In this document: positions 1 to 64,000 of the stretch, one piece after another
How positions within the stretch are numbered: position 1 is the stretch's first letter
Layout of the letters: every line of letters begins with the position of its first letter
Translations under genes and position numbers: made by a program
The notes under the pieces: model-generated
What the model was told of the DNA's origin: nothing
Databases searched by the model: none
What the model saw: only the letters and a program-made list of their open reading frames with translations
Assembly: GCA_002494205.1 (NCBI GenBank)
Contig: DLBE01000043.1
Location: 15,893 to 79,892 of the forward strand
Direction: 5' to 3'
Length of the DNA: 64,000 nucleotides
Source: Bacillales bacterium UBA7029
GTDB lineage: Bacteria > Bacillota_I > Bacilli_A > RFN20 > CAG-826

Positions 1-1141
1 CTTTTTCATCAAGTTTATCAATTTCTAAAATAACATTTGGAACTTTAGCAGTTTCAGCATGTGCCTCTAATGTTCCTTTGAATGCTTGTTCAGAGACAAA
101 AGACATATTTTTGCCAGCAAGATAGTTTAATTCATCAAGGTCTTCGTCAGCCTTTGGAATTGAGATTTCATGATTTGGGTGTTTGATATTTAAAACTGTT
201 TCAAATAGAACTCGAGAACCATCTTGGATGAATTGACCTAATGAATGAAGATCCGTGGAGAATGTAGCTGAACATGGGAATAGTCCTTTATGTTCTTTTC
301 CTTCAGATTCACCAAATAATTGTTTAAACCATTCACCAATAGAAACAAGTCTTGGTTCATATGTGACAAAGAGTTCATCCGCATATTTTTCGCGATATAA
401 TGCATCACGAATAACAGCATACTTATAGGCAGAATTTGCAGAAATTTCAGGGGATTTTAAGGATTTTTCTGCTTCTTTTGCTCCGGCAATGAGTTCTTTA
501 ATATTGATGCCGGCACAAGCAATTGGGAATAGCCCAACGGCAGAGAAAACAGAATAACGACCTCCAATATCAGAAGGTAAAACAAATCTTACATAACCTT
601 CTTGTTTTGATAATTTTAGAAGGGCTCCTTTTTCTTTATCTGTTGTAGCAAAAATAGCCTTTGATGCTTCCTTTTTGCCAACTTTTTCTTCTAGAAGGTT
701 CTTTAAAATTCTAAAAGCGATAGAAGTTTCGGTTGTTGTACCACTTTTTGAAATAACATTAATAGCAAATTTTTTACCTTTCAAATGTTCAATTACTTCA
801 TATAAATAGTCAGAAGAAAATGATTGTCCAACGAAAATAATTTCAGGTTTTTTGTCAGAATGCAAACCATTAATTGCTTCAATTGCAGCGCGTGCTCCTA
901 AATAAGAACCTCCAATGCCACAAACTAGCAAAATATCACAGTTTTTCCTAACAATTTCAGCATATTTTTGAATTTCATCAAGTTCGGATTCCTTAATGCT
1001 AGAAGGGTAGTTTAGCCAACCTAAATAGTCATTTCCTGGACCGGATTTGTCATCAATCATTTTATTAATTTCTTCGACTTGTTTTTTGTAGGAAGCGTAG
1101 TCAATTTTTCTTCCTAAATGTTCATCTAATACTTTAATCAT
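1..1141 (-). CDS. pgi: glucose-6-phosphate isomerase (N-terminal 380 aa; C-terminus lies left of the window)
   Basis: Not in the ORF track because it is open at the window edge. Minus-strand translation from ATG 1141-1139 gives MIKVLDEHLGRKIDYASYKKQVEEINKMIDD...LVCGIGGSYLGARAAIEA...LPSDIGGRYSVFSAVGLFPIACAG, the classic PGI motifs. Confidence 0.85.
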   Translation of the reverse strand, partial: MIKVLDEHLGRKIDYASYKKQVEEINKMIDDKSGPGNDYLGWLNYPSSIKESELDEIQKYAEIVRKNCDILLVCGIGGSYLGARAAIEAINGLHSDKKPEIIFVGQSFSSDYLYEVIEHLKGKKFAINVISKSGTTTETSIAFRILKNLLEEKVGKKEASKAIFATTDKEKGALLKLSKQEGYVRFVLPSDIGGRYSVFSAVGLFPIACAGINIKELIAGAKEAEKSLKSPEISANSAYKYAVIRDALYREKYADELFVTYEPRLVSIGEWFKQLFGESEGKEHKGLFPCSATFSTDLHSLGQFIQDGSRVLFETVLNIKHPNHEISIPKADEDLDELNYLAGKNMSFVSEQAFKGTLEAHAETAKVPNVILEIDKLDEK

Positions 1142-1502
1142 GTTTTTCTTCCTTTTCTTTAGAAATCCATTCGTTTAATTTTTCTTTTAAAACAGAGTAA
1201 TCAATAAATTCAGGATCAATTTTAACTTTCTTAACTCCGTTTTTATGATATTCTTCTTTTTCTTCGGCACTAATTTTAGACATTGAAAGTTTTAAAAATC
1301 CGTCATCTTCAATACCTATAATTTTTACTTGATAGGTTTTACCTATCTTAAGATATTTATGGATGTTTCTAATAAATACATTAGCAACTTCAGAAATATG
1401 AAGTAGTCCTTTTTTACCATCGGCAAAAATCATAATCGCTCCGAAGTCACGGATGTTGATTATTGTACCTTCAATAATTTCGTCAATTTCGTATTGTTTC
1501 AT
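1134..1502 (-). CDS. S1 RNA-binding domain protein (YabR / general stress protein 13-like)
   Basis: 122 aa with S1-fold signature GTIINIRDFGAIMIFADGKKGLLHISEV; start/stop overlap with neighbours indicates an operon. Confidence 0.7.
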   Translation of the reverse strand: MKQYEIDEIIEGTIINIRDFGAIMIFADGKKGLLHISEVANVFIRNIHKYLKIGKTYQVKIIGIEDDGFLKLSMSKISAEEKEEYHKNGVKKVKIDPEFIDYSVLKEKLNEWISKEKEEKHD

Positions 1503-2170
1503 TATTTCAATAATCCCTCGAGATATTTTAAATCACTAATGGTGGTAACTTTGTGATATTTTTTATCGCCTTTAACAAGTTTAACTTTGTTACCTCCAGA
1601 AATAACTAGTGAGCAATCATCTGTTGCATCTTTATTTGATGCATTTTGGTGTGCTTCTTTAATAAGACTAAATTTGAATGCCTGAGGCGTTTGAATTTGA
1701 GCAACTGTTTTTCGATCGACAAATTTAACAATTTCCTCTTGCTCATTTCTGATTGCAATTGTATTAACTGCTTCCAAATAAGAGGTTGCCGCTCCGGTTT
1801 CTTGGGCAGCTTTTATGACTTGATTGATTATAAAAACATCAACCAAAGGTCTTGCCGCATCATGAATGACAACAATGTCGTCACTTTCTAAAGAAAGTGA
1901 CAATAGTGCATTTTGCACTGATTGTTGTCTTGTTTCTCCGCCTAAAACAAGTTTGGCTTTAATGTGATTATCTTTGATATATTTTTCAACATCGTTTCTG
2001 TTATTTAAATTAACAACAACGATGAGTTCATCAAAGTTTCGTTTATTAAAAGTTTCTAGTGAATAGGAAAAAACTGGTTTGCCGTTTAATAAGCAAAGCT
2101 GTTTATTTGTTGGACTTTCAAAACGAGTTGAAAGACCAGCCATCAATATAATGCCAGCTAGTTTTTCCAT
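1502..2170 (-). CDS. IspD/TarI-family sugar-phosphate cytidylyltransferase
   Basis: 222 aa; AGIILMAG-S-R...HDAARP...TPQAF motifs of the IspD/TarI fold. No other MEP-pathway genes nearby, so substrate is uncertain. Confidence 0.65.
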   Translation of the reverse strand: MEKLAGIILMAGLSTRFESPTNKQLCLLNGKPVFSYSLETFNKRNFDELIVVVNLNNRNDVEKYIKDNHIKAKLVLGGETRQQSVQNALLSLSLESDDIVVIHDAARPLVDVFIINQVIKAAQETGAATSYLEAVNTIAIRNEQEEIVKFVDRKTVAQIQTPQAFKFSLIKEAHQNASNKDATDDCSLVISGGNKVKLVKGDKKYHKVTTISDLKYLEGLLK

Positions 2171-3021
2171 TCGATTCCTAATTTATTTGCTAATTCTTTT
2201 GATTGAGCTTTAAGTGATGATTCAGCAGCAACTGTTTGAATGATAGATTGAATAACTTTTTCAAGGTCGCTACCTTTAGAATAATCAGCTTTAACACAAA
2301 CGTTGGTACGTTTTTCTGCTAATAATTTTCTTAGAGCTTTTTCATCTCTATCGCTATAAATAGCGATTGAGTGTCCAGAGTTGTTTTGAACAAGTTGCAT
2401 ACAAGGAATGTCAGTCATTCCATCTCCTAGATAAATCATATTGGTGTATGGAATTCTAATATTCTCAACTTTGGTATTAATAGTGGTGTCATCTGTTAAG
2501 TCAAAAGAGCCTTTTCTAATACGATAAATAAATTGTGTTTTCATTGTGTAGTTAATGGCGAGTTTTGGCCATACAGGTTCTTTGGTTTCAGGGTCAAAAT
2601 AGAATTCACATCCAAACATATATTTGAAATGTTTAGCGATTGAACATCCTTCAAGAATCTCTTTTGTTCCAGATGAAATGATATAGTGTTCGATTTGAAC
2701 CCCTAAGCTTTCTCCGAAAGCATTGATTCTATCAAACCAAGTAGAAACTCCATCAAAATATTGGATTTTTTTGCCCATATCATTAAGAGCTTCTCTAGTT
2801 AATTTGATACCTTTGTCTTTGCAAAGTTTGACCATTGTATACATGTAAGAGAGAATTCTTTCAACTCCGGTTGCGGCTTGGAATTTTCCAGTTTCGCCCC
2901 AGAATTCACTTGGTGTCATTCCTAAAGATGGAATAAAACCATAATCTTGCATGTCACTTCTCGATAATGTTTTATCGAAGTCATACATAAGAGCGACAAT
3001 AGGTCTTTCAGTTTTTTTCAT
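2158..3021 (-). CDS. HAD-superfamily hydrolase
   Basis: 287 aa; N-terminal YDFDKTL (HAD motif I, DxD) and later GDGMTD (motif IV). Confidence 0.55.
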   Translation of the reverse strand: MKKTERPIVALMYDFDKTLSRSDMQDYGFIPSLGMTPSEFWGETGKFQAATGVERILSYMYTMVKLCKDKGIKLTREALNDMGKKIQYFDGVSTWFDRINAFGESLGVQIEHYIISSGTKEILEGCSIAKHFKYMFGCEFYFDPETKEPVWPKLAINYTMKTQFIYRIRKGSFDLTDDTTINTKVENIRIPYTNMIYLGDGMTDIPCMQLVQNNSGHSIAIYSDRDEKALRKLLAEKRTNVCVKADYSKGSDLEKVIQSIIQTVAAESSLKAQSKELANKLGIEWKN

Positions 3022-3121
3022 ATTACTTACCTCGCGTATAACATTAACAAATGTTAATTATAAAGTCAATTTTTGACAATTGGCATTTTAATAATTGCCA
3101 ATTAATGCACGAGAATAAATT

Positions 3122-3147
3122 ATAAAAAAAGAGAGATTAATCTCTCT
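3122..3147 (-). terminator. intrinsic terminator downstream of tRNA-Leu
   Basis: gagagattaatctctc hairpin (3131-3146) flanked by an A-run on plus, giving a T-run on the minus strand. Confidence 0.6.
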
Positions 3148-3160
3148 TTATTTCGTTTAC

Positions 3161-3245
3161 TGGTGCAGTGAATGAGAATCGAACTCACACGGGTCACCCC
3201 ATACGCCCCTCAAACGTACGCGTCTACCAGTTCCGCCATCACTGC
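3161..3245 (-). tRNA. tRNA-Leu (anticodon GAG)
   Basis: Reverse complement is GCAGTGATGGCGGAACTGGTAGACGCGTACGTTTGAGGGGCGTATGGGGTGACCCGTGTGAGTTCGATTCTCATTCACTGCACCA. It has a 7-bp acceptor, type-II long variable arm, anticodon loop TTGAGGG, GTTCGATTC T-loop and encoded CCA. A TTGTTA-17-TATATT promoter sits 7 nt upstream on the minus strand. Confidence 0.85.
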
Positions 3246-3292
3246 AGCGATAAATAATATACTATTAAAGTTTGCTTCTAACAAGTAAAAAA

Positions 3293-4717
3293 TTAGATTG
3301 AGAACAATAAAGCCGCAATTGAGAAATAAATAACTAAGCTAGAAACATCAACAATAGTTGTTAATAGTGGTTGAGAAACAATTGCTGGGTCTTTCTTAAT
3401 TGCAGCGGCACCCATAGGAAGTACAACAGCAACCATTTTTGACAAGAAAATGGCAATTGATAAAGTTCCTGCGACTAAGCCTGAAGTTTTGAATGTTTTA
3501 ATAGCAAAATCAGCAGTCCAACAGTTGCCAGCCCAAATTGATGCGTTGTCTATACTAACAATGCCTGTGTATTGTTCTAATGAGAACCAAATAAACCCAA
3601 AAACACCAATAAATAAGGCGATAATTAAGGCAGATAAAGCCTCTTTTCTAATAATTTTCCAAAACTCTTTTGGACTAAATTCTTGCAAAGCAAGACCACG
3701 AATCATAAGAGCGATTGTTTGGCCGCCTGCATTTCCGCCGGTATCCATAATAACTGGGATGAATGCAGCTAAAATCGGAAGGGCGTTTAATCGAGCTTCA
3801 AATCGTGATAAGACCAATGAGGAAAATGTTCCTAAAATAAGTAAAACAATAATCCAAGGAACACATTTTTTAACCATCGAAAAAGTGGATGTTTGAAGGT
3901 ACGAATCTTCTAATGGAGTAACCATTTGTAACTTGGAAATATCTTCTGTTTGTTCTTCTTCAATAACGTCCATAACATCGTCGACAGTAACGATGCCAAC
4001 AAGACGTCCATCATTATTTAAAACAGCGACAGCATTTAAGTCATAACGTTTAACAACGTTAGCAACATCTTCTTGGTCATCATTTACATTGACTGTGTTA
4101 AAGTCTTTATTCATGATCTCAGTTATAGGTTTTTCGCCATCTGCAAAAATCAAATCGTCTAAGTCAACAGTACCAACTAAATTACGTTGTCTGTCCATAA
4201 CGAAAACGGTATAAATTGTTTCTTTATTTTTACCAGTTTTACGGATAAGTCGAATTGCCTCATCACAAGTAACATCGTCTAACAAGACGACGAACTCGGT
4301 GGTCATAATGGAACCCGCGGAGTCCTCTTTGTAGTTTAAAAGACGATTAATACTAGCGCGTTTTTCTTTTGGAACGTTACGTAAAACACGACTGACAACG
4401 TTAGCAGGTAATTCTTCAAGATCATCAACGATATCGTCTGTAAATTGAGATTCAAGAATCTCAGATAGTTGGTCATCAGAAAGACATTTGATGACTTCTT
4501 CTTTAACTTCAGCAGGTAAATCTGTGAAGAATTCAGCAGTGTATTCTGATTTTACTGTCTTCAAAATGAAGACAATTTTCTTAACATCTTCTAAGTCAGC
4601 ACATGCTTCAGCAATATCAATTTCAGGGACAACCTCAAAAACATGTCTAAGTTCTTTGACATTTTTGGAATCAATTAATTTTTCAATTTGTTCAGTTGAA
4701 ATTAACTCATTTTCCAT
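3293..4717 (-). CDS. mgtE: magnesium transporter MgtE
   Basis: 474 aa; N-terminal MgtE-N domain, tandem CBS region and a C-terminal TM domain with the PVIMDTGGNAGGQT signature. Confidence 0.9.
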   Translation of the reverse strand: MENELISTEQIEKLIDSKNVKELRHVFEVVPEIDIAEACADLEDVKKIVFILKTVKSEYTAEFFTDLPAEVKEEVIKCLSDDQLSEILESQFTDDIVDDLEELPANVVSRVLRNVPKEKRASINRLLNYKEDSAGSIMTTEFVVLLDDVTCDEAIRLIRKTGKNKETIYTVFVMDRQRNLVGTVDLDDLIFADGEKPITEIMNKDFNTVNVNDDQEDVANVVKRYDLNAVAVLNNDGRLVGIVTVDDVMDVIEEEQTEDISKLQMVTPLEDSYLQTSTFSMVKKCVPWIIVLLILGTFSSLVLSRFEARLNALPILAAFIPVIMDTGGNAGGQTIALMIRGLALQEFSPKEFWKIIRKEALSALIIALFIGVFGFIWFSLEQYTGIVSIDNASIWAGNCWTADFAIKTFKTSGLVAGTLSIAIFLSKMVAVVLPMGAAAIKKDPAIVSQPLLTTIVDVSSLVIYFSIAALLFSI

Positions 4718-4821
4718 TTTTGATGCCTCCCTTCCGTGTTAGTTTACATTCTTTAAATAAAGAAATAAAGCAAAAACGAAATAATAGTGATACAATACTT
4801 TCGCAAAGGATATACAAGTAT

Positions 4822-5394
4822 ATGAAGAAATTTATAGTTGAAACAAGCGCAAGACACATTCACGTAACTGAAGAAGCTTTAGAAAAACTATGTGGAAAAG
4901 GCGCTAAATTAGAAGTAAAAGCGATGCTTTCACAACCAGGACAATTCTGTTCTACAACAAAATTAAGTATTGTTGGTCCAAAAAACACAATTAACGGTGT
5001 TTCTATTCTTGGTCCATGTAGAAAAGCAAACCAAGTTGAAATATCGGCAACTGATGCAAGAACACTTGGATTACCAGCAGTCGTAAGAGAATCAGGTGAT
5101 ATCGCAGGTACTCCTGGAGTTAAAATCGTTGGACCTTGTGGAGAAATCGAATTATCTGAAGGTTTAATTGTTGCAAAACGTCACATTCACATGACTCCTG
5201 CAGACGCTAAAGAATTTGGCGTTGAGAATGGTCAAATCGTAAAAGTCGCTACTGGAAACGAAGGACGTAAGGTCATTTTTGATGATGTCGTTATCCGTGT
5301 TCGCGAAGATTTCGCACTTGCCATGCACATTGATACAGATGAATCAAACGCTGGTTTATGTGGAATGAAATGTGAAGGCGAAATTGTAAAATAA
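4822..5394 (+). CDS. pduL: PduL/EutD-type phosphate acyltransferase (phosphotransacetylase-like)
   Basis: Internal ATG of ORF 4696-5394. MKKFIVETSARHIHVTEEA...VAKRHIHMTPADAKEFGV shows the duplicated PduL half-domains. Confidence 0.75.
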   Translation: MKKFIVETSARHIHVTEEALEKLCGKGAKLEVKAMLSQPGQFCSTTKLSIVGPKNTINGVSILGPCRKANQVEISATDARTLGLPAVVRESGDIAGTPGVKIVGPCGEIELSEGLIVAKRHIHMTPADAKEFGVENGQIVKVATGNEGRKVIFDDVVIRVREDFALAMHIDTDESNAGLCGMKCEGEIVK

Positions 5395-5496
5395 AAAAAT
5401 ATAAAAACTACTAAAATCTTCGGTAAATCCCGGGGATTTTTGTTATTTTACAGTGAAATTTACTAAATTATTTAATCCTTTTATCTATATACTTTA

Positions 5497-5525
5497 TTGA
5501 TATATTAAACGCGAGGGCGTATGAT
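5497..5525 (+). promoter_or_regulatory. sigma-A type promoter for the metK leader (TTGATA-17-TATGAT)
   Basis: -35 at 5497-5502, 17-nt spacer, -10 at 5520-5525. The predicted TSS falls at the start of the riboswitch P1. Confidence 0.5.
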
Positions 5526-5530
5526 AAATG

Positions 5531-5697
5531 CAAGTTCTTATCAAGAATCACGTTAATATGGAATGAAAGAACGTGGTAGCAACTCTCAATAACGAGTAAG
5601 TGCTCTTCCATAGCAGAGGCCCACCCTCTGAGCGATAAGACGGAAACCACTAAATAATAAAGTGACTTTCCTTGGTGGGAAGTCATTTTTATTTAAT
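5531..5697 (+). promoter_or_regulatory. S-box (SAM-I-like) riboswitch with expression-platform terminator, upstream of metK
   Basis: P1 strands TTCTTATCAAGAA ... GCGATAAGAC; ATGAA K-turn element; P3-like AGCAAC...AAGTGCTCTTCCATAGC (compare GCAACC...AAGGTGCnAAnTCCnGC); P4 CAGAGG-CCCACC-CTCTG. A terminator hairpin TGACTTTCC/GGAAGTCA plus T-run at 5661-5697 ends just before the metK SD. P2 is divergent, lacking the GGAGGGA/GGCCC element. Confidence 0.6.
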
Positions 5698-5714
5698 TTA
5701 GGTAGGTGGAAGTT

Positions 5715-6878
5715 ATGGAAAAAAGAAATTTATTTACATCTGAGTCAGTTTCAGAAGGACATCCAGATAAGGTTTGCGATCAAATTGCTGATGCTGTTTT
5801 AGATGCTTGTTTGAAAGAAGACGCTAATTCAAGGGTCGCATGTGAAGTTTTTGTTACTACTGATTATTGTCTAATTGGTGGGGAAATCACATCAAATGCT
5901 AGACCAAATTATGAAAAAATTGCTAGAGATGTTATTAGAGATATAGGCTACACGAAAGATGAATACGGTTTTAATGCTGATTCTGTAAAAATTGATATAA
6001 AAGTAAAAGAACAATCCCCAGATATTGCAATGGGTGTAGATGCGAAAAAGCCTGAAGAAATCGGTGCAGGTGATCAAGGAATTATGTTTGGTTATGCCAC
6101 TAATGAAAGCGAAGGCTACATGCCTCTTCCTGTTGTAATTGCTCATAAGCTCGTTAGAGTCGCGACAAGCATGAGAAAAAGTGGTGAATTTAAGGGCGCT
6201 AGACCTGATATGAAATCACAAGTTACAGTTGACTATTCAAACCCTTCAAAACCTATTGTAGAAACTGTTTTAATGTCAATCCAACATGATCCTGATGTTA
6301 ATTTAGACAAATTCAGAGAATTTGTTCATACTCATATTATGGTCCCTGTTGTTGAATCATTTGGCCTAAATACAGATTTTAAAGTTTTGGTAAATCCTAC
6401 TGGCAAATTTGTCATTGGCGGACCAGCTGGTGACACTGGTGTAACTGGAAGAAAAATTATTGTAGATACTTATGGTTGTGCAGGTCATCATGGTGGTGGT
6501 GCATTTTCTGGTAAGGACCCAACAAAAGTTGATCGTTCTGGTTCGTATATGGCACGTTATATTGCAAAAAATCTTGTTGCAGCAGGTGTCGCTGATAAAT
6601 GCGAAATTCAAATTGCATATGCAATTGGAAAAAATTATCCTGTTTCAGTACATGTTGATACATTTGGAACGGCTAAGATTGATGAAGAAAAGATTGTTTC
6701 AATCATTTATGATATTTTTGATTTAAGACCAGGAATGATTATTAAAAATTTTGCTTTAACTCATCCAAATTTTGAATATCATAAACTAACAAATTATGGT
6801 CATTTTGGTAGACCTGACCTTAATCTTCCTTGGGAAAGATTAGATAAGGTAATCGAAATTAAAGAAAAATTAAGATAA
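5715..6878 (+). CDS. metK: S-adenosylmethionine synthetase
   Basis: MEKRNLFTSESVSEGHPDKVCDQIAD..., GAGDQGIMFGYA, GGGAFSGKDPTKVDRS. ATG at 5715 is preferred over track GTG at 5706 because the SD AGGTGG lies at 5704-5709. Confidence 0.95.
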   Translation: MEKRNLFTSESVSEGHPDKVCDQIADAVLDACLKEDANSRVACEVFVTTDYCLIGGEITSNARPNYEKIARDVIRDIGYTKDEYGFNADSVKIDIKVKEQSPDIAMGVDAKKPEEIGAGDQGIMFGYATNESEGYMPLPVVIAHKLVRVATSMRKSGEFKGARPDMKSQVTVDYSNPSKPIVETVLMSIQHDPDVNLDKFREFVHTHIMVPVVESFGLNTDFKVLVNPTGKFVIGGPAGDTGVTGRKIIVDTYGCAGHHGGGAFSGKDPTKVDRSGSYMARYIAKNLVAAGVADKCEIQIAYAIGKNYPVSVHVDTFGTAKIDEEKIVSIIYDIFDLRPGMIIKNFALTHPNFEYHKLTNYGHFGRPDLNLPWERLDKVIEIKEKLR

Positions 6879-6910
6879 GAGAGAAATATTCTCTCTTTCT
6901 TTTTTTGATT
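6878..6910 (+). terminator. intrinsic terminator after metK
   Basis: gagagaa-ata-ttctctc hairpin followed by tttctttttttt. Confidence 0.7.
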
Positions 6911-6988
6911 TTCCTTTAATTATTTTAATAATTTTGCGATAATATAATTGTAATTAGCTACATATCTAATTTGGAAAGGGGGTTTCTT

Positions 6989-7543
6989 ATGAAAAACCAA
7001 ATTATTGGTAAGAACATCACCGTCACCGAAGCAATCAAGTCAGTTGTTGAGAAAAAACTTTCTCGACTTGAAAAGTATTTCGTGATTAACGAAGATGTTT
7101 CTTGCCGCGTAGTAGTCAGATCATATCCTGTTGGAGCAAAGGTTGAAATTACTATCTTTACACCACAAATGGATCTCAGAGCTGAGGTATCTGATAATGA
7201 TCTTTATGCCGCTGTTGACCTTGCTATTGATAAGCTTGAAGGTCAAATGAGAAAACTTAAGACAAGAATGGACCGTTCAAACGGCAAAATGTCTTTAGGA
7301 AGAGCATTAGCTCTTGATTATCTCGAAGATGTCGAAGAAGTCTCTGATGAAGAAGACGAAGTCGTTCGTATTAAAACTAAATATCTTGATCCAATGACAG
7401 TTGAAGAAGCTGTCGCAAGAATGGAAGCAATTGACCACCCATTCTTCCTCTATTTAGATGAAGAAGATGACAAAATCTCTGTTGTTTATAAACGTGAAGA
7501 TGGCGGTTATGGTATCTTCCAAGCGGAGAACGAACTTAAATAA
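6989..7543 (+). CDS. hpf: ribosome hibernation-promoting factor (long form HPF/YvyD)
   Basis: MKNQIIGKNITVTEAIKSVVEKKLSRLEKYF with the long-HPF C-terminal dimerisation domain. ATG 6989 is preceded by SD AAGGGGG. Confidence 0.85.
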   Translation: MKNQIIGKNITVTEAIKSVVEKKLSRLEKYFVINEDVSCRVVVRSYPVGAKVEITIFTPQMDLRAEVSDNDLYAAVDLAIDKLEGQMRKLKTRMDRSNGKMSLGRALALDYLEDVEEVSDEEDEVVRIKTKYLDPMTVEEAVARMEAIDHPFFLYLDEEDDKISVVYKREDGGYGIFQAENELK

Positions 7544-7561
7544 GAAACTAGTAAATCTTAA

Positions 7562-7590
7562 AGAGGGGATAAAAATCCTCTCTTTTCTTT
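7562..7590 (+). terminator. intrinsic terminator after hpf
   Basis: agaggggat-aaaaa-tcctctc hairpin plus ttttcttttt. Confidence 0.6.
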
Positions 7591-7683
7591 TTCTTGTAAA
7601 TAATTGACATTTATCATAAGATAATGTCGTGCGACTTTAGAGTCGTTAACGGGATTCAAATTTAAATCAGAAAGGATATAATT

Positions 7684-8541
7684 ATGAATAATTATACAGC
7701 CGCTATTGCAAGTTTCATTAGATTCGATGTTGTAGTTTTTAACACCCTTGAATATGCAATGAAAAAAGATAGTTACGATATCAATGCTTACAAAGCACGT
7801 AAAGAAATTATTACAAACGAAATTACTCAAAACACACCACTTAAGAACTGTTGTGAACATTCAGAGGAAGCTGGTAAAAATCTTCTCGCTAAGATTCAAG
7901 AACTTCTTGATACCATCTATTCTGAAAATTCAACAATTGTAAAACTTTCACAAGATGGTAATGAACTTAGAGTTGATTATTCTCAAGCTATTACAATCTT
8001 CGAAACAGTTATGCCAATTCACGAAGAAGTTCGTAAAATTGTTGCAGCTCACGTTAATGCTGCTAAGAGCAAAGATCAATATGATGAGCCAACTTATCCA
8101 GAAGTTATCGATTCAGAAGAATACTTCTATCGTGGACTTGTTAATATGTTGATGCTTGAAGAACTCGATCATCAATTTGCTGAATATAATAAAGCAAGAC
8201 AAGAAGCAAAAGGTGGAATTACTGCTCAATCAAACTTCATTCAAAATGATATTAATCGTTTAGTTAAATTATTCCATTTCTCTAGGGAGAATGCTCAAGC
8301 TAAGAGTGCTGAATATTATGAAGTTATTGACCCATTATTTGCTCTTATTGAAATGACTGGTGGTCGTAGAGATCTTCCTGCAGGCAAAAACTTCGGTGAT
8401 GTATTTATTGAAGTTAAGAAAATTGCTCGTGAGAAAACTGCTAAATGGGAAAATAAATGGAAAGAAGTTTATGAACCATTTATGCAACACTTCACTGAAG
8501 AAATTCAAAAGATGCAAGCTGGTCAAGGAGCAAAGGCTTAA
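7684..8541 (+). CDS. hypothetical protein
   Basis: 285-aa ORF with SD AAAGGA upstream. No recognisable domain; uniform codon usage. Confidence 0.5.
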   Translation: MNNYTAAIASFIRFDVVVFNTLEYAMKKDSYDINAYKARKEIITNEITQNTPLKNCCEHSEEAGKNLLAKIQELLDTIYSENSTIVKLSQDGNELRVDYSQAITIFETVMPIHEEVRKIVAAHVNAAKSKDQYDEPTYPEVIDSEEYFYRGLVNMLMLEELDHQFAEYNKARQEAKGGITAQSNFIQNDINRLVKLFHFSRENAQAKSAEYYEVIDPLFALIEMTGGRRDLPAGKNFGDVFIEVKKIAREKTAKWENKWKEVYEPFMQHFTEEIQKMQAGQGAKA

Positions 8542-8547
8542 TATTTT

Positions 8548-8922
8548 ATGAAGAAAGTTACTACTAAAGAATTTATTTGGTATCTAGGTGCCGGTTTCCT
8601 TGTCTTCCTAGGATTAATTGCAGTTATCTTTGGAATTATTGGTTATCACGTTACCGGACCAGCTGAACAAAACTTTATTCAAAAGTTTGAAGAAGCAATT
8701 CACTTTGAACTCAGATTCTTAGGTTTAATCTTTATTGGCGCTGGCGTTGTCTTAGCAATCTGTGTCTTAGTATTCAATGCTAAAAAAGCCGATAGAGAGG
8801 TTGAAAAGAAGATTCGTAGAGAACAACGTATTGCTGCCCAAAGCAATAAAACTATTGAAGTTAAAAACGCTGTCGAAATCATTGAAGAAGCTCCAAAAGC
8901 CGAAGAAGTCGAAGCTAAATAA
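8548..8922 (+). CDS. small membrane protein (2 TM) with charged C-terminal tail
   Basis: 124 aa; two hydrophobic segments followed by a KE-rich tail. Immediately follows the previous gene. Confidence 0.5.
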   Translation: MKKVTTKEFIWYLGAGFLVFLGLIAVIFGIIGYHVTGPAEQNFIQKFEEAIHFELRFLGLIFIGAGVVLAICVLVFNAKKADREVEKKIRREQRIAAQSNKTIEVKNAVEIIEEAPKAEEVEAK

Positions 8923-8938
8923 ATTTGTTAAATTTAAA

Positions 8939-8966
8939 AGGTGTGCAAAGTTGCACACCTTTTTAG
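8939..8966. terminator. bidirectional intrinsic terminator
   Basis: aggtgtgcaa-ag-ttgcacacct perfect 10-bp palindrome with T/A runs on both sides, between convergent genes. Confidence 0.75.
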
Positions 8967-9724
8967 TTGTAAGGCCAGCCCTTTAAACCAACATCACACA
9001 GTATTGCGGAATAGCCACTTGAACCATTTGCAATGTAGTTGTTCCACTTTAATATAAAGTGTGTAGCAGTTGGTTGAGTTATATAAATCTGTTTAACATA
9101 AGGTGAATTATTATTTGGGATATTTGATTTTGTTATTTCAATGTTTTGAGTCTCAAGTAAAGTTGAATTTGAATCATAACTTTCTAATTTAAATTGCGGT
9201 TGATTTGCTGTCGCACTATAACTACTTGATGTATGACTACTAAACCAGAATGTGAATCTACATTCAATTTTTGTCCAAGAATTAAATAAAGGCGAAATTA
9301 TTTGGCAGTTTTTAACAAATTCAACTCCTGAATATGAACTATTTTCAGATGGGTTTTGCCATAGACGTCCATTTGGATTTTTTGATGATCCATAATAGAA
9401 AGTCCAATAATCGTTATAAACAGGTTCATTTCCTTCATGAAACGAAAAATTCTCCCAATTTTCCAGCGAAAATGGGGTATTTTCAGTTTCGTCGGTATCA
9501 TCTACTTGGGTGTTGGAACCAGTGTTATCGTCGTTTGTATTTGTATTAGAACCAGTATTGTCGTCTGTTGTAGTGCTGTGGTTTTCTTGATTGTCATCAC
9601 TTTCTTCTTTTTCATTTACTTGAGTTTGGTCAGTGTTTTCTTTTTTAAGGCCAACCATTGAAAGAAGATCGCATGATGAGAGAGCGAATACAGATAGAAT
9701 CAATAACAAACTTTTTCTATGCAT
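8963..9724 (-). CDS. lipoprotein, hypothetical (acidic repetitive linker plus aromatic-rich domain)
   Basis: MHRKSLLLILSVFALSSC lipobox; a D/N/T-rich linker with 11-aa tandem repeats DDNTGSNT; C-terminal W/Y/F-rich domain. Confidence 0.6.
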   Translation of the reverse strand: MHRKSLLLILSVFALSSCDLLSMVGLKKENTDQTQVNEKEESDDNQENHSTTTDDNTGSNTNTNDDNTGSNTQVDDTDETENTPFSLENWENFSFHEGNEPVYNDYWTFYYGSSKNPNGRLWQNPSENSSYSGVEFVKNCQIISPLFNSWTKIECRFTFWFSSHTSSSYSATANQPQFKLESYDSNSTLLETQNIEITKSNIPNNNSPYVKQIYITQPTATHFILKWNNYIANGSSGYSAILCDVGLKGWPYN

Positions 9725-9843
9725 GCTTTAATTTTACCAAATTTTTGCGAGTTTGTTCAGTAATTTGTAATATGCAAGTTCTGCACTTTTTCTTTACATT
9801 TTAATTAAATAATATACTATGTATACATGAGTGAGGTGAAATT

Positions 9844-11037
9844 ATGACATTAAAAGAAACTCGCAAAAATTGCAAATTAACCCAAGAAGAAGCAGCAAAA
9901 GTTGTTGGAACTTCTTTAAGAACATATGTTACATATGAAAAAGATGAATCTAAAGCTGATCATTTAAAACTAACTAGAATGATTGAAATTTTAAATGAGT
10001 ACGCAGCAAAAGATACATCAATTTTAAAAGATAAAGTTTTATTAATAACTGGAGGTACTGGTTCTTTTGGCCACGCCGTTGTTGATAGATTCTTAAATAC
10101 TGATATTAAAGAAATAAGAATATTATCGCGCGATGAAAAGAAACAAGATGATATGCGAAAAGCATATAATAACGAAAAACTTAAATTCTATATTGGCGAT
10201 GTCCGTAATCTAAGCAGTATCATTGATGCTTTCAAGGGAGTTGATTATGTTTTTAGCGCTGCTGCATTAAAACAAGTTCCTTCATGTGAATTTTTTCCAA
10301 TGGAAGCAGTTAGAACTAATGTAATTGGTTCAGATAATGTCATTACCGCTTGTGTACAAAACCATGTAAAGAAAGCTATTTTCTTATCTACAGATAAAGC
10401 CGCTTATCCAATTAACGCAATGGGTATTTCAAAAGCACTTATGGAGAAGAATGTTATTGCTCGTTCAAGACAACTTCTTAAAGATGACACCGTGCTTTGT
10501 TTAACTCGTTATGGAAACGTTATGGCTTCTAGAGGTTCTGTTATTCCTCTATTCTTACAACAAATTCATGATGGAAAGCCTATAACTATTACAAATCCAG
10601 AAATGACTAGATTTATGATGACTCTTGATGACGCAGTCGATTTAGTTTTATACGCATTTGAACATGGTGAACAAGGTGACTTATTTGTCCAAAAGGCACC
10701 AGCTGCTACAATTGAAACATTAGCTAAAGCAGTTATAAATTTGACAAAGTCAAAAACTGGTATTTCTTATATCGGAACCCGTCATGGAGAAAAACTGTAC
10801 GAAACACTAGTTACTCAAGAAGAAATGCTTCGCGCTGAAGATATGGGAAATTTCTTTAGGGTTGCTGCCGATAATAGAAATCTTAACTATGATAAATATT
10901 TCACTAAAGGTAATAAGAAGTTAAACCTTGGTGAATCTTATACTTCACACAACACAGGCAGACTCGATGTTGCTGGAATGGAAAAACTTTTAAAGAAGTT
11001 AGAATTATTTGGTGGACCGGTTAGACAACATGAATAA
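9844..11037 (+). CDS. UDP-GlcNAc 4,6-dehydratase/5-epimerase (CapE/FnlA-like) with N-terminal XRE-type HTH extension
   Basis: Strong SD GAGGTGA 5 nt before ATG 9844. Residues 1-45 read KLTQEEAAKVVGTSLRTYVTYEKDESK (HTH_3-like). The rest, KVLLITGGTGSFGHAVVDRFLNTDIKEIRILSRDEKKQDDMRKAYNNEKLKFYIGDVRN..., matches CapE/FnlA. Confidence 0.8.
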   Translation: MTLKETRKNCKLTQEEAAKVVGTSLRTYVTYEKDESKADHLKLTRMIEILNEYAAKDTSILKDKVLLITGGTGSFGHAVVDRFLNTDIKEIRILSRDEKKQDDMRKAYNNEKLKFYIGDVRNLSSIIDAFKGVDYVFSAAALKQVPSCEFFPMEAVRTNVIGSDNVITACVQNHVKKAIFLSTDKAAYPINAMGISKALMEKNVIARSRQLLKDDTVLCLTRYGNVMASRGSVIPLFLQQIHDGKPITITNPEMTRFMMTLDDAVDLVLYAFEHGEQGDLFVQKAPAATIETLAKAVINLTKSKTGISYIGTRHGEKLYETLVTQEEMLRAEDMGNFFRVAADNRNLNYDKYFTKGNKKLNLGESYTSHNTGRLDVAGMEKLLKKLELFGGPVRQHE

Positions 11038-12133
11038 AATCCTTGTTACAGGTGCAAATGGTTTTATTGGAAAACACATGACCAAAGCTTTAAAAAAAGC
11101 AGGCTATGAAGTTTTTGAGTACGATTTAGATAAAACCGAAGACGATTTAAAAGCCTATATTAAGGAAGCAGATTTTGTTATCCATTTAGCAGGAATTAAT
11201 AGACCTTTAACTACTGAAGAGTTTTATAATGGAAATACAAATTTTACTAAAAAACTAGTGGATTTCCTGAAAATTTCTGGGAAAAACATCCCTATTTTGA
11301 TGTCTAGTTCTACTCAAGCTGCTCTTGATAACGACTATGGAAAATCAAAAAAAATGGGGGAGGATTATTTATTTGAATCAAACCTTCCTGTATATGTTTT
11401 TAGACTAGCCAATGTGTTCGGAAAATGGTGCAGACCAAATTACAATAGTGCTGCTGCAACATTTATGTACAACATTGCTCATGATCTTCCAATTGAGATA
11501 AGAGACCCAAATTATATTGTTCATTATAATTACATTTCTGATATAATTGATACATTTATAAAATGTATAAGTGGACATATTAAACCCTCTAAAACTATTT
11601 TGTCAGTTGTTCCAATTTATGATTGTTCGCTTGGAAATTTAGCCTCAACATTAAAGCGCTTTAAAAACTCTGTGGAGAGTGATGAACATTTGCCTGATAT
11701 CAACTCAGATTTCGAATATAAATTATTCATTTCCTTTTTAGATTATTTAAAAGATGATGCGTATAGTTATAACTTTGCAGAAGATCAAAGAGGATCGTTT
11801 GAAGAAGTGTATAAAAATGCAAAATATGGACAAATTTCCATAAATAAATCATTTCCAGGCATTGTAAAAGGTGGGCATTATCACACTTACAAAAATGAAA
11901 TTTTCATGACTGTTCAAGGTCATTGTGTTACTCGCTTAAGAAAAATAGATTCTAAAGAGATTTTAGTTTTTGACCAACATGAACATAAATCTGTGAAAGT
12001 GAAGATTAGTCCAAATTATACACACGACATTAAAAACGTTGGTAATAAAGAATCTGCCACTCTAATGTGGATTTCGGAAGTGTATTCAGATAAGACACCC
12101 GACACGTTTAGAGAAAATGTAGATATTGAATAG
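11030..12133 (+). CDS. CapF/FnlB-like bifunctional reductase/epimerase (N-terminal SDR plus C-terminal cupin)
   Basis: MNKILVTGANGFIGKH Rossmann motif; C-terminal GGHYH cupin motif. 8-nt overlap with the upstream gene. Confidence 0.8.
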   Translation: MNKILVTGANGFIGKHMTKALKKAGYEVFEYDLDKTEDDLKAYIKEADFVIHLAGINRPLTTEEFYNGNTNFTKKLVDFLKISGKNIPILMSSSTQAALDNDYGKSKKMGEDYLFESNLPVYVFRLANVFGKWCRPNYNSAAATFMYNIAHDLPIEIRDPNYIVHYNYISDIIDTFIKCISGHIKPSKTILSVVPIYDCSLGNLASTLKRFKNSVESDEHLPDINSDFEYKLFISFLDYLKDDAYSYNFAEDQRGSFEEVYKNAKYGQISINKSFPGIVKGGHYHTYKNEIFMTVQGHCVTRLRKIDSKEILVFDQHEHKSVKVKISPNYTHDIKNVGNKESATLMWISEVYSDKTPDTFRENVDIE

Positions 12134-12155
12134 GACGTCATCTCGACGTCTTTTT
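12134..12155 (+). terminator. intrinsic terminator between the capF-like and capG-like genes
   Basis: gacgtc-atctc-gacgtc hairpin followed by ttttt; a TATAAT box follows at 12168-12173. Confidence 0.55.
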
Positions 12156-12213
12156 CTTTGCTAGTGCTATAATATTACTTGCTATTATCGCAATTTTGTC
12201 GTATTATTTTGAC

Positions 12214-13539
12214 ATGGAAAAGTTATTAGAATTAAGAAAAAAAATTGGCTTAACGCAAGTTGAAGCCGCAAAAAAACTTGGAGTTTCATTAAGAACATAT
12301 CAAAGATATGAGAATGATGGAACCACAAATGAAAAGCTCTGCAATAAGTTAAAAGATGGCGAATGTGTCAAATTTGTGACAAATGAATTTTTAGGATTTA
12401 AAAATGACGGCAGAATTAAGTTATTAATAATTGTTGGAACACGCCCAGAAATTATTAGGTTAGCCGCCGTCATTAATAAATGCCGCAAATATTTTGACAC
12501 CGTTTTATGCCATACTGGGCAAAACTATGATTACAATCTTAACGGAGTTTTCTTCAAAGATTTAAAAATAAACGATCCTGATGTTTACCTAAATGCAGTT
12601 GGTGCTGACCTTGGTCAAACAATGGGAAACATAATCGCTAAATCATATGAACTTATGGCTGAAATTAAACCAGACGCTGTTCTTGTTTTAGGAGATACAA
12701 ACTCTTGTTTATCAGTCATAGGCGCAAAGCGCCTTCATATTCCCATTTTCCATATGGAAGCTGGAAATAGATGCAAGGATGAATGTCTTCCTGAAGAAAC
12801 AAATAGAAGAATTGTCGACATAATCTCTGATGTCAATTTAGCGTACAGCGAACATGCGAGAAGATACCTCGCCGATTGTGGACTTCCTAAAGAAAGAACA
12901 TATGTAACAGGTTCTCCAATGGCTGAAGTTTTAACTGAAAATCTTAAGGAAATCGAATCAAGTGATATACTTAAAAAACTAAATCTTCAAAAAGGAAAAT
13001 ACATACTTCTTTCTGCTCATAGAGAAGAAAATATTGATACTGAAAAGAACTTCAATTCTTTGTTTAACGCCATTAACTCTATGGCAAAGAAATACGATAT
13101 GCCAATTTTATATTCATGCCATCCTAGAAGTAGAAAAAAACTTCAATCAAGCGGTTTTAAACTCGATCCAAGAGTTGTGATGCATGAACCTTTAGGTTTC
13201 CATGATTATAATAATCTACAAATGAACGCTTTTTGTGTTGTCTCTGATTCAGGAACTTTACCTGAAGAGTCAAGTTTTTATGCTTCAATTAAAAAACCAA
13301 TTGCAGCAGTTTGTATAAGAACATCAACTGAAAGACCAGAGGCTTTAGATGAAGCATGTTTCGTTTTAGCTGGAATTGATGAGAAAAATTTATTACAGGC
13401 TGTTGAAGTTGCAATTAACAATAAAGAAGGCTGTAAACCTGTTGATAATTATGTTGATACAAATGTATCTGATAAAGTTGTAAAACTGATCCAGTCTTAC
13501 GTTGGTGTTGTTAATAAAATGGTGTGGCGAAAAGAATAA
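12214..13539 (+). CDS. UDP-GlcNAc 2-epimerase (CapG/FnlC/WecB-like) with N-terminal XRE-type HTH extension
   Basis: MEKLLELRKKIGLTQVEAAKKLGVSLRTYQRYENDG is HTH_3-like. It is followed by KLLIIVGTRPEIIRLAAV...HMEAGNR...HREEN, the non-hydrolysing 2-epimerase motifs. ATG 12214 is preferred; the track start was TTG at 12196. Confidence 0.8.
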   Translation: MEKLLELRKKIGLTQVEAAKKLGVSLRTYQRYENDGTTNEKLCNKLKDGECVKFVTNEFLGFKNDGRIKLLIIVGTRPEIIRLAAVINKCRKYFDTVLCHTGQNYDYNLNGVFFKDLKINDPDVYLNAVGADLGQTMGNIIAKSYELMAEIKPDAVLVLGDTNSCLSVIGAKRLHIPIFHMEAGNRCKDECLPEETNRRIVDIISDVNLAYSEHARRYLADCGLPKERTYVTGSPMAEVLTENLKEIESSDILKKLNLQKGKYILLSAHREENIDTEKNFNSLFNAINSMAKKYDMPILYSCHPRSRKKLQSSGFKLDPRVVMHEPLGFHDYNNLQMNAFCVVSDSGTLPEESSFYASIKKPIAAVCIRTSTERPEALDEACFVLAGIDEKNLLQAVEVAINNKEGCKPVDNYVDTNVSDKVVKLIQSYVGVVNKMVWRKE

Positions 13540-13603
13540 TATTCTTTGCTTATATACCTAATATGCTTTACAATTATATTCGCTTTGGAGCAACAATTGT
13601 AAA

Positions 13604-15853
13604 ATGAAAGAAAATCAAGCTGTTCAAGATATTCATTCAAAAAAGAAGAAAAAGAGTCGATTTATTACTCTAATTTTAGTTATATTATTAAACCTCGGAA
13701 TCGTTGGTTTTATTGTAGGTAGAGAATTAACTGCAAACGGTGGTGTTGGTAAGAATAAACTTCAAATTTCTAGCATGCACCCTTGGTTCACTGTTTCAGC
13801 TATTGTTGTCTTTGGTCTTGCTCTTTTCGCTGAATATATGAAGTATCGAAGGATGCTTCTTTCAGGTGCAGGAAGACTCGATCGAAGAGGCGCTTTCCAA
13901 GTTGCTACCTATGGTAAATATGCCGATAATATCACACCTTTAGGTGCAGGAGGTCAACCTTTCCAAATCCACTTCTTGCATAAAAGAGGTTACCCTGGGG
14001 GAGTTTCTACAAGTGTTACAATGAATGGTTTCTTGTCACAACAAGTTGCATTCATTATTATTGCTATTTTAGTCTTAATAATTTCGCCATATACGACAGA
14101 AATTCCTGAATCAGTTTTAGCACTTCGAATCATGGCATACATTGGTTTGGCGTTCTATTCATTTTTCCCGCTTCTTATTGTAGCTTTCGCTCTTTTTCCA
14201 AAACCAATAACTGCCTTAATCATGGCCTTTTTAAAGCTCGGGCATAAAATGCACATAGTCAAAGACTATGAGTCCGCTCATGATAGAGTTTTTGAAGGTA
14301 TAATGGAATATACCGACTTAATCAAACAAGCCATTAGAAGACCAACATTTTTGATTCCAACAATGTTTTGGTCTTTTGTTTATCAAATGTCAATTTTATC
14401 GATTCCTTTCTTCTGCATTAGAGCATTCGGAGGTGAAGGAGATTGGTGGACTATTTTCGCTATAACAGTAAACATTTATCTTGCTATTACCATTATTCCA
14501 ACTCCTGGTAATTCTGGTGTTGCTGAAGGATCATTCTATTTAGTTTTCTCCGCTCTTCCATCAGGCGCATTATTCTGGGCCATGATTTTCTGGAGAGCGT
14601 TAGTATACTATTCTTGGATAGTAATTGGACTTGTGGTTGTTTTACGAACTGCTGTTAAAAATACTTATATGCATAAAAAGGAAGTCCCAGCGGGGCGTCC
14701 ACTTAACATATGCCTAGCATGTGATGCATTTTTCCCTGTAATTGATGGTGTTATTCGAACCATGGATCAATACGCTAGAGAGATGGTTAAAATGGGTCAT
14801 CGTGTCGTAGTTGTTGCGCCAAATCTTAAAGGTGCTGATGATGAAAAACTTCCATATGAAGTATATCGACTACCACAGTTTAAAGTTCCTGGTATCCCGT
14901 TTGAATCAGTGAAACCTTTTATGTCTAGAAAGGTTAAAAAACACCTGGATTCTTATAATTTTGATGTTATTCATATTCACTCACCTATGATCTTAGGAAA
15001 GATGATGCAACGATATGCTAGAAGAAGAAAAATACCTGTTTTTACAACATTCCATTCTAAATATTATGACGACACACTTCACCTAACTCATAGCAAATTG
15101 CTCGCTTCAATTATGGTGAAATATATTCTCCATTTCTATCACCGCGTTGATAGTGTTTGGGCTTGCAGTGCGTCTACTGGCGAAACACTTAGGTCATATG
15201 GATACAACGGCCATATTGGTGTTATGGAAAATGGTGTTGAAAATATGCCAGAAGGAAATATTGAAGAATATAAGAAAGAAGCAATTGCAAACTATAATAT
15301 CCCAACAAACAAAAAGCTTTTCTTATTTGTCGGTCAACAAATTTGGCATAAAAATCTAAAACTTGTTTTAGATACAACCAAAGCTTTATGTGACGAAGAT
15401 GATAGTTATCACACAATTATTGTTGGTGTTGGCTACGATGCAGAAGCAATTAAAAAGTATGCTGAAGAAATAGGTGTAAGTGACAAAGTCACTTTCGTTG
15501 GCAAAATTAGAAGTAGAAAAGCTTTATTTGGTTTATATGAATTATGCGACCTTTTCTTCTTCCCGTCTTTATATGATAATGCCCCATTAGTTGTTAGAGA
15601 GGCTGCTTTGGCATCTTTACCTTCACTACTAGTTAAAGGTTCGACTGCTGCTGAAATTGTTGTTGACGATCAAAATGGTTATTTAGCAGAAAATAATGTT
15701 GAATCAATGTCGCAAAGAATTAAAGAAGCTTTTGCTTCTGGAAGAATGAAAGAAGTTGGAAAGAAAGCCTCAGAAACAATCCCAATTCCTTGGAAAAATA
15801 TTGTTGAACAAGTAATTGACAGATACATTTCTGAATCAAAACATCCTGAATAA
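13604..15853 (+). CDS. fusion of a flippase-like TM domain (LPG-synthase_TM family) and a GT4 glycosyltransferase
   Basis: 749 aa. The N-terminal ~350 aa are polytopic with PTPGNSGVAEGSF, typical of the MprF-type flippase domain. The C-terminal part has the GT4 Rossmann fold with the EX7E motif (PSLYDNAPLVVREAALASLPSLL). Confidence 0.7.
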   Translation: MKENQAVQDIHSKKKKKSRFITLILVILLNLGIVGFIVGRELTANGGVGKNKLQISSMHPWFTVSAIVVFGLALFAEYMKYRRMLLSGAGRLDRRGAFQVATYGKYADNITPLGAGGQPFQIHFLHKRGYPGGVSTSVTMNGFLSQQVAFIIIAILVLIISPYTTEIPESVLALRIMAYIGLAFYSFFPLLIVAFALFPKPITALIMAFLKLGHKMHIVKDYESAHDRVFEGIMEYTDLIKQAIRRPTFLIPTMFWSFVYQMSILSIPFFCIRAFGGEGDWWTIFAITVNIYLAITIIPTPGNSGVAEGSFYLVFSALPSGALFWAMIFWRALVYYSWIVIGLVVVLRTAVKNTYMHKKEVPAGRPLNICLACDAFFPVIDGVIRTMDQYAREMVKMGHRVVVVAPNLKGADDEKLPYEVYRLPQFKVPGIPFESVKPFMSRKVKKHLDSYNFDVIHIHSPMILGKMMQRYARRRKIPVFTTFHSKYYDDTLHLTHSKLLASIMVKYILHFYHRVDSVWACSASTGETLRSYGYNGHIGVMENGVENMPEGNIEEYKKEAIANYNIPTNKKLFLFVGQQIWHKNLKLVLDTTKALCDEDDSYHTIIVGVGYDAEAIKKYAEEIGVSDKVTFVGKIRSRKALFGLYELCDLFFFPSLYDNAPLVVREAALASLPSLLVKGSTAAEIVVDDQNGYLAENNVESMSQRIKEAFASGRMKEVGKKASETIPIPWKNIVEQVIDRYISESKHPE

Positions 15854-15855
15854 AT

Positions 15856-17229
15856 ATGGAACTTTTATATAAAGTAAAAGATAGACCAAGTTTTGGAAGA
15901 CTCGTAGTCTTTGCATTTCAACAATTATTATCTATTCTTGCTGGGACAATTACTCTTCCTTTGATTGTTGGAAACGGGATGAGTCAATCAGCCGCTCTTT
16001 TGGGTGCTTCAATTGGAACATTAATATATTTATTAATAACAAAATTTAAAAGCCCTGTATTTTTAGGCTCTTCATTTACATTTTTAGGTTCAATGTCTGC
16101 TGCCTTTGCTGGTGCTGCAGCAATTTCTATTGGTTATTTAGGTTTATTAATAGGCGCCGTTTTAGCAGGTCTTGTTTATGTTGTTTTATCAATCATAGTT
16201 CATTTTACCGGAACAAAATGGGTTAACAAATTAATGCCTCCGGTAATCATTGGCCCTACAGTTGCAATTATTGCTTTAACATTATCTCCAAACGCAATTA
16301 AAAACCTAACATTAGGAAATGTTTTAGATAGTAGCGGCGCAAGTGTTGCAAATCCTTATATCTGTATGTTTTGTGGTTTATTTGGATTAATTGTCGCAGT
16401 TGTTTGTGCAAGTTATGGCAAAAAGATGATTAAGCTCATTCCATTTATGATTGGTATTTTAAGTGGATACTTAGTTGCTTTAATTTTTACTCTTATTGGA
16501 AATGCTACTAATACACCAGCTCTTCAAATAATTAGTTTTAAACCATTTGAGAATATAAAATGGATTCCGGATTTGACCTTCTTAAAAGCTATAGAAGGTG
16601 CAAAATCTTTTAAAAATTCCCAGGAATTCTGGCGTTATTTTGGTTTAATTGTTGCTAGTTACGTTCCTGTCGCGTTCGCTGTTTTTGCTGAACATATTGC
16701 AGATCATAAAAACATTTCTCATATTATTGAAAATGATTTACTGGAAGACCCTGGTCTTTCAAGAACATTAATGGGAGATGGAGTTGGTTCTATGATTGGC
16801 GCGACATTTGGTGGTTGTCCAAATACAACATATGGAGAATCAATTTCTTGTTTAGCATTTTCGAAAAACGCATCTGTAATAACAATTGTTGCAACAGCGA
16901 TAATTGGTATTGTTGTTTCCTTCTTCGGCCCATTAATGACATTTTTCTCAACAATACCTAGCTGTGTTGTTGGTGGTATTTCAATTTGTTTGTATGGCTT
17001 TATTGCAATTAGTGGTTTCCAAATGCTTCAAAAAGTTGATTTAAGAGCTCAAAAAAACATATTTGTTATTGCTACAATTTTTGTAACAGGCATTGGTGGG
17101 CTAACACTCCAATTTAAATATTTCGAATTTTCACCAGTTGCAACTGCTTTAATTGCGGGTTTATTGATGAATATGTTAGTTAATATCAAAATTCGCAAGA
17201 AAAAACCTGATATTGAAATAGAAGAATAA
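15856..17229 (+). CDS. NCS2-family nucleobase (uracil/xanthine) permease
   Basis: 457 aa, polytopic; FAFQQLLSILAGTITLPLIVG resembles the NCS2 QHxLAM...VP signature. Confidence 0.75.
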   Translation: MELLYKVKDRPSFGRLVVFAFQQLLSILAGTITLPLIVGNGMSQSAALLGASIGTLIYLLITKFKSPVFLGSSFTFLGSMSAAFAGAAAISIGYLGLLIGAVLAGLVYVVLSIIVHFTGTKWVNKLMPPVIIGPTVAIIALTLSPNAIKNLTLGNVLDSSGASVANPYICMFCGLFGLIVAVVCASYGKKMIKLIPFMIGILSGYLVALIFTLIGNATNTPALQIISFKPFENIKWIPDLTFLKAIEGAKSFKNSQEFWRYFGLIVASYVPVAFAVFAEHIADHKNISHIIENDLLEDPGLSRTLMGDGVGSMIGATFGGCPNTTYGESISCLAFSKNASVITIVATAIIGIVVSFFGPLMTFFSTIPSCVVGGISICLYGFIAISGFQMLQKVDLRAQKNIFVIATIFVTGIGGLTLQFKYFEFSPVATALIAGLLMNMLVNIKIRKKKPDIEIEE

Positions 17230-17247
17230 GACACTTAGTAGTGTCTT

Positions 17248-17814
17248 TTATTTATAATATTTATCTGCCCCACCATAAGTTGAGATAATTTTATTTTCTT
17301 TCGTTTTCTTAATGAAATTGTTTAATCTTTTTTTGAATTCTTCAGGTCGATCTTTTGTGTCGTCAATGTAACTTATTCTTATTCTTTTATATGACTCAGT
17401 GAACGAATTGAAGTTTTCCCAAGTTTGAGGATCTTTTTTAAGCTTGTTGATTATCCTTTTTGGGAATACGTAGGGCTTATTTATTATTTCTTTGATTTTC
17501 TCTTCAACTTTTGGGTGAATCATATTTTGACTCTCTAAATAGATTAGACGTTCGATATTTAGTCTTGAATATGTAGAGTTTTTTCTCCTTGGAGTAAAAC
17601 GTCTTAATTGGTGGGTTTTATCTAAAGTATTTGCAACACCGTCAATCCAACCGAAGCAAAGTGCCTCTTCAACTGCATCATTATATGAAACGCCTATTTC
17701 TTTAGATGAAACTGTTGGGAAAACAAACCAAACTTCTTTTTCACTCTCAAAATTTTTGCTTAGCCACTCTCTCCACTCGTTTCTAGTTTTAAAATAGACA
17801 ATATTTTTATTCAT
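17248..17814 (-). CDS. YdeI/OmpD-associated family protein (DUF1801-like)
   Basis: FKTRNEWREWLSKNFESEKEVWFVF...YNDAVEEALCFGWIDG...RRFTPRRKNSTYSRLNIERL matches the YdeI family. Confidence 0.65.
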   Translation of the reverse strand: MNKNIVYFKTRNEWREWLSKNFESEKEVWFVFPTVSSKEIGVSYNDAVEEALCFGWIDGVANTLDKTHQLRRFTPRRKNSTYSRLNIERLIYLESQNMIHPKVEEKIKEIINKPYVFPKRIINKLKKDPQTWENFNSFTESYKRIRISYIDDTKDRPEEFKKRLNNFIKKTKENKIISTYGGADKYYK

Positions 17815-17912
17815 GAAAAAATGATAGCAAAATTATTAAGAAATGTAGCAAATAATGCAAAAAAAGAAAAAACACGCACCTTTTCGTACGTGTCTTTACA
17901 ATCGATGATGTC

Positions 17913-17957
17913 TCCAATTGTCGATGAATGAATAAATTTCAAAGTCCAATTGTCGAT
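17913..17957. repeat. perfect 13-bp direct repeat TCCAATTGTCGAT x2 (32 bp apart) in a divergent intergenic region
   Basis: Copies at 17913-17925 and 17945-17957, each containing palindromic CAATTG and ATCGAT; possible operator sites. Confidence 0.5.
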
Positions 17958-18040
17958 AAACATACAACTACGACTAAAATAGCATTGCACTGTTGTTTTG
18001 GTCGAAAATATGTTGTATTATATGATTGAGGTTGAATCAT

Positions 18041-19303
18041 ATGGAATATATCAGAACAATTGAAAGAAAACTAAATGAGATAAAAAACGAATATGCTGTC
18101 ATCACTATTTATGGTGCTAGACAAGTCGGAAAGACAACAACTGCTGGCAAAGTATTCGGAAAAGAAATGGCCGTTGTTTCTTTGGATAATCTGGAAAATA
18201 GAACGCTGGCAAATAAAAACCCAAAGCTATTTTTAGAAGCGCATCCTTGGCCGATTATTATCGACGAAATACAAAAAGCCTCGCCTCTTCTAGATGCAAT
18301 CAAAGTAGTGGTGGATAGCGAGAAGAATAAATGTTTGCAAAACAATGTGCCAGTTCCACTCATGTATGTTTTAACTGGTTCCAATCAGTTTGAATTACAA
18401 AACATGGTATCTGAATCACTGGCAGGTCGTACTGCAATATTGAATATGGCATCGCTAGCAAATAATGAGTTAGAAGAAATAGACGGAAACATATTTAACC
18501 CTGATTTAGATTGTTTGAAAGCAAAATACGCCAAAGTCAAAGACAAAAATCTTTATCGCAGTCGCAAGGAAATCTTTGAAAGAATATTTAAAGGTGGAAT
18601 GCCTGAATATATTGCTAAAGATTTAAATAGAGATACTTTCTTTAGCTCTTATATTGCCACATATATCGAAAAAGATGTCAAAAGGATAATTAATGTAGAT
18701 AAAGAAGGTGACTTCTTAAGATTTTTAGACTATATGGCTTTAAGAACCGCCCAACAAATCAATTATGATGATATTTCAAGAAATATAGGTATTGATGTGA
18801 GAACTGTTAAAAACTGGATTTCTATTTTAATTACTTCGGGAATTGCTATTTTGTTAGAACCATATGCAAAAAATATGTCTGATAGAATAACCAAAACCCC
18901 TAAGTTTTACTTCATGGATACTGGCTTGTGTGCATACTTATGTAAATGGCCAAATGCCGAAATGCTTGAAAACGGTGTAATGAATGGTGCTTTTTACGAA
19001 ACATATGCTGTTAGTGAAATTATTAAAAGCTACATAAATGCTGGTGTAGATTATAGAAGAAACTTTTATTATTATCGCGATAAAGATAAAAAAGAAGCTG
19101 ATTTAATCATTGATTATGTGGATCATATATCTCCAATTGAGATTAAAAAAGGCATTAATCCAGCTAACAGTAGTTTCAATTTCAATTTCTTAAAAAAATA
19201 TGGGAAGCCAGTTTCGAAAGGAATAGTGATTGATTCAAGAGAAGATTTATTCCCGATAAATGCAGACAACTGGTATTGTCCGATTTATATGATTGGCATT
19301 TAA
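18041..19303 (+). CDS. AAA-family ATPase with C-terminal DUF4143 domain
   Basis: Walker A GARQVGKTT; Walker B IIIDEIQ. ATG 18041 with SD GAGG preferred over track TTG at 18026. Confidence 0.75.
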   Translation: MEYIRTIERKLNEIKNEYAVITIYGARQVGKTTTAGKVFGKEMAVVSLDNLENRTLANKNPKLFLEAHPWPIIIDEIQKASPLLDAIKVVVDSEKNKCLQNNVPVPLMYVLTGSNQFELQNMVSESLAGRTAILNMASLANNELEEIDGNIFNPDLDCLKAKYAKVKDKNLYRSRKEIFERIFKGGMPEYIAKDLNRDTFFSSYIATYIEKDVKRIINVDKEGDFLRFLDYMALRTAQQINYDDISRNIGIDVRTVKNWISILITSGIAILLEPYAKNMSDRITKTPKFYFMDTGLCAYLCKWPNAEMLENGVMNGAFYETYAVSEIIKSYINAGVDYRRNFYYYRDKDKKEADLIIDYVDHISPIEIKKGINPANSSFNFNFLKKYGKPVSKGIVIDSREDLFPINADNWYCPIYMIGI

Positions 19304-19345
19304 AAATCCCCTTGGACAAAATCCTTGGGGATATTTCAATCTACG

Positions 19346-19436
19346 TGGCGGAGAATTAGGGATTTGAACCCTAGCGCCCCTCTCGGAACCTACGAGCTTT
19401 CCAAGCCCGCCCCTTCAGCCTCTTGGGTAATTCTCC
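19346..19436 (-). tRNA. tRNA-Ser (anticodon GGA)
   Basis: Reverse complement is GGAGAATTACCCAAGAGGCTGAAGGGGCGGGCTTGGAAAGCTCGTAGGTTCCGAGAGGGGCGCTAGGGTTCAAATCCCTAATTCTCCGCCA. Type-II tRNA; anticodon stem CGGGC/GCTCG; loop TTGGAAA. Confidence 0.85.
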
Positions 19437-19487
19437 AGATGCGAGAAGTATTATACATTACTAATTTAAAAAAGTATAATCAATATT

Positions 19488-20447
19488 GTGAAAAAGATTA
19501 CTATTTCTTCTAAAGAAGCAAATCAAAGAGTAGATAAGTATGTTAAGAAGTTTCTTAATGAAGCTCCTTTATCTTTTATCTACAAACTTTTTAGAAAGAA
19601 AGACATTAAAATTAACGGACACTGGGTTAAAGAAAATTACATTTTAAAAGAAGGCGAAGAACTTTCTATTTATGTAACAGATCAACAAATAGAAGAATTC
19701 AATAAACCAAAAGAAATTGAAAAGGTTAACCTTAATCACGAAATTGTCTATGAAGACGAAAATATTTTAATCATAAACAAACCACGTGGATTATTAGTGC
19801 ATGGAGATGAGGGCGAAAAGAAACTAACCTTAGCGAACCAAGTAATTAATTATCTTTATTATAAAGGCGAATATAACCCAAAGGATGATCATGGATTTAC
19901 TCCTGCACCGGCCCATAGATTAGATAGAAATACATCTGGTTTAGTTGTGTTCGCAAAAAATCTTATCTCCCTTCAAGAACTAGAAGAGTTGTTTAAAGAA
20001 AAAGAAGAAATAATTAAAGAATATAAAGCTTTAGTTGTCGGAAAACTTAGTGGAGAAAAACATATAGACGCTCCATTAAAGAAAGATGTAAATACTGGTT
20101 TAGTTAAAATTGCAAAAGATGGAAAAAATGCTTATACAATCGCAAAATCAATAGGATTTTACGGAGATTTTACTTTAGTTAATGTGCAAATTCTAACCGG
20201 AAGAACACATCAAATAAGAGTTCATTTAGCTTCAATTGGTTATCCGATTGTTGGTGATGCAAAATACGGTGATTTTAAAATAAATAGAGATATAAAAGAA
20301 AAATACAAATTTGAAAATCAGTTTTTAACTGCTTATAAACTTTCATTTAAAGAAATAAAAGGCCACCTGTCTTATTTAAGTGGCAAATCATTTGAGATTA
20401 AACTTCCTGAAAACGAACAGAAGTTATTAGATAAATTAGCGAAGTAA
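19488..20447 (+). CDS. RluA-family 23S rRNA pseudouridine synthase (RluD/RluC-like)
   Basis: S4-like N-terminus QRVDKYVKKFL; catalytic HRLDRNTSG; GRTHQIRVH. GTG start with no SD; TATAAT at 19474-19479 lies 8 nt upstream. Confidence 0.8.
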   Translation: MKKITISSKEANQRVDKYVKKFLNEAPLSFIYKLFRKKDIKINGHWVKENYILKEGEELSIYVTDQQIEEFNKPKEIEKVNLNHEIVYEDENILIINKPRGLLVHGDEGEKKLTLANQVINYLYYKGEYNPKDDHGFTPAPAHRLDRNTSGLVVFAKNLISLQELEELFKEKEEIIKEYKALVVGKLSGEKHIDAPLKKDVNTGLVKIAKDGKNAYTIAKSIGFYGDFTLVNVQILTGRTHQIRVHLASIGYPIVGDAKYGDFKINRDIKEKYKFENQFLTAYKLSFKEIKGHLSYLSGKSFEIKLPENEQKLLDKLAK

Positions 20448-21251
20448 TTTTTTAAGAGTGTGGTAAATACCATTATGATCGTTATCTTTAATCGAAACCA
20501 TAGTGGTTTTATCTTTTAAGAATTCATATTTAGCGTTTTTCATTAAAACAGATGTTCCTGCAACTTCAAACATTTCAATATCATTAGTTGCATCCCCAAA
20601 CACAATTAGATTTTTTAGCGGGACATTATAATATTCGCAAATATGTTTTAAAGCATTTCCCTTGGAAGTCGATTTATAAAACAATTCAAAATAAGGTGAA
20701 CGAATCCAAAATCTTGCACCTAGTTGAGGATATTTAACTAATGCTTTTTCGACGTCCTCACATTCAGTTATTGCAGTTGGTGTTTGAACAATGCAAGTCA
20801 TTGGGTTTGTATTTAAAGTTTTTGCTAGTTCTCCAACATGAATTTGCATACCTTCATACCAGAAGAATTTTGCTAAATATTCATCTTCTTTATCAACCCA
20901 AATTTCAGTATCTGTTTCGCACATTACATTTTTAATATGCTTTTTAATTTTTCCTAAAACATCAATAATAATTTCCTTTGGAAATTCGAACTCAATTTTA
21001 GGAAATTTTTCATCAAATGGATTAAAAACATAAGCTCCATTATAACAAATCATTGGAGTTTTTAATTTGAGCTGCTCATAGTAAGTGTGCAAGGCTCTAG
21101 ATGGTCTACCTGAAGCAAGAACAATAATATGCCCTTGTTTAGACAATTTTCTAAGGTATAAACGAGTGCGTAAAGAAATCTTCTTCTTTTCGTTAAGAAG
21201 AGTTCCGTCCATATCGAAACCTATAACTCTTTTTTCGATTTCTTTTTTCAT
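20436..21251 (-). CDS. Cof-type HAD-IIB phosphatase
   Basis: GFDMDGTLL motif I; SGRP motif II; C-terminal GDATNDIEM. Confidence 0.8.
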   Translation of the reverse strand: MKKEIEKRVIGFDMDGTLLNEKKKISLRTRLYLRKLSKQGHIIVLASGRPSRALHTYYEQLKLKTPMICYNGAYVFNPFDEKFPKIEFEFPKEIIIDVLGKIKKHIKNVMCETDTEIWVDKEDEYLAKFFWYEGMQIHVGELAKTLNTNPMTCIVQTPTAITECEDVEKALVKYPQLGARFWIRSPYFELFYKSTSKGNALKHICEYYNVPLKNLIVFGDATNDIEMFEVAGTSVLMKNAKYEFLKDKTTMVSIKDNDHNGIYHTLKKLLR

Positions 21252-22234
21252 TATTTATGATATAAACCAACAGCTTTTTGGACTCTTTCGAGAACTTTTG
21301 ACGCAACTTCGTTTGCGCGTTTTGCGCCTTTTTCAAGAACCTTGTCAACAAGACCTGATTCAATAACTTCTTTATATCGTTTTTGTAGATTTTCCATTTC
21401 TGAACACACAATGTCAGCTACAGCACGTTTAAAATCACCATAGCCTTTACCTTCAAATTCTTTTTCAATTTCCTCAAAAGATTTTCCAGTAAGTGATGAC
21501 ATAATTGTCATAAGGTTAGAAATACCAGGTTGTTTTTCAGGATCGTAGTGGACATGAGCTTCCATATCTGTAACTGCAGACATAATTTTCTTTCTAATTA
21601 CAGCAGGTTCATCTTTTAAATAAATGTCTCCTTTAGGATCAGACTTAGACATCTTTTTTGTTGGGTCTGATAAAGACATAATTCTTGCGCCTACTTTTGC
21701 AACTTCTGCTCTAGGCATAACAAGAACGTCTCCATAGCGATTATTAAAACGTTTTACTAAGTCTCGAGTTAACTCTACGTGTTGGATTTGATCTTCGCCA
21801 ACAGGAATTACTTTTGAATCATATAAAACAATATCCGCGGCCATCAAAACAGGGTAAGCAAATAAACCTAAGCCTATGGCTTCTTCTTTCATTTTTGAGG
21901 ATTTATCTTTAAATTGAGTCATTCTTGAAAGCTCACCCATGTAGAGGTAGTTTTGAAGAATTATTGCAAGTTCAGCGTGGGCGGATACATCACTTTGAAG
22001 GAAGATGTTTGACTTATTTGGATCAAGTCCTGCTGCAAGATAAAAAGCCGCTAAATCTCTAGAATTTGTGCGTAAAACTTCTGGATCAATTGGAAGAGTT
22101 AAAGCGTGTAAGTCAGCGATAAATAAAAATGATTCGCCTTTATCTTGTAACTTAACAAATTTATTAATTGCCCCAATATAATTGCCAAGTGTTAATTGGC
22201 CTGTAGGTTTAATACCGCTCAAAATGTGATCCAT
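21251..22234 (-). CDS. trpS: tryptophan--tRNA ligase
   Basis: SGIKPTGQLTLGNY, KMSKS (as KMSKSD). SD GAGGGA upstream on the minus strand. Confidence 0.95.
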   Translation of the reverse strand: MDHILSGIKPTGQLTLGNYIGAINKFVKLQDKGESFLFIADLHALTLPIDPEVLRTNSRDLAAFYLAAGLDPNKSNIFLQSDVSAHAELAIILQNYLYMGELSRMTQFKDKSSKMKEEAIGLGLFAYPVLMAADIVLYDSKVIPVGEDQIQHVELTRDLVKRFNNRYGDVLVMPRAEVAKVGARIMSLSDPTKKMSKSDPKGDIYLKDEPAVIRKKIMSAVTDMEAHVHYDPEKQPGISNLMTIMSSLTGKSFEEIEKEFEGKGYGDFKRAVADIVCSEMENLQKRYKEVIESGLVDKVLEKGAKRANEVASKVLERVQKAVGLYHK

Positions 22235-22295
22235 AATGCTTTCCCTCGCGTAATGCCAATATTATAAGTTAACTAAATAATCACTGTCAATTTTA

Positions 22296-22323
22296 TTGAC
22301 TTATGTCTATTTGTCTATACAAT
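22296..22323 (+). promoter_or_regulatory. near-consensus promoter TTGACT-16-TACAAT placed 7 nt before the spx ATG (leaderless)
   Basis: -35 at 22296-22301, -10 at 22318-22323, ATG at 22331. The spacer contains the tandem heptamer TGTCTAT-T-TGTCTAT. Confidence 0.55.
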
Positions 22324-22330
22324 AAAAAGC

Positions 22331-22732
22331 ATGATTAAGATTTATGTTTCCCCATCTTGTTCTTCTTGCATTAAGGTTAAGAAGTGGTTTGACGAACAAC
22401 AAATACCTTATATTGAGAAAAATATTACTGGACAAGGGTTAAGCGAAAAAGAACTTAGAGAAATGCTTGAGAAAAGCGAAAATGGTACTGAAGATATCAT
22501 TTCTTTACGTAGTAAAATTATTAAAGAAAAAAACATTAAACTTGATGATATATCCGTTTCAGAAATGATACAATTTATTAGACAAAACCCAACTGTTTTA
22601 AAACGCCCAATAATGGTGGATGACAATCACATTCAAGTTGGTTATGACACTGATGAAATGACAACTTTCATTCCTCGAGCAAGAAGATTGAATTCTTTTG
22701 TTTGTGATACATGTGAGGATAACGATAAATGA
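22331..22732 (+). CDS. spx: Spx/MgsR-family (ArsC-fold) transcriptional regulator
   Basis: MIKIYVSPSCSSCIKVKKWFDEQQIPYIEKNI has the N-terminal CxxC; the RPIMVDD motif is also present; 133 aa. Confidence 0.85.
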   Translation: MIKIYVSPSCSSCIKVKKWFDEQQIPYIEKNITGQGLSEKELREMLEKSENGTEDIISLRSKIIKEKNIKLDDISVSEMIQFIRQNPTVLKRPIMVDDNHIQVGYDTDEMTTFIPRARRLNSFVCDTCEDNDK

Positions 22733-22881
22733 TTTTAAAAACGTTTGGCGTTGATCCTGCATCATCTCCATTTAATGAATGGCTAAAAAATAATGCTCTT
22801 TATGTCGCGCTTGGTGTCGCGGGAGTTGTTCTAATAATAGTCTTGGTGTTGTTCTTTATAAGCAAAAGAAAAAAGGACTAG
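22729..22881 (+). CDS. 50-aa small membrane peptide translationally coupled to spx (ATGA overlap)
   Basis: MILKTFGVDPASSPFNEWLKNNALYVALGVAGVVLIIVLVLFFISKRKKD. Absent from the ORF track (<60 aa). One C-terminal TM helix with a KRKKD anchor; followed by a terminator. Confidence 0.45.
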   Translation: MILKTFGVDPASSPFNEWLKNNALYVALGVAGVVLIIVLVLFFISKRKKD

Positions 22882-22897
22882 AATCCTTTTTTATTTA
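22868..22897. terminator. bidirectional terminator between the small peptide gene and maf
   Basis: aaggactagaatcctt hairpin with flanking A and T runs. Confidence 0.5.
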
Positions 22898-23434
22898 GAA
22901 CCAATGCTGTTTAAGATCTTCTGTTGGAAGTCCAATTACGTTATCGAAACTTCCTTCAATATGATTAACTAAATCAAATTCTTTATCTTGGATACCATAA
23001 GCTCCAGCTTTATCCATTGGAGAACCTGTTGCGATATATTTTTCTATTAGTTCATCACTTAGTTTATTGAAGTAAACATAAGTTCTAACTGTTCTTGTAA
23101 TTTCTTTTTCTTTTGAGATTAATGTATAACCCGAAATAACTACGTGCTTCTTGCCTGATAACTTGTGCAACATCTCTCTAGCTTTTTCAGCAGTATGAGG
23201 TTTGCCCATAAGCTCACCATCTAGAATAACAACGGTGTCACATGCAAGAACTTTATCATTTGGGTATTTATTAAAGACATCGTAAGCTTTTAATTTTGAT
23301 AATTCTCCTGGCAAATCACATGCTGGAATGTGTAACTGAGATTCATCAATATTTGCAGGAATTACCGTAAAATCCTTAGTAATTTTCTTAATTAATTCTC
23401 TTCTTCTAGGAGACTCACTAGCTAAAATAATCAT
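22895..23434 (-). CDS. maf: Maf-like nucleotide pyrophosphatase (septum formation protein Maf)
   Basis: MIILASESPRRRELI ... Maf-fold motifs; 179 aa. Confidence 0.85.
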   Translation of the reverse strand: MIILASESPRRRELIKKITKDFTVIPANIDESQLHIPACDLPGELSKLKAYDVFNKYPNDKVLACDTVVILDGELMGKPHTAEKAREMLHKLSGKKHVVISGYTLISKEKEITRTVRTYVYFNKLSDELIEKYIATGSPMDKAGAYGIQDKEFDLVNHIEGSFDNVIGLPTEDLKQHWF

Positions 23435-25098
23435 TTGTTTTGATCCATAACCACAGGAATAATTAGTGGTTTCCTTTCAGTTTTTCTTTCAACATAAACT
23501 TCAACTGTTCTTTTTATTGTTGACTTAATGGTTGCAAAATTTGGCTTTGTTGCCATTAATTCAATAAGAGTTTTATTTACTAAATCTTCAATTTTTTTAG
23601 AAATTAAATTGTCATCAGCAGAAAATGCTTTAGTTATGCATTTTGGCGGAACAATAATTTTTTGAGTTTTAGAATTTATTGCAACTGAAATAGCAATCAT
23701 TCCATCTTCTTGCATTATTTCTCTATCTTTAACAACAGCTTGGTTTGTTCCCGCGACATTTCTGCTATCAATATAAATAGGATCTGCTGCGTAATGAGGT
23801 CCGGTTACAATCTTGTGCTTTGATAAAATCAAAGAATCACCATTTTCCATAATGAAAATGTTTGATTTAGGAACACCTAATGTTTCAGCAATGGCGCCAT
23901 GTATTTTAAGCATTCTATATTCACCATGAATCGGCATGAAATATTTAGGATGGATAAGGTGGAGCATAATTCTTAATTCTTGTTTTGATGGGTGGCCAGA
24001 AGAGTGGACAGCATATAAAACTGAATTAACTAAAACGTTTCCGCCTTTTTTAACAAGTTGGTTCACAACTCTATCAATAAAGATACCGTTTCCTGGAATA
24101 GCGCTTGAGGAGAAAACAATCGTGTCTCCTGGAATTATTCTTAAATCTTTGTGCTCACCATTAGCAATTCTTGAAAGAGCGGCCATAGGTTCTCCCTGAG
24201 AACCTGTACACAAAACGCAAATTTCATTTAATTTAAATTCGTTGATTTCGTTAATTGGAATAAAAGATGTGTCTGGAATTTTTATATATCCAAAATCACG
24301 TGCAGCTTCTACTGCATGTTCCATTGATCTACCGATAATGGCGATTTTTCTATTATTTTCTACCGCAACTTCGCAAATTTGCTGAATACGCGAAATATTA
24401 GAAGAGAATGTGGAAAGGATTAATCTTCCAGTAGCGATTTTAAAGATTTCTTGAATTGATTGAAGAACATTCTTTTCGCTTGGTGTATAACCTTCAATTT
24501 CGGCGTTGGTGGAGTCACTAAGCAATAAGTCAACTCCAGCATCTCCAATTTTCGCTATCTTTGATAGCTCAATTTTTTGGCCTATTGGAGTCAAGTCAAT
24601 TTTAAAGTCACCAGTATGGACAATTCTTCCTTGTGGAGTGTCTACTACAATGCCATATGAATCCGGAATTGAGTGAGTAACCTGGAAAAAGCTTACTTTA
24701 AATTCATCAACATTTATTACGGAGTCATCTTTATATTCTAGAATTTTTACTTCCTCACGAATCCTCATATCCTCTAATTTATGGCGAATAAGTTGGATGG
24801 CTAAACGAGGAGCGTAAATTACTGGAATATGTAAACTTTGAATTAAAAAAGGAATCGCGCCGATATGGTCTTCGTGGCCGTGTGTTATAAATAAAGCTTT
24901 AACTTTTTGTCTAGAATTCTTTAACTTAGTATAGTCTGGAATTACATAGTCAATACCTGGTAAATCGGCACCAGGAAATCTAACTCCAGCATCAATTATG
25001 ATTAAGGAGTTTTCAGATTCTATACAATAAGTGTTTTTTCCAACTTCGCATAGACCACCCAAAGCATAAATTGAAATTGGAGATTCAGAAACAGCCAT
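23431..25098 (-). CDS. rnj: ribonuclease J
   Basis: Metallo-beta-lactamase HxHxDH motif (ITHGHEDHIGAIPFL), beta-CASP domain and C-terminal domain; 555 aa. Confidence 0.9.
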   Translation of the reverse strand: MAVSESPISIYALGGLCEVGKNTYCIESENSLIIIDAGVRFPGADLPGIDYVIPDYTKLKNSRQKVKALFITHGHEDHIGAIPFLIQSLHIPVIYAPRLAIQLIRHKLEDMRIREEVKILEYKDDSVINVDEFKVSFFQVTHSIPDSYGIVVDTPQGRIVHTGDFKIDLTPIGQKIELSKIAKIGDAGVDLLLSDSTNAEIEGYTPSEKNVLQSIQEIFKIATGRLILSTFSSNISRIQQICEVAVENNRKIAIIGRSMEHAVEAARDFGYIKIPDTSFIPINEINEFKLNEICVLCTGSQGEPMAALSRIANGEHKDLRIIPGDTIVFSSSAIPGNGIFIDRVVNQLVKKGGNVLVNSVLYAVHSSGHPSKQELRIMLHLIHPKYFMPIHGEYRMLKIHGAIAETLGVPKSNIFIMENGDSLILSKHKIVTGPHYAADPIYIDSRNVAGTNQAVVKDREIMQEDGMIAISVAINSKTQKIIVPPKCITKAFSADDNLISKKIEDLVNKTLIELMATKPNFATIKSTIKRTVEVYVERKTERKPLIIPVVMDQNK

Positions 25099-25179
25099 AA
25101 ATTCCTCCGTTATTGAATTATCTTCGTTGTTAAAAACTGTTTTTATTATAAACTAAACTTTAGTCTTAAATCAAGACTA

Positions 25180-25737
25180 CTATATACGAATTGCGTCTTC
25201 TTTTTGAACAAATGGGTTTTTCTTATCGATACGATCGTAATACAAAATCCCGTCTAAATGGTCAATCTCGTGTTGAAGAACAATTGCCTCGTAACCACGA
25301 GCAGTAATAATTTCTTCTTTTTGTGTTTGAACATTAAAAGCCTTAACTTGTATCTTGTTATGTCTATAGACATATCCTTCATGGTGAACATCAACAGATA
25401 AACACCCTTCACCACCTGAGAGATAAACTTCTTTAACTGATTCAAGAATAATTTTAGGATTGATTAAGCGGTGGTCCACAATATGAACACCCTCATCAGT
25501 TTGTTCTTCAAAATAAACAACCAAAGCTCTTATATTTCTGCCAACTTGAGGTGCGGCTAAACCAACGCCTTCTCGAATATTGTATTTCTGAGAAATTTTT
25601 TCATCTTGGGAGGCAATTAAGTAATCATGCATTTCATTTACAAAAGAGATAATTTCAGGAGTAATTTCTGTAATTTCTTTGCATTTTGCTCTTAATTCTG
25701 GATTGGTATCTTTAACTATTTTGAAAAACTTTTTCAT
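25180..25737 (-). CDS. def: peptide deformylase
   Basis: GVGLAAPQVG, EGCLS, HEIDHLDG motifs. Confidence 0.9.
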   Translation of the reverse strand: MKKFFKIVKDTNPELRAKCKEITEITPEIISFVNEMHDYLIASQDEKISQKYNIREGVGLAAPQVGRNIRALVVYFEEQTDEGVHIVDHRLINPKIILESVKEVYLSGGEGCLSVDVHHEGYVYRHNKIQVKAFNVQTQKEEIITARGYEAIVLQHEIDHLDGILYYDRIDKKNPFVQKEDAIRI

Positions 25738-25783
25738 ACATCAAATTCTATCATATATGATAATAATTTGGTATCATATTCGC

Positions 25784-26122
25784 ATGAATGAAAAATTGCT
25801 AAGTATTACGAGTGAACTTAAAGCAAAAATTGAATCACTTCCAGAAGTAGTTGAACTTGAGCGTTTGAACCAATTGCTTAATGAAGATGAAGTAGTTATG
25901 AAACTTGCTTATAAAAAAGATATGGCTCAAATTAAATATGAAGATTCGTGCCGATATTTTGGAGAAAAATCCGATGAAGCAAGACAGTCTCAAAAAGCCC
26001 TGTATCAAGTGAAGCTTGAATTAGACAATAATGATCTCGTTAAAAAGTACAATGAACAATACAAAAAAGTTCGAGCAATTTATGATAGAATAAACGAAGA
26101 AATTTTTAATCCTTTTAATTAA
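25784..26122 (+). CDS. YlbF/YmcA-family regulatory protein
   Basis: 113 aa. MNEKLLSITSELKAKIESLPEVVELERLNQLLNEDEVVMKLAYKKDMAQ resembles the YlbF fold. Internal ATG of track ORF 25679-26122. Confidence 0.55.
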   Translation: MNEKLLSITSELKAKIESLPEVVELERLNQLLNEDEVVMKLAYKKDMAQIKYEDSCRYFGEKSDEARQSQKALYQVKLELDNNDLVKKYNEQYKKVRAIYDRINEEIFNPFN

Positions 26123-26123
26123 T

Positions 26124-26657
26124 ATGATTCGAATTACTGGTGGCAAGAATAGATCAAGATTAATAGAAACTCCAAATACTGTTTTGACCAAACCAACAAT
26201 GGACAAAGTTCGTCAGGCTGTTTTTTCTGCACTTGGCGAAAAAGTATACAATTCAAGAGTTTTGGATTTATTTGCTGGTTCTGGATCATACGGAATAGAG
26301 GCTCTATCTCGTGGCGCTAAGGAAGCAATATTTGTCGATAATTCATCTTTAGCAATAGAAACAATTAAGAAAAATTGTGAAAAATTAAATGAGAAAAAAG
26401 TTGAAATAATTAAAGACGATGTTTTACCATTTTTAACTGAAAATTCCCGGGAATTCGATATTATTTTCGCTGATCCGCCATATAAATTAGATGTTTATAA
26501 TGACGTTGTGGAAACGCTTATAAGAAGAAATATTTTATCGAGTAATGGTATAATCATTTTGGAAAGCGAGAAGGAATTAAAACTTGATGAAAGTAAATTC
26601 TCTAGTGTTCGCTTCTACAAATACGGTTTAGCAAAGATTTATATATTAAGGAAATAA
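26124..26657 (+). CDS. rsmD: 16S rRNA (guanine966-N2)-methyltransferase RsmD
   Basis: RVLDLFAGSGSYGIEALSRGA ... FADPPY motifs. Confidence 0.85.
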   Translation: MIRITGGKNRSRLIETPNTVLTKPTMDKVRQAVFSALGEKVYNSRVLDLFAGSGSYGIEALSRGAKEAIFVDNSSLAIETIKKNCEKLNEKKVEIIKDDVLPFLTENSREFDIIFADPPYKLDVYNDVVETLIRRNILSSNGIIILESEKELKLDESKFSSVRFYKYGLAKIYILRK

Positions 26658-26659
26658 AT

Positions 26660-27130
26660 ATGAAGAGAGCAGTTTATCCAGGTTCATTTGACCCAATTAC
26701 TAATGGACATATTGATATTTTAAAACGTGCATTAGAAATTTTTGACGAAGTTATTGTTTTAATTGCAGAGAATCACGAAAAGAAATCTAGATTCACTGTT
26801 AAAGAAAGAGTAGAAATGATTCAAGATGCAACAAAAGATCTTGAAGGTGTTAAAGTTGATTCAACTGAAGGACTTACTGTTTCGTATGCAAAAAGAGTTG
26901 GTGCAACTCATCTAATTAGAGGATTAAGAGCCGTTTCTGATTTTGAATACGAATTCTCTTTAGCCGCCGCTAATCACTATATTGATGAATCAATCGATAT
27001 TGTGTTTTTTATGGCTAACTCAGAAAGTTCATTTATATCAAGTAGTATGATTGATGGACTATATTCCGAGAATGTTGATATATCAAATTTGGTGCCAGAG
27101 TCAGTTGTAAAAATGTATAAGAAAAAGTAG
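26660..27130 (+). CDS. coaD: phosphopantetheine adenylyltransferase
   Basis: MKRAVYPGSFDPITNGHIDIL signature. Confidence 0.9.
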   Translation: MKRAVYPGSFDPITNGHIDILKRALEIFDEVIVLIAENHEKKSRFTVKERVEMIQDATKDLEGVKVDSTEGLTVSYAKRVGATHLIRGLRAVSDFEYEFSLAAANHYIDESIDIVFFMANSESSFISSSMIDGLYSENVDISNLVPESVVKMYKKK

Positions 27131-27150
27131 CTCGACGAGCTACTTTTTAA
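27126..27150 (+). terminator. intrinsic terminator after coaD
   Basis: gtagctcg-a-cgagctac palindrome followed by ttttt. Confidence 0.7.
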
Positions 27151-27162
27151 TTTATTTATAAA

Positions 27163-27996
27163 TTAATCAATATCTGGATTATCGGAGAAGTCACCAGTGT
27201 GATTCCAACAATCTAATAAAGTATCAGCTTTTGCGTTTTTATCTGTGCCATCGACACCAAACATAAGTTCGGTAACACCTTGATCATGATGGTTTTGAGT
27301 TGCTTTTTCTCCAAGCTCAACTAATAAAATTGTAGGAGCATAGAAGTTTGTTTCGTCAGCATCAATGAAACTATCAAGAGTTTTTGAGTCAACGTGAGAA
27401 CTATTGCAGTAAGGTGTATCTGCTACGTCAGAACCAGCTTTTTCAAAGAAGTTTTGATGACGTGCAAGGTATGCTGAGAAAGCAGTAACATTCTTTGAAG
27501 AATCTGTATCTTTGTTTTCATCATCAGTAAAGATGGTGACTAATTTAAACTCTTCTTTACGATCAACTTTACTTTTAAAGTAAGAAGTTTTGTTGAATTT
27601 ATCTTCGAAGATTGAGAAGGCTTCTTTTGCTCCATTACAACCTTCGCATTTTTTGTCTTTAGAAACAAATGCAACAAAGAATTTTTCACCACATTCTTTT
27701 CCGTATGATTTAGTAAATTCTTTGCTATCGCCTGTCATTGCGTCATAAAGTTTGGTAGTAAAATCATCAGCTTCTGATTTTGCTTCATTATCTAAAGATA
27801 GTTTAAATCTATTGAAGTAGGCGTTATATGTAGCTTGCTCAGATTTGCCATTTTTAACTGCGTTTACAATTGCAGGAATTGAGAAAATAACACCAAAAAT
27901 AATTCCGACAATTAAGAGTGGTTGGATCCAAGCAGTTTGTTTGATCCAGTCCCAAATCTTTTTAAAGAATCTTCCGATTGCTGATAAAATTACCAT
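27163..27996 (-). CDS. membrane-anchored hypothetical protein (N-terminal TM, Cys-containing extracytoplasmic domain)
   Basis: 277 aa; one TM near the N-terminus; SD GGAGGT upstream. No recognisable domain. Confidence 0.5.
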   Translation of the reverse strand: MVILSAIGRFFKKIWDWIKQTAWIQPLLIVGIIFGVIFSIPAIVNAVKNGKSEQATYNAYFNRFKLSLDNEAKSEADDFTTKLYDAMTGDSKEFTKSYGKECGEKFFVAFVSKDKKCEGCNGAKEAFSIFEDKFNKTSYFKSKVDRKEEFKLVTIFTDDENKDTDSSKNVTAFSAYLARHQNFFEKAGSDVADTPYCNSSHVDSKTLDSFIDADETNFYAPTILLVELGEKATQNHHDQGVTELMFGVDGTDKNAKADTLLDCWNHTGDFSDNPDID

Positions 27997-28146
27997 AATT
28001 TACTACCTCCGATACGAAGCGCTCGTATATTTTACCACTATATTTATATAGACTCAATACAAAATTTGTGAAGACATTTATGTCTCATTAAAACTATTAA
28101 ATTTAGTTGAATTATACGTAGAAACGTATAGAATAATGTTGTCTTT

Positions 28147-29157
28147 ATGAAATTATTACGAAAAAAACTTAGCTCAATTGCATACGATCACCTTTGGCTA
28201 AAATATGTTTTAGACTATGGTTTATCACTTTTAGCAACTTTAGCAAGTGCTGCTATTTTCGTATTTGGGATGGTTGTTTTCCTTGAACCTGGACTTGTAG
28301 GTGCTTCAACACCTGACCTGCCTGCACCTGCATTAGTTTCTGGTGGCTCAAGTGGTGCTGCTCAGGTTATAAAATTAATAATCAATATTTTTGCGAAACT
28401 TGATGAGAAAAATGAAAGATTGCTTCTTTCTGGTTTATACATTGCAATAAATATTCCTCTTTTGGTTCTCGCATTTAAGGGTGTTGGAAAGCGTTTTGCT
28501 ATTTTTACACTTATTAACGTTGCATCAGTAGCGTTGTTTACAAATATTTTTAAAGGTGAATTCTTCACTAATGTTGCATTATTTGTTAACAAAAACGGAA
28601 ACATGTTAACGCGTGCACTATTTGCTGGTATGTGTACAGGATTAAGCAGCGCAATCGCATATAAAATTGATACATCCGCAGGTGGTTTTGACATAGTTTC
28701 GTTCTATATTTCTGCCAAAAAAGGGCAGTTAGCTGGTAAGTACGGAATGTTCATTAACGGTACTGTTGTTGTCTCGTTCGCTATTGTTACTTCAATCTCC
28801 TCAAAAGACTTTGCCTCAGCTGTTGGTGGTATGTTATTCTCCTTTATATATTTATTAACAGTTATGTTGGTTATTGATGCAATCAACGTTCGTAATAAGA
28901 AAGCACAAATACAAATCACAACTTCGAATAAAGATTTGGCAAAATTACTTATTGCAAATATTCCTCATGGAGCGACAGTTGTTGACGCAAAAGGTGGTTT
29001 TACTGAGAACGAGAGAATAATGATTTATATGGTTGTCTCAACATCTGAAATAAAACGTTCAGTTCAAATAATTAGAGAACTTGATCCAAATAGCTTTGTT
29101 ATTGTCCAAACTTTGCATGGTGTCTATGGTAGATTCCATATGAGACCAATTAAATAA
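28147..29157 (+). CDS. YitT-family membrane protein (DUF161/DUF2179)
   Basis: Polytopic N-terminal domain plus C-terminal soluble DUF2179-like module IYMVVSTSEIKRSVQIIRELDPNSFVIV. Confidence 0.7.
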   Translation: MKLLRKKLSSIAYDHLWLKYVLDYGLSLLATLASAAIFVFGMVVFLEPGLVGASTPDLPAPALVSGGSSGAAQVIKLIINIFAKLDEKNERLLLSGLYIAINIPLLVLAFKGVGKRFAIFTLINVASVALFTNIFKGEFFTNVALFVNKNGNMLTRALFAGMCTGLSSAIAYKIDTSAGGFDIVSFYISAKKGQLAGKYGMFINGTVVVSFAIVTSISSKDFASAVGGMLFSFIYLLTVMLVIDAINVRNKKAQIQITTSNKDLAKLLIANIPHGATVVDAKGGFTENERIMIYMVVSTSEIKRSVQIIRELDPNSFVIVQTLHGVYGRFHMRPIK

Positions 29158-29678
29158 TGAAAAAATATAATGTACTTAAATGGATTATTTTCGCTATTGC
29201 ACTTGCGATTAATCTTTTTATTTTTATTAATGCATTTATAAATGGTGAGGTATCTGCAAAGGAATCAAATTCGATTGCGCATACAGCTGCTGATGTAATT
29301 AATGACATCAAACCTGAAACTATAACAAATGAGAATTTTCCTACTTTTGCTTTTAATTTAAGAAAAGCAGTTGGGCATTGTGGTTTGTTTGCTCTTTCTG
29401 GAGGATTTACAACATGGGCCCTTTATCTTTTTGTGAAGGATAAAAAAGTTGGCTATTTTGTTTGGCAATTGTTGATGACTTTTGGTTTTGGAATTTCACT
29501 CGCTGCAATAACTGAATTGGTTCAAATTGGAGTTGATGGAAGAGCCGGTACTTTTGCCGATCTCGGATATGACTCTCTTGGCTATTTTATTGGGGTTTTC
29601 CTGGTGTTTTTGATATTTTTAATACGAAAATCCCCAATATTTTTTAAGTCAAATTACAAAGAAAATCAGGCCAAATAG
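29157..29678 (+). CDS. VanZ-family membrane protein
   Basis: 173 aa; 4 TM; VanZ-like C-terminal region GVDGRAGTFADLGYDSLGYFIG. Confidence 0.6.
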   Translation: MKKYNVLKWIIFAIALAINLFIFINAFINGEVSAKESNSIAHTAADVINDIKPETITNENFPTFAFNLRKAVGHCGLFALSGGFTTWALYLFVKDKKVGYFVWQLLMTFGFGISLAAITELVQIGVDGRAGTFADLGYDSLGYFIGVFLVFLIFLIRKSPIFFKSNYKENQAK

Positions 29679-29700
29679 TGACCTGATTTTTTCTTTAATT
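29663..29700 (+). terminator. intrinsic terminator after the vanZ-like gene
   Basis: aatcagg-ccaaatagtga-cctgatt hairpin followed by ttttttc. Confidence 0.6.
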
Positions 29701-29702
29701 TC

Positions 29703-29793
29703 TGGCGGAGGAAAGGGGATTCGAACCCCTGCTAAACTTGCGCCTACTACCGGTTTTCGAAACCGACCCCTTCAACCACTTGGGTATTCCTCC
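29703..29793 (-). tRNA. tRNA-Ser (anticodon CGA)
   Basis: Reverse complement is GGAGGAATACCCAAGTGGTTGAAGGGGTCGGTTTCGAAAACCGGTAGTAGGCGCAAGTTTAGCAGGGGTTCGAATCCCCTTTCCTCCGCCA. Type-II tRNA; anticodon loop TTCGAAA. Confidence 0.85.
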
Positions 29794-29908
29794 GCTGAAA
29801 ATTATAACACAAACCAATTACTTTACTTACAAAAATATATAAATTACTTTGTTCACTTGATAAGGGCAATAAATCATAGATTTCCGGACTTATTTTTCTA
29901 AACATAGA

Positions 29909-29936
29909 TTGTATAAAATGCGTAATGCGATATAAT
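29909..29936 (+). promoter_or_regulatory. promoter TTGTAT-16-TATAAT placed 6 nt before ATG 29943 (leaderless)
   Basis: -35 at 29909-29914; -10 at 29931-29936. Confidence 0.45.
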
Positions 29937-29942
29937 ACAAGC

Positions 29943-31670
29943 ATGTGTTTTGCTAAGGTCGCAACTATTGGATGGTTAGAAATTGTATTCCTGTCTGTCG
30001 CAGGACTAGCTTTTCTTGCATTTATAGCAGTTAGTATTTTGTTTGCTATTTCTAACCATAGAGATGACAATCACATTAGAGAAATTAAAGATCTCTCAAA
30101 TTCTTTGAGAGTGTTTGTTATTGATATTAAAAACGATACAGTTAAGTATTTTAATTCTGCTCATCTAAGAGATCGAAAAACCTCTTCAATCACTTCTTTT
30201 TACAATCAATACAAATCAAAAGAACGTGAAATGCTAATTAACTGGATTGGAAATCTTTTAGAAAACAATGAAGAGACTCCAAAATTTCTTGAAATCGGTG
30301 TTTACATTAGATCTTCTAAGAAAACAGTCACTTCAATTTTGGAAGTTCAGAAAATAGATTATCAAAAACAATTAATTTTTATTGAATCGCATTTACTTCC
30401 AACAACATTTAAAGGAAAACATAAAGGTGATAAACCTGAATTCGTCAAAAAAGATTACTTATTTAAGAAAATTTCTGCAAGTAACGGCAAAGGTGCAACT
30501 TTCGCATTTAACTTCTATAACAAAAGAACAAAAACAAGCGATATCTCTCAACTTGTTTATGCTGACTTAAGAGATATTATGGTTGGTTTCACATCTGAAA
30601 ACATTTATGTTTTAGAAGAAAAATTTGGCCAGATTTTAGTTACAAACTTCGATATTAAAGGTAAAACCGAAATTAATGCCTTTATAGATACATTGAAATC
30701 TAGAATCAATAGATTCTTATTAATTAAATCTCACTCAGATGAAATTGAGTACACAATTGGTGTTATTGAAAATAGTGAGAGCTTTAGAGATGGCAATACA
30801 TTAATCAAAAACGCTCTTATGGTTGCTGATTTAACTAAGGATAGTGAAAATCAAATCGCATACTTTGATGATATAAAAACAATGTTAATTGATGACCAAG
30901 GAAAACAATTTAGGACCGATGTTCAAGAAGTTATCGAGGATAATAAACTTCGTTACTATTTCCAACCTATTTATAATGTTGATCGTGGTAGAGTTGTTGC
31001 TTATCAATCTTCTGTAGTTCCTTATGATTCTTATTTCCACGAAATTGATACTTTAAAGAACTACGCAATGAGAACTGAAGATGACAAGATGCTTTTCTCA
31101 ACAATTACGAAAAATATAATTTCACGTTTCATTCAAGAAAAGAATGATGAGAACGTTCAATTATTCTTCCCAGTTTCATTTAACGAAATTAACTTTGTTA
31201 ATAGATCACTTGGACATACAAATGGTGTTAGCGATATTAATATCGTTTTGGTCTTAAAAGAAAGAGACTTATCAGCTCTTCCTGATGAGTATGAAGAAGA
31301 AACTCTTATTAATGCTATTCGTTCATTTAAATCTAAGGGTTATGCAGTTGCACTTGAAATTGATGACGATATTCTTACTCTATCTCCAACACTTTATGGT
31401 TCATTCGACTATTTCAATTTATCTGTTGCAACACATATTTCTAAAAAGAATGCCGGTAGAAATTTACCTTCATTCCAAGGACTTATTGAGAAGTTACTTC
31501 ACTATGAAAAACCAATTGTCGCATTAGACATTCAAAGCTGGGATATCGTTGAACTAGTCTATAGACTAGGTGTTCCAATTATATGTTCGGATGCAATCGC
31601 ACCTCCAGCGGAAAATATCATGCCAATTCAACGTAAAATCGTTACAAAAATTAGAAATCTTAAACAATGA
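29943..31670 (+). CDS. membrane-anchored protein with a degenerate (catalytically inactive) EAL-like domain
   Basis: N-terminal TM helix. The C-terminal ~250 aa follow EAL topology (LRYYFQPIYNVDRGRVVAYQSS; FFPVSFNEI; YAVALEIDDD; PIVALDIQSWD) but lack the EAL, DDFGTG and EGVE catalytic residues. Confidence 0.45.
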   Translation: MCFAKVATIGWLEIVFLSVAGLAFLAFIAVSILFAISNHRDDNHIREIKDLSNSLRVFVIDIKNDTVKYFNSAHLRDRKTSSITSFYNQYKSKEREMLINWIGNLLENNEETPKFLEIGVYIRSSKKTVTSILEVQKIDYQKQLIFIESHLLPTTFKGKHKGDKPEFVKKDYLFKKISASNGKGATFAFNFYNKRTKTSDISQLVYADLRDIMVGFTSENIYVLEEKFGQILVTNFDIKGKTEINAFIDTLKSRINRFLLIKSHSDEIEYTIGVIENSESFRDGNTLIKNALMVADLTKDSENQIAYFDDIKTMLIDDQGKQFRTDVQEVIEDNKLRYYFQPIYNVDRGRVVAYQSSVVPYDSYFHEIDTLKNYAMRTEDDKMLFSTITKNIISRFIQEKNDENVQLFFPVSFNEINFVNRSLGHTNGVSDINIVLVLKERDLSALPDEYEEETLINAIRSFKSKGYAVALEIDDDILTLSPTLYGSFDYFNLSVATHISKKNAGRNLPSFQGLIEKLLHYEKPIVALDIQSWDIVELVYRLGVPIICSDAIAPPAENIMPIQRKIVTKIRNLKQ

Positions 31671-31684
31671 AAAGGAGCTTAATT

Positions 31685-33112
31685 ATGGATATTAAAAATG
31701 AAGCTATAACAACCCAAGAACAAGACTTTGCTCAATGGTATACAGATGTATGTAAGAAAGCCGAATTAATGGATTATTCATCCGTTAAAGGTTTTATTAT
31801 TTATCGTCCTTATGGCTATGCCATTTGGGAACAAATCCAATCTTATCTTGATAAGAAATTTAAAAATGTTGGTGTAGAAAATGTTTATATGCCTTTGGTA
31901 ATTCCAGCATCTTTATTCCAAAAAGAAAAAGATCATATTGCTGGTTTTGCACCTGAAACTTTAATCGCTACTAAAGGTGGACAAGCCGTTTTAGATGATG
32001 AACTTATTATTCGGCCAACAAGTGAAGTTCTATTCTGCGAACATTACAAAAATGTAATTTCTTCTTATAGAGATTTACCAAAACGTTATAACCAATGGTG
32101 TAGCGTTGTGCGTTGGGAAAAGACAACTCGTCCATTCTTAAGAGGCTCTGAGTTCCTTTGGCAAGAAGGTCATACTATGTATGAAACCGAAGAAGAAGCT
32201 AGAAAAGACGCTTTAAGAATGCTTGAAATCTACGATGAAATGGGCAGAGAACTTCTTGCAGTTCCATTTGTTAAAGGAATTAAAACTGATAAAGAAAAAT
32301 TTGCTGGTGCAAAAGAAACTTATTCAATTGAAGCTCTTATGCCAGATGGAAAAGCTCTTCAAAGCGGAACAACACATTATTTTGGTGATGGATTTGCTAA
32401 AGCATTTGGCATTTCTTTCCAAAGTAAAGATCAAAAACTTTGTACTCCTCACCAAACTTCATGGGGAGTTTCAACTAGACTTTTAGGTTCAATTATCATG
32501 GTTCATGGAGATGATAACGGACTTGTTTTGCCTCCACGAGTAGCACCTGTTCAAGTCGTAATTGTACCTATTATGCAAAAGAATCCTGATGTCATGAAAA
32601 AGGCAATAGAATATAAAAATTGTCTAGAAAAAGCGGGAATTCGTGTAAAACTTGATGACTCAGATAGAAGTCCAGGATGGAAATTTGCTGAACACGAAAT
32701 GAAGGGAATTCCTCTAAGAGTCGAAATTGGACCAAGAGACGTTGGCCAAGGTGTTGCAGTTCTAGCAAAACGTAATGATGGCCAAAAGATTACGGTTCAA
32801 GACGCAGATGTTGTTAAAGAAGCTTTACGTCTTCTTGATGTAATTCACGAAGAAATGTATAAAAAAGCCTTCAAGTATCTACTTGAACATACAACAGAAG
32901 CACACTCTATTGAAGAACTTGAAAAAATTCTTGATCGTGGTGGATACGCAAAAGTTATGTGGTGCGGCGATAGAGCTTGTGAAGACAAGATTAAAGAACT
33001 CTATCAAGCAACCGCAAGATGCTTACCATTTGATCAAATACCATTCGAACATAAATGCTTAGTTTGTGGTAAAGAAGCTAAGAAAGTTGTCTTCTTCGCT
33101 AGAGCATATTAA
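31685..33112 (+). CDS. proS: proline--tRNA ligase (archaeal/eukaryotic-type ProRS)
   Basis: ~475 aa with a C-terminal zinc-binding tail CGDRACEDK...CLVCGK. ATG 31685 with SD AAAGGAG is preferred over overlapping ATG 31667. Confidence 0.9.
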   Translation: MDIKNEAITTQEQDFAQWYTDVCKKAELMDYSSVKGFIIYRPYGYAIWEQIQSYLDKKFKNVGVENVYMPLVIPASLFQKEKDHIAGFAPETLIATKGGQAVLDDELIIRPTSEVLFCEHYKNVISSYRDLPKRYNQWCSVVRWEKTTRPFLRGSEFLWQEGHTMYETEEEARKDALRMLEIYDEMGRELLAVPFVKGIKTDKEKFAGAKETYSIEALMPDGKALQSGTTHYFGDGFAKAFGISFQSKDQKLCTPHQTSWGVSTRLLGSIIMVHGDDNGLVLPPRVAPVQVVIVPIMQKNPDVMKKAIEYKNCLEKAGIRVKLDDSDRSPGWKFAEHEMKGIPLRVEIGPRDVGQGVAVLAKRNDGQKITVQDADVVKEALRLLDVIHEEMYKKAFKYLLEHTTEAHSIEELEKILDRGGYAKVMWCGDRACEDKIKELYQATARCLPFDQIPFEHKCLVCGKEAKKVVFFARAY

Positions 33113-33131
33113 TTATAAAAATTGTTGAAAA

Positions 33132-33160
33132 TTCCCAGAAATTCCTGGGTTTTTTCTTTA
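33132..33160 (+). terminator. intrinsic terminator after proS
   Basis: cccag-aaattc-ctggg hairpin followed by ttttttc. Confidence 0.6.
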
Positions 33161-33233
33161 TGTGCGCACATTTGTGCTTGCATATGAGAAATAAAGATAT
33201 AAAATAATTCAGGTTTAAGAAAGGAGACCAAAA

Positions 33234-33749
33234 ATGAACAAAGAAAAATTATCTAAAATCCTTACATTTGCTGTTGTTATAGCAATGGGTGTTCTTATTG
33301 CTATCTTTGGCACAGACGCAATTGATATTTATTTAGGTGTTGTCGCATGTGTGGCAGGTGTAGTTGTTTTAGCAGACACCATTTACTTATTAACAAGAAA
33401 AGAAAAACTTGTTGCGACTCCATTTATTGTTTCACTAGTTTTAATTGCTATTGGTATAACTTTATTTGCTGATTACATTTCTTTCGAATTATTTGTTAAG
33501 ATCTTAGTTGTTGTTATTTTAGGTACAGGTGTAGGACTTCTTTGCTATGGCATTTACTTACTTGCTCACAAAGAAACATCAGGAGGAATCCTCAATGCTG
33601 TCATGGGCGTTGTTGCTTTAGTTTTAGCAATTCTTTATATGGCAGTTCCTGATTTTTCTAAAGCATTCTGGATCATTGTTGGCATTGTAATTGCTGTCTA
33701 TGGTGCTTTAGGTCTTGTATTTACTATTGCTGACAAAAGCAGTAAATAA
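33234..33749 (+). CDS. small polytopic membrane protein (DUF308/HdeD-like repeats)
   Basis: 171 aa; repeated Gx3Ix2Gx3L helices; SD AAAGGAG. Confidence 0.5.
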   Translation: MNKEKLSKILTFAVVIAMGVLIAIFGTDAIDIYLGVVACVAGVVVLADTIYLLTRKEKLVATPFIVSLVLIAIGITLFADYISFELFVKILVVVILGTGVGLLCYGIYLLAHKETSGGILNAVMGVVALVLAILYMAVPDFSKAFWIIVGIVIAVYGALGLVFTIADKSSK

Positions 33750-33761
33750 TTAGAGAACAAA

Positions 33762-33792
33762 CAAAAAAGAGACATAAAGTCTCTTTTTTTAT
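33762..33792. terminator. bidirectional terminator between convergent genes
   Basis: agagac-ataaa-gtctct hairpin with A-run upstream and T-run downstream. Confidence 0.7.
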
Positions 33793-34229
33793 TTTAGCTT
33801 TTTATAGATTTCTAGGAAATCATTTGAGAGAGGATATTTTTCGATATCCTCTTCTTTTATAAAGAATATCTCACCCTCTTTAGATGATTTTAAGTTTCCC
33901 TTGAATGTCTTAGTTTTAAACAACATTGCAAGGTGTCTAACGTTATCTCCAAATTCGTTCCATTCAATGTAGCCTCGAGATTCCAGATCAGAAACTTCTA
34001 AACCAGTTTCTTCTTTCATTTCGCGAACAACGGCATCAACGATAAGTTCATCATCTTCAACGTGTCCGCCCGGGAAAGTAAGTCCTGGCCAATCTTTCTT
34101 CAAACGATTTTCAACCAAGAAAGAGCCATCATCTTTATAAACCATGCACATGATTGTAAGCTTGGTTTTCTTTTGCACGTGTGACTTATCTTTCTTAATA
34201 AAGTCTTTATCAATTCCGTTTTGAATCAT
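33789..34229 (-). CDS. NUDIX hydrolase
   Basis: Nudix box GGHVEDDELIVDAVVREMKEETGL. Confidence 0.85.
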   Translation of the reverse strand: MIQNGIDKDFIKKDKSHVQKKTKLTIMCMVYKDDGSFLVENRLKKDWPGLTFPGGHVEDDELIVDAVVREMKEETGLEVSDLESRGYIEWNEFGDNVRHLAMLFKTKTFKGNLKSSKEGEIFFIKEEDIEKYPLSNDFLEIYKKLK

Positions 34230-34230
34230 A

Positions 34231-34905
34231 TTAGAAATCTAATTTTTTAAGGTTTTTTGTGGATAATTTTATAACTAAAGCTTTAATAGCAATATAGATT
34301 CCGATTGCCGCTAAAAGTAGACCAAACTGTAAAATATAATTTGAGTTTGGAAGTCCAACAGTAAACATTTCTTCTGCGACAAAGAATGGAACCATGGTTA
34401 ATACACCACCAATAATTGCTGTTACAATAACTCCCACAAGCATATTAGCAATAATAGTTTTACCGGTTTTATAGAACCAAGGTAGATAAATCAAATCATA
34501 CACGGAGAATGAGATTAAATATGCTGCTAGTAAAGCAATTGGTTGATGCATATTTAATGAAACCTGCATAGATTCTTTGCTATTTGCATCAAAAATAAAT
34601 GTTGCAACAGACATAAAAGCAAAAACCAAGAGAACTTCAAATAATTGAATAACAGCTACTGTTATCACACGTGCTTTAATTACATCTTCTCTTTTGATAG
34701 GAAGCGTGCATGTGTAATATAAGTCGTTGGTGGTTGTTGTCTTATTCATTCCTATAAATAGGAAAGTATATGTTGCAGCCATATAAATTAATGGCACAAA
34801 AGAAGGGAATGCCGGAGAAAGAGCAGACATCGACATAAGTATGATGAGTAAATACGCTAGAGGTGGTACAGCTAGTTTGAACTCTTTATAAAGCAAATGT
34901 TTCAT
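34231..34905 (-). CDS. ABC-2-type transporter permease
   Basis: 224 aa; 6 TM; overlaps the upstream ATPase gene. Confidence 0.6.
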   Translation of the reverse strand: MKHLLYKEFKLAVPPLAYLLIILMSMSALSPAFPSFVPLIYMAATYTFLFIGMNKTTTTNDLYYTCTLPIKREDVIKARVITVAVIQLFEVLLVFAFMSVATFIFDANSKESMQVSLNMHQPIALLAAYLISFSVYDLIYLPWFYKTGKTIIANMLVGVIVTAIIGGVLTMVPFFVAEEMFTVGLPNSNYILQFGLLLAAIGIYIAIKALVIKLSTKNLKKLDF

Positions 34906-35758
34906 CTTCTAAATCATCCTTTCTTTCTTCATAAACCATAATTGTGTCTAAATCTGGTTTAGATTGTTTAATTTTTGCGGAAATTCCTTTAGATTTTTCA
35001 CTTGGAATAAGGGCTGTAAATTCTTTTCCGTCTTCCTTGTGAGAAACAATAAATTCTTTAACAGAATCGAATTCTGGCATAGGACCAGTAATGTACTTAT
35101 AGTCATTAATGAATTCTTCTTTTGTCTTTGAGGAGATAATTTTTCCTTTTTTAATATAGACAATGTGATCAGCACATTTATCTAAATCTGAAGTGATGTG
35201 TGTTGAGAAAAGAATACTTCTTTTTCCATCTTTAACAATCATTTTAAAAATATCTAAGATTTCATCTCTACTTACTGGATCAATTCCAGATGTAGGTTCA
35301 TCTAAAATTAGTAATTTCGCACCATGAGAAAGAGCTACAGCAAGGTTATATTTAACCTTCATACCGCTTGAAAGTTCTTTTATTTTCTTATTTTGATCTA
35401 ATGAGAATCTTTTACAAAGTTTTTCATAAGTATCTTGATTCCAGTTTGGGTAAAATTTACTTGTAACTTTAGTTAAGTTTCCAATTTTTGCATCTGGGTA
35501 GAACATTGTCTCGGCAAGTGTAAAGCCCATTTCTTGTCTGTTTTCGGTTTCATGTTCGTAAATATCTCTACCAAAAACTTTAATTTCGCCTTTGTTTAGA
35601 TGAATAAGTCCCATGATTCCTTTTAAAGTGGTTGTTTTACCTGCGCCATTACGACCAATAAATCCACAAATTGAGCCTTCTTCAATATCGAAGGAGACAT
35701 CATCAAGCTTAAATGAAGGATATTCTTTGGTTATATTTTTAACTTCTAAAATACTCAT
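34886..35758 (-). CDS. ABC transporter ATP-binding protein
   Basis: Walker A GRNGAGKTT; signature LSSGMK; Walker B LLILDEPTSG. Confidence 0.9.
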   Translation of the reverse strand: MSILEVKNITKEYPSFKLDDVSFDIEEGSICGFIGRNGAGKTTTLKGIMGLIHLNKGEIKVFGRDIYEHETENRQEMGFTLAETMFYPDAKIGNLTKVTSKFYPNWNQDTYEKLCKRFSLDQNKKIKELSSGMKVKYNLAVALSHGAKLLILDEPTSGIDPVSRDEILDIFKMIVKDGKRSILFSTHITSDLDKCADHIVYIKKGKIISSKTKEEFINDYKYITGPMPEFDSVKEFIVSHKEDGKEFTALIPSEKSKGISAKIKQSKPDLDTIMVYEERKDDLEDETFAL

Positions 35759-35961
35759 TTACCTATGACTCCTTTCTGCATAAGTTCATAAACTGCATCG
35801 CTTTTCATTAATGCGATGCCTTTTTCTTTGTCTCCTAAAAACATTAACGTATCGCCTGGAGAAATGTTAAACATTTCCCTAGCTTCTTTAGGAACAATAA
35901 TTTGACCTTTTTCGCCAACTTTTACGGAGACAATGAATCGATCTTTTGAGATATTTTTCAT
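35755..35961 (-). CDS. AbrB/MazE/SpoVT-family DNA-binding protein
   Basis: 68 aa; swapped-hairpin motif GQIIVPKEAREMFNISPGDTLMF. First gene of a three-gene operon with the ABC transporter. Confidence 0.7.
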   Translation of the reverse strand: MKNISKDRFIVSVKVGEKGQIIVPKEAREMFNISPGDTLMFLGDKEKGIALMKSDAVYELMQKGVIGK

Positions 35962-36016
35962 TTCCTACTTTTCCTACTTTTCATACTATATTATATTCTT
36001 ATTTAAACAAAATAAA

Positions 36017-36040
36017 AGGGGAAGATTAACTTCCCCAATA
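36017..36040 (-). terminator. intrinsic terminator after nagB
   Basis: ggggaag-attaa-cttcccc hairpin; A-run on plus gives a T-run on minus. Confidence 0.7.
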
Positions 36041-36054
36041 ATGTTTAAGTAACA

Positions 36055-36777
36055 TTACTTACAAAGTGAATATGCATCTTCATCAACATAGACTGTAACA
36101 TCTGGATGTTTTTGAAGAATGGAACAAGGCATTGATTCAACAACTGGTCCTTTAATTAAGCCATAGACTGCTTTTGCTTTGTTCTTACCAGTAGCGATAA
36201 GAACAATTTTTTTAGCATTCATAATGGACTTAAGTCCCATTGTAACTGCACGTGTAGGAACTTCCGAAATATCATTGAATAATCTTGAGTTATCTTTGAT
36301 AGTTTGCTCAGTAAGTTCGGTTTCGTGTGTTAATGAATCAAATGGTGTACCTGGTTCATTAAATGCGATGTGGCCATCACTGCCAATACCAAGAATTTGA
36401 ATATCAATTCCGCCTGCTTTTGCAATCATGTCATCATATTCGTTCATGAATTTCTTATAATCTCCAACACCGAGTAAGACGTTTGTGTTTTTCTTATCGA
36501 TATCGATGTGATTGAATAAATTTTCATTCATGAAGTAACGATATGATTGATTATGTGTTCCTTCAAGGCCAACATATTCATCAAGGTTAAATGTTTTACA
36601 TTTAGCAAATGAAACTCTACCTTCTTTATTAGCTTTTGCCAAATTGGCATAAACATCAAGAGGAGATGTTCCTGTTGCAAGTCCTAAGACTGCATTTGGT
36701 TTTTTATTAACAACTTCGATGAAGTCTTCTGCAATCATTTTTGAGATGACTTCGTTTGTATTTACTACAACTTTCAT
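36055..36777 (-). CDS. nagB: glucosamine-6-phosphate deaminase
   Basis: GLATGTSP, DEYVGL, GIGSDGHIAFNEPG motifs. Confidence 0.9.
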   Translation of the reverse strand: MKVVVNTNEVISKMIAEDFIEVVNKKPNAVLGLATGTSPLDVYANLAKANKEGRVSFAKCKTFNLDEYVGLEGTHNQSYRYFMNENLFNHIDIDKKNTNVLLGVGDYKKFMNEYDDMIAKAGGIDIQILGIGSDGHIAFNEPGTPFDSLTHETELTEQTIKDNSRLFNDISEVPTRAVTMGLKSIMNAKKIVLIATGKNKAKAVYGLIKGPVVESMPCSILQKHPDVTVYVDEDAYSLCK

Positions 36778-36778
36778 T

Positions 36779-37447
36779 TTATCTATTTTCCTTTTCTACA
36801 ATATTATTTTGTGATTTAACGATGCGGTTTTCTTTGAATATTCCTCTAAGCATACTTAATGGGTAAACTTGAGTGTTTTTACCGATAACGGTACCTGGAT
36901 TTAAGACTGAACCGCAACCAATGTCGGCGTGATCTCCTAAGAAACCTCCGATTTTTCTTAAACCAGTTTCGTGTTCTTCCTCACCATGAAGGACAATGTT
37001 TTTGCCATCACTTTTAAGGTTTGAAAGAATAGAACCAGCGCCCATATGAGCGTAGTTTCCGACAATGGAATCTCCAACATAATTGTAATGAGGAACTTGA
37101 GCGTGTTTCATAAGAACTGAGTTCTTTAACTCTGAGGAGTTACCAACGACACATTCTGGTCCAACAATGACTGAACCTCTAATATAAGCTCCTGGTCTAA
37201 TTTCGACATTATCGCAGATAATTGTTGGTCCGCATATTGTAGCAGTTTTGGCAATTTTTACATTCTTACCAACAAGAACCCCTTCGTCTAATTTAGTAAA
37301 ACCTTCGATTCCTTTGTCGATAAGGGAGACAATATAGGATTGGATCTCTTTTAAAACTAACCAAGGGCTTTCCTTGGAAAAAACTAGCGAATCCACGATG
37401 GAATTTCCGCTATGCTCGAATAAATCGATGCACTTAATCTTATCCAT
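36779..37447 (-). CDS. left-handed beta-helix (hexapeptide-repeat) acyltransferase-like protein
   Basis: Tandem hexapeptide repeats resembling the GlmU C-terminal acetyltransferase domain. SD AGGAGAGG. Confidence 0.55.
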   Translation of the reverse strand: MDKIKCIDLFEHSGNSIVDSLVFSKESPWLVLKEIQSYIVSLIDKGIEGFTKLDEGVLVGKNVKIAKTATICGPTIICDNVEIRPGAYIRGSVIVGPECVVGNSSELKNSVLMKHAQVPHYNYVGDSIVGNYAHMGAGSILSNLKSDGKNIVLHGEEEHETGLRKIGGFLGDHADIGCGSVLNPGTVIGKNTQVYPLSMLRGIFKENRIVKSQNNIVEKENR

Positions 37448-37524
37448 ATTCCTCTCCTAAAAATACTTTTTTATTATTGCACAGGCGATGGAACGTGGAA
37501 ATTATTTTTTTATTTTTTTTCAAA

Positions 37525-38349
37525 TTATTCCAGGTTTACTTTGTTAGAAATATAGTAATGGTATTGCTTCTCTTGACAATATTTTTTAATGTCTTCTTTT
37601 AAATTAGAATCTTTTGTGTATTCTAAGAAGAATACTTCTTTATTTTTCTTTTTCATTAAAGATGCAATTTCTTTGTAAAAATTTTGATCTTCTTTATTTT
37701 GTTTAGCGAATATATCATGCTCATAATTTGTAATTAAAGAGAAGACTTCTTCTTGGTGATAACCCCAAACATAATTAAAAACGTTATCTTTATTATCGTT
37801 TGAGTCGTCAAAGTATTCAGCGCCGCCATTAACCATAACTTTTAATCCAAGTTTATTTACTCTATTCATTACACTTTTAAGGGAGTTGGCAAAATCTTGA
37901 TAATTTAATTCTTCCTCTTTTGCAATAGAGTAAACATCGACATTATCAAGGTAAACTCCAAAAGCGCCTTTGTTTTTATACTTTTTTGCAAGCGAAACAA
38001 CTAAATTTTGCCAAGACTTGTTAGTAACATCGATCCATCTTTCATCTGGCCAATTGTCATAATCTTTGAACGTCAAATCTTTGAATTCTTCATAATAATC
38101 ACGATAATTTTCCAATGAACCGACATTTAAATAAGCTAAGCAATTAGTGCCATTTTTTGTTAATTTTTCAATATTTGATTTAGAAAATTCATCAATCTCT
38201 AACGCTACATATTTGTAATTAATAAAACTTTTAATGTTATTATTAGCTCTTCCTAAAAATGCTCCATAATCATTTGAAGTAAAATTAGTCTTTGAATTAC
38301 AACTTACTAAAGTAAATGCAGCGATTAATGAGATAGCAATTTTTTTCAT
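37525..38349 (-). CDS. lipoprotein of the GH114 family (endo-alpha-1,4-polygalactosaminidase / TM1410-like TIM barrel)
   Basis: MKKIAISLIAAFTLVSC lipobox. LAYLNVGSLENYRDYY...NWPDERWIDVTNKSWQ...GAFGVYLDNVDVY matches the GH114 consensus. ATG 38349 is internal to the track ORF. Confidence 0.6.
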   Translation of the reverse strand: MKKIAISLIAAFTLVSCNSKTNFTSNDYGAFLGRANNNIKSFINYKYVALEIDEFSKSNIEKLTKNGTNCLAYLNVGSLENYRDYYEEFKDLTFKDYDNWPDERWIDVTNKSWQNLVVSLAKKYKNKGAFGVYLDNVDVYSIAKEEELNYQDFANSLKSVMNRVNKLGLKVMVNGGAEYFDDSNDNKDNVFNYVWGYHQEEVFSLITNYEHDIFAKQNKEDQNFYKEIASLMKKKNKEVFFLEYTKDSNLKEDIKKYCQEKQYHYYISNKVNLE

Positions 38350-38418
38350 AGTAATAAAATTGTATCGCAAATGAAAGTTGGGATGAATTTTTAAAAATAA
38401 AAGAGTAACCTATTTAGT

Positions 38419-39174
38419 ATGAAGATACTTTTAGTAGATGATGAACAACTTCAATTAATCAGATTAGAAAAAGCTTGTAGGGCTGTTATACCTAGTGCTG
38501 ATTATTTTATTTTTACAAATCCGGTTAAAGCACTTGAAGAAAGTGAAAAAACCAAATTTGATGTTGCGTTTTTGGATATTGAAATGCCATCAATCAAAGG
38601 GATTCAACTTGCTAAAAAATTAAAGAAAAATAATCCTCTTTTAAGTGTTATTTTTGTAACGGCCTATACCGACTATGCTTTACAAGCTTTTAATATTCAT
38701 GCTTCTGGTTACATTACTAAGCCTGTTAACGAAGCGAAAATTAAAGAAGAAATTGAAAATCTTAAAAACATTTCTCCTTTACCGACTACTAAAAAATTAC
38801 AAGTTAAATGCTTCGGCAATTTTGAAGTATTTTGCAAAGGAGAACCAGTTAAATTCTCTTATAAAAAGTCTAAAGAAGTTTTCGCCTATCTTATAGATAG
38901 AGAAGGCTCTGCAATTAATATTAATGAGCTTAATGCAGTTTTGTGGGAGGAAGATCACCCTTCATATTTAAGAAACTTAATTGCAGATATTCAAAAAACT
39001 TTAAAATCACTTGATTGTGAGGATGTTTTCGTTAAACGCCATAACGAATGCTATATTGATGTTGATAAAATCGATTGCGATGCTTACGAATATAAAAAAG
39101 ATAATCCAAACGCTGTAAGACTTTATCGAGGCGAATACATGATGCAATATTCATGGCCAATATTTGATGAATAA
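38419..39174 (+). CDS. orphan response regulator: REC domain plus SARP/OmpR-like winged-helix output domain
   Basis: LLVDDE, phospho-acceptor D in FLDIEMP, T in VIFVTAY, K in GYITKP. C-terminal QVKCFGNFEVFCKGEPVKF...EVFAYL...LNAVLWEE is a winged helix of SARP type. Confidence 0.75.
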   Translation: MKILLVDDEQLQLIRLEKACRAVIPSADYFIFTNPVKALEESEKTKFDVAFLDIEMPSIKGIQLAKKLKKNNPLLSVIFVTAYTDYALQAFNIHASGYITKPVNEAKIKEEIENLKNISPLPTTKKLQVKCFGNFEVFCKGEPVKFSYKKSKEVFAYLIDREGSAININELNAVLWEEDHPSYLRNLIADIQKTLKSLDCEDVFVKRHNECYIDVDKIDCDAYEYKKDNPNAVRLYRGEYMMQYSWPIFDE

Positions 39175-39197
39175 AAATAGATTAGAATTTATTTAAA

Positions 39198-40397
39198 ATG
39201 TCTGAAATTGAAAGAACAAATAAGCTTATTTTGATGTTTAAGAATTATGAAGTTCTTTCTTTTTCATATGAATCAGAACCTAAACGAGTTGTTCATATAA
39301 TAGAAAAATTAGAGCATTTTGATAAAGCTCCCTATGGAGTTTTGCATCCACTTTATGACGAGGATACCGCACTTTTGAAATTTTTCAATTCGAGATCTAT
39401 CGCACCTCAAAGATATGATTACAATGAAATTCTTAAAGCTACTAATAGTAAGAATGGATTTGAACTATCTTTTAAAGGACACGGCTTATCTTTAACAAAC
39501 CATTATTGGTTTAAAAAAGAGGGTGAAAAATTAAAATACGAAGATATAAATTTCTTCACTAACAAGTGGGATGATTCCTTTGGAAGAGCGGTATTAAATA
39601 AAGATTATGAGAAACTAAAAAACTGTGATTTAAATGTTCCTGATATTGTTACTAATGGTTGGGCAGTTAAAGGATGGATTTGGGATAATGGTCCAAAGCT
39701 TTATAAATTCTCTAGAGATAAAATTAGCAGCGCAGAAGCTCTTGGTGAAGTTTTGGGTTCAAGACTTGCTAGAAGAATATTTCCAGATGATCAAGTTCTT
39801 CATTATGTACTTAAAAAAATTGGAAATAATTATGCTTCAGCAGCACCTGTACTTATTGGAATTGATGAAGAATTAGTTCCGCTTTCAAATTATTTTAAAT
39901 CTGATGTTTTTCACACTTATTTAAAAAGATTTAATAATAGAGAAGTCCAAAATGAATTTTTTAAATTAATAGAGCATTCTGGTATTCCAGGAATTAAAGA
40001 ATTTTTCATTAAAATTACATGTGTTAGACACTTATGTTTCATTTCCGATTTACATTTTGATAACATTTCTATTATTAAAAATAATAAAACAGGAAAACTA
40101 AGAATGTCTCCTTTATACGATTTAGCAGGAGCTTTCGGGACTTCTGAGTCAGGAAGAAAGTTTGTTTCTAACATTAATAAAGGAACATATCTAGTACTTT
40201 TCTATGTCTTTAATGAGCTAAATCCTGATTGGGATTATTCTTGGTATGACCCAAAACGACTTGACGGTTTCGAGAATGAAATAATCGAAATATTAACAAA
40301 ATCAGAATTTTATACACCCGAATTATTAGATAGAATAATAAATGTTTTCCGCTACCAAAAGGAAGCGTTAGATAAAATAGCAAAAAAGATTAAATAA
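39198..40397 (+). CDS. HipA-like Ser/Thr kinase family protein
   Basis: 399 aa; catalytic region ISDLHFDNISIIKNNKTGKLRMSPLYDLAGAFG matches the HipA_C DxHxxNxS...PxYD motif. 23-nt gap to the response-regulator gene. Confidence 0.55.
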   Translation: MSEIERTNKLILMFKNYEVLSFSYESEPKRVVHIIEKLEHFDKAPYGVLHPLYDEDTALLKFFNSRSIAPQRYDYNEILKATNSKNGFELSFKGHGLSLTNHYWFKKEGEKLKYEDINFFTNKWDDSFGRAVLNKDYEKLKNCDLNVPDIVTNGWAVKGWIWDNGPKLYKFSRDKISSAEALGEVLGSRLARRIFPDDQVLHYVLKKIGNNYASAAPVLIGIDEELVPLSNYFKSDVFHTYLKRFNNREVQNEFFKLIEHSGIPGIKEFFIKITCVRHLCFISDLHFDNISIIKNNKTGKLRMSPLYDLAGAFGTSESGRKFVSNINKGTYLVLFYVFNELNPDWDYSWYDPKRLDGFENEIIEILTKSEFYTPELLDRIINVFRYQKEALDKIAKKIK

Positions 40398-40398
40398 C

Positions 40399-40432
40399 TG
40401 TGACACATTTGTGGCAGATGCTTTGCTAGAAT
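40399..40432 (+). promoter_or_regulatory. heptamer direct repeats TGTGACA / TGTGGCA (11-bp register) abutting a TAGAAT -10 box upstream of the precursor gene
   Basis: Repeats at 40399-40405 and 40410-40416; TAGAAT at 40427-40432; ATG at 40455. Confidence 0.45.
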
Positions 40433-40454
40433 ACATTCAGGATTGGAATTGATT

Positions 40455-40658
40455 ATGAGGAAAGAATTGTTAAAAGGTTTAACTGAGGAACAAATAATTA
40501 AAGTGCAACAATGTAGCGATGTTCGTGATTTAATGCAACTTGCTAAAGATGAAGGTGTTGAATTAAATGATGAGCAACTAAAAGCTGTATCAGGTGGCGC
40601 TTGTTCTAGTGAAACAGATAAAGAAGATTCAGCGCATAATAGAAAAATTGAAAGTTAA
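40455..40658 (+). CDS. RiPP precursor peptide, Nif11-like leader with GG cleavage motif
   Basis: MRKELLKGLTEEQIIKVQQCSDVRDLMQLAKDEGVELNDEQLKAVSGG | ACSSETDKEDSAHNRKIES. The leader resembles Nif11 leaders (SEEQLKAF...IAKEAGF.IT.EEL...VAGG). 19-aa acidic core with one Cys. ATG 40455 is internal to the track ORF, which starts at TTG 40443. Confidence 0.75.
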   Translation: MRKELLKGLTEEQIIKVQQCSDVRDLMQLAKDEGVELNDEQLKAVSGGACSSETDKEDSAHNRKIES

Positions 40659-40660
40659 TA

Positions 40661-42055
40661 ATGTTTTTCCGTTTAAAAGATAATGTTGCATTAAGAAAAT
40701 GGAGATATGTTGATCGTGCGATTTATAAAAAAGGCATAGATCAAGCTCTTGGGGTTTCAAAGGAAGAATTTGAAATCCTTTTGCTATGCGATGGAGAACA
40801 CGATTTAGAAAATAACAAAATAATTCAAGAATTAAAAAATAGAAACCTCATTGAAGAATGTAACAAAGGCGATAAATTAAATGAATGGTCCAAGTTAAAG
40901 GAGTATGATAACTACTATTTTCCACGTATGAATCTAATGATTACTGGAAAATGTAATCTTAATTGTTTGCATTGCTTTAATGCAAAAGATAACGCTCCAT
41001 TAAATTCCGAACTCTCTTTTGAAGAAATTTTAACTATCTTAGATCAAGCAAAAGATATTGGCATTCATTGTTTTACATTAACTGGTGGTGAGCCATTAGT
41101 TCATCGTAAATTTTTAGATATTGTAAAAGCTATTTATGAAAGAAATATGTTCATTTTTGAGCTTAACACTAATGGCTTACTAATTAACCAAAAGATGCTC
41201 GATTTCTTTAAAGAAATAGGTTGCTATCCTTTAATAAAAATTTCTTATGATGGAATTGGTTATCATAACTGGATTAGACAACATCCTAAAGCTGAAGAAC
41301 TTACTTTAAAAGCTATTGAATTATGCATCAAAAATGGCTTCAGAGTGAAAGCCCAAGTTCAAGTTAATCGTAAGAATTTGGATTCGATGTTTGAAACCGC
41401 AAAACTACTTGATAAGATGGGCGTTGATGAGATGAGAATTATAAGAACAACTGAAGCTCCTCGATGGGAAAAGAACGCACCTCAATCATCTTTAACAATT
41501 GAAGAATATTACGAAAATATGCTGGATTTTGCGGCAAAATTCATGAAATCTGGGATGAAAATGACTGTTGATGTTTGGCAGTTTTTACGAATTTATCCAA
41601 GGCACAAACTTTACTCACTTGTACCTATTTCTTGTAATAAAGATGAATTTAATATTCGTATTCCAATGTGTAAAGGTAACCGCGGAATGATTGCTGTTTC
41701 TTCAAAAGGAGAAGTTGTTCCATGCTTACAAATGTCTGGTTACTTTTTGGAAAAAGGTATCAGCTTAGGAAATTTGTTTAAAACGCCTTTAAAAGAATTA
41801 GTGAAAAATAGTCCCTATCTAGATTTAGCAATGGCGCCATTATTTAAACAAATTATTGAGAATGATAAATGTGGTAATTGTAAATACTACAAAGCCTGTA
41901 CCGGTGGTTGCCCTGCTTTGGGCTTATTATATTCTAAAGATATTAATTTCTACCATGAAGATATTACTAAATGCATTTTCTTTGAAAATGGTTGGTATGA
42001 AAAAGTTACAGAAACTTTAAAAGATTTTCATTTACAAAATCCTTTAAATATTTAG
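40661..42055 (+). CDS. radical SAM/SPASM peptide maturase with N-terminal RRE (PqqD-like) domain
   Basis: CNLNCLHC (CxxxCxxC); N-terminal ~90-aa PqqD-like RRE; C-terminal SPASM with CNKDEFNIRIPMCKGNRGM...VVPC...CGNCKYYKACTGGCPA. 3-nt gap to the precursor gene. Confidence 0.85.
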   Translation: MFFRLKDNVALRKWRYVDRAIYKKGIDQALGVSKEEFEILLLCDGEHDLENNKIIQELKNRNLIEECNKGDKLNEWSKLKEYDNYYFPRMNLMITGKCNLNCLHCFNAKDNAPLNSELSFEEILTILDQAKDIGIHCFTLTGGEPLVHRKFLDIVKAIYERNMFIFELNTNGLLINQKMLDFFKEIGCYPLIKISYDGIGYHNWIRQHPKAEELTLKAIELCIKNGFRVKAQVQVNRKNLDSMFETAKLLDKMGVDEMRIIRTTEAPRWEKNAPQSSLTIEEYYENMLDFAAKFMKSGMKMTVDVWQFLRIYPRHKLYSLVPISCNKDEFNIRIPMCKGNRGMIAVSSKGEVVPCLQMSGYFLEKGISLGNLFKTPLKELVKNSPYLDLAMAPLFKQIIENDKCGNCKYYKACTGGCPALGLLYSKDINFYHEDITKCIFFENGWYEKVTETLKDFHLQNPLNI

Positions 42056-42072
42056 AATTTTCTTTCTTTGAC

Positions 42073-42105
42073 AATGCCAGCAAATTGAGTTTGGCATTTT
42101 TTATT
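42073..42105 (+). terminator. intrinsic terminator after the rSAM gene
   Basis: aatgcca-gcaaattgagtt-tggcatt hairpin followed by ttttatt. Confidence 0.6.
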
Positions 42106-42143
42106 TAGATTGTGTTTTACGCAATCTAAATTAATGATATAAT
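42106..42143 (+). promoter_or_regulatory. perfect inverted repeat TAGATTG-N9-CAATCTA followed by extended -10 TGATATAAT, 7 nt before ATG 42151 (leaderless)
   Basis: IR at 42106-42112 / 42122-42128; TG at 42135-42136; TATAAT at 42138-42143. Confidence 0.5.
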
Positions 42144-42150
42144 CATTATT

Positions 42151-42531
42151 ATGAAAAAGAATAAAGTTAGTATCTCTAATCCAGAAGAACTAGAAAAAAA
42201 TCTGCAATATTCTTCTCCAGTTACATGGATTGCTTTAGGAGTTGTCTTTTCTCTTATTGTGGGCCTTTTTGTATGGTCTTGCGTTTTCAAAATTAAAGAC
42301 AAAATTATAGGCAAAGCGAAAATTGTCAGTTCTGAAGTTACTCTTGTGGTTGACGCTAATTCTATTTCAAAATTAAAGGTTGGCCAAAAAGTTTATATTA
42401 ATAATTTAGAAGGCGAAATCTTAAAAATTGTTGAGAAAAAGCCTATTATTTCTCATTTTGCATTGGCTGATGGAGAGTACGAATACACCATTATTAATGA
42501 AATTAAACCAATAGAATACTTGATCAAATAA
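42151..42531 (+). CDS. small membrane-anchored protein, possible minimal HlyD/MFP-like export accessory
   Basis: 126 aa; one N-terminal TM; beta-rich C-terminus KAKIVSSEVTLVVDANSISKLKVGQKVYINNLEGEILKIV resembles an MFP barrel-sandwich hairpin. Confidence 0.35.
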   Translation: MKKNKVSISNPEELEKNLQYSSPVTWIALGVVFSLIVGLFVWSCVFKIKDKIIGKAKIVSSEVTLVVDANSISKLKVGQKVYINNLEGEILKIVEKKPIISHFALADGEYEYTIINEIKPIEYLIK

Positions 42532-42533
42532 TT

Positions 42534-44708
42534 ATGGAAAAGGTAAAGAAACCAAAGACTAAAGGCAAAGGAGTTGCAAATACTCCGTTAATCATGCAAT
42601 TAGAAGCTCTAGAATGTGGAGCTGCTTCTTTAACAATGGTTATGGCTTACTATGGAAAGTGGGTACCTCTTGAACAAGTTAGAGTTGATTGTGGTGTTTC
42701 TAGAAACGGAAGTAACGCTAAGAACATTCTTAGAGCTGCTCAAAAATATGGGTTTAAAACATCAGGTTATGCTTACAATATTCAAAAATTAAAAGAAAGA
42801 GGCAAATTTCCAGCGATCATTCACTGGGGTGGAGGCCACTTTGTTGTTTTAAATGGTTTTAGGGGTAATAAAGCAATTATTAATGACCCAGCTAAAGGAC
42901 TTGTTAAAGTCGATTTGAAGACTTTTGACAAAATATTTACCGGAATTTATCTTGAACTTGTTCCAGATGAAAATTTTGTTCCTAGCGGAAAAAGAAAATC
43001 AATTTTTTCATTTGCTAAGAAACGTCTTAAAGGCGCTTTGCCATTAATTATTTTCTTTTCAATTACGACAATTATTTTCTATGTTTTTAGCATTATTTCG
43101 CCTGCTATGAGCCAAGTTTTTGTCGATAAACTTTTAGGTGGGCAAAACCCGTCATGGCTGTTGCCATTTATTCTAGTATTTGCAAGTGTAGCATTGCTAC
43201 AAGTCGTCGTAACAGTAATTCAGAGCATATCGCAATATAAGATTCGAGGCAAACTAGATTTAATTGGTTCAACAACTTATATGTGGAGAATTTTAAGACT
43301 CCCTATTGAATTCTTCTCGCAAAGAATGGTTGGAGATTTGCAAGGACGTCAATCTGAAAACGCATCAATTGCAGAAACATTGGTTAATGTTTTCGCTCCT
43401 TTATTATTTAACACAATTATGATTGTGGTTTATCTGTTTGTAATGATTAATAAGAGCTGGATTTTATCTCTTGTGGGAGTAATAACAGTCCTTATAAATA
43501 TCTTTGTGTCGACAAGAATTTCTAAAGTCAGGGTCAATATTTCCCGTGTTCAAGCTAGAGATAACGCAAGACTTTCTGGCATGACTTCAAAAGGCATTGA
43601 AATGGTCGAAACAATTAAATCAAATGGTGCTGAGCAAGCTTATTTTGAATCTTGGTCCGATGTTCAAAACGATGTTGTTAAAGGAAAGCTTAGAATGTCG
43701 AAAATAAATGCATCACTAGGTTTAATTCCTTCATTTGCAGCAATGCTTGCAAATTACTCAATATTAATTCTTGGTGTTTTCTTCACTATTAAGGGTGAAT
43801 TCACAATTGGTTCAATTTTAGCTTTCCAAGGTTTACTTGGTTCATTTATGCAACCTGTTAATACTCTTATTTCAAGTGGTCAGACATTACAAGAAATGAG
43901 AACCATGATGGAAAGAGTGGATGATGTTTTGGAATATCCTTTAGATGAAAATGTTATTCGTGAAATTAAGACTGACAATGTTTCAAAAATTAAAGGTAAC
44001 CTCATTTTGAAAGATATAACTTTTGGTTATTCTAGACTAGACGAACCAATTTTAAAGAATTTTAATCTGGAAATAAAACAAGGACAAAAGGTTGCAATTG
44101 TTGGTTCAACAGGAAGCGGAAAATCAACGCTATCAAAATTAATTTCAGGTTTATATTCACCTTGGTCAGGAGAAATTATTTTTAATGGCAAGAAGATTAC
44201 TGAAATTGATCACGAAATTTTTACTTCATCAATTGCAGTTGTTGATCAAGATATAACAATGTATGAAGACACAATTTTAAATAATATTAAAATGTGGGAT
44301 GAATCTATTGAAGATTACGAAGTAATAATGGCATGTAATGATGCTCAAATACATAAACAAATCATGGCAAGAGAAGGTGGTTATAATGCTCCAGTTTTGG
44401 AAGGTGGTAAAAACTTCTCTGGTGGTGAGAAACAAAGACTTGAGATTGCTCGTTCTTTAGCTTCTGATCCAAGCATCATCATTTTAGATGAAGCTACAAG
44501 TGCGTTAGACGCCAAAACAGAATCTGAAGTTGTTAAAGCAATTAAAGCTCGTGGCATCACAACAATTGTTATTGCTCATAGATTATCTACCATTAGGGAT
44601 GCTGATTTGATTGTTGTTCTTAATAAAGGCGTAATTGTGGAGCAAGGAACTCACGAAGAATTAATGAAAAATAAAAGTTCATATTACGAACTTGTTACAA
44701 ATGATTAG
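42534..44708 (+). CDS. peptidase-containing ABC transporter (C39 peptidase plus 6 TM plus NBD)
   Basis: C39 Cys in QLEALECGAASL and His in GGGHFVVL; Walker A GSTGSGKST; LSGGEKQR; ILDEATSALD. Confidence 0.9.
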   Translation: MEKVKKPKTKGKGVANTPLIMQLEALECGAASLTMVMAYYGKWVPLEQVRVDCGVSRNGSNAKNILRAAQKYGFKTSGYAYNIQKLKERGKFPAIIHWGGGHFVVLNGFRGNKAIINDPAKGLVKVDLKTFDKIFTGIYLELVPDENFVPSGKRKSIFSFAKKRLKGALPLIIFFSITTIIFYVFSIISPAMSQVFVDKLLGGQNPSWLLPFILVFASVALLQVVVTVIQSISQYKIRGKLDLIGSTTYMWRILRLPIEFFSQRMVGDLQGRQSENASIAETLVNVFAPLLFNTIMIVVYLFVMINKSWILSLVGVITVLINIFVSTRISKVRVNISRVQARDNARLSGMTSKGIEMVETIKSNGAEQAYFESWSDVQNDVVKGKLRMSKINASLGLIPSFAAMLANYSILILGVFFTIKGEFTIGSILAFQGLLGSFMQPVNTLISSGQTLQEMRTMMERVDDVLEYPLDENVIREIKTDNVSKIKGNLILKDITFGYSRLDEPILKNFNLEIKQGQKVAIVGSTGSGKSTLSKLISGLYSPWSGEIIFNGKKITEIDHEIFTSSIAVVDQDITMYEDTILNNIKMWDESIEDYEVIMACNDAQIHKQIMAREGGYNAPVLEGGKNFSGGEKQRLEIARSLASDPSIIILDEATSALDAKTESEVVKAIKARGITTIVIAHRLSTIRDADLIVVLNKGVIVEQGTHEELMKNKSSYYELVTND

Positions 44709-44720
44709 AAAGGAGTAAAC

Positions 44721-46901
44721 ATGGGTTGGTTTGAAGAGCAAGTAAAACAAAGAAAAGAACTCGATGCAAAAACATTCGAAGAATCTTTCATGTCGCTTGC
44801 TGGATTAAAAGTCGATAATAAAGAAAGTTTGACTGACGAACAAATAAAAGATAACTTTGTTATTAGTCAAATACTTTCATATTTCAACCATCAACCTATT
44901 GATATTCCAAAGTCTATTGATAATTTTGAAGATAAATTAAATTATGTTATTTCACAAACGGATTTCGTTTATAGAAAGATCAATTTAGATAAATCTTATT
45001 CCGACAATAACAAGTTTCCAATCCTTATTTTTGTCCCATTTAATAACTCTCCAGTTTTACTTTTCCCTAAAGGAAAGGATAAATACTATTATATAAATTA
45101 CGCGACAGGAAAAAGAGCTACTATTGATTCTTATTTAGTGAACGGACTAGAACTTGAAGCATATACTTTCTATCGTCCACTTCCAAAATCAAAAATTTCA
45201 TTTAAAGGCTACGCTTCTTACTTAAAGAAATCGGTTAAACCATTGGATTTAATTTTGCTTATTTTGTTCACAATTGCCGCCTCTGGTGTCGGACTTTTAA
45301 TCCCTTTTCTCACTAAGAGATTGACAGGTGAAGTTGTTAGCAAAGGTGAAATCCCATTCTTTATTTTAATTTCAAGTTTTGTTGTAACCGCTGCAACAGG
45401 TTTACTTTTAGTAAAAGCGGTTCAGTCTTTTATCAATATTAAAGTTTCAACTAAGATTGAGAAGTCTATTCAAGAAGCCACAATGATGAGAGTTTTATCT
45501 CTCCCAGCTTCTTTCTTTAAGAAACATAATACCGGTGAACTTGGCTTAAGATTTAGCAATGTAGTCTTTTTAGCAAGATTAATCATTGCTGGAATGTTTA
45601 CAACGCTAACTTCGGTTATCATGTCTTTTGCTTATGTATTCCAATTAATTGGTTTTGCCCCATCCTTAATTTGGCCTGTTGTACTAATTTTATTAGTGAA
45701 CACAAGTTTTACAATTTTAATTTCTTTTATTCAGAAAGAATATGCTAAAAAACAACTTGAACTAAGCGCTAAAGAAGCTGGTGTTACTTATGAAATGATT
45801 AATGGCATCCAAAAGATTAGACTTTCCGGAAGCGAAAAACGTATTTTTGCAAAATGGGCTAGTGCTTATTCTAAGAGTGCAAAACTTAAATATAATCCTC
45901 CTATGATTTTAAAACTTAGTGGAGCATTGTCCTTATTAATTTCATTATTAGGTACTCTACTTATTTATTTTGTGGCCGCCAAAAACAACATTGATGCAAG
46001 TAGTTACATGGCATTTATGTCTAGCTATGGTGTTTTATCTGCTGCTTTTGCATCTTTATCTCAAGTTGCTAGTACATTATTTACTATTCAACCAATTTAT
46101 GAAATGGCTCGCCCAATTTTGGAAAGCGAACCTGAATCTAATGAAGGAAAAATTGAACTTAAACACATTACTGGAAATATCACAATTAAAGATGTCTCCT
46201 TTAGATACACTGAAACTGGTCCACTTATCTTAAATAAGTTTAATTTAGACATTAAAGAAGGCGAATATCTTGCAATAGTTGGTCAAACAGGTTGTGGTAA
46301 ATCTACATTGGTGAGACTTTTACTTGGTTTTGAAAAACCTATAAATGGTGAAGTATTATATGATAATATAAACATTAATGATGTTAATTTAACTTCATTA
46401 AGAAAGAATATTGGTACTGTTATGCAAAATGGAACTTTATTCCATGCTGATATTCTATCTAACATCATTATTTCTAACCCGAGTCTAAAAAACGAAGATG
46501 CTTGGGAAGCAGCGGAGATTGCTAATATTGCCGAAGATATTAGAGAAATGCCAATGGGAATGAGAACTGTTATATCGGAAGGTCAAGGTGGTATCTCTGG
46601 TGGTCAAAAACAAAGGATTATGATTGCTAGAGCAATCGTCCATAAACCTAAAATTCTCATCTTTGATGAGGCAACATCCGCTTTAGATAATAAAACCCAA
46701 AAATCTATTTCAGATTCAATCAGTAAACTCAATTGTACACGTATTGTAATCGCGCATAGACTATCGACAATTAAAAATGCTGATCGAATTATTATGCTTG
46801 AGGGTGGCAAAATTATAGAGCAAGGAGATTATAAAACTTTGATTGCTAAAAATGGCAAGTTTGCTGAACTTGTTGAAAGACAAAGACTTGATACTAATTA
46901 G
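44721..46901 (+). CDS. partner ABC transporter with a degenerate, Cys-less C39-like N-terminal domain
   Basis: 726 aa; the N-terminal ~150 aa lack a catalytic Cys; 6 TM; Walker A GQTGCGKST; ISGGQKQR; IFDEATSALD. SD AAAGGAG. Confidence 0.85.
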   Translation: MGWFEEQVKQRKELDAKTFEESFMSLAGLKVDNKESLTDEQIKDNFVISQILSYFNHQPIDIPKSIDNFEDKLNYVISQTDFVYRKINLDKSYSDNNKFPILIFVPFNNSPVLLFPKGKDKYYYINYATGKRATIDSYLVNGLELEAYTFYRPLPKSKISFKGYASYLKKSVKPLDLILLILFTIAASGVGLLIPFLTKRLTGEVVSKGEIPFFILISSFVVTAATGLLLVKAVQSFINIKVSTKIEKSIQEATMMRVLSLPASFFKKHNTGELGLRFSNVVFLARLIIAGMFTTLTSVIMSFAYVFQLIGFAPSLIWPVVLILLVNTSFTILISFIQKEYAKKQLELSAKEAGVTYEMINGIQKIRLSGSEKRIFAKWASAYSKSAKLKYNPPMILKLSGALSLLISLLGTLLIYFVAAKNNIDASSYMAFMSSYGVLSAAFASLSQVASTLFTIQPIYEMARPILESEPESNEGKIELKHITGNITIKDVSFRYTETGPLILNKFNLDIKEGEYLAIVGQTGCGKSTLVRLLLGFEKPINGEVLYDNININDVNLTSLRKNIGTVMQNGTLFHADILSNIIISNPSLKNEDAWEAAEIANIAEDIREMPMGMRTVISEGQGGISGGQKQRIMIARAIVHKPKILIFDEATSALDNKTQKSISDSISKLNCTRIVIAHRLSTIKNADRIIMLEGGKIIEQGDYKTLIAKNGKFAELVERQRLDTN

Positions 46902-46915
46902 TGGAGGCTAATAAT

Positions 46916-47203
46916 ATGAAACATAGTTTAGAAAAAGATGTACTTACACTCTTCTTAGAAGGAGAACTTAATTCTTTTAATTCTGAAGATGTTGAGAAAG
47001 AAATTGAAGAAATACTTAAAACAAATTCCTTTAAATCAATTGTTTTAGATTTAAAAGATTTGACTTATATTTCATCTGCTGGTCTTAGAATAATTATTAG
47101 ACTTAAACAACAATGTGATAATACTTCAATTATTCACACTCCAAAGGATGTTTTAAATATTTTTAAAATGGTAGGATTTACTAGTATTTTAAAAATTGAT
47201 TAA
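46916..47203 (+). CDS. STAS-domain protein (anti-sigma-factor antagonist, SpoIIAA/RsbV-like)
   Basis: LDLKDLTYISSAGLRIIIRL contains the conserved phosphorylatable Ser region. SD GTGGAGG 8 nt upstream of ATG 46916. Confidence 0.75.
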   Translation: MKHSLEKDVLTLFLEGELNSFNSEDVEKEIEEILKTNSFKSIVLDLKDLTYISSAGLRIIIRLKQQCDNTSIIHTPKDVLNIFKMVGFTSILKID

Positions 47204-47205
47204 TT

Positions 47206-49056
47206 ATGGCTTTAAAAGAAAGACAATTTGTTGACGCTTATCATGATAATGAAGCAGATGCCAATAGGCATATGTCTTTTGTTAATGCAGCTGCTGGTAT
47301 TTTGGCTTTAATTATTTGGGCTTTGTATTTAGCAAGAGTATTTACAATTCCTGATCATTTTTTCCCAGTTGTCATGATTTTATTCCCTACAGCAGCAGTA
47401 TTGTTATTTGTGCCACTTTTTCTTGTGAAAACTGATCTTGTAAGAAGACCTGCTTATAAATACTTTATAATATTTTCACTTTTGGCTGTTGTTATTGCAT
47501 TAAATATATCAATTCCAAAACATTCTCTTTTATTTTGGCCCTTTATTATTTTAATCGCGAATCACTATTACAATCCTACGCTAGGGCGTGTAGTTTATGT
47601 TGTGACTATTGTTGCAATGCTTATTTGCATGTATTTAGGCATGTTTTTTGGTGAATTTGATGAAAACTTATTTGGTGGTGGTGTCATTTTAAAAGATGGT
47701 ACAATCGGAACAGTTGAAACATTTACTGAACGAAAAGAGCTTCTAGATCAACTTGCTAAAAACGGAAATAACCGTTACATTAAAGCTCTTATTTTCTATT
47801 ATTTCCCTAGAGCGATGATTGTTACATTGTTCTTTATGGTAAGTAATCTTTTAAACAAAAGAACATATAAACTGCTTGATGCTGAAATTAGAGCTCACGA
47901 CGAACAAGAAAAAGCAAAAACAGAGCTAGAAGTTGCTAAAGGCATCCAACTAAATACACTTCCAGGTGAATTTGCGTCTAATGACGGTGTAGAAATCTTA
48001 GGTGAACTAAGAGCCGCAAAAGAAGTTGGTGGAGATCTTTATGATTATGTTGATATTGATAAAGACCACGTCGCTATTTTAATTGGAGATGTTTCTGGTA
48101 AAGGCGTTCCTGCTGCTATGTTTATGATGAAGACAATCACTTCATTTAGAGACTTTGCAACTAAAGGAAAAAGCCCATCTGAAATTCTTAAAGCAGTTAA
48201 TAAATCAATTTTTAAAGGAAATACTGACTTCATGTTTGTAACTTGTTTCCTTGCTATTTTAGACAAAATAACAGGCAAACTTGTTTATGCAAATGCAGGT
48301 CATAATCCACCTATTATTGGTTCAAATAAAAATTATAAATTTTTAAATAGTAAACCTGGTTTAATTTTAGGCTGTTTTGAGAATTCAAATGTTGTTGATG
48401 AAGAAATTATTTTAAAACCAGGTGAGACTATTACTTTATATACTGACGGAATTACTGAAGCAAAAAACGGAGAAGGAAAACTATTTGGTGAAAGTAGATT
48501 CCTTAATGTTTTTAATAAGAAAAACTACACTTGCACAATTGAGCTCCATAGTCAGATTAAAGATGAAATTGCAGAATTTGTTAAAGATGCACCTCAAAGT
48601 GACGATATAACAATTTTAACATTAAGATATAAAGGTGATAATTTACAATACGATCAAAAACATTTTGAAGCCAAAAAAGAAAATACCGTCGATATTCTTG
48701 GCTTCATTAAAGATTTCTCTGCAAGACATAATTTTTCAGGCGAATTTACAAATAAACTTTTGATAGTAGGTGACGAACTTGCCTCAAATATTATCAACCA
48801 TGGTTATAAAAATAACGGTGGACCTATCTTTATTCGTTTACTTTTTAATGAAGATAAAAAAGAATTTGTATTAACAATTATCGATAGTGCTGTTGAATTT
48901 AATCAACTAGAGGTTGAGGACACCCCAATTTCTGGAGAAGCTAAAAAACAAAAAATTGGCGGACTTGGTTTACTAATTGTTAAAAACATTATGGATGAAT
49001 ATTCTTATCAAAGAGTGAACAATAAGAACATCTTGGTATTAAAGAAAAACCTTTAA
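47206..49056 (+). CDS. membrane sensor fused to a PP2C (SpoIIE/RsbU-type) phosphatase and a GHKL anti-sigma-factor-type Ser kinase
   Basis: 616 aa; ~5 N-terminal TM; PP2C motifs GDVSGKGVPAAMFMM ... TDGITEA ... DDITIL; C-terminal HATPase_c of RsbW type ELASNIINHGY ... GGLGLLIVKNIMDE. Confidence 0.75.
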   Translation: MALKERQFVDAYHDNEADANRHMSFVNAAAGILALIIWALYLARVFTIPDHFFPVVMILFPTAAVLLFVPLFLVKTDLVRRPAYKYFIIFSLLAVVIALNISIPKHSLLFWPFIILIANHYYNPTLGRVVYVVTIVAMLICMYLGMFFGEFDENLFGGGVILKDGTIGTVETFTERKELLDQLAKNGNNRYIKALIFYYFPRAMIVTLFFMVSNLLNKRTYKLLDAEIRAHDEQEKAKTELEVAKGIQLNTLPGEFASNDGVEILGELRAAKEVGGDLYDYVDIDKDHVAILIGDVSGKGVPAAMFMMKTITSFRDFATKGKSPSEILKAVNKSIFKGNTDFMFVTCFLAILDKITGKLVYANAGHNPPIIGSNKNYKFLNSKPGLILGCFENSNVVDEEIILKPGETITLYTDGITEAKNGEGKLFGESRFLNVFNKKNYTCTIELHSQIKDEIAEFVKDAPQSDDITILTLRYKGDNLQYDQKHFEAKKENTVDILGFIKDFSARHNFSGEFTNKLLIVGDELASNIINHGYKNNGGPIFIRLLFNEDKKEFVLTIIDSAVEFNQLEVEDTPISGEAKKQKIGGLGLLIVKNIMDEYSYQRVNNKNILVLKKNL

Positions 49057-49114
49057 TGAATAGACACAAAAATAAGAAATTTAAGGGAATTCCTGGGGAT
49101 TTTGCAAAAAAAGA

Positions 49115-49140
49115 AAAGCACAAATAAGTGCTTTTTTCTT
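49115..49140. terminator. bidirectional terminator between the kinase/phosphatase gene and tRNA-Ser
   Basis: aaagcac-aaataa-gtgcttt hairpin with T-runs on both strands. Confidence 0.7.
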
Positions 49141-49143
49141 TCC

Positions 49144-49234
49144 TGGCGGAGTAGGCGAGGTTCGAACTCGCGCACCAGTTACCCGGTCTAACGGTTTAGC
49201 AAACCGTCCCCTTGAGCCTCTTGGGTACTACTCC
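49144..49234 (-). tRNA. tRNA-Ser (anticodon GCU)
   Basis: Reverse complement is GGAGTAGTACCCAAGAGGCTCAAGGGGACGGTTTGCTAAACCGTTAGACCGGGTAACTGGTGCGCGAGTTCGAACCTCGCCTACTCCGCCA. Confidence 0.85.
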
Positions 49235-49297
49235 AGCGAAAAGTATTATAACATTATTTTTATTTTAATAAAGCATAAACATGACTATAATGAAAAT

Positions 49298-49966
49298 ATG
49301 AAATATCCAGTAGTTGTCTACGTATTCTTAGGATTATTTTTCGTTGCATCTATTCTTCAGTTCATTTTTGCATTCACCGAAAACCAAAGATTTAGAAGAA
49401 AAGAAAAATTCGTCTGCATGTTAATGCTTGGCATTGCCGCAATTTTTGCGCTTCCAAATCAACCATTAATCTATATTGGCGCCTTTTTAGCAATGTTTGG
49501 CGACATTTTTGTTTTAAGGAAGAAAACATTTAACTTAGGTGTTGTTTGTTTCTTTGTGTCTCACTTAGCCTACATTTTTGAATGTTTATTCATGATTGTT
49601 GGAGAAGCGCATATAAGATGGTTCCATCACATAATATTTATTTTTACTTATCTTGTTGTTGCTTTAACAATGTTCGCCATACTAAAAAGAGGGAATAAGA
49701 GATCAATGCTAAATATGATTGCTCAATCCTTTTATTTCGCTATTTTAGCTGTCTATATTCCAGTATTTAGCTTTGCTATTTCAACAATAGGATCTTATAT
49801 GTTTTTATCTTTAATAGGTTCTATTGTATTTATAGTTTCTGATTCAATTCTTGTCTGGACGCACTTTGGTCACAAATTTAAAAGGTACGACTTTTATATT
49901 ATGCTGACGTACCTTGTTGCTGAATTCTTAATTATTGCTGGATTTGTATTAACGATTATCAAATAA
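49298..49966 (+). CDS. YhhN-family (lysoplasmalogenase-like) membrane protein
   Basis: 222 aa; ~7 TM; similarity to the YhhN family is moderate. Confidence 0.45.
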   Translation: MKYPVVVYVFLGLFFVASILQFIFAFTENQRFRRKEKFVCMLMLGIAAIFALPNQPLIYIGAFLAMFGDIFVLRKKTFNLGVVCFFVSHLAYIFECLFMIVGEAHIRWFHHIIFIFTYLVVALTMFAILKRGNKRSMLNMIAQSFYFAILAVYIPVFSFAISTIGSYMFLSLIGSIVFIVSDSILVWTHFGHKFKRYDFYIMLTYLVAEFLIIAGFVLTIIK

Positions 49967-50552
49967 GTTTTTTAGATCTTAAATATTCAATTAGTTGCTC
50001 CATTGCTTTGGCTCTATGAGAATATTTATTTTTTATTTCTTCTGGAGCAGTTCCGAAACATTGTTTTGCTTCATTACAGTAGAATATAGGATCATAGCCA
50101 AATCCACCTTCACCTTGAGGTTTATCTAGAATTTTGCCAGGGCAAATTCCTTTAAAAACTACTGGTCTATCTTCAACATTTAATAAAGTAATTACACAGG
50201 TAAAAAAAGCAGATTTATCAGGAAATTCCGCTAATTTTTCAATTAATTTTAAATTTGCGACAGCATTTCCGCCCCATGAATCAGCAAATCTAGAAGAGTG
50301 AATTCCAGGGAAGTTATTTAAAGCCACTACATTAAGTCCAGAATCATCAGCTATAACAGGCATTTTGGTAAATTCCGCTAATGCTTTAGCTTTAATTAGA
50401 GAGTTTTCTTCGTAAGTTGTTCCGTTTTCGTCTGGATTTACATTAATACCAAGCTCTTTAGGAGAATGAACTTTAACTTCATAACCAGAAAACATTTCTT
50501 GGTATTCTTTAATTTTGTGTTGATTATTGGATGCAACTAATAAATCAAACAT
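49959..50552 (-). CDS. rdgB: non-canonical purine NTP pyrophosphatase (RdgB/HAM1)
   Basis: LLVASNNQHKIKEY ... FGYDPIF motifs. Confidence 0.9.
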   Translation of the reverse strand: MFDLLVASNNQHKIKEYQEMFSGYEVKVHSPKELGINVNPDENGTTYEENSLIKAKALAEFTKMPVIADDSGLNVVALNNFPGIHSSRFADSWGGNAVANLKLIEKLAEFPDKSAFFTCVITLLNVEDRPVVFKGICPGKILDKPQGEGGFGYDPIFYCNEAKQCFGTAPEEIKNKYSHRAKAMEQLIEYLRSKKLI

Positions 50553-50553
50553 A

Positions 50554-51573
50554 TTAAATTAATTTAACTCCTGCTGATGCAAGTGCGAGATAAACGATGT
50601 ATGAAGAGATTAATAAAGTAGCAATAGAATATAAAATAATTCGTGATTTAATGTCATCTTTGAAGAATTTTGATCTAATAAAGAGAATGGAAACAACAGT
50701 TAAAACAAGCGCAATTGCTGTTCCGATAATTAACATTAGTGAATCTGAAGTAATGTGATATAAAGGACCAGCATTAAATGAAATTGCATCAGCAAGTGCA
50801 AGAATGATCACATTGAATACACAGCTTCCAAGAATATCGCCATAAGCGGCATCAAAGTTTTTCTTCTTACAAAGAGAAATGGTGGCGGTGACTTCTGGTA
50901 AAGAGGTAGCAACACCAAGGAATAATGAACCACCGAATGTATTTCCGATTTTAAATTCAGTAACAATTTGTTCTGTTACATAAGTAACAGAGACAGAAGC
51001 ACCTATTAAGAGAACTGAGAAAATTGCGAGTAAAATCCAGATTTGCTTAACTGTAAGTTTTGATGTAGTTTCTTCTTTTTCTTCCTTCTCTTCAGTTTTA
51101 GGAGTAAGAATTACTGAAACAACATAAATGGCAATTATTAAAATTGACATTGGGTTAAACCACTCTCCTAATAACCAACCGTTTTTGTCAAAGACAAAAG
51201 CAGCGACAGTCACAGTAATTAGCATTAAAAATATAAATATTGATGTAATATAATGCTGTTTACCAACTTTACCTTGCACAAATTTCTTAAAGAACAAGAA
51301 ATACACAACACCAAAAATAACGATGTCAAAAAAGTCACTTCCCATGATATTTCCGAGAACAAGTTGGTTATCATTAACAAGTAGTGTACCTGTTAAAGAA
51401 GTAAATAATTCAGGTAAAGAAGTAACGCCTGCTAAAAGTATTCCACCAAGTAATGCACCAGAAACTTTTGTCTTTTTGTCTAATAAATCGACATAGTTTG
51501 CAAGTTTAATTGATAAGAATACAACAAGAGATGCTAGTACCGCATAAATTAATAGCCAGAATATTGGATTCAT
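50554..51573 (-). CDS. CaCA-family sodium/calcium antiporter (YrbG-like)
   Basis: Two alpha-repeats with GTSLPEL / ATSLPE signatures; 339 aa. Confidence 0.8.
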   Translation of the reverse strand: MNPIFWLLIYAVLASLVVFLSIKLANYVDLLDKKTKVSGALLGGILLAGVTSLPELFTSLTGTLLVNDNQLVLGNIMGSDFFDIVIFGVVYFLFFKKFVQGKVGKQHYITSIFIFLMLITVTVAAFVFDKNGWLLGEWFNPMSILIIAIYVVSVILTPKTEEKEEKEETTSKLTVKQIWILLAIFSVLLIGASVSVTYVTEQIVTEFKIGNTFGGSLFLGVATSLPEVTATISLCKKKNFDAAYGDILGSCVFNVIILALADAISFNAGPLYHITSDSLMLIIGTAIALVLTVVSILFIRSKFFKDDIKSRIILYSIATLLISSYIVYLALASAGVKLI

Positions 51574-51581
51574 AATTAAAA

Positions 51582-51625
51582 ATTATAGTTTAAATATTCT
51601 CTATTTCAATTCAAAAATTGAAATA
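51582..51625 (-). promoter_or_regulatory. promoter TTGAAA-17-TATAAT placed 8 nt before the antiporter ATG (leaderless), with a 9-bp inverted repeat ATTTCAATT/AATTGAAAT over the -35
   Basis: Minus-strand -10 equals plus 51582-51587; -35 equals plus 51605-51610; IR at 51604-51612 / 51617-51625. Confidence 0.45.
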
Positions 51626-51648
51626 AAAAAACACTGACAAAGTCAGTG
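51621..51648 (-). terminator. intrinsic terminator downstream of the tRNA-Asp/Gly pair
   Basis: cactgac-aaa-gtcagtg hairpin followed by ttttttt on the minus strand. Confidence 0.65.
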
Positions 51649-51759
51649 ATTTTTGTAAGCTTCAATCACCTTAAGCTTAAAATTAACATCAAATTTGAAC
51701 ATAAATAAAACCCCATTTTCTTTCAAATTTTTGTCCAGAAATTGGGGTACTATTTATAA

Positions 51760-51833
51760 TGGAGCAGATGGCGGGAATCGAACCCGTGTAGTCAGCTTGG
51801 AAGGCTGAAGTTCTACCATTGAACTACATCTGC
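51760..51833 (-). tRNA. tRNA-Gly (anticodon UCC)
   Basis: Reverse complement is GCAGATGTAGTTCAATGGTAGAACTTCAGCCTTCCAAGCTGACTACACGGGTTCGATTCCCGCCATCTGCTCCA. Confidence 0.85.
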
Positions 51834-51837
51834 ATTC

Positions 51838-51913
51838 TGGCGGATCATACGAGAGTCGAACTCGTCTCGCCTCCGTGACAGGGAGGCATCATAAACCGAT
51901 AGACCAATGATCC
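51838..51913 (-). tRNA. tRNA-Asp (anticodon GUC)
   Basis: Reverse complement is GGATCATTGGTCTATCGGTTTATGATGCCTCCCTGTCACGGAGGCGAGACGAGTTCGACTCTCGTATGATCCGCCA. Anticodon stem CCTCC/GGAGG, loop CTGTCAC. The D-stem has one mismatch. Confidence 0.75.
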
Positions 51914-51963
51914 TTTCAGCGAGAAAAATAATATCACACTGTTTTAATTTATTAAAGAGTTTT

Positions 51964-52272
51964 TTACTTAACAAATTCTTTAAGAGTCTCGATTGGCATA
52001 TAACCTAATTGTTTATTAACAAACTTGCCATCTTTAAAGACCATTAATGTTGGAATAGACATGACTCTAAATTGTCTTGCGAGTTCAGGAACCTCATCAA
52101 CATCAATTTTTACAACCTTAATATTTGTTTCGTTTGTAAATTGTTCAAGAACTGGTGCAAGCATTTGGCATGGCCCACACCATTCAGCAAAGAAATCTAC
52201 TAAAACAATATCCCCTTGGACTTCTTTTTCGAATTCGTCAGCATTTTGTAAATGTTTAATCATAATTTTCAC
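51964..52272 (-). CDS. trxA: thioredoxin
   Basis: WCGPC active site; 102 aa. Confidence 0.95.
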   Translation of the reverse strand: MKIMIKHLQNADEFEKEVQGDIVLVDFFAEWCGPCQMLAPVLEQFTNETNIKVVKIDVDEVPELARQFRVMSIPTLMVFKDGKFVNKQLGYMPIETLKEFVK

Positions 52273-52279
52273 CCCGCTA

Positions 52280-53131
52280 TTATATTAAAAGAAAAATTAA
52301 AAATAATAAAATAAGATGCGCTGGAAAATAAATATAGCATCCATATTGAAACCATTTTGGATTGTAGCCACGTTTTCCGGAATAAAACAAAATTGGGATA
52401 AATGCAAAAAGTGCATAGAACTGCCATTCTATTCGAGAAAGAACATAAACAGTGTAAGAATCAAAAACCATTATAAGAATAGTTAAAATTATTAATGAAG
52501 TAGCGCTTATAACATTATATGTTATTTGTTCATAGGTGGTGCCAATAAAAACTTTCGTTTCTTCTTTCGAATTGAAGAAGATTTTTGCTAACGAGTGAGA
52601 ATAATAGAAAACAATTCCAAGTAACGGCCCAAAAATCAAATAATCAGGTCTAAGAACAAATGGAATCCAATCAATAGGTTTATGATTTACAAATTCTAAA
52701 TAACGAATAACATAACAAAGAATAACCCATGCAAATGGAAGTATCGCCATCAATGACCACTTATCTTTTCTTTTTAATAAGTAAACAATAGAGGCAGTTA
52801 ATATTAAATCGATTGCTGGAGAATACATTGTTATAGCATTTGTTTTGTCGATTGCGTAAAAAACTAATTGCCCAACCATAAAAGCTCCAGCTAAGATTCC
52901 TAATCTAATAAAGTACTTACCAATGTGTTTTGAATGGATGATTCCTTCAACAAGTAAAAAGATAATTAAAGGGAATGAAAAACGACCCAAAAGTCTAAAA
53001 ATACTAGCGATTTCCTGACAATTTTCAACTTCTTCAAGGAAAAAACCGATATGATCTAGAGTCATGAAAACGATGGCTAATATCTTTAACACAAAGCCAT
53101 CGAGAATATTAAAATGTCTAGTCTTTTCCAT
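52280..53131 (-). CDS. TraX-family membrane protein
   Basis: LKILAIVFMTLDHIGFF resembles the TraX family N-terminus; polytopic. Confidence 0.5.
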   Translation of the reverse strand: MEKTRHFNILDGFVLKILAIVFMTLDHIGFFLEEVENCQEIASIFRLLGRFSFPLIIFLLVEGIIHSKHIGKYFIRLGILAGAFMVGQLVFYAIDKTNAITMYSPAIDLILTASIVYLLKRKDKWSLMAILPFAWVILCYVIRYLEFVNHKPIDWIPFVLRPDYLIFGPLLGIVFYYSHSLAKIFFNSKEETKVFIGTTYEQITYNVISATSLIILTILIMVFDSYTVYVLSRIEWQFYALFAFIPILFYSGKRGYNPKWFQYGCYIYFPAHLILLFLIFLLI

Positions 53132-53895
53132 TATAAAAATTGAGTGAAAACAGTGAACGATAATACGTTATTAACTATGTGAGCTGTTAAGGAACCAGCA
53201 AGCCCAAACTTATCATACGTAAGAGCAAATATAAATCCAGCAAACATGTAATATGGTAAGTTTAAAAGTTCATTAATGAACGCTTTAGTGCTTGAAAGAT
53301 CGAGATTGAAATGAATAAAAGCAAAAATTAGTGTGCTAACTATATAAGCAAAAACATTTGATCTTCTTTTGCATAACGAGAATAAGCCAACTCGGTATGT
53401 TAATTCTTCACATATAGGAGCAATAATGCCAAATAAAACAATGGAGGTCATTGTGTATTTTGCAGCAGCATTATCAAGCGCCTCTTGATTGGCGTTACTT
53501 GTCGCTTTAATTCCAAGTAAATTTATTAAATTTCCATACAAAACATTGAAGGCAAATATAGCTCCAAAACAAATTAGACCTGCAATATATGGCATAACTT
53601 TCTTAAATGATGGTGTTAACTTAACAAGATCTTTATTGGCTACAAGCACTAAAATTACGCATAAAGCAATATAACCAATTGTATTGGTAAGAATGCTTAA
53701 ATTATAAGTATCTGAATTACCAATAACCTTATTGGCCCCAACTAAAATAAATTGGATTAGAGTAGCTAAAACGTTCAGTCCAAACCACCCAATAGTAAAA
53801 AGAGCAATTTGTTTTTTAATAGGAAACATGTCTACATCAATAGGATGTTCAATGTTGCTATTTCTATATCCGTTTGTGAATCTTGGTTTTTCCAT
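53131..53895 (-). CDS. CPBP-family intramembrane metalloprotease (CAAX protease/Abi)
   Basis: EELTYRVGLFSL (EExxxR) and FAFIHF (FxxxH) motifs. Confidence 0.8.
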   Translation of the reverse strand: MEKPRFTNGYRNSNIEHPIDVDMFPIKKQIALFTIGWFGLNVLATLIQFILVGANKVIGNSDTYNLSILTNTIGYIALCVILVLVANKDLVKLTPSFKKVMPYIAGLICFGAIFAFNVLYGNLINLLGIKATSNANQEALDNAAAKYTMTSIVLFGIIAPICEELTYRVGLFSLCKRRSNVFAYIVSTLIFAFIHFNLDLSSTKAFINELLNLPYYMFAGFIFALTYDKFGLAGSLTAHIVNNVLSFTVFTQFL

Positions 53896-53944
53896 TGCTT
53901 TATATTATATGTATTTTCTTAGAAAGATAGTATAATTATTTCTA

Positions 53945-54538
53945 ATGTTTACAAGTTTAGAAAAAGCGGAGATAACCTTAATTAGAGATAAATCATCCTT
54001 TATTGGGATTTTAATGCACGTTACAAGTGTTGAATCTGTTAAACAATATCTTTTAGATATTAAAAAACAATATCCTAAGGCAAAACATTATTGTTATGCC
54101 TATGTCATTGGTGGAAACAAAAAATGCTCTGATGATGGTGAACCTTCAAAGACAGCTGGAAGACCACTTTTAGAACTACTTGAAAAGAAAGAAATGGACG
54201 AGTCACTTTTAGTGGTTGTTCGTTACTTTGGTGGAGTTTTACTTGGAGCGTCTAGACTTATGTCAACTTATCTTGAAACAGGTGTCCAAACTATAAATTC
54301 AGCAGATATTGTCGAGATAAAACATAGCTATGGTTACAAGGTTGTTATGTCTTATAAAGACTTTGATGAACTCAAAAGATTAGGAAAAACCTGGGGATTT
54401 TCATTTGAAAATATAAAATATGAAGATAAAATATGTGTTGATGTTCTAGGGGACGAAGATGCCGGAGAAAGACTTGCAAACGCATTCCCTCACGCAAACA
54501 TTGAGTTAATAGGAAAACGAAAAGTTTATAGAAGGTAG
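53945..54538 (+). CDS. YigZ/IMPACT-family protein
   Basis: DDGEPSKTAGRPLL and VVRYFGGVLLGASRL hallmarks. Confidence 0.85.
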   Translation: MFTSLEKAEITLIRDKSSFIGILMHVTSVESVKQYLLDIKKQYPKAKHYCYAYVIGGNKKCSDDGEPSKTAGRPLLELLEKKEMDESLLVVVRYFGGVLLGASRLMSTYLETGVQTINSADIVEIKHSYGYKVVMSYKDFDELKRLGKTWGFSFENIKYEDKICVDVLGDEDAGERLANAFPHANIELIGKRKVYRR

Positions 54539-54542
54539 AACT

Positions 54543-55802
54543 ATGATAGACAAAAACGAATACATCTTAAGAAGAAACAAATTTTTTAACACATTAGAAG
54601 ATAATTCAGTTACTATTCTCTTCTCTGGTGTTGGAAGAAAGAAATCTGGTGATGAGAATTATGCATTTGTGCCAAATAAAAATTTCTATTACCTAACTGG
54701 TATTTCTCAAGAAAACTCAATTTTACTTTTAATCAAAAATGATTCAGAAAAACTCAGTTATCTATTTATAGATGAAAAAGATGAAAAGATTGAAAAGTGG
54801 ATTGGCTATAAACTTTCTTTAAAAGAAGCACGTGAAATTTCTGGTATTGAAAATGTTTGTGTTCGCACTACTTTTGAAGGAAAAATGCTCGCCTTTTTTG
54901 AGGATAATAACAAGATGGGCGAAAAGATTTCTAAGTTTTACTTAGATTTAGAGCCAGAACTAAAAATTGCAGAGTCAAAATCAACATTAACTTATAAAAA
55001 AGAACTTGAAGTTGTTCATCACTTAGAAGTTGAAGATTGCAACGCTAAAATTGGTGAACTTCGCAAAATAAAATCTGAAGCTGAAATCGAACTTATTCGT
55101 GAAGCTATTGCTACAACTGATTTAGGTTTAAAACACGCTTTATTGGATTTAGGTCCAGGAAAACATGAATATAATTTAAGAAACTCTTTCGAGTTTGCTG
55201 TTAGAGAAGACCAAGATTCTTTATTCGCATTTCAATCAATAGTTGCAGCAGGTGAAAATGCAACAATTCTTCATTATCCACAACAAGGATCAATGGTCAA
55301 AAAAGATGACTTGGTCTTATTTGATGTTGGTGCTAGTAGAGATTATTATGCAGCAGACATTTCTAGAACTTATCCAGCAAGTGGAAAATATAATGAAATT
55401 CAAAGAAAGATTTATGAAATTGTTTTGAATTGTAATAAACAAACTTCTAAATTTATGCGCCCTGGAATTACATTGTTTGAGGCAAATGAATTTGCGAAAA
55501 ACTTTTTAGCAGAAGAATGTTTAGAAAAAGGACTAATTTCTTCTAGAGAAGAAATATCAAGAGTTTATTATCATTCTGTTTCCCATTTCCTAGGGTTGGA
55601 TACTCATGATTTCGGAAGCAAAGAAGATAAACTTGTCCCTGGCAATGTTGTTACATGTGAACCAGGTCTTTATTTCAAAGATTTAGGCATTGGAGTGAGA
55701 ATCGAAGATGATGTTTTAATTACTGAAAATGGATCAGAAGTTCTTTCAGATGGTATCGCTAAAGACGTAGATGCTATTGAAAAGATGTTGAGGACTAGAT
55801 AA
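54543..55802 (+). CDS. pepP: M24-family Xaa-Pro aminopeptidase
   Basis: HSVSHFLGLDTHD; TCEPGLY; VRIEDDVLITENG. Confidence 0.85.
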   Translation: MIDKNEYILRRNKFFNTLEDNSVTILFSGVGRKKSGDENYAFVPNKNFYYLTGISQENSILLLIKNDSEKLSYLFIDEKDEKIEKWIGYKLSLKEAREISGIENVCVRTTFEGKMLAFFEDNNKMGEKISKFYLDLEPELKIAESKSTLTYKKELEVVHHLEVEDCNAKIGELRKIKSEAEIELIREAIATTDLGLKHALLDLGPGKHEYNLRNSFEFAVREDQDSLFAFQSIVAAGENATILHYPQQGSMVKKDDLVLFDVGASRDYYAADISRTYPASGKYNEIQRKIYEIVLNCNKQTSKFMRPGITLFEANEFAKNFLAEECLEKGLISSREEISRVYYHSVSHFLGLDTHDFGSKEDKLVPGNVVTCEPGLYFKDLGIGVRIEDDVLITENGSEVLSDGIAKDVDAIEKMLRTR

Positions 55803-57280
55803 TGAAAAAATATATTTTATCAATTGACCAGGGAACTACTTCATCAAGAGCTATTCTTTTTAATAAAAAAGGAGAACTTGTAGCATCAGCTTCAAAAGAA
55901 GTAGTCCTTTATTATCCTCATGAAGGTTATGTTGAGGCAGACCCAATTGAAATTTGGAGCTCAGTTGTAGACGTTATTAATAACGTTTTAATTAAAGCAA
56001 ATACTACTTGGTCTGAAATTGATTCAGTTGGTATTACTAATCAACGTGAGACAACAGTTATTTGGGAAAAGAAAACCGGAAAACCAATTTATAATGCGAT
56101 TGTTTGGCAATCACGCCAATCGCTTTCAATTTGCGAGTCTCTTTCCAAAAAAGAAACAATTATCCACAATAAAACTGGTTTACTAATTAACCCGTATTTC
56201 TCTGCATCGAAAATAAGATTTATTTTGGATGCTGTTAAAGATGCTCAAGAAAGAGCTGAAAAAGGAGAACTTTTATTTGGAACAATCGATACTTGGTTAA
56301 TTTGGAAATTAACCGAAGGTAAAACTCACGCTACTGATACAACAAATGCCTCAAGAACAATGTTATTCAACATTTTTGATCTAAAGTGGGATAAAGATTT
56401 GCTTGAGATTTTTAATATTCCTGAAAAGATGCTTCCAAAAGTAATGGAATCAAAAGCTGATTTCGGTAAGCTTGATTATTTCGCTAGAGACATTCATATT
56501 TTGGGTGTTGCAGGCGACCAACAAGCATCTCTTTTTGGTCATACATGCTTTAAAGAAGGTGAATGTAAAAACACATACGGAACCGGATGTTTCATGTTAA
56601 TGAATACAGGCGAAAAACCTATTCTTTCTAATAATGGTTTATTAACTACAATTGCTTGGACTATTGATGGCAAAACTAAATACGCTCTTGAAGGCTCTGT
56701 CTTTATTGGTGGTGCGGCTATTCAATGGTTAAGAGATGGAATTAAAGTTATTAAAGAAGCCAAAGAATGTGATGAAGCCGCTTCTAAAGTTCCTGATAAT
56801 GGTGGAGTTTACTTCGTCCCAGCATTTGTAGGACTTGGAACCCCATATTGGGATGATGAAGTTAGAGGCACGATGTTTGGTATGACTCGTGCCACAACAA
56901 GAAACCATATCGTTTTAGCAACTCTTCAAGCTATTGCTTTCCAAAGTAAAGATGTTTTTGATGTTATGAGTGATGAATCACAAATTGAGATTAAATCTTT
57001 ACAGGTTGATGGAGGCGCAACAAACTCAGATGTTTTAATGCAATTCCAAAGCGATATTCTTCATATTGATATTCAAAAACCTGTTTGCACTGAAACCACA
57101 GCACTAGGTGTTTGTTATCTAGCAGGTCTTAAATCTGGTTTCTTCAAAGGCGCAGATCACGTTAAAGAATGCCACAACTTCCAAAAATCATTTTCTCCAA
57201 AGATGCCGCTTGTTGAAGCATATAAGATGTGTGAAGCTTGGAAAAAAGCGGTGGAATGTTCTAGAAGATTTAAACTTTAA
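55802..57280 (+). CDS. glpK: glycerol kinase
   Basis: SIDQGTTSSRAILF; FGTIDTWL; 492 aa. Confidence 0.95.
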   Translation: MKKYILSIDQGTTSSRAILFNKKGELVASASKEVVLYYPHEGYVEADPIEIWSSVVDVINNVLIKANTTWSEIDSVGITNQRETTVIWEKKTGKPIYNAIVWQSRQSLSICESLSKKETIIHNKTGLLINPYFSASKIRFILDAVKDAQERAEKGELLFGTIDTWLIWKLTEGKTHATDTTNASRTMLFNIFDLKWDKDLLEIFNIPEKMLPKVMESKADFGKLDYFARDIHILGVAGDQQASLFGHTCFKEGECKNTYGTGCFMLMNTGEKPILSNNGLLTTIAWTIDGKTKYALEGSVFIGGAAIQWLRDGIKVIKEAKECDEAASKVPDNGGVYFVPAFVGLGTPYWDDEVRGTMFGMTRATTRNHIVLATLQAIAFQSKDVFDVMSDESQIEIKSLQVDGGATNSDVLMQFQSDILHIDIQKPVCTETTALGVCYLAGLKSGFFKGADHVKECHNFQKSFSPKMPLVEAYKMCEAWKKAVECSRRFKL

Positions 57281-57344
57281 AAGTTTTAAAATTTCCATAA
57301 AAAAAACAGGATTTCCTAAGAATTTCCTGCTTTTTGATTGTTAA

Positions 57345-58982
57345 TTAGTCAGCGTAACATGAGCCACCAATGAATTCTCTCATAAGAGAGTTACATGGTA
57401 CCCATTCATCTGGCATGTTGTCAAAGTACTTGAGCATACGGAGTAATCTTTCTGCTACTGGATAATACACTGATTCTGGTTGAACCGCTTCAAGAAGAGG
57501 TTGAGCATATTTCTTCATAACACAAAGTTCATATGGAAGCATTGAGTTATAAACAAAGTCTGCGCCTTCTTGAGTTTCGTAAATCCATTTAAATTCGCCA
57601 CGACGGACGCTTGGCCACATACCGATTGTTTCTTCTGCTGAAGCACCTCTGAATTGATAGTCACGAACTAATCTACGAAGTAAACGTAAGTCTACTGTTG
57701 AAATTGGATAGTGGTTATCAAGGTTGATTTGTGCTTGTGGAGCAATGAAGATTTTAAATTTTTGGTTACGTGGAATTAAGGCTGTCATACGATCATTGAG
57801 GGCGTGAATACCTTCAATGATGATTGGTTCGCCTTTGCCAACTTTAAGAACTCTACCTGGAACACGTTTTCCAAGTTTGAAATCAAATTTTGGAAGTTGA
57901 ACTTCTTCTCCATTAATTAAATCAAGCATATTTTGGTTGAATAATTCAATGTCGAGAGCTTCAATGGATTCAAGATCTGGTTTGCCATCTTCATCTTTAG
58001 GTGCTTGATCTTTGGAAAGATAATAGTCATCCATTGAGATTCTAATTGGTTTTAAACCTCTTGACATAAGTTCTATACGAACTCTATTTGCAAATGTTGT
58101 TTTACCAGAGCTTGATGGACCAGCAATACAGATGATTCTGATGTCTTCGTTATTTTCAATTATAGAGCCAAGTTCGCAAAGCATTCTATTGTGTCTTGCT
58201 TCGCAAAGTTGTATGAAGTCGATAACGCCATCTTTGTGAATATGCTCGTTAATTTTAACAACGGTATCAGCATTAACTGTCTTCGCCCATACGTGCGCTT
58301 CTTTTAATGTTTTACCATAAGTAGGAGCATCAACGAATTCTGGGATTTGACCTTTACATTCGCTTCTTGGAGTTTGAAGAATCATTCCTGGAACATAAAG
58401 ATTTAATTTAAATTCTTTGATATAGCCAGTTGATGGAACCATTCTTGAGAAGAGGTAGTTATAATAACCATCACATTCATATAAATGGACTTTACTTTCT
58501 GGGCGATATGCGAGTGCTTCAAGCTTATCTTCTAAGCCAACTTTTTTATAAAGTTTAGCAGCTTCTTTCTTTTCGTAGCTGTGGCGTACAAGTGGGAAGT
58601 CAGCATCGATAATCTTTTTCATCTCTGCTTCAACCGCATCTCTCATTTTTGTGGTTGCTGAGACTTCTGGATTAAGGATTTGAATGAAAGTAGAACGTGA
58701 AACGTTACGTGTCAATCTAACCTTTAGTTCTGGATAAAGTCTTGCAAACGCCATAACTGCAATGAATCTAACTGTAGATTCGTAAATTTTTGCGGCGTCT
58801 TCATCCTTAATTGTAAGGAATTCAACTTTTGAGTCCTCTTCAACGTAGTATGTGAGTTCTCTAAGTCTATTATTGACTCTACAACAGATAATATCTCTGT
58901 TTCCTTTTGGTACTAAGTCAAGAATTTTAACTTTCTTCTCAAATACTTTCTCTTGATCGAGGTATTTAACTGTAAATGACAT
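57345..58982 (-). CDS. uridine/cytidine kinase-family protein with N-terminal TGS-like (ThrRS/AlaRS-type) domain
   Basis: 545 aa; P-loop IAGPSSSGKTT in a PRK/Udk-like C-terminal half. SD AAGGAG. Confidence 0.7.
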   Translation of the reverse strand: MSFTVKYLDQEKVFEKKVKILDLVPKGNRDIICCRVNNRLRELTYYVEEDSKVEFLTIKDEDAAKIYESTVRFIAVMAFARLYPELKVRLTRNVSRSTFIQILNPEVSATTKMRDAVEAEMKKIIDADFPLVRHSYEKKEAAKLYKKVGLEDKLEALAYRPESKVHLYECDGYYNYLFSRMVPSTGYIKEFKLNLYVPGMILQTPRSECKGQIPEFVDAPTYGKTLKEAHVWAKTVNADTVVKINEHIHKDGVIDFIQLCEARHNRMLCELGSIIENNEDIRIICIAGPSSSGKTTFANRVRIELMSRGLKPIRISMDDYYLSKDQAPKDEDGKPDLESIEALDIELFNQNMLDLINGEEVQLPKFDFKLGKRVPGRVLKVGKGEPIIIEGIHALNDRMTALIPRNQKFKIFIAPQAQINLDNHYPISTVDLRLLRRLVRDYQFRGASAEETIGMWPSVRRGEFKWIYETQEGADFVYNSMLPYELCVMKKYAQPLLEAVQPESVYYPVAERLLRMLKYFDNMPDEWVPCNSLMREFIGGSCYAD

Positions 58983-59281
58983 AGTTTAAATCTCCTTTTC
59001 GGGCGAATAAATTATAAACGAGCGCATGTGTCTTTTCAATAAAAAAATGTAACCGCTTGCATAGACAATAAAAGCAAAATTCTTTGCATCGCAATATAAT
59101 TTATTTTAAAATTATACTCGCTTGTTATTTTACGAATAAAATTTGCGCTAAATTAGCAAGATTAGTAAAGGACACAAAAGAGGCCAAAAAATTGTAGAAA
59201 TTTCCGAAAATTTGCAGGAAATCTCGGGGAATTTGCAAAAAATAGCTTGTCTAAATCTAGCGAACAAATAAAGAGGAAAAT

Positions 59282-59326
59282 ATGTTAAAAAGTCAGCAAT
59301 TGTTGACTTTTTATTTTTGTAAATGA
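59282..59326 (+). CDS. 14-codon upstream ORF (MLKSQQLLTFYFCK) with strong SD, stop overlapping the atpI ATG
   Basis: SD AAGAGGA 5 nt upstream; its coding region contains the agtcagcaa/ttgttgact hairpin plus T-run; ATGA overlap with atpI. Speculative. Confidence 0.3.
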   Translation: MLKSQQLLTFYFCK

Positions 59327-59742
59327 ATAATATTAAGGTAATGAAAGGCAAATTAACAAAGTTAAGTGAGCTTCAGGCATCACTATTAATTGCAGGGGCA
59401 ATCTCGGTTGTCCTTTTATTAGTTTCACTCATAGGACTATTTAATAATCAACCTGGGTGGATAATCGGTGTTGCGATTGGAACGGCTGTTGAGTTCGCTT
59501 TTATTTGGTTAATGTTTGTTGGGTCAAACGCAACTTTTAAAGAACAAAAAGCAGGATTATTCCTTTTAACTTATTTTGTTAGAGTAATCCTTTTTGTTGG
59601 TTCATTTGCTGGACTTGCCGTTCTTCAATATGTCGCAAAAATTGAAGTTTTTAAAAATTCATGTTGGGGAATGTTAATCGCTTTTGCTCCTTCTACATTT
59701 ATCACAATCGCCATTCAAGTAATGCATAAAGGAAAGAATTAA
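59323..59742 (+). CDS. atpI: ATP synthase protein I (AtpI-family)
   Basis: 139 aa; 4 TM; immediately precedes atpB. Confidence 0.6.
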   Translation: MNNIKVMKGKLTKLSELQASLLIAGAISVVLLLVSLIGLFNNQPGWIIGVAIGTAVEFAFIWLMFVGSNATFKEQKAGLFLLTYFVRVILFVGSFAGLAVLQYVAKIEVFKNSCWGMLIAFAPSTFITIAIQVMHKGKN

Positions 59743-60506
59743 TGGAGAAGTATTCTGATCCAAATATTTTTAAAACATTTAATCCTTCTGGCGAGATCAT
59801 AGTAGCCTTGGGGCTTATTTTCGTTCTTATCATTTTGGCAATTTATGTTGGCATTAGAGCAAAATTTGCAGACCCATTAAAAAGACCGAAAGGTTTATTA
59901 AAAATTACTGAATGGGCAGTTGAAAAGTTAGATGCTTTCACTCAGGAATCAATGGGGCCAGGATTTGATAATTTTGGTGGATTATTGCTTGCAATAATTC
60001 CATTCTGTTTCTTGTCATTTATAATTGGAATTACAGGCCTACCTACCCCTATGAATAACTTGGCAGTTCCTTTAACTTTAGCCTTAGTTACATTTGCATT
60101 AATACACTTTACATCAATGAGATTTACTAAAATCCATTACTTTAAACGTTATATTGATCCATTCCCAGTTTTTTTACCAATCAACTTAATGTCAATGTGG
60201 GCTCCTTTACTCTCAATGACTCTTCGTATGTTTGGTAATGCAATTGTTGGTTGGGTTTTACTTGGTTTAATTAATAGTGGTTTAGAATCAATCTCTTCAT
60301 CAATTTTCTCATTTATTCCAGGTGGAGCATCTTCAATTTTCATTGTTCCGATTGTTACTCCACTTTTACACGCATATTTTGATTTGTTCTCTGGTTTTGT
60401 TCAGACGATGGTGTTTACGTTCTTGACGGCACTTTTTATCTCGCAAGAAAGGCCAGATGATATACAAATAGAAGGAGCTAATGCTCCTAGAAAGGAGGCT
60501 ATGTAA
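59742..60506 (+). CDS. atpB: F0F1 ATP synthase subunit a
   Basis: LSMTLRMFGNAIVGW contains the essential Arg motif. Confidence 0.9.
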   Translation: MEKYSDPNIFKTFNPSGEIIVALGLIFVLIILAIYVGIRAKFADPLKRPKGLLKITEWAVEKLDAFTQESMGPGFDNFGGLLLAIIPFCFLSFIIGITGLPTPMNNLAVPLTLALVTFALIHFTSMRFTKIHYFKRYIDPFPVFLPINLMSMWAPLLSMTLRMFGNAIVGWVLLGLINSGLESISSSIFSFIPGGASSIFIVPIVTPLLHAYFDLFSGFVQTMVFTFLTALFISQERPDDIQIEGANAPRKEAM

Positions 60507-60733
60507 TGAATTTAGAAGCAGCAAAAGCAATTGGTGCGGCTATCGCAATTTTATCAGCAGGTTGTTCATCTCTTGGTGAAGGCTTACTAGTTGCAAAAGC
60601 TATCGAAGGTATGGCTCGTAACCCTGAAATGTATGGCAAACTTCGTTCTAGCATGATTATTGGTGCTGCCCTTGTTGAAACTTGTGGTATTTACGCACTT
60701 TTAATCTCAATTCTTATTCTTTTCGTTCTTTAA
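60506..60733 (+). CDS. atpE: F0F1 ATP synthase subunit c
   Basis: 75-aa hairpin; GAALVETCGIYALL carries the carboxylate E. Confidence 0.9.
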   Translation: MNLEAAKAIGAAIAILSAGCSSLGEGLLVAKAIEGMARNPEMYGKLRSSMIIGAALVETCGIYALLISILILFVL

Positions 60734-60751
60734 TTTTCGGAGGGCTTTGTT

Positions 60752-61336
60752 ATGAAAAAGTCTAAATTAGCTTTAATAACATTGTCGACTGTAGCTTCTG
60801 GAAGTTTGACTGCTTGTAGCGGAATTACTAAAGAAGGCTTCATAGACAAATTATTCCCTAACCCATGGGATGCTTTAGCAGTATTTTTAGCATTTATTGT
60901 TTTACTTATTGCAGTATTTTATTTTGCATATAAACCTGTCAAAAAGTTGCTTAAACAAAGAGGCGACTATGTCGAAGACAAAATTAAAAATGCTGAAAAA
61001 CGTGAAAAAGAGTCTCAAAAACTTTTAACTGAAGCAAACGAAGAAATCAAAGCTAAAAAGATTGAAGCCATGGGTATTGTAGAACAAGCAAAAGAGGATG
61101 CTCTCAAAGAGAGACAAGCTATTTTAGATAAAGCAAAAGAAGAAAAAGCCGCCGAATTACAAAGAACAAAAGAAGAGATTGCCCAAGAAATTGAGGCAAG
61201 CAAAGATGAAATCCATCGTGAAATTGTTTCAGTCGCGATTGATGCATCAAGTAAAGTTCTCGAAAGAGAAGTTAATTCAAAAGACAATGAAAAACTCATC
61301 GATAGTTTTATTGATGATTTAAAAGAAGGTAAATAA
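60752..61336 (+). CDS. atpF: F0F1 ATP synthase subunit b, with lipoprotein-type signal peptide
   Basis: MKKSKLALITLSTVASGSLTAC lipobox precedes the TM and coiled-coil region. Confidence 0.85.
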   Translation: MKKSKLALITLSTVASGSLTACSGITKEGFIDKLFPNPWDALAVFLAFIVLLIAVFYFAYKPVKKLLKQRGDYVEDKIKNAEKREKESQKLLTEANEEIKAKKIEAMGIVEQAKEDALKERQAILDKAKEEKAAELQRTKEEIAQEIEASKDEIHREIVSVAIDASSKVLEREVNSKDNEKLIDSFIDDLKEGK

Positions 61337-61878
61337 TGCAAGAAGTAGTTTCTAGATACGCATCAGCTCTTGTTAGCATTGCTAAAGAAGAGAAAAAACT
61401 TGAACAATATAAAATTGCAGTTTTAAGCGTGAAAGAAACTTTTGATTCTAATCCTGAAGTCTTGAAGTTCCTTAAATCTTATTTTGTAAAAAATGATGAT
61501 AAAAACAAAGTGGTTGATGAACTTACTAAAGAATACGGGCTTAAAAACTTGACTAATTTTATTAAACTTCTAGTCGTAAAACATAAGATATATATGTTTA
61601 AAGACATTGTCTCAGAAATCACTAAAGGAATTAATTTTGAATTAGATGTTTATGAAGGTTTCATTTATTCAACTGAGCCTTTAGAAAAAGAAAAAATTCT
61701 TAAGATTTCCCAGGTAATTTCAGAAAAAATCCATAAAAAAGTAGAACTTAAAAATAAAACTGATAGCCGCTTAATTGGTGGTATTAAGGTTGTGGTCCAT
61801 GATCATGTATTTGATGGTTCTATTAAGTACAAACTTGAAACAATGAAAGAACAATTAAAAGAAAGGAGAAACGGCTAA
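61336..61878 (+). CDS. atpH: F0F1 ATP synthase subunit delta
   Basis: 180 aa OSCP/delta-like; position in operon. Confidence 0.85.
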
Positions 61879-63383
61879 TGAAAATTAAAACTTCAGAAAT
61901 TTCGGCTTTAATTAAAAAACAAATTACCGATTTTGAATCTAAGGTTGATTCTAATGACGTTGGCACTGTTATTACCGTAGGTGATGGTGTTGCTTTGGTT
62001 TATGGTCTTGATAAAGCAATGCTAGGTGAACTCGTTGAATTTAATCGTTCCGTTTACGGAATGGTTATGAACCTTGAAGAAGAAAATGTTGGTTGTGTCT
62101 TGCTTGGAAACGATACCGATATTAAAGAAGGTGACGTTGTAAGAAGAACAAAGAAAGTTGTCGAAGTTCCTGTTGGTGATGCTCTTTTAGGAAGAGTTGT
62201 TAATGCTTTAGGCCAACCTCTTGATGGTTTAGGTGAAATTAAAACAAAAGCAACTCGTCCAGTTGAAAGAATTGCACCAGGTGTTATTTACCGTAAGTCA
62301 GTTGACACTCCACTTCAAACAGGTATTAAAGCTATTGACGCTATGATTCCTATTGGAAGAGGTCAAAGAGAACTTATTATTGGTGATAGACAAACAGGAA
62401 AAACCGCTATTGCTGTAGACACAATCATTAACCAAAAAGGACAAGACGTAAATTGCATTTACGTTGCAATTGGGCAAAAGAATTCAACTGTTGCTTCAAT
62501 TGTTGATAAATTGCGCAAAGCAGGTGCTATGGAATACACAACTGTTGTTTCAGCAACTGCTAGTGAACTTGCCCCTTTACTTTATCTTGCCCCTTATTCA
62601 GGCATGGCTATGGCTGAAGAGTGGTTAGATGAAGGTAAAGATACATTAATCATCTTTGATGATTTATCTAAACACGCTGTTGCTTATCGCACACTTTCTC
62701 TTTTGTTAAAGAGACCAAGTGGTCGTGAAGCTTATCCTGGCGATGTTTTCTACTTACATTCACGTTTACTTGAACGTGCTTGTAAACTTAATGATGAAAA
62801 TGGTGGTGGTTCAATTACTGCTTTACCAATCATCGAAACCCAAGCAGGTGATATTTCTGCATATATTCCAACAAACGTTATTTCGATTACTGATGGACAA
62901 ATCTTCTTAATGACAGATTTATTTAACGCAGGTCAAAGACCTGCTATCGATTCAGGTTTATCGGTTAGTCGTGTTGGTAGTGCCGCTCAACTTAAAGCTA
63001 TGAAGCAAGTCGCTGGTTCTTTAAAGATTGAACTTGCTAGCTTCCGTGAACTTCAAGCTTTCTCTCAATTTGGTAGCGATCTTGATGAAGACACAAAACG
63101 TGTTCTTAAACACGGTAATGTTTTAATGGAAATATTGAAACAAGCTCAATATGATACCTATCCAGTTGAAAGACAAATTATAGAACTTTTCGCGGCAAAA
63201 CATCGTTATTTAGATGAATTAAAAGTTGAGGAAGTTAAACCTGCATTAAATAAACTTTACTCACATATTTCTTCATCTCACAAAGAGATTTTAAAGGAAA
63301 TTGTTAGCAAAAAGATTATTCCAGACTCTTTAGAGTCTTCACTTAAGAAAATAATGAGTGATTTCTTCGAGACATTAAAATAA
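61878..63383 (+). CDS. atpA: F0F1 ATP synthase subunit alpha
   Basis: GDRQTGKT Walker A; 501 aa. Confidence 0.95.
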
Positions 63384-63384
63384 T

Positions 63385-64000
63385 ATGGCACAGGCACTTA
63401 ATAAAACAAAAAGAAGAATTGCTTCTGTAAAATCGACAAAAAAGATTACTGAAGCTATGGAACTTGTCGCAACCGTAAAACTTAAAAAGTTCAAAAATAA
63501 GATGGAAGCGAATCAGTTTTATGTAAGGGAAATTGAAGACATAATTTCTCATCTTTTTGGAGTGCTTGGAAATGAAGAAAAACCATATATTTCTCAAGGA
63601 AAAGGGGAGAAAAACCTAGTTGTGGTTATTAATTCAAATCTCGGTTTGTGCGCTTCTTATAATTCCAATGTCTTTAACTTTGTTAATAAAAATTTAGATA
63701 AAAATAAAGACACATTAATGACAATTGGAATTAAAGGTGAGCTTAATTACGAAAGAGAAGGTTTTGAAATTAATAAAGATTATTCTTCTATTAATGATAA
63801 ATTGGATTACTCCGATGTAATTAAATTGGGTCGCTATTTACATTCAGAATTTTTAAAGGGAGCATACAAATCTATTAAGCTAGTATATACAAAGTATATA
63901 AACTCACTAAGATTTGAACCTACTTTAGTTACACTTTTCCCACTTAACAGAGAAGGAGAAACTCCATCATATGGATATGAACCAATCTACGATCCTAATC
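63385..64000 (+). CDS. atpG: F0F1 ATP synthase subunit gamma (N-terminal part; continues beyond window)
   Basis: MAQALNKTKRRIASVKSTKKITEAMELVATVKLKK N-terminus typical of gamma; open at the window edge. Confidence 0.85.
   Translation, partial: MAQALNKTKRRIASVKSTKKITEAMELVATVKLKKFKNKMEANQFYVREIEDIISHLFGVLGNEEKPYISQGKGEKNLVVVINSNLGLCASYNSNVFNFVNKNLDKNKDTLMTIGIKGELNYEREGFEINKDYSSINDKLDYSDVIKLGRYLHSEFLKGAYKSIKLVYTKYINSLRFEPTLVTLFPLNREGETPSYGYEPIYDPN

Follow-up and report, generated by a model that had tools for sequence, protein, structure and literature searches.

Putative self-regulating fusions of helix-turn-helix domains to nucleotide-sugar enzymes in an uncultured gut bacterium

Introduction

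NadR of the Enterobacterales joins a helix-turn-helix (HTH) domain to an NMN adenylyltransferase and a ribosylnicotinamide kinase, and it represses genes of the pathway in which it acts, responding to that pathway's nucleotide; its HTH is limited to one lineage and is absent from orthologues elsewhere (PMC12421817). BzdR couples an XRE-type DNA-binding domain to a shikimate-kinase-like domain, and synthetic HTH-shikimate-kinase chimeras also regulate; a fusion of HTH and enzyme can thus regulate, because an HTH joined to a real enzyme yields a working regulator (PMC3602430). Among smaller XRE proteins, MqsA reads the palindrome TAACCT-N3-AGGTTA through its residues N97 and R101 (PMC4901048).

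Here, we describe HTH fusions to enzymes of nucleotide-sugar synthesis in Bacillales bacterium UBA7029, an uncultured gut bacterium; we found no paper that reports such fusions. The stretch of DNA analyzed, hereafter the window, spans 64,000 nucleotides. We consider it moderately probable (roughly 0.6) that these proteins are self-regulating enzyme/transcription-factor fusions derived from a portable operator-promoter-HTH cassette and comparable to NadR.

Results

Identity of the enzymes

Three genes of the window, at 9844-11037, 11030-12133, and 12214-13539, are homologues of FnlA/CapE, CapF, and CapG/FnlC, respectively, and a fourth gene follows them:

9844-11037, plus strand: gene 1, HTH-FnlA, 397 amino acids, the open reading frame as first described
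10018-11037, plus strand: FnlA/CapE-type UDP-GlcNAc 4,6-dehydratase/5-epimerase domain of gene 1 (Pfam, NCBIfam, and PDB matches)
11030-12133, plus strand: gene 2, CapF/FnlB-type reductase with a C-terminal cupin (Cap5F 2ZKL, 266 bits)
12412-13539, plus strand: CapG/FnlC-type non-hydrolysing UDP-sugar 2-epimerase domain of gene 3 (Epimerase_2, TIGR00236, and PDB matches)
13604-15853, plus strand: fusion of an LPG_synthase_TM membrane domain to a GT4 glycosyltransferase, 749 amino acids (Pfam families of the identical gene in locus L081)

Gene 1 matches Polysacc_synt_2 at residues 66 to 340, together with Polysacc_syn_2C, and the solved structures closest to it are FnlA 4J2O (495 bits, query residues 59 to 389) and CapE 3VVB (442 bits). 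Against the FnlA model TIGR04130 it scores 535 bits, short of the 730 required of an equivalog; neither the FnlA nor the CapF domain reaches its NCBIfam equivalog cut-off. Gene 2, whose ATG at 11030 overlaps the stop codon of gene 1 (ATGAATAA), carries no HTH in the Pfam domain search. Gene 3 exceeds the TIGR00236 cut-off (229 bits versus 210), matches Pfam Epimerase_2, and is closest among solved structures to CapG 7YA2 (475 bits, query residues 67 to 440). These Pfam, NCBIfam, and PDB matches of all three genes bear out the CapE/CapF/CapG-type trio proposed in the preliminary description. The locus is a three-step UDP-L-FucNAc-type pathway (FnlA/CapE, CapF, CapG/FnlC) together with a membrane glycosyltransferase; the latter, which in the related locus L165 sits between fnlB and the HTH-epimerase gene, is a likely user of the UDP-sugar. 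The enzyme domains of the window should still be catalytic, because they share approximately 90% identity with unfused enzymes and the operon has no other copies.

The HTH modules and their gene starts

Genes 1 and 3 each carry an in-frame N-terminal XRE domain scoring above the Pfam cut-off, and these are the only two copies of the module in the whole 64-kb window:

9844-10017, plus strand: XRE/HTH_3 module of gene 1, residues 1 to 58 (Pfam HTH_3 at residues 3 to 51, 26.8 bits against a cut-off of 23)
12214-12411, plus strand: XRE/HTH_3 module and variable linker of gene 3 (Pfam HTH_3, 35.5 bits; AF2 model)

The predicted helices of gene 1 span residues 3-9, 14-21, 25-33, and 40-56 with recognition helix SLRTYVTYE, and those of gene 3 span 4-11, 15-22, 26-34, and 40-47 with SLRTYQRYE; AF2 is confident over both HTHs (pLDDT 83 to 94 in gene 1). 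That the two domains are related HTH_3 members, as first proposed, is confirmed by their Pfam scores and by 59% protein identity between their cores. The DNA likeness, originally put at about 70%, also stands (~75% over 67 aligned columns), with the gene 3 segment beginning near 12254 and not at 12240. Both enzymes are indeed extended, by lengths other than those first given: about 58 to 60 codons in gene 1 instead of 45, and about 56 to 66 in gene 3 instead of some 70.

Profile comparison of the gene 1 HTH finds the DNA-binding proteins PezA, MqsA, and ImmR, and the closest solved HTH relatives (3MLF, PezA, MqsA, ImmR, and Aca2) are DNA-binding repressors or antitoxins. Across homologue clusters, R7, Q14, R26, Y31, and E32 of gene 1 are invariant. 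In the alignment to MqsA, R26 of FnlA and R27 of the epimerase correspond to N97, and position 30/31 (R31 in the epimerase) corresponds to R101. All of this suggests that the modules are DNA binders.

Gene 1 is preceded by the Shine-Dalgarno sequence GAGGTG at 9833-9838, as the preliminary description had noted. The most likely start of gene 3 is ATG 12214 and not TTG 12196, because relative L163 has an in-frame TAA directly upstream of the equivalent ATG. ATG 12214 has no Shine-Dalgarno sequence and follows a conserved TATTAT by 6 nt, which makes a leaderless mRNA probable for gene 3. Gene callers disagree on this start (441 versus 447 amino acids), which is the one point favoring the idea that the fusions are artefacts of assembly or annotation and that a small HTH gene simply precedes a normal enzyme gene. 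We regard this idea as extremely improbable, and the present data effectively refute it: the same in-frame fusion occurs in hundreds of independent assemblies (ENA, JGI, Logan, and NCBI), and conserved internal Met codons or Shine-Dalgarno sequences are absent. In the window, no stop codon, as originally reported, and no Met separates HTH from enzyme in gene 1 or gene 3.

Conservation and spread of the fusions

The HTH on FnlA comprises 58 residues, and this length is constant in at least 120 clusters of proteins and in some 60 sequenced loci. All of the at least 120 FnlA homologue clusters listed cover the query in full; 107 of 120 are called at the same start, and the remaining 13 have longer called N-termini. 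Cluster members of 75 amino acids, considered as candidate split HTH genes, proved to be C-terminal fragments. Among 44 intact HTH-FnlA genes from independent assemblies, dN/dS is 0.05 to 0.25 for the HTH versus 0.02 to 0.14 for the enzyme part, and the genes, which have diverged to about 60% HTH identity, contain no indels or stops. The FnlA HTH is under purifying selection.

The HTH-epimerase fusion is found in about 29 clusters (P0121-P0149), with a conserved HTH and a linker of variable length. Many relatives whose 2-epimerase is ~89 to 90% identical lack the HTH, and because so many bacteria do without it, the module is evidently dispensable for the pathway. Relatives without the HTH, which the preliminary description would have counted against the fusions, are thus in part seen for gene 3; for gene 1, the FnlA clusters listed all include the module. 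A third fused partner, an enzyme of the UDP-glucose/GDP-mannose dehydrogenase family, occurs in seven related loci (L113, L118, L128, L133, L139, L161, and L164), two of which, L161 and L164, contain all three fusions. In most loci, FnlA alone is tagged. The same HTH subtype also heads MNT antitoxins, and related fnl loci contain inserted HTH-MNT/HepT pairs.

These inserted pairs, the patchy distribution of the epimerase HTH among close relatives, and the ancestral start MSYKGF kept in frame in several HTH-epimerase clusters are what one would expect if the HTHs were neutral leftovers of a toxin-antitoxin or phage repressor cassette that had donated a promoter and a start codon. We find this very unlikely, in view of a dN/dS well below 1, the intact reading frames of the 44 genes, the invariance of key HTH residues, and the recurrence of the fusion on three enzyme families. 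The window epimerase has, moreover, lost the ancestral Met, so the enzyme is producible only as a fusion.

Promoters and class-specific motifs

The following elements lie around the starts of genes 1 and 3:

9772-9786, unstranded: operator-like palindrome O1, ATGCAAGTTCTGCAC (family consensus rTGCAA-N3-TTGCAy; conservation)
9793-9820, plus strand: putative gene 1 promoter, TTTACA-16 nt-TACTAT (consensus scan; block conserved in relatives)
9862-9874, unstranded: second operator-like site, CGCAAAAATTGCA (within the coding sequence at codons 7 to 11, RKNCK, 89 bp downstream of O1)
12132-12159, plus strand: terminator-like hairpin GACGTC-atctc-GACGTC with a T-run, directly 3' of the gene 2 stop (terminator scan)
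12179-12213, plus strand: candidate gene 3 promoter, TTGCTA-17 nt-TATTAT (consensus scan)

O1 is imperfect in the window (CTGCAC in place of TTGCAC), is followed by the T-tract TTTTTCTTT, and stands just upstream of the gene 1 -35 element; a 10-bp palindrome, ATGTATACAT, lies at 9819-9828, downstream of the putative promoter. Promoter-like matches in this region are no commoner than in shuffled sequence, and the gene 1 promoter is proposed on conservation only. The consensus rTGCAA-N3-TTGCAy, matched at 9 or more of 12 positions, is present in 57 of 58 distinct HTH-FnlA upstream regions versus 1 of 73 unfused FnlA loci, a contrast confounded with lineage in that most of the unfused controls belong to other phyla. 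The palindrome is centered 61 to 69 nt (mode 65) before the ATG; in the window its center near -48 does not separate activation from repression. RTGCAN5TGCAY has only two matches in the window versus 0.26 expected, and in 1.4 Mb of loci the background rate of the exact core TGCA-N5-TGCA is 0.005 per 150 nt.

Extreme codon bias maintains the candidate intragenic site at codons 7 to 11. Arg7 is encoded by CGC in 58 of 61 genes, whereas CGC makes up about 12% of the other Arg codons of these genes; among 315 codons tested, Arg7 is the strongest synonymous-codon outlier (by P-values that ignore shared ancestry). Cys10 is encoded by TGC in 56 of 61. Over 9826-9900, folding of the mRNA is unremarkable (z = 0).

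Unfused epimerases adjoin the preceding gene; gene 3 instead has a terminator and a promoter ahead of it, and the locus is predicted to be split into two transcription units, each opened by an HTH-tagged enzyme. We considered the hairpin at 12132-12159 as an operator and rejected it: equivalent hairpins differ in sequence across HTH-epimerase loci, as befits an ordinary terminator. A conserved half-site, TGTCGTA (12197-12203), overlaps the gene 3 -10 element. In every one of the 13 HTH-epimerase loci, TGTC(G/A)T begins 17 nt ahead of the ATG, as TGTCGT in 12 of them (0.5 expected), with extra copies in both orientations and full palindromes in L162, L163, L164, L166, and L168; the window promoter has one clear half-site with weak partners. 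Dehydrogenase fusions carry the promoter motif GTGCCA-N3-TGGCAC. Each fusion class has its own conserved motif at its own promoter, and recognition-helix positions 29-30 vary alongside these motifs (V-x in FnlA, K-R in the dehydrogenase, and Q-R in the epimerase).

A T-run follows the palindromes of the FnlA and dehydrogenase types, which also have the look of small terminators or insulators and the potential to form hairpins of 6 bp; the element ahead of gene 3 is itself a terminator. It is therefore conceivable, if unlikely, that the HTHs are functional but bind elsewhere, with the palindromes serving as terminators, insulators, or sites of another dedicated regulator. Against this, arm positions 2 to 5 of the O1-type sites are essentially invariant, without compensatory changes in 57 sites, whereas true neighboring terminators vary freely; the upstream gene in the window is divergent, so there is no plus-strand transcript to terminate; a second copy lies within a coding sequence, where termination would do harm; within the 64 kb, the motif is particular to the gene 1 promoter; and three HTH classes pair with three different motifs within L161 and L164.

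HTHs can also bind proteins, as the XRE-type HTH of RodZ binds MreB, and the module could in principle be a protein-binding or localizing element and not a DNA binder, one that gathers the pathway enzymes in a complex or docks them to the membrane glycosyltransferase. Related modules on the soluble enzymes that open and close the pathway, and on several enzymes of one metabolic area, would accord with such a role, as would a module that is selected yet faster-evolving than its enzymes. We judge this reading distinctly improbable, however, since the conserved residues are DNA-facing (Q14, R26, T27, and Y31), the class-specific promoter palindromes are left unexplained, FnlA has no tagged partner in most loci, and the HTH subtype shared with MNT antitoxins fits autoregulatory DNA binding.

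Discussion

The regulatory reading of the preliminary description gains support from purifying selection, from the retention of MqsA-aligned DNA-contact residues, and from the class-specific promoter motifs. Its alternative suggestion, that the HTHs are remnants of an inserted cassette, survives as a statement of origin, in that the module comes with promoter and operator and shares its subtype with MNT antitoxins; a non-functional remnant is at odds with purifying selection.

From these comparisons of sequence we infer DNA binding by the HTHs, the sign of regulation, any ligand response, and retained catalysis. In the scenario that we favor, the enzyme part would stay catalytic and provide the oligomerization on which palindrome binding by a small HTH depends, and the HTH pair would bind an operator at its own gene's promoter. 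HTH-FnlA would target rTGCAA-N3-TTGCAy upstream of the -35 element (9772-9786), and probably also the copy at 9862-9874; HTH-epimerase would target sites of the TGTCGTA type that overlap its -10 element and the start of transcription. Each unit would be autoregulated, with the level of enzyme setting its own transcription, and, as in NadR, DNA binding may vary with whether the protein is occupied by UDP-sugar or cofactor. Operator, promoter, and HTH together behave like a portable cassette, which in relatives also stands ahead of a UDP-glucose dehydrogenase-family gene.

The characterized FnlA-FnlB-FnlC and CapE-CapF-CapG systems have the same gene set and supply the best solved relatives of all three enzyme domains, but they lack an HTH, their PDB chains aligning only from query residue 59 or 67 onward, and they belong to large capsule or O-antigen clusters, whereas the window trio sits in a minimal four-gene locus with a membrane-domain/GT4 fusion. 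In HTH sequence, the closest relatives are MqsA, PezA, and HTH-MNT antitoxins, XRE autorepressors of toxin-antitoxin operons. MqsA has a palindrome at its own promoter with the same 6-N3-6 geometry as the FnlA-class motif, and the residues that read it are the counterparts of R26/27 and position 30/31 in the alignment; the window proteins differ from all three antitoxins in having a biosynthetic enzyme as C-terminal partner and no toxin partner or MNT domain. BzdR differs in that its enzyme domain has lost catalysis and is a sensor only. NadR is similar in its N-terminal HTH fused to a nucleotide-handling enzyme, active in NadR, and in the lineage-restricted HTH on an otherwise widespread enzyme; ligand control combined with DNA binding is a feature of NadR that the window fusions may share. 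NadR acts in the NAD pathway, whereas the window enzymes belong to other families and to nucleotide-sugar and surface glycan metabolism, and in related loci the HTH module sits on three enzymes, each with its own putative operator.

Results

The window carries three co-directional genes, recognized by ORF listing and domain scans, of which the first and third open with an HTH_3 domain.

9844-11037, gene 1: 397 aa, HTH_3 domain followed by a Polysacc_synt_2 / Polysacc_syn_2C enzyme (FnlA/CapE)
11030-12133, gene 2: CapF-type reductase with a C-terminal cupin (CapF/FnlB)
12214-13539, gene 3: HTH_3 domain followed by an Epimerase_2 enzyme (CapG/FnlC)

The enzyme of gene 1 matches Pfam Polysacc_synt_2 at 341 bits and the Polysacc_syn_2C tail at 68.5 bits, carries the nucleotide-binding motif TGGTGSFG at residues 69 to 76, and conforms to the extended-SDR fold. 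Its nearest solved relatives are FnlA (4J2O, 495 bits) and CapE (3VVB, 442 bits), ahead of PseB, FlaA1 (2GN4, 221 bits), and CapD, and the 4J2O and 3VVB alignments begin only at query residue 59 to 62. TIGR04130 is by far its best family, despite a score (535 bits) below the NCBIfam equivalog cut-off of 730, and because of that score we call gene 1 FnlA-type, without equivalog certification. Gene 2, whose ATG at 11030 overlaps the gene 1 stop, has an SDR domain at its N-terminus ahead of the cupin (Epimerase and Polysacc_synt_C domains) and groups with CapF/FnlB (WbjC), matching Cap5F (2ZKL) at 266 bits and NCBIfam NF047837 at 329 bits, below the cut-off of 500. The enzyme of gene 3 (PF02350, 278 bits) exceeds the wecB equivalog cut-off (TIGR00236, 229 bits versus 210), and its best solved relative is CapG (7YA2, 475 bits over query residues 67 to 440). 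Two of the three enzyme parts fall under strict NCBIfam equivalog cut-offs; judged by domains and nearest solved relatives, the three are members of the FnlA/CapE, CapF, and CapG families, which bears out the CapE/CapF/CapG-type trio proposed in the preliminary description.

Directly after the fnl genes, a gene at 13604-15853 (+ strand) encodes a 749-aa LPG_synthase_TM (MprF flippase-like) membrane domain fused to a GT4 glycosyltransferase; in the related locus L165, this gene lies between fnlB and the HTH-epimerase gene. Its product may both glycosylate and translocate a lipid-linked L-FucNAc product. Together, the trio and this adjoining gene make the locus, by predicted function, a minimal four-gene unit for an L-FucNAc-type glycoconjugate. 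On the other side lies a divergent gene (8963-9724, - strand), whose 253-aa product has a signal peptide of the lipoprotein type (LSVFALSSC) and a long linker of low complexity, rich in D, N, and T. No Pfam family is recorded in locus L081 for this gene or for the two small ones that precede it (7684-8541 and 8548-8922). The window is identical to contigs in public metagenome assemblies, its relatives are MAGs labelled Bacilli, Bacillales, or Erysipelotrichaceae, and Candidatus Fiminaster equi is a named carrier of the epimerase fusion.

Both HTH modules are members of HTH_3 by profile score, at 26.8 bits (residues 3 to 51 of gene 1) and 35.5 bits (gene 3) versus the Pfam cut-off of 23, and AF2 models of both show four confident helices with the helix 2-turn-helix 3 arrangement. 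The modules are in frame with the first and third enzymes, as the preliminary description had it, and its view that they are related also holds, with the identity of the cores, put there at about 70%, now standing at about 75% in DNA and 59% in protein. The 64-kb window has no further copy of the module beyond genes 1 and 3. We rejected the idea that the gene 3 HTH is a recent copy of that in gene 1: it scores 31 bits against the FnlA type and 31 to 37 against other subfamily members.

The fusions recur in relatives, a check that the preliminary description had proposed, with HTH-FnlA in the best 120 homologue clusters and HTH-epimerase in about 29. The 120 FnlA clusters (85 to 98% identity) cover the query end to end; an HTH of 58 residues precedes TSILKDKVLLITGGTGSFG (same called start in 107 of 120), and the pattern M.LKE.RK.CKLTQ.EA...G..LRTYV.YE is kept, with R7, Q14, R26, Y31, and E32 invariant. 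These homologues have no conserved internal Met between HTH and enzyme, in agreement with the claim that gene 1 lacks an internal start, and the enzyme can therefore be made only as a fusion. Across 44 intact HTH-FnlA genes from GTDB genomes and metagenomes, dN/dS is 0.05 to 0.25 for the HTH codons versus 0.02 to 0.14 for the enzyme, higher in the HTH yet far below 1. The preliminary description offered, as an alternative, that the HTH segments are remnants of an inserted cassette. Taken as a neutral leftover, this reading is third in weight among the rivals that we consider, and it fits poorly both with the selection on the HTH and with the number of independent assemblies that carry the fusion; the two also count against fusions that are artefacts, the rival to which we give the least weight.

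The epimerase HTH retains GLTQ.EAA..LGVSLRTYQRYE ahead of a linker of variable length, and the ancestral epimerase start MSYKGF is still in frame in several fusions and lost in the window copy. The next-best epimerase matches are unfused (380 to 386 aa, about 89 to 90% identical in the enzyme part), as is the epimerase of most loci with HTH-FnlA. Because these close relatives and loci have the unfused form, the epimerase fusion appears to be younger, or more often lost, than the FnlA fusion. A split into a small HTH gene and an enzyme gene was discarded, the 75-aa members of the epimerase cluster being C-terminal fragments. In L007 (Oscillospiraceae), L021 (Pseudomonas), and L027 (Clostridiaceae), loci where tblastn matches extended far toward the N-terminus, there is no HTH match at an E value of <1e-3. 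Public names omit the DNA-binding domain (HBF67712.1, "UDP-glucose 4-epimerase"; MCQ2801588.1, "UDP-N-acetylglucosamine 2-epimerase").

A third fused enzyme, of the UDP-glucose/GDP-mannose dehydrogenase family, lies beside fnl genes in L113, L118, L128, L133, L139, L161, and L164, with the HTH pattern MNLKELR.SKGLSQKDA...IPLRTYKRLE; all three fusions occur together in L161 and L164. A profile search run exhaustively over 1.84 billion representatives returned 8926 matches, 385 of them below 1e-10. Among the best, the HTH subtype is N-terminal on ~155-aa MNT-type nucleotidyltransferases (antitoxins of HEPN/MNT systems), and other carriers include a transketolase N-terminal subunit and a divergent FnlA-like protein. 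HTH-MNT/HepT pairs occur inside or beside related fnl loci, which makes the antitoxin genes a plausible source of the HTH cassette. One MNT/HepT pair is inserted between fnlA and fnlB (L166, 1913-2807), its MNT bearing an HTH head, and another lies downstream of the fnl genes (L161, 6455-7248). Also from the representative search, P0241 to P0250 are proteins of 380 to 1000 aa made up of 5 to 11 tandem copies of this HTH subtype, P0241 having 11 HTH_3 repeats in 1002 aa.

Three candidate sites for these modules lie in the window.

9772-9786: O1, an operator-like palindrome from alignment and consensus, six bases upstream of the promoter TTTACA-16-TACTAT
9862-9874: intragenic site CGCAAAAATTGCA, in codons 7-11 (RKNCK) of gene 1, from a one-mismatch scan
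12197-12207: gene 3 candidate site TGTCGTATTAT, inside the promoter TTGCTA-17-TATTAT, from conservation

In an alignment of 53 to 58 distinct HTH-FnlA upstream regions, whose neighbors and flanks do not align in other respects, rTGCAA-N3-TTGCAy stood out, a palindrome of 15 bp with TTTTTCTTT after it. At least 9 of 12 consensus positions are matched in 57 of 58 fused versus 1 of 73 unfused FnlA loci, and the exact core TGCA-N5-TGCA occurs in 38 of 54 versus 0 of 73, the unfused controls being phylogenetically distant in both comparisons; the background for this core is 0.005 per 150 nt over 1.4 Mb. The palindrome center lies 61 to 69 nt upstream of the ATG (mode, 65). The weightiest rival holds that the palindromes belong to something else, whether a terminator/insulator or another factor. 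Arm positions 2 to 5 are, however, essentially invariant and free of compensatory changes, unlike the true terminators of neighboring genes, whose stems are unrelated; the constraint thus falls on the sequence itself, as at a site read by a protein. Exact RTGCAN5TGCAY occurs twice in the 64 kb versus 0.26 times expected; we dismissed the only match other than O1, at 52402, as it lies inside an ORF and its right half is poor. The window's own candidate operators are slightly degenerate relative to the family consensus. Promoter calls follow consensus and conservation, the count of promoter-like matches in the region being equal to that in shuffles. Rfam recognizes no known RNA element in the intergenic regions.

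Codons 7 to 11 of gene 1 are constrained beyond the protein that they encode. Arg7 is CGC in 58 of 61 distinct genes, whose other Arg codons are CGC about 12% of the time, and Cys10 is TGC in 56 of 61 versus 41% elsewhere. With near-identical sequences thinned, codon 7 stands far ahead of the others as a synonymous outlier among 315 testable codons, and codons 10 and 12 rank within the first 15; the codon-bias P values ignore shared ancestry, and the outlier ranking is independent of them. An mRNA structure behind this constraint was rejected, the fold of 9826-9900 being no better than shuffles (z = 0). We read codons 7 to 11 as holding a probable second operator, 89 bp from O1.

The other fusions have candidate sites of their own. 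Dehydrogenase fusions show GTGCCA-N3-TGGCAC with a T-run, overlapping the -35 position. Epimerase fusions share the block TTTGTCGTATTAT..ATG, with TGTC(G/A)T at a fixed position over the -10 in 13 of 13 loci and TGTCGT itself in 12 of 13 (0.5 expected); further copies are present in both orientations, and several loci have full palindromes, ACGACA-tt-TGTCGT and TGTCGTAatattATGACA among them. The gene 3 ATG lies 6 nt beyond TATTAT and an SD is missing; the gene 3 mRNA is probably leaderless, which would account for the missing SD. A GACGTC-N5-GACGTC hairpin before gene 3 was rejected as the epimerase operator: its counterparts in other HTH-epimerase loci differ in stem sequence without any relation to one another, and it is therefore an ordinary gene 2 terminator.

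Further elements were seen near these sites. Between the putative -10 and SD of gene 1 lies a perfect 10-bp palindrome, ATGTATACAT (9819-9828), and relatives have similar AT-rich palindromes at the equivalent place (e.g., ATACTATAGTAT in L001); it may serve as an additional control site or simply belong to the promoter and start site. An extended -10-like TGCTATAAT at 12165-12173, 30 nt upstream of the conserved gene 3 TATTAT promoter, may be a second promoter or chance. L129 has a second palindrome of the FnlA type that keeps part of the flank (GAAAAAGTGCAGTAATTGCATTTT, ~2921-2935). It is found 2 kb upstream of the one at fnlA and precedes a gene for a secreted or membrane protein; the control region may have been partly duplicated here, or the regulon may have a second member. 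L152 (~800-860) and L156 (~460-520) have three tandem AAGTGCCATCC followed by GTGCAA(A/T)NTTTGCAC, matching the FnlA-type consensus, about 200 nt and 1 kb, respectively, upstream of an unrelated protein of ~220 aa whose C-terminal HTH includes RKNCKLTQ. In L164 (~4700-4960), where the region is otherwise AT-rich, about 200 nt of GC-rich sequence are inserted between fnlB and the promoter of the HTH-epimerase; this insert ends in a terminator-like hairpin and has no Rfam match.

Recognition-helix positions 29 and 30 vary with motif class: V-x in FnlA, K-R in dehydrogenase, and Q-R in epimerase fusions. Aligned to MqsA, the invariant Arg (R26/R27) falls at N97 and position 30/31 at R101. In MqsA, N97 and R101 read the palindrome TAACCT-N3-AGGTTA at its own promoter (PMC4901048). 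The MqsA palindrome has the same 6-N3-6 geometry as rTGCAA-N3-TTGCAy. Sequence-specific DNA binding by these HTHs is supported only indirectly, through the class-specific palindromes and the alignment to base-contacting residues of MqsA; the rival in which the HTH is a protein-interaction module stands second in weight.

Discussion

The domain scan places a DNA-binding domain and an enzyme in one polypeptide, and the most economical reading is that each fused enzyme would autoregulate the transcription unit headed by its gene. Oligomerization, which the 58-residue HTH lacks, would come from the enzyme body, and an HTH pair would read the palindrome at the protein's own promoter; the pathway's own promoters have strong candidate operator sites. 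The FnlA-type site is centered near -48, so that negative and positive regulation are both possible. For the epimerase and dehydrogenase fusions, site position suggests repression, because the sites overlap the -10 or -35. An oligomeric HTH-FnlA with several HTH pairs might bridge O1 and the intragenic site, a hexamer being the expected state of FnlA. The analogy with NadR makes control of DNA binding by a UDP-sugar or cofactor an attractive possibility. We infer that the fused enzymes are catalytically competent, as bifunctional regulators of the NadR type (trigger enzymes) would have to be, from their ~90% identity to unfused enzymes and from the presence of a single copy of each in the operon.

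The broader reading is tentative, and we put it at about three chances in ten: that a portable operator-promoter-HTH cassette, probably derived from the HTH of antitoxins, repeatedly turned ordinary nucleotide-sugar enzymes into self-contained units that regulate their own transcription, with bridging and with tuning by UDP-sugar or cofactor. The enzymes concerned would be FnlA and FnlC, one of the UDP-glucose dehydrogenase family, and possibly a subunit of transketolase. On this reading, the supply of surface-glycan precursors would act on transcription by direct feedback, and no regulator apart from the enzyme would be needed.

We found no description of an HTH-fused FnlA, CapG, or UDP-glucose dehydrogenase in the full-text literature, coverage of which leaves out most subscription journals. 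Autoregulators of this kind, acting on the synthesis of surface-polysaccharide precursors in uncultured small-genome gut Bacilli, would be among the simplest conceivable one-component circuits, the enzyme being its own repressor or activator, and would give a natural example of the proposed enzyme-to-regulator evolutionary step with the enzyme still active. Three enzyme families have three cognate candidate operators that differ by one or two bases, the recognition helix changing in step. The set offers ready-made data for HTH specificity rules and, for synthetic biology, compact, orthogonal, self-limiting expression cassettes.

With the HTH-MNT antitoxins of HEPN/MNT systems, the window proteins have only the HTH subtype in common: neither fusion protein has an NTP_transf_2 or Polbeta domain, and the next gene encodes a glycosyltransferase, with no adjacent HepT. 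As systems, NadR, BzdR, and XRE-type antitoxins such as MqsA come closest to these fusions.

Follow-up and report, generated by a model that had tools for sequence, protein, structure and literature searches.

The window analyzed here, 64,000 nucleotides of the Bacillales bacterium UBA7029 assembly, carries nine co-oriented open reading frames (ORFs) between positions 38,419 and 49,056 of the + strand, all present where a preliminary description of this DNA had placed them (Table 1); the long ORFs are intact under translation table 11. Homology and gene anatomy give the order precursor, radical SAM (rSAM) enzyme, short membrane adaptor, C39 ABC exporter and second ABC subunit, and regulatory and kinase genes lie on both sides. 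Judged from sequence, the locus holds as a self-contained RiPP operon comprising a GG-leader precursor, an rSAM/SPASM maturase and an NHLM-like two-ABC exporter.

Table 1. Features of the operon, in positions of the 64,000-nucleotide window
Feature	Position	Strand	Basis
Response regulator (RR), REC + winged-helix-like output domain	38419..39174	+	Pfam Response_reg 78.9 bits
HipA/CtkA-like Ser/Thr kinase, 399 aa, cytoplasmic	39198..40397	+	Weak HipA_C
Precursor leader, 48 aa, ends AVSGG	40455..40598	+	Read from sequence
Core peptide ACSSETDKEDSAHNRKIES, 19 aa, + stop codon	40599..40658	+	Typical member of core family
Radical SAM/SPASM peptide maturase	40661..42055	+	CX3CX2C + SPASM Cys; residues 1-90 RRE-like (inferred)
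Short single-pass membrane protein, N-terminus of NHLM HlyD-type adaptors	42151..42531	+	TIGR03794 26.2 bits
ABC1: ABC exporter, N-terminal C39 peptidase (residues 18-146)	42534..44708	+	Pfam, TIGR03796
ABC2: second ABC exporter subunit	44721..46901	+	TIGR03797
STAS anti-sigma-antagonist-like protein	46901..47203	+	STAS 50.7 bits; TIGR00377 55.7 vs 53.45
TM-PP2C-RsbW fusion membrane protein	47206..49056	+	SpoIIE 176.9 + HATPase_c_2 70.1 bits
Terminator-like hairpin + T-run, operon end	49112..49137	+	dG -10.7 kcal/mol, z -2.8

The double-glycine site and the single-Cys core can be read directly from the 67-aa precursor, in which AVSGG is followed immediately by the hydrophilic core. Because 182 protein clusters match this small ORF (E<=1e-3) and the same cassette order is found again in dozens of independent MAGs, we regard it as a real gene rather than a chance ORF. 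Its stop codon lies 2 nt ahead of the rSAM ATG; together with seven orthologous loci, the window gives a range of 1-4 nt for this gap, and a class A core adjoins the enzyme in 16 Bacilli-type loci as well as in the window. The leader consensus, which begins M.kELLkGLTeeQIaKvkacdd, continues through DL.QLAKDEGVEL and ends EQL.AisGG, is kept in 115 of the 120 retrieved proteins, all of them short-core homologues. This leader had been described as Nif11-like; its GG end stands, but the Nif11/NHLP models are not passed (PF07862 13.4 against 23.8; no listing of TIGR03798 at E<=10), and only the last 23 columns of the true Nif11 leaders found beside orthologous enzymes can be aligned with it. Against the GG-leader model TIGR01847 it scores 15.1, with a cutoff of 15.7.

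More than 100 distinct cores make up the family, and the counts given here refer to 107 unique short cores. A Cys occupies core position 1-3 in 107/107 and is the only one in 104/107, while a C-terminal [RK]-(I/F/Y/V)-[ED]-x motif, seen as [HK]-R-K-I-E-S, is found in 85 and missing from the other 22. The Cys and the hydrophobic residue stand 9-19 residues apart, separated by a polar, hypervariable spacer rich in S/K/T/D/R/N/E. Such a conserved Cys end and a conserved C-terminal motif around a variable loop are the pattern predicted by end-to-end ring closure. The cores are 12-23 aa long, of mixed charge and without Trp, and all are strongly hydrophilic (GRAVY -1.2 to -2.3). The earlier wording "strongly acidic" overstates the window core, which, with five acidic residues against three basic ones and one His (pI 4.9), is only mildly so; across homologous cores the pI runs from 4.1 to 10.3.

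These properties bear on whether the product is an antimicrobial bacteriocin whose regulatory genes control immunity or production, a reading that we consider unlikely. A GG leader with a C39 ABC transporter is the classic bacteriocin export route, two homologues carry the JGI annotation "bacteriocin-like protein," and in sister loci this leader is joined to cores of ~45 aa, Cys-rich and zinc-ribbon-like, as it is to LanM substrates in Clostridia, where relatives of the operon have LanM and true Nif11 leaders added. Against this, short cores of extreme hydrophilicity and mixed charge do not resemble membrane-active peptides, no immunity gene is recognizable within the 64-kb window, and the window contains no further peptide with the same leader.

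The maturase scores 76.4 bits for Radical_SAM, 33.6 for SPASM and 30.5 for Fer4_12 in Pfam. The CxxxCxxC cluster and full SPASM domain reported previously are confirmed: the CX3CX2C motif (C98/C102/C105) and seven SPASM cysteines (C337, C355, C404, C407, C413, C417 and C438) are invariant or >=90% conserved in 104 sequences, down to 46% identity. We classify the enzyme as a three-cluster rSAM/SPASM maturase, with two auxiliary clusters predicted in its SPASM domain. The PqqD-like N-terminal element of the preliminary description escapes detection as a PqqD/RRE by Pfam or PDB profiles but is suggested by an AlphaFold model (pLDDT 92.3), from which we infer that residues 1-90 form a winged-helix-like, peptide-binding-like domain resembling an RRE. 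The nearest structures to this model are the RiPP maturases SuiB, SkfB, anSME, PqqE and CteB, about equal, with SuiB the best full-length match; the top sequence-profile match is SkfB. Since neighbors of differing chemistry (C-C, thioether, formylglycine) score equally, the fold picks no chemistry.

Relatives of the enzyme in other lineages set a limit on the role of the Cys. In Lachnospiraceae, Cys-free cores such as LYEEQYKNKNDFIDD are followed, after 76-77 nt, by orthologous enzymes at 67-69% identity, and in two Clostridial loci a Cys-free core directly follows the enzyme, so that Cys cannot be a universal partner. The thioether chemistry proposed earlier is thus plausible but, with orthologous enzymes adjoining Cys-free cores, not safe. 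A different chemistry, which we judge possible though rather improbable, would have the rSAM enzyme act only inside the C-terminal motif, either by epimerizing the I/F/Y/V residue, as YydG/EpeE epimerizes Val and Ile, or by forming a C-C/C-O/C-N link to which Lys, Arg or the hydrophobic residue contributes. In that case the conserved Cys would have another function, for instance in a disulfide dimer or a receptor contact. The Cys found in every short core is hard to explain in this way without a direct role, and a two-auxiliary-cluster SPASM domain together with the SkfB profile match suits a thioether.

The enzyme's varied company also raises the question of whether the peptide is modified at all. 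It might be an unmodified GG pheromone of the ComC/BlpC kind, with the rSAM enzyme directed at other targets, for example zinc-ribbon or LanM peptides encoded elsewhere in the genome or a protein such as STAS: the enzyme is found beside very different cores, STAS adjoins the rSAM gene in many Clostridial loci and two Lachnospiraceae loci (L024 and L029), and locus L001 has the enzyme with no detectable precursor in the locus. We consider this very improbable in view of the 1-4 nt between precursor and rSAM genes, the class A cores adjoining the enzyme, its putative N-terminal peptide-binding-like domain, and the want of an alternative substrate with the same leader in the window.

As described earlier, the export genes resemble those of NHLM systems (TIGR03794/03796/03797). 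The 126-aa adaptor, with one predicted TM helix (residues 27-45), corresponds only to positions 2-64 of the 421-position TIGR03794 NHLM HlyD model, and a protein of 118-140 aa is kept at this position in 32 loci. ABC1 (Peptidase_C39 110.9, ABC_membrane 95.6 and ABC_tran 109.7 bits) has TIGR03796 as its best NCBIfam model, at 839.7 just under the cutoff of 853.3; its translation shows the Cys motif LECGAASL and the His motif GGGHFVVL, and its C39 domain is expected to cut after GG. ABC2 likewise falls just under the cutoff of its best model, TIGR03797 (647.2 against 709.4). The peptidase-like domain with a lost Cys that had been attributed to ABC2 is undetectable: residues 1-170 have no Pfam match and align to the ABC1 N-terminus at a BLASTP E of 41, and Lachnospiraceae alignments begin only at residue 136-146. 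Nor is a separate promoter for the transport module supported. The count of promoter-like sites matches background (59 vs 52+-7 in shuffles), and the gap upstream of the module, which holds one 10/12 site and a weak hairpin (z -0.84), is missing in several orthologous loci. At the operon end, 0/200 shuffles fold as well as the hairpin, which reads as a terminator on either strand and was flagged by the scanner on the - strand.

Of the regulatory proteins, the RR aligns to OmpR-family NCBIfam and PDB entries to about residue 190, 12 orthologues show strong conservation of its C-terminal half, and no histidine kinase accompanies it in the operon. The 399-aa kinase scores 18.7 bits for HipA_C, below the cutoff of 30.5, and matches CtkA (3akj) by profile at E 0.016; D284-x-H286-x-x-N289 and D308 are invariant, and no TM helix is predicted. 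A distant HipA-like homologue occupies the equivalent position in Lachnospiraceae loci, upstream of which a STAND-like ATPase is also seen. The STAS protein, which may in fact begin at ATG 46916, has Ser58/59 within a DLxxLxYISSAGL motif. The fusion protein combines ~5-6 TM helices (25-212), a PP2C domain (286-475) and an RsbW-like serine kinase (487-614), the latter two being separate genes in Clostridia and Lachnospiraceae. An ECF-type sigma factor lies between STAS and RsbW in Lachnospiraceae, where the module forms a complete partner-switching circuit; the module in the window lacks such a factor. The TM domain (61% mean identity vs 58-69% for the rest of the protein) is no more variable than its surroundings, so co-diversification of the sensor with the peptide is unsupported.

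Synteny ties these genes to the peptide. Among close relatives with enough flank, the three exporter genes lie 3' of the rSAM gene in 14/14 loci, and STAS and PP2C are each present in 13/14; close loci retain the precursor in 16/18, the HipA-like gene in 14/18 and the RR in 10/18. Membrane PP2C, STAS and RsbW are co-inherited with the enzyme in Bacilli, Lachnospiraceae and Clostridia. Such conservation shows the REC, HipA-like and STAS/PP2C-RsbW genes to be part of the system and not chance neighbors, as the preliminary description had supposed in treating the locus as one RiPP cluster. That a HipA-type toxin-antitoxin or anti-phage defense island merely sits beside a peptide exporter is scarcely credible. 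HipA-like kinases are known toxins, PADLOC returns weak matches (the kinase to candidate PDC-M03A at 26.5 bits, the rSAM core to pVip at 62.5 bits), and there is the Lachnospiraceae ATPase; however, the PADLOC matches are generic and domain-level, all the genes co-occur with a precursor and C39 exporter, no HipB-like partner accompanies the kinase, and searches for homologues of the enzyme in phages and plasmids gave none. The operon family is, by all appearances, large, uncharacterized and drawn mostly from ruminant-gut or rumen genomes, the relatives being rumen MAGs labeled Bacilli, Erysipelotrichaceae or Bacillales. The searchable literature contains no description of this operon type with its regulatory genes, in line with the novelty claimed for the combination.

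We propose, with confidence and doubt about evenly balanced, that the operon makes an rSAM-modified, exported peptide, a Cys-to-C-terminal-motif macrocycle that acts as a variable signal. The leader would be bound by the enzyme's N-terminal winged-helix-like domain, and the enzyme would abstract hydrogen from one of the residues of the conserved R-K-I-E-S motif and join that residue to Cys50 of the precursor (core position 2), closing a thioether macrocycle of ~14-17 residues around the hypervariable polar loop. ABC1, whose C39 domain is complete, would then cut at the GG motif, after Gly48, and the ABC1/ABC2 pair would export the 19-mer. More speculatively, the strongly hydrophilic cores and the co-inheritance of PP2C/STAS/RsbW with the enzyme suggest that the mature peptide is a strain-variable signal, not a toxin; it may be sensed at the membrane by TM-PP2C-RsbW, which would set the phosphorylation state of STAS, with the REC regulator and HipA-like kinase as a possible transcriptional or peptide-phosphorylating arm.

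Among known systems, NHLP/Nif11-leader RiPP systems with the NHLM export set (Haft, Basu and Mitchell, 2010; PMC2887384), some of which include rSAM maturases (PMC4289311), share the GG-terminated leader, the peptidase ABC, second ABC and adaptor with the same best models, and Clostridial relatives of the enzyme adjoin true Nif11 leaders. The window differs in its 48-aa leader that fails the Nif11/NHLP models, its sub-cutoff ABCs, its adaptor stub covering 64 of 421 model positions, and its STAS, PP2C, RsbW, REC and HipA-like genes, which are absent from NHLM descriptions. The enzyme is only ~16% identical to SkfB, which forms one Cys-to-Met thioether in the sactipeptide SkfA and whose C-terminus is of the [2Fe-2S]/twitch type, not a full SPASM; SKF, unlike the product proposed here, is a hydrophobic, head-to-tail cyclized toxin, and its leader and export genes differ. 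Identity to the streptide system SuiA/SuiB, a quorum-sensing-controlled rSAM RiPP, is 14-15%; streptide has a Lys-Trp C-C link, where the cores of this family have no Trp, and Shp/Rgg control in place of partner switching. Ranthipeptides/SCIFF (CteB, PapB) likewise have SPASM maturases, which link Cys through a thioether to carbons other than the alpha carbon. Such peptides are frequent among Firmicutes of the gut and rumen (PMC7804863, PMC13289728), and the title of Chen et al. 2020, as cited in PMC7804863, proposes them as clostridial quorum-sensing peptides.

On the signaling side, ComC/BlpC are short GG-leader peptides, cleaved and exported by a C39 ABC transporter (ComAB/BlpAB), with strain-variable mature forms. 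The window shares the short GG-leader peptide and C39 ABC transporter; ComC/BlpC, however, are unmodified and sensed by a histidine kinase and LytTR regulator, whereas the window has an rSAM enzyme, no histidine kinase, and membrane PP2C-RsbW with STAS as the candidate sensor. Like RsbU/RsbV/RsbW and SpoIIE/SpoIIAA/SpoIIAB, it combines a STAS protein with a phosphorylatable Ser, a PP2C and an RsbW-type kinase, and its Lachnospiraceae relatives keep the sigma factor of such modules. Unlike them, the window's PP2C-RsbW is fused to a multi-TM domain, lacks a sigma factor and sits inside a RiPP export operon.

The nine plus-strand reading frames listed in the preliminary description are all present at the coordinates given there, and the analysis bears out its main reading of them as a RiPP gene cluster, although seven details of that interpretation did not stand. 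Intergenic gaps within the operon range from 2 to 95 nt, and the start codon of the radical SAM (rSAM) enzyme lies 2 nt after the precursor stop. G+C content is slightly lower in the cluster (29-32%) than in its flanks (32-35%), and none of the window's flanking genes is common to any other related locus compared. Insertion of the operon beside the abutting tRNA-Ser gene is a possibility; a search for a plasmid or phage homologue of the rSAM enzyme found none, and an Rfam scan of the window returned tRNAs only. The transport genes had been described as a separately promoted module, but an internal promoter or terminator separating them from the rSAM gene is not supported: promoter-like sites do not exceed background, the hairpin has a z of -0.84, and the gap itself is missing in three related loci (L007, L027 and L028).

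Features of the operon (window positions) and of related loci found in other genomes via the rSAM enzyme (L numbers, with positions in each locus)
Feature	Position	Strand	Basis or remark
REC-domain regulator	38419-39174	+	Pfam/NCBIfam
399-aa protein, sub-threshold HipA_C match	39198-40397	+	Pfam
Precursor ORF, 67 aa	40455-40658	+	sequence
Radical_SAM + SPASM + Fer4_12 protein	40661-42055	+	Pfam
126-aa single-pass membrane protein (adaptor)	42151-42531	+	NHLM HlyD model, first 64 of 421 positions only
C39-peptidase ABC exporter (ABC1)	42534-44708	+	best family TIGR03796, 839.7 bits vs cutoff 853.3
Second ABC subunit (ABC2)	44721-46901	+	TIGR03797, 647.2 vs 709.4
STAS protein	46901-47203	+	Pfam/NCBIfam
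About 5-6 TM helices + SpoIIE/PP2C + RsbW-type HATPase_c_2	47206-49056	+	Pfam, TM prediction
Hairpin with T-run, operon end	49112-49137	terminator-like on both	dG -10.7, z -2.8
tRNA-Ser(GCU) gene	49144-49234	-	abuts operon 3' end, only the hairpin between
Zinc-ribbon-type precursors, five in tandem	L003:488-2109
Zinc-ribbon-type precursors	L005:103-390 and 3670-3957; L007:6564-7826; L010:19666-19956; L011:16583-16867
LanM-rSAM loci	L033:659-5603; L034:5034-11214; L037:3560-8843; L041:4325-8966; L048:7068-11413
Lachnospiraceae version	L019:8021-14521		similar in L022, L030
STAS-APH/choline-kinase-like fusion	L010:16570-17721		also L001, L003, L004, L013, L017

Database searches with the rSAM enzyme matched over 1,600 protein clusters at E<=1e-10; the figure is an upper bound, since remoter radical-SAM proteins are counted in it, and over 120 of these clusters are 75-100% identical to the enzyme. 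Scanning one genome per species yielded 51 loci in as many species-level genomes, and most of their record names indicate ruminant gut samples. Enzyme identity is 65-81% in records labelled Bacilli, 'Erysipelotrichaceae' or 'Bacillales', 66-69% in Lachnospiraceae and 46-59% in Oscillospiraceae, Ruminococcus, Clostridia and one Treponema, and the single cultured strain among the loci is Butyrivibrio proteoclasticus P18 (51%). Gene neighbors were counted in loci whose enzyme is at least 72% identical and whose flanks are long enough. The adaptor, ABC1 and ABC2 genes lie downstream of the enzyme in 14 of 14 loci and the STAS and PP2C genes in 13 of 14; the HipA-like gene lies upstream in 14 of 18 and the regulator in 10 of 18, and 16 of 18 have a homologous precursor. 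These counts indicate that the regulatory and kinase genes are part of the system, as had been proposed. The operon is real and non-random. In the related locus L012, the longest ATG-initiated enzyme ORF (L012:10001-11395) starts at residue ~90, which may reflect an interruption of the N-terminal domain; 6 kb from the enzyme, on the opposite strand, are the genes for precursor and exporter (L012:1-4431, minus strand). Rearrangement or decay of this copy is possible.

The enzyme belongs to the radical SAM superfamily (PF04055, 76.4 vs 29.5), and its C98-x3-C102-x2-C105 cluster is invariant in an alignment of 104 sequences. The SPASM domain was assessed by the seven-Cys motif of two auxiliary clusters, C-x9-15-G-x4-C ... 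C-x2-C-x5-C-x3-C ... C. This motif is present as C337-x12-G350-x4-C355, C404-x2-C407-x5-C413-x3-C417 and C438 (PF13186, 33.6 vs 21.5); six of the seven cysteines are invariant and C407 is at least 90% conserved among the 104 sequences, and all seven are invariant in a 16-sequence alignment. The CxxxCxxC cluster and full SPASM domain of the preliminary description are thus confirmed, auxiliary-cluster cysteines included. An N-terminal CDG motif (C43-D44-G45; invariant in the 16 and at least 90% conserved in the 104) and a C-terminal TKCxFFENGWYEK block (invariant in the 16, largely conserved in the 104) are conserved as well.

None of the NCBIfam equivalogs passed for this protein, which places it in no curated maturase family; the best scores (AhbD 110, ScmE 105, and DynA, WgkB, StsB, PapB and others at 60-85 bits) represent domain-level similarity only. 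The sactipeptide and ranthipeptide synthase equivalogs scored below their cutoffs (PapB NF047865, 74.6 vs 340; StsB NF045574, 78.5 vs 625), and the SCIFF precursor models gave no match to the precursor. As for the PqqD-like element attributed to the N terminus, Pfam detected no PqqD domain (PF05402-type winged helix of three strands and three helices) at E<=10 when 16 such N-terminal regions were scanned, and searching PDB with a profile of this domain gave no match either. However, an AlphaFold (AF2) model, run with the 104-sequence alignment, folds the N-terminal 90 residues into a small beta/alpha domain (b-b-b-a-b-a-b over residues 2-67), and the RRE-bearing SuiB is the structure that aligns with the model over the largest number of residues. 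We describe this domain as RRE-like, not proven.

The leader of the precursor had been assigned to the Nif11/NHLP type, an assignment that the family models do not support: PF07862 scores 13.4 vs 23.8, TIGR03798 is not listed at E<=10, and hhalign pairs the window's leader with true Nif11 leaders over the last 23 columns only, at a probability of 26%. The GG-leader model TIGR01847 gives 15.1, just below its cutoff of 15.7. The leader motif ELNDEQLKAVSGG is present, ABC1 carries a complete C39 domain in cis (110.9 bits), and cleavage after GG is predicted. Besides the 67-mer, the window encodes no other peptide with a leader of this family.

A search with the 67-mer gave 182 clusters, and the best 120 of these 182 contained 107 unique short cores. 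All 107 have a Cys at position 1-3 (position 2 in 103), which is the only Cys in 104 and is preceded by Ala in 86 and followed by Ser in 87. At the opposite end, 85 cores bear the motif [RK]-(I/F/Y/V)-[ED]-x, with the consensus [HK]-R-K-I-E-S and a terminal Ser in 68 of the 85. The ends are joined by a spacer of variable sequence and length in which Ser, Lys, Thr, Asp, Arg, Asn and Glu are frequent; the distance from the Cys to the hydrophobic residue is 9-19 residues. In the window the core is ACSSETDKEDSAHNRKIES, a canonical example of this bipartite family; previously considered strongly acidic, it is mildly so (pI 4.9), and its homologues range from pI 4.1 to 10.3, the constant feature being extreme hydrophilicity. 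Upstream of the normal precursor in one related locus, a small ORF (L009:6179-6340) begins with another kind of short leader, with GGG at its end, and its core, GGPITHRKIDACADLDKLYLNEE, carries an HRKID motif followed by Cys, the reverse of the usual order.

The precursors and gene neighborhoods of related loci vary by lineage. Many Bacilli-type loci encode extra precursors in which the same 48-aa leader precedes Cys-rich, zinc-ribbon-type cores of ~45 aa, with a Cys just after GG and the pattern CPxCGS...CxxCG[HFY]xW, up to five in tandem; none occurs in the window. In Clostridia, Treponema and Butyrivibrio, the enzyme directly follows a LanM of ~900 aa (DUF4135 + LANC_like) and is preceded further upstream by one to three long precursors with true Nif11 leaders; x-C-[NS]-x-x-[TS] is the usual start of their cores. 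All 11 of these long leaders match TIGR03798 at E<=1, and the single listed score, that of Butyrivibrio locus L048, exceeds the cutoff (35.7 vs 32.3). This arrangement suggests that the LanM-adjacent loci may make hybrid lanthipeptide/rSAM products. In the Lachnospiraceae, the gene order is HipA_C-like gene, 272-aa unknown protein, precursor, enzyme, HAMP-PP2C, STAS, ECF-type sigma factor, RsbW, adaptor, ABC1 and ABC2. Their precursor is Cys-free and has a different leader (..ELSDDELDMISAAG, then LYEEQYKNKNDFIDD; ...MISAAG before the core). We dropped the idea of a universal core Cys once such cores were found beside orthologous enzymes; Cys is not universal in the adjacent cores, and a C-terminus of the type K-(F/I)-(I/M)-D-(D/E) is common to the Lachnospiraceae and Bacilli cores.

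By homology, the cluster combines a ribosomal precursor and a three-cluster rSAM/SPASM maturase with an export set of short membrane adaptor, C39 ABC exporter and additional ABC subunit. In the mechanism that we propose, the leader would dock on the enzyme's N-terminal domain, the enzyme would form a radical on a carbon of the conserved motif at the C-terminus, and the Cys50 thiol would trap it, so that the variable loop is enclosed in a large thioether ring; ABC1 would then cleave after Gly48, and the ABC pair would export the 19-mer. For the Cys-free Lachnospiraceae cores, Tyr at the equivalent N-terminal position could act as the trap. An N-terminal C-x3-[T/S/D/N] ring, as in PapB-type ranthipeptides, was set aside as the main model because position +4 is variable and the conserved C-terminal motif is a much stronger signal. 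The enzyme might also perform a different chemistry within that motif, for instance epimerization of the hydrophobic residue or formation of a C-C, C-O or C-N link, which would be compatible with the Cys-free relatives and with equal structural scores but would leave the Cys of 107 in 107 cores unexplained; we consider this unlikely, though a serious candidate. That the product is an unmodified pheromone and the enzyme acts elsewhere is very improbable in view of the gap of 1-4 nt between precursor and enzyme in the window and seven orthologous loci.

Export of the putative thioether peptide would depend on proteins whose resemblance to the NHLM system is partial. The best-hit families of the adaptor and the two ABC subunits are TIGR03794, TIGR03796 and TIGR03797, but both ABC proteins remain under their cutoffs, and the adaptor, a truncated form, scores 26.2 vs 156.2. 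The peptidase-like domain with a lost Cys that had been ascribed to ABC2 could not be recognized, as no degenerate C39 domain is detectable in this protein. Alignments of ABC2 with its Lachnospiraceae homologues (L019, L021, L023, L024, L025, L029 and L030) begin at residue 136-146, the N-terminal ~140 residues being missing or too diverged, and the region is therefore perhaps an optional accessory domain.

Judged by gene content, the partner-switching module is the enzyme's most constant companion and, in one lineage, a predicted complete sigma-factor switch. In the window, the STAS protein (TIGR00377, 55.7 vs 53.45) carries Ser58/59 within an ISSAGL motif, the last gene matches SpoIIE (176.9) and HATPase_c_2 (70.1), and the operon contains no sigma factor. 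The Lachnospiraceae relatives encode one (Sigma70_r2 65.6, r4_2 47.8), flanked by the STAS gene and that of the RsbW-like kinase, and their partner-switching circuit is thereby complete. In Clostridial loci the genes after the enzyme are STAS, PP2C and an RsbW-like gene of its own; in B. proteoclasticus P18, PP2C and STAS are upstream of it, and the Treponema contig ends before that region. Six loci have a fusion of STAS to an APH/choline-kinase-like phosphotransferase (382-391 aa) between the STAS and PP2C genes. The HipA-like protein scores 18.7 with PF07804 (cutoff 30.5) and matches CtkA (3akj) at E 0.016, and its D284, H286, N289 and D308, invariant in 16 orthologues, correspond to the expected D-x-H-x-x-N and downstream Asp. 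The regulator has a REC domain (78.9 bits) with D7, D8, D53 and K101; alignments to OmpR-family models and DrrB (1p2f) extend to residue ~190, and residues 125-251 have no Pfam match at E<=10.

The conserved ends, the hypervariable and highly polar loop and the co-inherited membrane PP2C/STAS/RsbW module suggest that a strain-variable signal fits better than a membrane-active toxin. An antimicrobial role could draw on the export route and on the zinc-ribbon and LanM cargo of sister loci, but the physicochemistry of the short cores and the lack of an immunity gene make it improbable. We give almost no credence to a toxin-antitoxin or defense island, as PADLOC matches are generic only. If the peptide is a signal, the system might represent a new type of quorum sensing, in which the multi-TM PP2C-RsbW protein would act as membrane reader of a thioether-cyclized peptide that varies between strains ('pherotype'), a PP2C-RsbW/STAS route replacing the usual histidine kinase or RRNPP receptor. 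STAS partner switching would then act on the ECF sigma factor in Lachnospiraceae and, in the Bacilli version, on the REC regulator or directly on the exporter; the target of the co-inherited HipA-like kinase would be either of the core's two conserved serines, or the regulator. Taken jointly, pherotype peptide, PP2C-RsbW and STAS switching and HipA-like kinase form a reading that we regard as doubtful, and the peptide-sensing protein, the output of the sigma-less version and the kinase substrate are speculation. Within the PP2C-RsbW protein, the TM domain shows no more variation than the other domains, which gives no independent support for this protein as the receptor; nor does the comparison support co-diversification of this putative sensor domain with the peptide.

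If these proposals are true, a large and abundant group of ruminant-gut Firmicutes and one Treponema MAG have in common a peptide system that is uncharacterized in product class, in enzyme family and in regulatory wiring, and that comprises over 100 distinct cores. The bipartite core, with its fixed Cys, fixed RKIES end and hypervariable loop, offers a precise and cheap hypothesis for a new macrocycle. For the related version that contains LanM, B. proteoclasticus P18 is a cultured entry point. A RiPP exporter constantly coupled to STAS/PP2C/RsbW would be the first link between a peptide natural product and partner switching, and it could explain communication or competition among uncultured rumen Bacilli. 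Uncharacterized rSAM RiPP families are common; the regulatory wiring here would be new if functional.

Full-text literature searches with motif strings, rSAM together with partner switching, and rumen RiPP surveys found no description of the family, within a coverage that is incomplete and leaves an earlier description possible. The surveys of rumen RiPPs consulted cover SCIFF/ranthipeptides and lanthipeptides, not the present family (PMC7804863, PMC13289728, PMC7268733), and NHLP/Nif11-type clusters with radical SAM genes have been noted in anaerobes (PMC4289311). On the sequence evidence, we regard the system as an uncharacterized rSAM RiPP family, most of whose known members come from genomes of the ruminant gut. 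Its core is sharply bipartite, and its conserved association with genes for partner switching and a HipA-like protein is unusual. Although its leader, both ABC subunits and the adaptor all fail the curated models, the system appears to work like an NHLP/Nif11-type rSAM RiPP with NHLM export (PMC2887384).

Follow-up and report, generated by a model that had tools for sequence, protein, structure and literature searches.

A very diverged HipA-fold kinase gene that travels with Nif11-type precursor peptide genes in rumen Bacilli

A predicted HipA-fold kinase in a peptide export locus

The window, by which we mean the whole 64-kb stretch of DNA that was analysed, holds a forward-strand gene (39198..40397, ATG start) for a 399-aa protein that is predicted, from its sequence and its modelled structure, to be a very diverged HipA-fold Ser/Thr kinase with an intact catalytic core. 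A sequence-only reading of this DNA had proposed a HipA-like kinase here on the strength of the motifs DLHFDNIS and SPLYD, and the open reading frame, the motifs and the fold all bear this out. In the translation, DLHFDNIS spans residues 284-291 and SPLYD residues 304-308, and the sequence alignment assigns D284, H286, N289 and D308 as catalytic residues; a P-loop-like T152-x-G154-W155-x-x-K158 and a putative ATP-site lysine, K170, are also present.

Profile searches place the protein at the edge of recognizable homology. Pfam HipA_C (PF07804) gives a weak match covering residues 267-312 alone (E 1.5e-3; 18.7 bits, below the gathering score of 30.5), the relatives of the kinase likewise fall below this Pfam cut-off, and an NCBIfam search with the kinase returned no match. 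When a profile of 37 homologues was searched against the PDB, the sole solved structure matched was CtkA of Helicobacter pylori (JHP940; 3akj), at a marginal E-value of 0.046 and with the catalytic loop and P-x-x-D aligned; unlike the kinase, CtkA, a pathogen kinase with a described proinflammatory role, is without an N-terminal domain (275-296 resolved residues). What is decisive for the HipA identity is the predicted fold. We carried out the structural comparison with HipA and CtkA that the sequence-only reading had suggested, using Foldseek with an AlphaFold2 model of the kinase (pLDDT 92, pTM 0.91), and found that the best 25 PDB matches were all HipA or CtkA, at probability 1.00 (4pu5, E 4e-9; 3fbr, TM 0.58; about 460 aligned columns), with PI3K and CotH kinases ranking far below. 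The modelled kinase thus resembles the HipA of hipBA from E. coli and Shewanella oneidensis (3fbr, 4pu5) in its full-length two-lobed fold (probability 1.0, TM 0.53-0.58) and in having the D-x-H-x-x-N catalytic loop with a downstream Asp, but differs from it in being only 11-15% identical, in scoring below the HipA_C threshold and in being encoded with neither HipB nor HipS.

The predicted active site is strongly conserved. D284, H286, N289, D308, K158 and K170 are invariant in the 37 aligned sequences, and D-x-H-x-x-N, P-x-x-D with its Mg-binding Asp, the P-loop lysine and the ATP-site lysine are kept in essentially all 120 homologues at an overall identity of about 50%. This retention makes it improbable that the kinase fold has a non-catalytic role, as a leader-binding chaperone, scaffold or immunity protein for peptides, although such a role would agree with the tight linkage to leader-bearing peptides described below and with two family-specific invariant motifs, HGLSL..HYW and NKWDD, in the N-terminal half of the protein, before the P-loop and catalytic loop.

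Downstream of the kinase lie the genes of a peptide production and export locus, all on the forward strand, and they bear out the peptide locus of the sequence-only reading. The precursor (40455..40658; 67 aa) has a Nif11-like double-glycine leader ending in LKAVSGG and the core ACSSETDKEDSAHNRKIES; its ATG at 40455 agrees with the starts of its orthologues. Against the Nif11 profile (PF07862 / TIGR03798) it reaches only E 0.1, with the GG motif and a C39 exporter present, but its leader is homologous to those of peptides whose Nif11 scores lie close to or above the threshold: a homologous type B leader scores 22.1 bits (cut-off 23.8), and a peptide next to a more distant kinase relative (locus L051) passes the Pfam model at 33.6 bits. 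The following gene (40661..42055) encodes a radical SAM/SPASM peptide maturase of 464 aa, matched by Pfam Radical_SAM and SPASM, whose domain coordinates leave an N-terminal extension of about 90 aa before the radical-SAM domain; no NCBIfam equivalog reaches its cut-off with this protein, its orthologues have 75-87% identity to it, and its best 120 matches are 75-100% identical. A short HlyD-like membrane protein (42151..42531; 126 aa, and about 130 aa in relatives, where it is conserved) matches NHLM_micro_HlyD over no more than the first 64 positions of that model (E 3.5e-6), and is followed by an NHLP/Nif11-type exporter with C39 peptidase, permease and ATPase domains (42534..44708; Pfam Peptidase_C39), which at 839.7 bits falls slightly below the TIGR03796 cut-off of 853.3, and by a second ABC permease/ATPase subunit (44721..46901) at 647 bits, below the TIGR03797 cut-off of 709. 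The start of a 100-aa STAS-domain protein (46901..47203; Pfam STAS, E 1.7e-13) overlaps the stop of this second ABC gene by 1 nt. Last comes a fusion (47206..49056) of a membrane PP2C phosphatase (SpoIIE, E 5.5e-52) to HATPase_c_2 (E 2.3e-19), the latter an anti-sigma-type Ser kinase domain.

With its Nif11-like GG leader, C39 ABC exporter, second ABC subunit and HlyD-like protein, the locus resembles the NHLP/Nif11 cassette (PMC2887384; TIGR03794/03796/03797). It departs from that cassette in the slightly sub-threshold scores of the exporter against the equivalog models, in the shortness of the HlyD-like protein (about 130 aa), in having a radical-SAM enzyme in place of LanM or a cyclodehydratase, and in the addition of STAS, PP2C/HATPase_c_2 and the HipA-fold kinase. 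No lyase, cyclase or other user of a phospho-intermediate is encoded in the locus, and the analogy drawn in the sequence-only reading to lanthipeptide synthesis, where a kinase acts before dehydration, is left without support on this point.

Conserved neighbours and a common promoter motif

To place the kinase within its family, we examined its relatives and their gene neighbourhoods. The subfamily is tight and almost confined to uncultured rumen Erysipelotrichaceae-like Bacilli and a few Lachnospiraceae, with the next-closest relatives scoring 272-276 bits compared with 642 for the subfamily. We compared neighbourhoods across 42 distinct related loci, with denominators that differ by gene. 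A Nif11-type double-glycine precursor lay within 10 kb of the kinase in 29/30 loci and was its most constant neighbour; a radical-SAM enzyme and an ABC exporter were each found nearby in 19/27, and the response regulator was directly upstream in 14 of the 34 loci with enough upstream sequence. Elsewhere the position upstream of the kinase is taken by a precursor, a TM-PP2C gene or unrelated genes. Nearly all of these loci come from one bacterial lineage, and part of the synteny therefore reflects shared descent.

Loci in which the cassette is incomplete separate the kinase from most of its neighbours. Five (L020, L021, L035, L041, L043) have kinase and precursors with neither maturase nor exporter within 10 kb, three (L012, L018, L022) have kinase and exporter and are without a radical-SAM enzyme, and one (L061) has radical-SAM, HlyD-like and ABC genes and neither kinase nor precursor. 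In such split loci (L041 vs L061) the kinase goes with the precursors, whereas STAS, PP2C and ABC genes go with the maturase. The link extends beyond the subfamily: one of the next-closest relatives (P0122, L051) adjoins the Pfam-positive Nif11 double-glycine peptide mentioned above and another (P0123, L052) is followed by Nif11-type double-glycine precursors, with no radical-SAM, ABC, STAS or PP2C gene near either. Gene order thus indicates that the kinase travels with precursor genes and not with the regulator, the radical-SAM maturase or the exporter. Because conserved neighbourhood makes the kinase part of the peptide locus, the reservation in the sequence-only reading that homologues might never co-occur with RiPP genes falls away.

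A single kinase gene serves loci that have as many as 9 precursors, with two types of core. Precursors of both types have a common leader that is 55-70% identical, followed by a core that begins with Cys and is in most cases rich in S/T; a Ser or Thr often, though not always, comes after this Cys, and several zinc-ribbon cores have none there.

The same genes also have a promoter motif in common. In the window, a tandem direct repeat, TGTGACA-CATT-TGTGGCA (40399..40416, + strand), with an 11-bp period, occupies the place of a -35 element upstream of the precursor and is a putative regulator site; it is the sole exact match in the window, where 0.11 would be expected. A sequence that reads as an extended -10, TGcTAGAAT (40424..40432, + strand), starts 7 bp past the proximal repeat. 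Across related loci the consensus is TGTGRCA-N4-TGTGRCA followed by an extended -10, with TGnTAnnAT at the same distance past the repeats in most of them. The related loci, 754 kb in all, contain 81 copies of the repeat motif; almost every one is on the gene strand, and copies stand 40-60 bp upstream of precursors, kinase, export operon and STAS operon; the kinase has its own copy in most loci. The motif before precursors, kinase and export operon marks what is, by this comparison, a single predicted regulon, and the kinase is a dedicated member of it, the regulon being built around Nif11-type double-glycine precursors. In this the kinase differs again from HipA, as it lies outside any toxin-antitoxin or mobile-element context, within a peptide regulon with which it would be co-regulated.

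It was the comparison of intergenic regions between loci that gave the useful promoter signal, while a generic promoter and terminator scan was uninformative in this AT-rich DNA (61 promoter-like sites, 57 expected). We rejected a sigma-54 promoter (TGGCA-N6-TTGC), since its second element is not conserved whereas both heptamers and TGnTAnnAT are. A second motif-like site at 12364, with one mismatch, falls inside an open reading frame and has no -10; it is probably a chance occurrence.

The upstream response regulator

The gene upstream of the kinase (38419..39174, + strand) encodes a response regulator of 251 aa whose stop lies 23 bp before the kinase ATG, exactly as the sequence-only reading had it. 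The receiver domain is clear (Pfam Response_reg, E 4e-22) and has the canonical residues D7, D8, D53, T81 and K101; D53, T81 and K101 are conserved among 16-36 orthologues, in which the C-terminal domain is nearly invariant. The C-terminal 127 aa match nothing in Pfam, but the NCBIfam PhoB, RppA and VanR models align up to about residue 193, and a structural model of moderate confidence (pLDDT 75) aligns over some 220-230 columns to full-length DrrB, PhoP, VanR, PrrA and KdpE, with E-values down to 2e-11. The protein is thus an OmpR/PhoB-type regulator with REC and winged-helix domains. The label 'SARP-like' given in the sequence-only reading is apt as far as an OmpR-type winged helix goes, and no further: Pfam finds no BTAD, and the protein ends about 25 residues past the winged helix in a tail modelled with low confidence. 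One source names an orthologue of the regulator 'SAPR family', a label of its own.

OmpR/PhoB-type regulators bind tandem repeats with an 11-bp period, as in the pho boxes of PhoB and in the NisRK-type lantibiotic regulators. The present arrangement is similar, with two 7-bp direct repeats of that period replacing the -35 before a -10 and a REC and winged-helix regulator encoded alongside; the regulator probably binds the TGTGRCA-N4-TGTGRCA boxes, which we treat as putative sites, and is the likely activator of the regulon. It differs in the partner kinase of the regulator, which in relatives is of the LytS/YesM type and in this genome is missing. LytS/YesM-type (PF06580) kinases usually pair with LytTR or AraC regulators.

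As the sequence-only reading had noted, no histidine kinase accompanies the regulator here: a tblastn search of the 64-kb window with the LytS-type kinase of relatives returned nothing, and Pfam identified none of the genes from 37.5 to 49 kb as a histidine kinase. Relatives that have the regulator mostly have their own multi-pass LytS-type histidine kinase (PF06580) upstream of it, and in one genome (L055) the histidine kinase and regulator pair occupies the same chromosomal site by itself, with neither the HipA-fold kinase nor the peptide cassette. The absence in the window is therefore best read, from these comparisons, as a loss in this genome and not as a design feature, and the view of the regulator as an orphan in need of a phospho-donor finds no support in them. 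It is accordingly most improbable that the HipA-fold kinase donates phosphate to the regulator here in place of the missing histidine kinase. Such a role would suit the retention of D53 in a window without a histidine kinase, and the two genes are probably co-transcribed in this window, to judge by the 23-bp gap and the lack of a promoter motif in it. Yet the kinase occurs both with and without the regulator and its histidine kinase, Hip kinases phosphorylate Ser/Thr and are not Asp phospho-donors, and three further loci without a histidine kinase (L016, L040, L042) show no kinase-specific change, the regulator of L040 having itself lost D53.

The same pair of genes could instead recall hipB-hipA, with the regulator replacing HipB, neutralizing the kinase and autoregulating the operon. 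The order of the two genes and the 23-bp gap between them are like those of hipB-hipA, the DNA-binding domain of the regulator is unusually invariant, and some members of the broader family have a fused HTH. We consider this very unlikely nonetheless. In 20 of 34 loci the regulator is missing from the position immediately before the kinase, and where it does occur it is usually preceded by a histidine kinase of its own; in five loci (L019, L031, L039, L044, L058) the promoter motif splits it from the kinase, and in L055 the regulator is found with its histidine kinase in the absence of the HipA-like kinase. Its position directly upstream in just 14 of 34 loci also speaks against the sequence-only suggestion of a specific partnership, and we infer that the regulator is neither a HipB-like antitoxin nor a substrate of the kinase. 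The same reading had reported no HipB-type partner, and none is present: no XRE-type or HipS-like gene lies beside the kinase in the related loci, and no antitoxin candidate is conserved.

Peptide or protein as the predicted substrate

Among the three roles that the sequence-only reading had offered for the kinase, action on the peptide best fits the neighbourhood data, a toxin-like role is still live, and the phospho-donor role is the weakest. We favour, tentatively, a leader-guided peptide Ser/Thr kinase that would act on the precursors. Besides the kinase fold and the intact active site, three observations point this way: the precursor is the most constant neighbour (29/30), also in split loci and beside the relatives in L051 and L052; one kinase serves up to 9 precursors that have a common leader and Cys-start, usually S/T-rich cores; and the promoter motif is common to kinase, precursors, export operon and STAS operon. 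A Ser/Thr kinase noted with NHLP-class precursors in Burkholderia (Haft et al. 2010, PMC2887384) offers a precedent.

In a peptide-directed mechanism, a LytS-type histidine kinase, lost here, would normally drive the OmpR/PhoB-type regulator, which would bind the TGTGRCA-N4-TGTGRCA boxes and switch the regulon. The kinase would then recognize the long conserved leader of the precursors and transfer phosphate to core Ser/Thr residues, of which those in the S/T-rich stretch right after the conserved N-terminal Cys (GG|x0-3-C-[S/T]...) are the most plausible sites. Radical-SAM modification and C39/ABC export would come afterwards or take place at the same time. More tentative still is the fuller proposal that the HipA-fold kinase represents a new class of leader-guided peptide kinase on Nif11-type precursors, and would be the first of the HipA family to act on a ribosomal peptide, yielding phosphopeptide products or a core primed for radical-SAM chemistry within a quorum-sensing-like regulon of rumen Bacilli.

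Several points count against a peptide substrate. The roughly 90-aa extension of the maturase could itself bind the leader, such that a conserved leader alone does not require the kinase; Ser/Thr after the core Cys is not universal; there is no lyase; the broader family appears to have a toxin/defence ancestry; the synteny comes from one lineage; and STAS and PP2C, its constant companions, are classic partners in protein phosphorylation. All characterized HipA-family kinases phosphorylate proteins, the reviewed cases being aminoacyl-tRNA synthetases (PMC8262856).

Some of these points favour a second possibility, which we regard as doubtful though live, namely that the kinase is a protein-directed regulatory or toxin-like enzyme induced together with the peptides. 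Its cellular target could be an aminoacyl-tRNA synthetase, as it is for HipA and HipT; the STAS protein and the exporter are the other candidates. Peptide production or sensing would then be coupled to growth arrest, or export gated, with the membrane PP2C as antagonist. The STAS gene follows the second ABC gene in every full cassette, the PP2C gene is conserved in most loci, and a TM-PP2C gene stands beside the kinase in several, as a stand-alone gene 8-15 bp upstream in L018, L022 and L037 and divergently in L028 and L038. The P-loop region offers a possible further parallel: T152 is more than 90% conserved among the kinase homologues and, as judged from the alignment of relative P0123, falls within the segment that matches the beginning of the HipA_C profile, the site of the P-loop. 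The regulatory autophosphorylation site of HipA, Ser150, lies in its P-loop. Against a protein target, the kinase goes with precursors and not with STAS, PP2C and ABC genes in the split loci (L041 vs L061), L051 and L052 have Nif11 peptides with no STAS, PP2C or ABC gene nearby, the HATPase_c_2 domain already supplies a kinase for STAS, and no antitoxin candidate is conserved.

A leader-guided peptide kinase would have parallels among known RiPP tailoring kinases, which comprise the kinase domains of class III/IV lanthipeptide synthetases, the class V LxmK-type APH-like enzymes and the HPr-kinase-like lasso-peptide kinases. Like these, the HipA-fold kinase is encoded with precursors that have S/T-rich cores, and one enzyme for many precursors, by way of the leader, would follow the same logic. 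The known tailoring kinases have unrelated folds and belong to systems that either include a lyase and a cyclase or end with a terminal phosphoserine, whereas here there is no lyase, the co-resident maturase is a radical-SAM enzyme and the activity on peptides is predicted.

The kinases of the HipA family are known as toxins, which have aminoacyl-tRNA synthetases as substrates and drive persistence, and a HipA-type subfamily fixed beside exported-peptide genes would widen the biology of the family, either as a new fold among peptide-tailoring enzymes or as a toxin-type kinase wired into a peptide-signalling regulon. The comparison of loci also defines a compact and testable regulon in abundant uncultured rumen bacteria, with sensor kinase, OmpR-type regulator, a clear operator motif, two exported-peptide classes, radical-SAM maturase, exporter and STAS/PP2C module, all of which could be reconstituted heterologously. 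The arrangement of a HipA kinase in a peptide regulon is not described in the literature that we searched: queries on HipA with radical SAM, RiPP, precursor-peptide clusters, response regulator or Erysipelotrichaceae, and on Nif11/radical SAM with kinase, STAS, phosphorylation or RiPP, returned nothing relevant, and none of the 10 gene contexts that Gerdes et al. (2021, PMC8262856) distinguished for Hip kinases has a response regulator or a peptide cluster.

The wider family suggests where the kinase may have come from. Distant Treponema and Oscillospiraceae homologues (21-31% identity) stand alone or lie in a mobile-element context, and are uninformative on the peptide link. Many of the more distant relatives (about 150-175 bits) combine a diverged HipA-like core with an HTH at the N-terminus and have no separate antitoxin, features they have in common with the monocistronic, HTH-fused Hip kinases of the HipH/YjjJ type, though membership of the HipH clade is not implied; the kinase subfamily itself differs from these in having no HTH. 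The broader family also includes HTH_17 fusions, a ToxN fusion and a Fic/NTP_transf_2 (nucleotidyltransferase) neighbourhood, which together indicate a probable toxin/defence ancestry. The constant linkage of the kinase to exported-peptide genes, and the promoter motif common to them, suggest that it left toxin-antitoxin biology to take a part in producing peptides or in signalling.

A diverged HipA-fold kinase

In the AT-rich window (G+C ~32%), the ORF at 39198..40397 (+) encodes a 399-aa HipA-like protein, here the kinase, in which the HipA_C signature picked out by the sequence-only reading is present as DLHFDNIS (residues 284-291) and SPLYD (residues 304-308). The Pfam HipA_C match scored 18.7 bits, below the gathering score of 30.5, and covered residues 267-312 only; an NCBIfam search gave no match, and phmmer against the PDB gave no meaningful one. 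A profile of 37 homologues matched CtkA only, at E 0.046; in that alignment the D-x-H-x-x-N loop and P-x-x-D motif coincide. The structure prediction that the sequence-only reading had proposed agreed with its expectation: for the AlphaFold2 model (pLDDT 92, pTM 0.91), the best 25 Foldseek matches in the PDB were all HipA (E. coli, Shewanella) or CtkA, with E down to 4e-9, probability 1.00 and TM 0.53-0.58 over ~460 aligned columns, and the PI3K, PI4K and CotH kinases ranked far below. The modelled fold is unambiguously that of HipA.

Residues D284, H286, N289, D308, G154, W155, K158 and K170 are invariant across the kinase alignment, and the catalytic motifs are retained in essentially all of the 120 homologues listed. 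Because fold and motifs have been kept despite pairwise identities of ~50-57%, the protein is a diverged HipA-fold kinase that is very probably active, and a non-catalytic role is very unlikely. Fold and active site place it in the HipA superfamily, although it fails the curated sequence threshold; unlike hipBA toxin-antitoxin systems, whose defining feature is a conserved HipB or HipS partner in the adjacent gene, it has no such neighbor.

Close homologues number at least 227, very few of which have a Pfam label. In a 50%-identity clustered library this whole group is reduced to one representative (642 bits), with the next relatives at 276 bits or less, and the broad family behind it comprises 1158 proteins at E<1e-10. 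Many distant relatives carry an N-terminal HTH_17 domain and one carries ToxN, all of them under the HipA_C threshold, and the ancestry of the kinase therefore looks like that of toxin- or defence-type Hip kinases. The close subfamily occupies 38 loci in a one-genome-per-species collection, almost all in MAGs from rumen or gut that bear the labels Erysipelotrichaceae, Bacilli or Bacillales, with three in Lachnospiraceae; copies in Treponema and Oscillospiraceae, at 21-31% identity, either stand alone or have a mobile-element context.

The kinase is tied to Nif11-type precursors

The kinase ATG lies 23 bp from the end of the response regulator gene (38419-39174, +; 251 aa, canonical receiver domain), which has a divergent GH114 hydrolase gene on its other side, and no histidine kinase was found in the 64-kb window, so that this part of the earlier description is borne out locally. 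The precursor gene (40455..40658, +) starts 57 bp past the kinase stop and encodes a 67-aa double-glycine peptide (MRKELLKGLTEEQ...LKAVSGG followed by ACSSETDKEDSAHNRKIES). After it come the radical SAM/SPASM enzyme (the maturase, 40661..42055, +), a 126-aa HlyD-like stub (42151-42531) covering only the first 64 of 421 positions of the NHLP HlyD model, a C39-peptidase ABC exporter (ABC1) and a second ABC subunit (ABC2), both of NHLP/Nif11 types and slightly below equivalog cut-offs. A STAS gene, its start overlapping the ABC2 stop, and a membrane PP2C (SpoIIE)-HATPase_c_2 Ser kinase fusion follow (46901-49056).

To map this neighborhood across genomes, window proteins were searched by tblastn against all fetched loci, and counts were taken over 42 distinct loci. 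A Nif11-type double-glycine precursor lay within 10 kb of the kinase in 29/30 loci with sequence on both sides, and within 1.5 kb in 22/30, as detected by tblastn and regular expressions that may miss diverged peptides. Where at least 8 kb was available downstream, a radical-SAM enzyme was present in 19/27 loci and an ABC exporter likewise in 19/27. Of the 34 loci whose upstream sequence was long enough, 14 had the regulator immediately before the kinase, and we consider it very unlikely that the regulator plays a HipB-like role. The full cassette usually has the order (HK-RR-)kinase, precursor, radical-SAM, HlyD stub, ABC1, ABC2, STAS(-STAS/APH) and PP2C/HATPase_c_2, where HK-RR denotes a histidine kinase and the regulator.

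Related loci are all metagenome assemblies, mostly of one lineage, and shared descent inflates such synteny counts, so most independent weight is held by rearranged or split loci and by two distant relatives. In L012, L018 and L022 the export genes directly follow the kinase, without a radical-SAM enzyme; in L020, L021, L035, L041 and L043 the kinase and precursors occur with no maturase or exporter within 10 kb; and L061 has STAS, PP2C, radical-SAM, HlyD-like and ABC genes, with kinase and precursor both absent. In split systems the kinase remains with the precursor genes. The distant relative P0122 (in the G+C-rich locus L051) has as its divergent neighbor a peptide above the Pfam Nif11 threshold, ending in ...AISGG followed by WGTCPENDYCSS..., and P0123 (L052) is followed by Nif11-type double-glycine precursors; radical-SAM and ABC genes are absent from both loci. 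Judged from these relatives, the kinase-precursor link predates the cassette. A third distant relative (L053) adjoins nucleotidyltransferase and Fic genes instead.

The kinase is thus tied more closely to Nif11-type precursors than to any other gene, and is independent of the regulator, the histidine kinase and the radical-SAM enzyme; its co-occurrence with peptide genes, which the sequence-only reading had left to be checked, is not incidental. The 2021 survey of Hip kinases describes 10 gene contexts, none with a response regulator or peptide cluster (PMC8262856). Our full-text literature searches found no paper in which HipA-like kinases are connected with peptide clusters of the radical-SAM or Nif11 kind; the enzyme type is already known, and the conserved kinase-precursor partnership is previously undescribed.

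Several accessory features accompany these loci. The short form of the HlyD-like protein is kept in all related cassettes. The STAS and PP2C/HATPase_c_2 genes form a partner-switching-type module within a peptide cassette, with no sigma factor nearby, which might gate export or signalling. Between the STAS and PP2C genes, a STAS domain fused to an APH/EcKL-type kinase fold occurs in L002 (17792-18946), L009, L012, L013, L016, L030, L058 and L061, and is absent from the window. In three loci without the regulator, a membrane PP2C gene lacking HATPase_c_2 lies 8-15 bp upstream of the HipA-like gene (L018 755-2200, L022 4-1287, L037 8197-9660), which suggests a kinase/phosphatase pair. Elsewhere in the window, two sugar-nucleotide/polysaccharide biosynthesis-like enzymes (9844-11037, 12196-13539) each apparently begin, by eye, with an XRE-type helix-turn-helix-like segment (LTQEEAAKVVGTSLRTYVTYE, LTQVEAAKKLGVSLRTYQRYE).

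The regulator and a shared promoter motif

The receiver domain of the regulator holds D7, D8, D53, T81 and K101, and its C-terminal 125 residues are almost invariant across orthologues. Pfam did not recognise this C-terminal domain; NCBIfam PhoB, RppA and VanR models extend to ~residue 193, and a model of moderate confidence (pLDDT 75) aligns full-length to the OmpR/PhoB regulators DrrB, PhoP, VanR, PrrA and KdpE. The 'SARP-like' label therefore stands for the winged-helix match, over the full length of the model, but not for a BTAD domain, which the regulator does not have.

Most relatives that have the regulator encode, directly upstream of it, a multi-pass histidine kinase of the LytS/YesM type (PF06580 plus HATPase_c; L002, L017, L019, L025, L027, L030, L032, L039, L044, L058); this histidine kinase is missing from the window, L016, L040 and L042. 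At L055 (7735-9756), which corresponds to the window's chromosomal site (31667-51573), proS and NUDIX genes on one side and Ham1 and a Na/Ca exchanger on the other enclose only a histidine kinase-regulator pair, with no kinase-peptide cassette; the same flanks in the window enclose the regulator and the whole cassette, without the histidine kinase. Two-component pair and kinase-peptide cassette thus behave as modules that can be separated, and the region looks like a hotspot for their gain and loss. By this sequence comparison the 'orphan' state is specific to the window genome, and a role for the kinase as phospho-donor to the regulator is extremely unlikely. The regulator of L040 (9196-9948) has lost D53, with FLGVSAS in place of FLDIEMP, and may be a phosphorylation-independent variant.

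Comparing intergenic regions upstream of the precursors of the window type (type A), we derived the motif TGTGRCAC-N3-TGTGRCA, in which a 7-bp direct repeat occurs twice at an 11-bp period; an extended -10 (TGnTAnnAT) follows 5-7 bp further on. A slightly degenerate pattern gave 81 matches in 754 kb of loci, against 6-7 by chance on both strands, a rough estimate from uniform base frequencies rather than shuffles, for a pattern derived from these same loci. Examples lie at L007 738/2450/2876/3287/9940, L041 713-11204 and L061 3468; nearly all matches share a strand with the gene and precede its start codon by 40-60 bp. They precede precursors of type A and of a second type (type B), the HlyD/ABC operon (L012, L019), the STAS operon (L061), a Lipase_3-like gene (L001, L007, L041) and, in many loci, the kinase, including between regulator and kinase (L019, L031, L039, L044, L058); none was found upstream of histidine kinase and regulator genes. 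The kinase is in the same regulon as the precursors.

The sole exact copy in the window (40399-40416; 0.11 expected from shuffles) lies in the gap that separates the kinase gene from the precursor gene, with the extended -10 TGcTAGAAT at 40424-40432. The window kinase lacks its own copy; its gene lies ahead of the inducible precursor promoter and probably shares a transcript with the regulator. Such repeat architecture is typical of OmpR/PhoB- and SARP-type activators, and we infer that the motif is a putative regulator binding site, in agreement with the invariant winged helix. The motif is also present in loci without an adjacent regulator, which may be encoded elsewhere in those genomes. 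At L001 (2199-5342), L007 (4103-7205) and L041 (4763-7856), the motif is followed by a ~665-aa protein and an adjacent ~370-aa lipoprotein-like protein; Pfam Lipase_3 matches the L001 copy only, the L007 and L041 copies being assigned by size and position, and these may be secreted products under the same regulator.

Peptide cores and the role of the kinase

Precursor cores fall into two types with a common leader (55-70% identical). Type A, which includes the window peptide, always adjoins the kinase or maturase and is hydrophilic, 9-26 aa long, with the pattern [A/G]0-1-C-[S/D/T]-(S/T-rich)...[K/R][K/R]-[I/F/L]-[E/D]-x. Type B cores, of which the window has none, are ~40-55 aa with a four-Cys zinc-ribbon pattern, to which zinc-ribbon profile matches are weak, and are encoded in related loci by arrays of as many as eight genes, every gene with its own copy of the promoter motif. 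In both types a Cys stands among the first four residues of the core, and Ser/Thr usually comes after it; several type B cores lack this Ser/Thr.

We tentatively favor the reading of the kinase as a leader-guided peptide kinase, in which the conserved leader would guide it to the precursor and core Ser/Thr near the conserved N-terminal Cys would be phosphorylated. This is favored because one kinase serves many precursors with a common long conserved leader, because leader conservation persists in loci that keep no conserved gene besides the kinase and precursors, and because the kinase segregates with precursors. Against it, no lyase or other enzyme using a phospho-intermediate is encoded, Ser/Thr is not universal in cores, the ~90-aa N-terminal extension of the maturase could itself bind the leader, and characterised Hip kinases all act on proteins (PMC8262856). 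The main alternative, which we rate as somewhat less likely, is that the enzyme is a protein-directed regulatory or toxin-like kinase induced together with the peptides, with STAS, the exporter or an aminoacyl-tRNA synthetase as target; the membrane PP2C whose gene abuts that of the kinase in L018, L022 and L037 would then be its antagonist, but the split-locus pattern and L051/L052 weaken this alternative.

The type B arrays (e.g., L007 1-3937, L041 629-4622, L009 428-2109, L043 4091-8464) encode zinc-ribbon mini-proteins with an extra N-terminal Cys; exported zinc-ribbon peptides seem unusual. Most type A cores finish in a conserved basic-basic-hydrophobic-acidic-x motif (RKIES, KKIEQ, RKFES, RRIEA, KRKIDS; window core 40599-40655), which could serve in recognition by the maturase, the kinase or a receptor.
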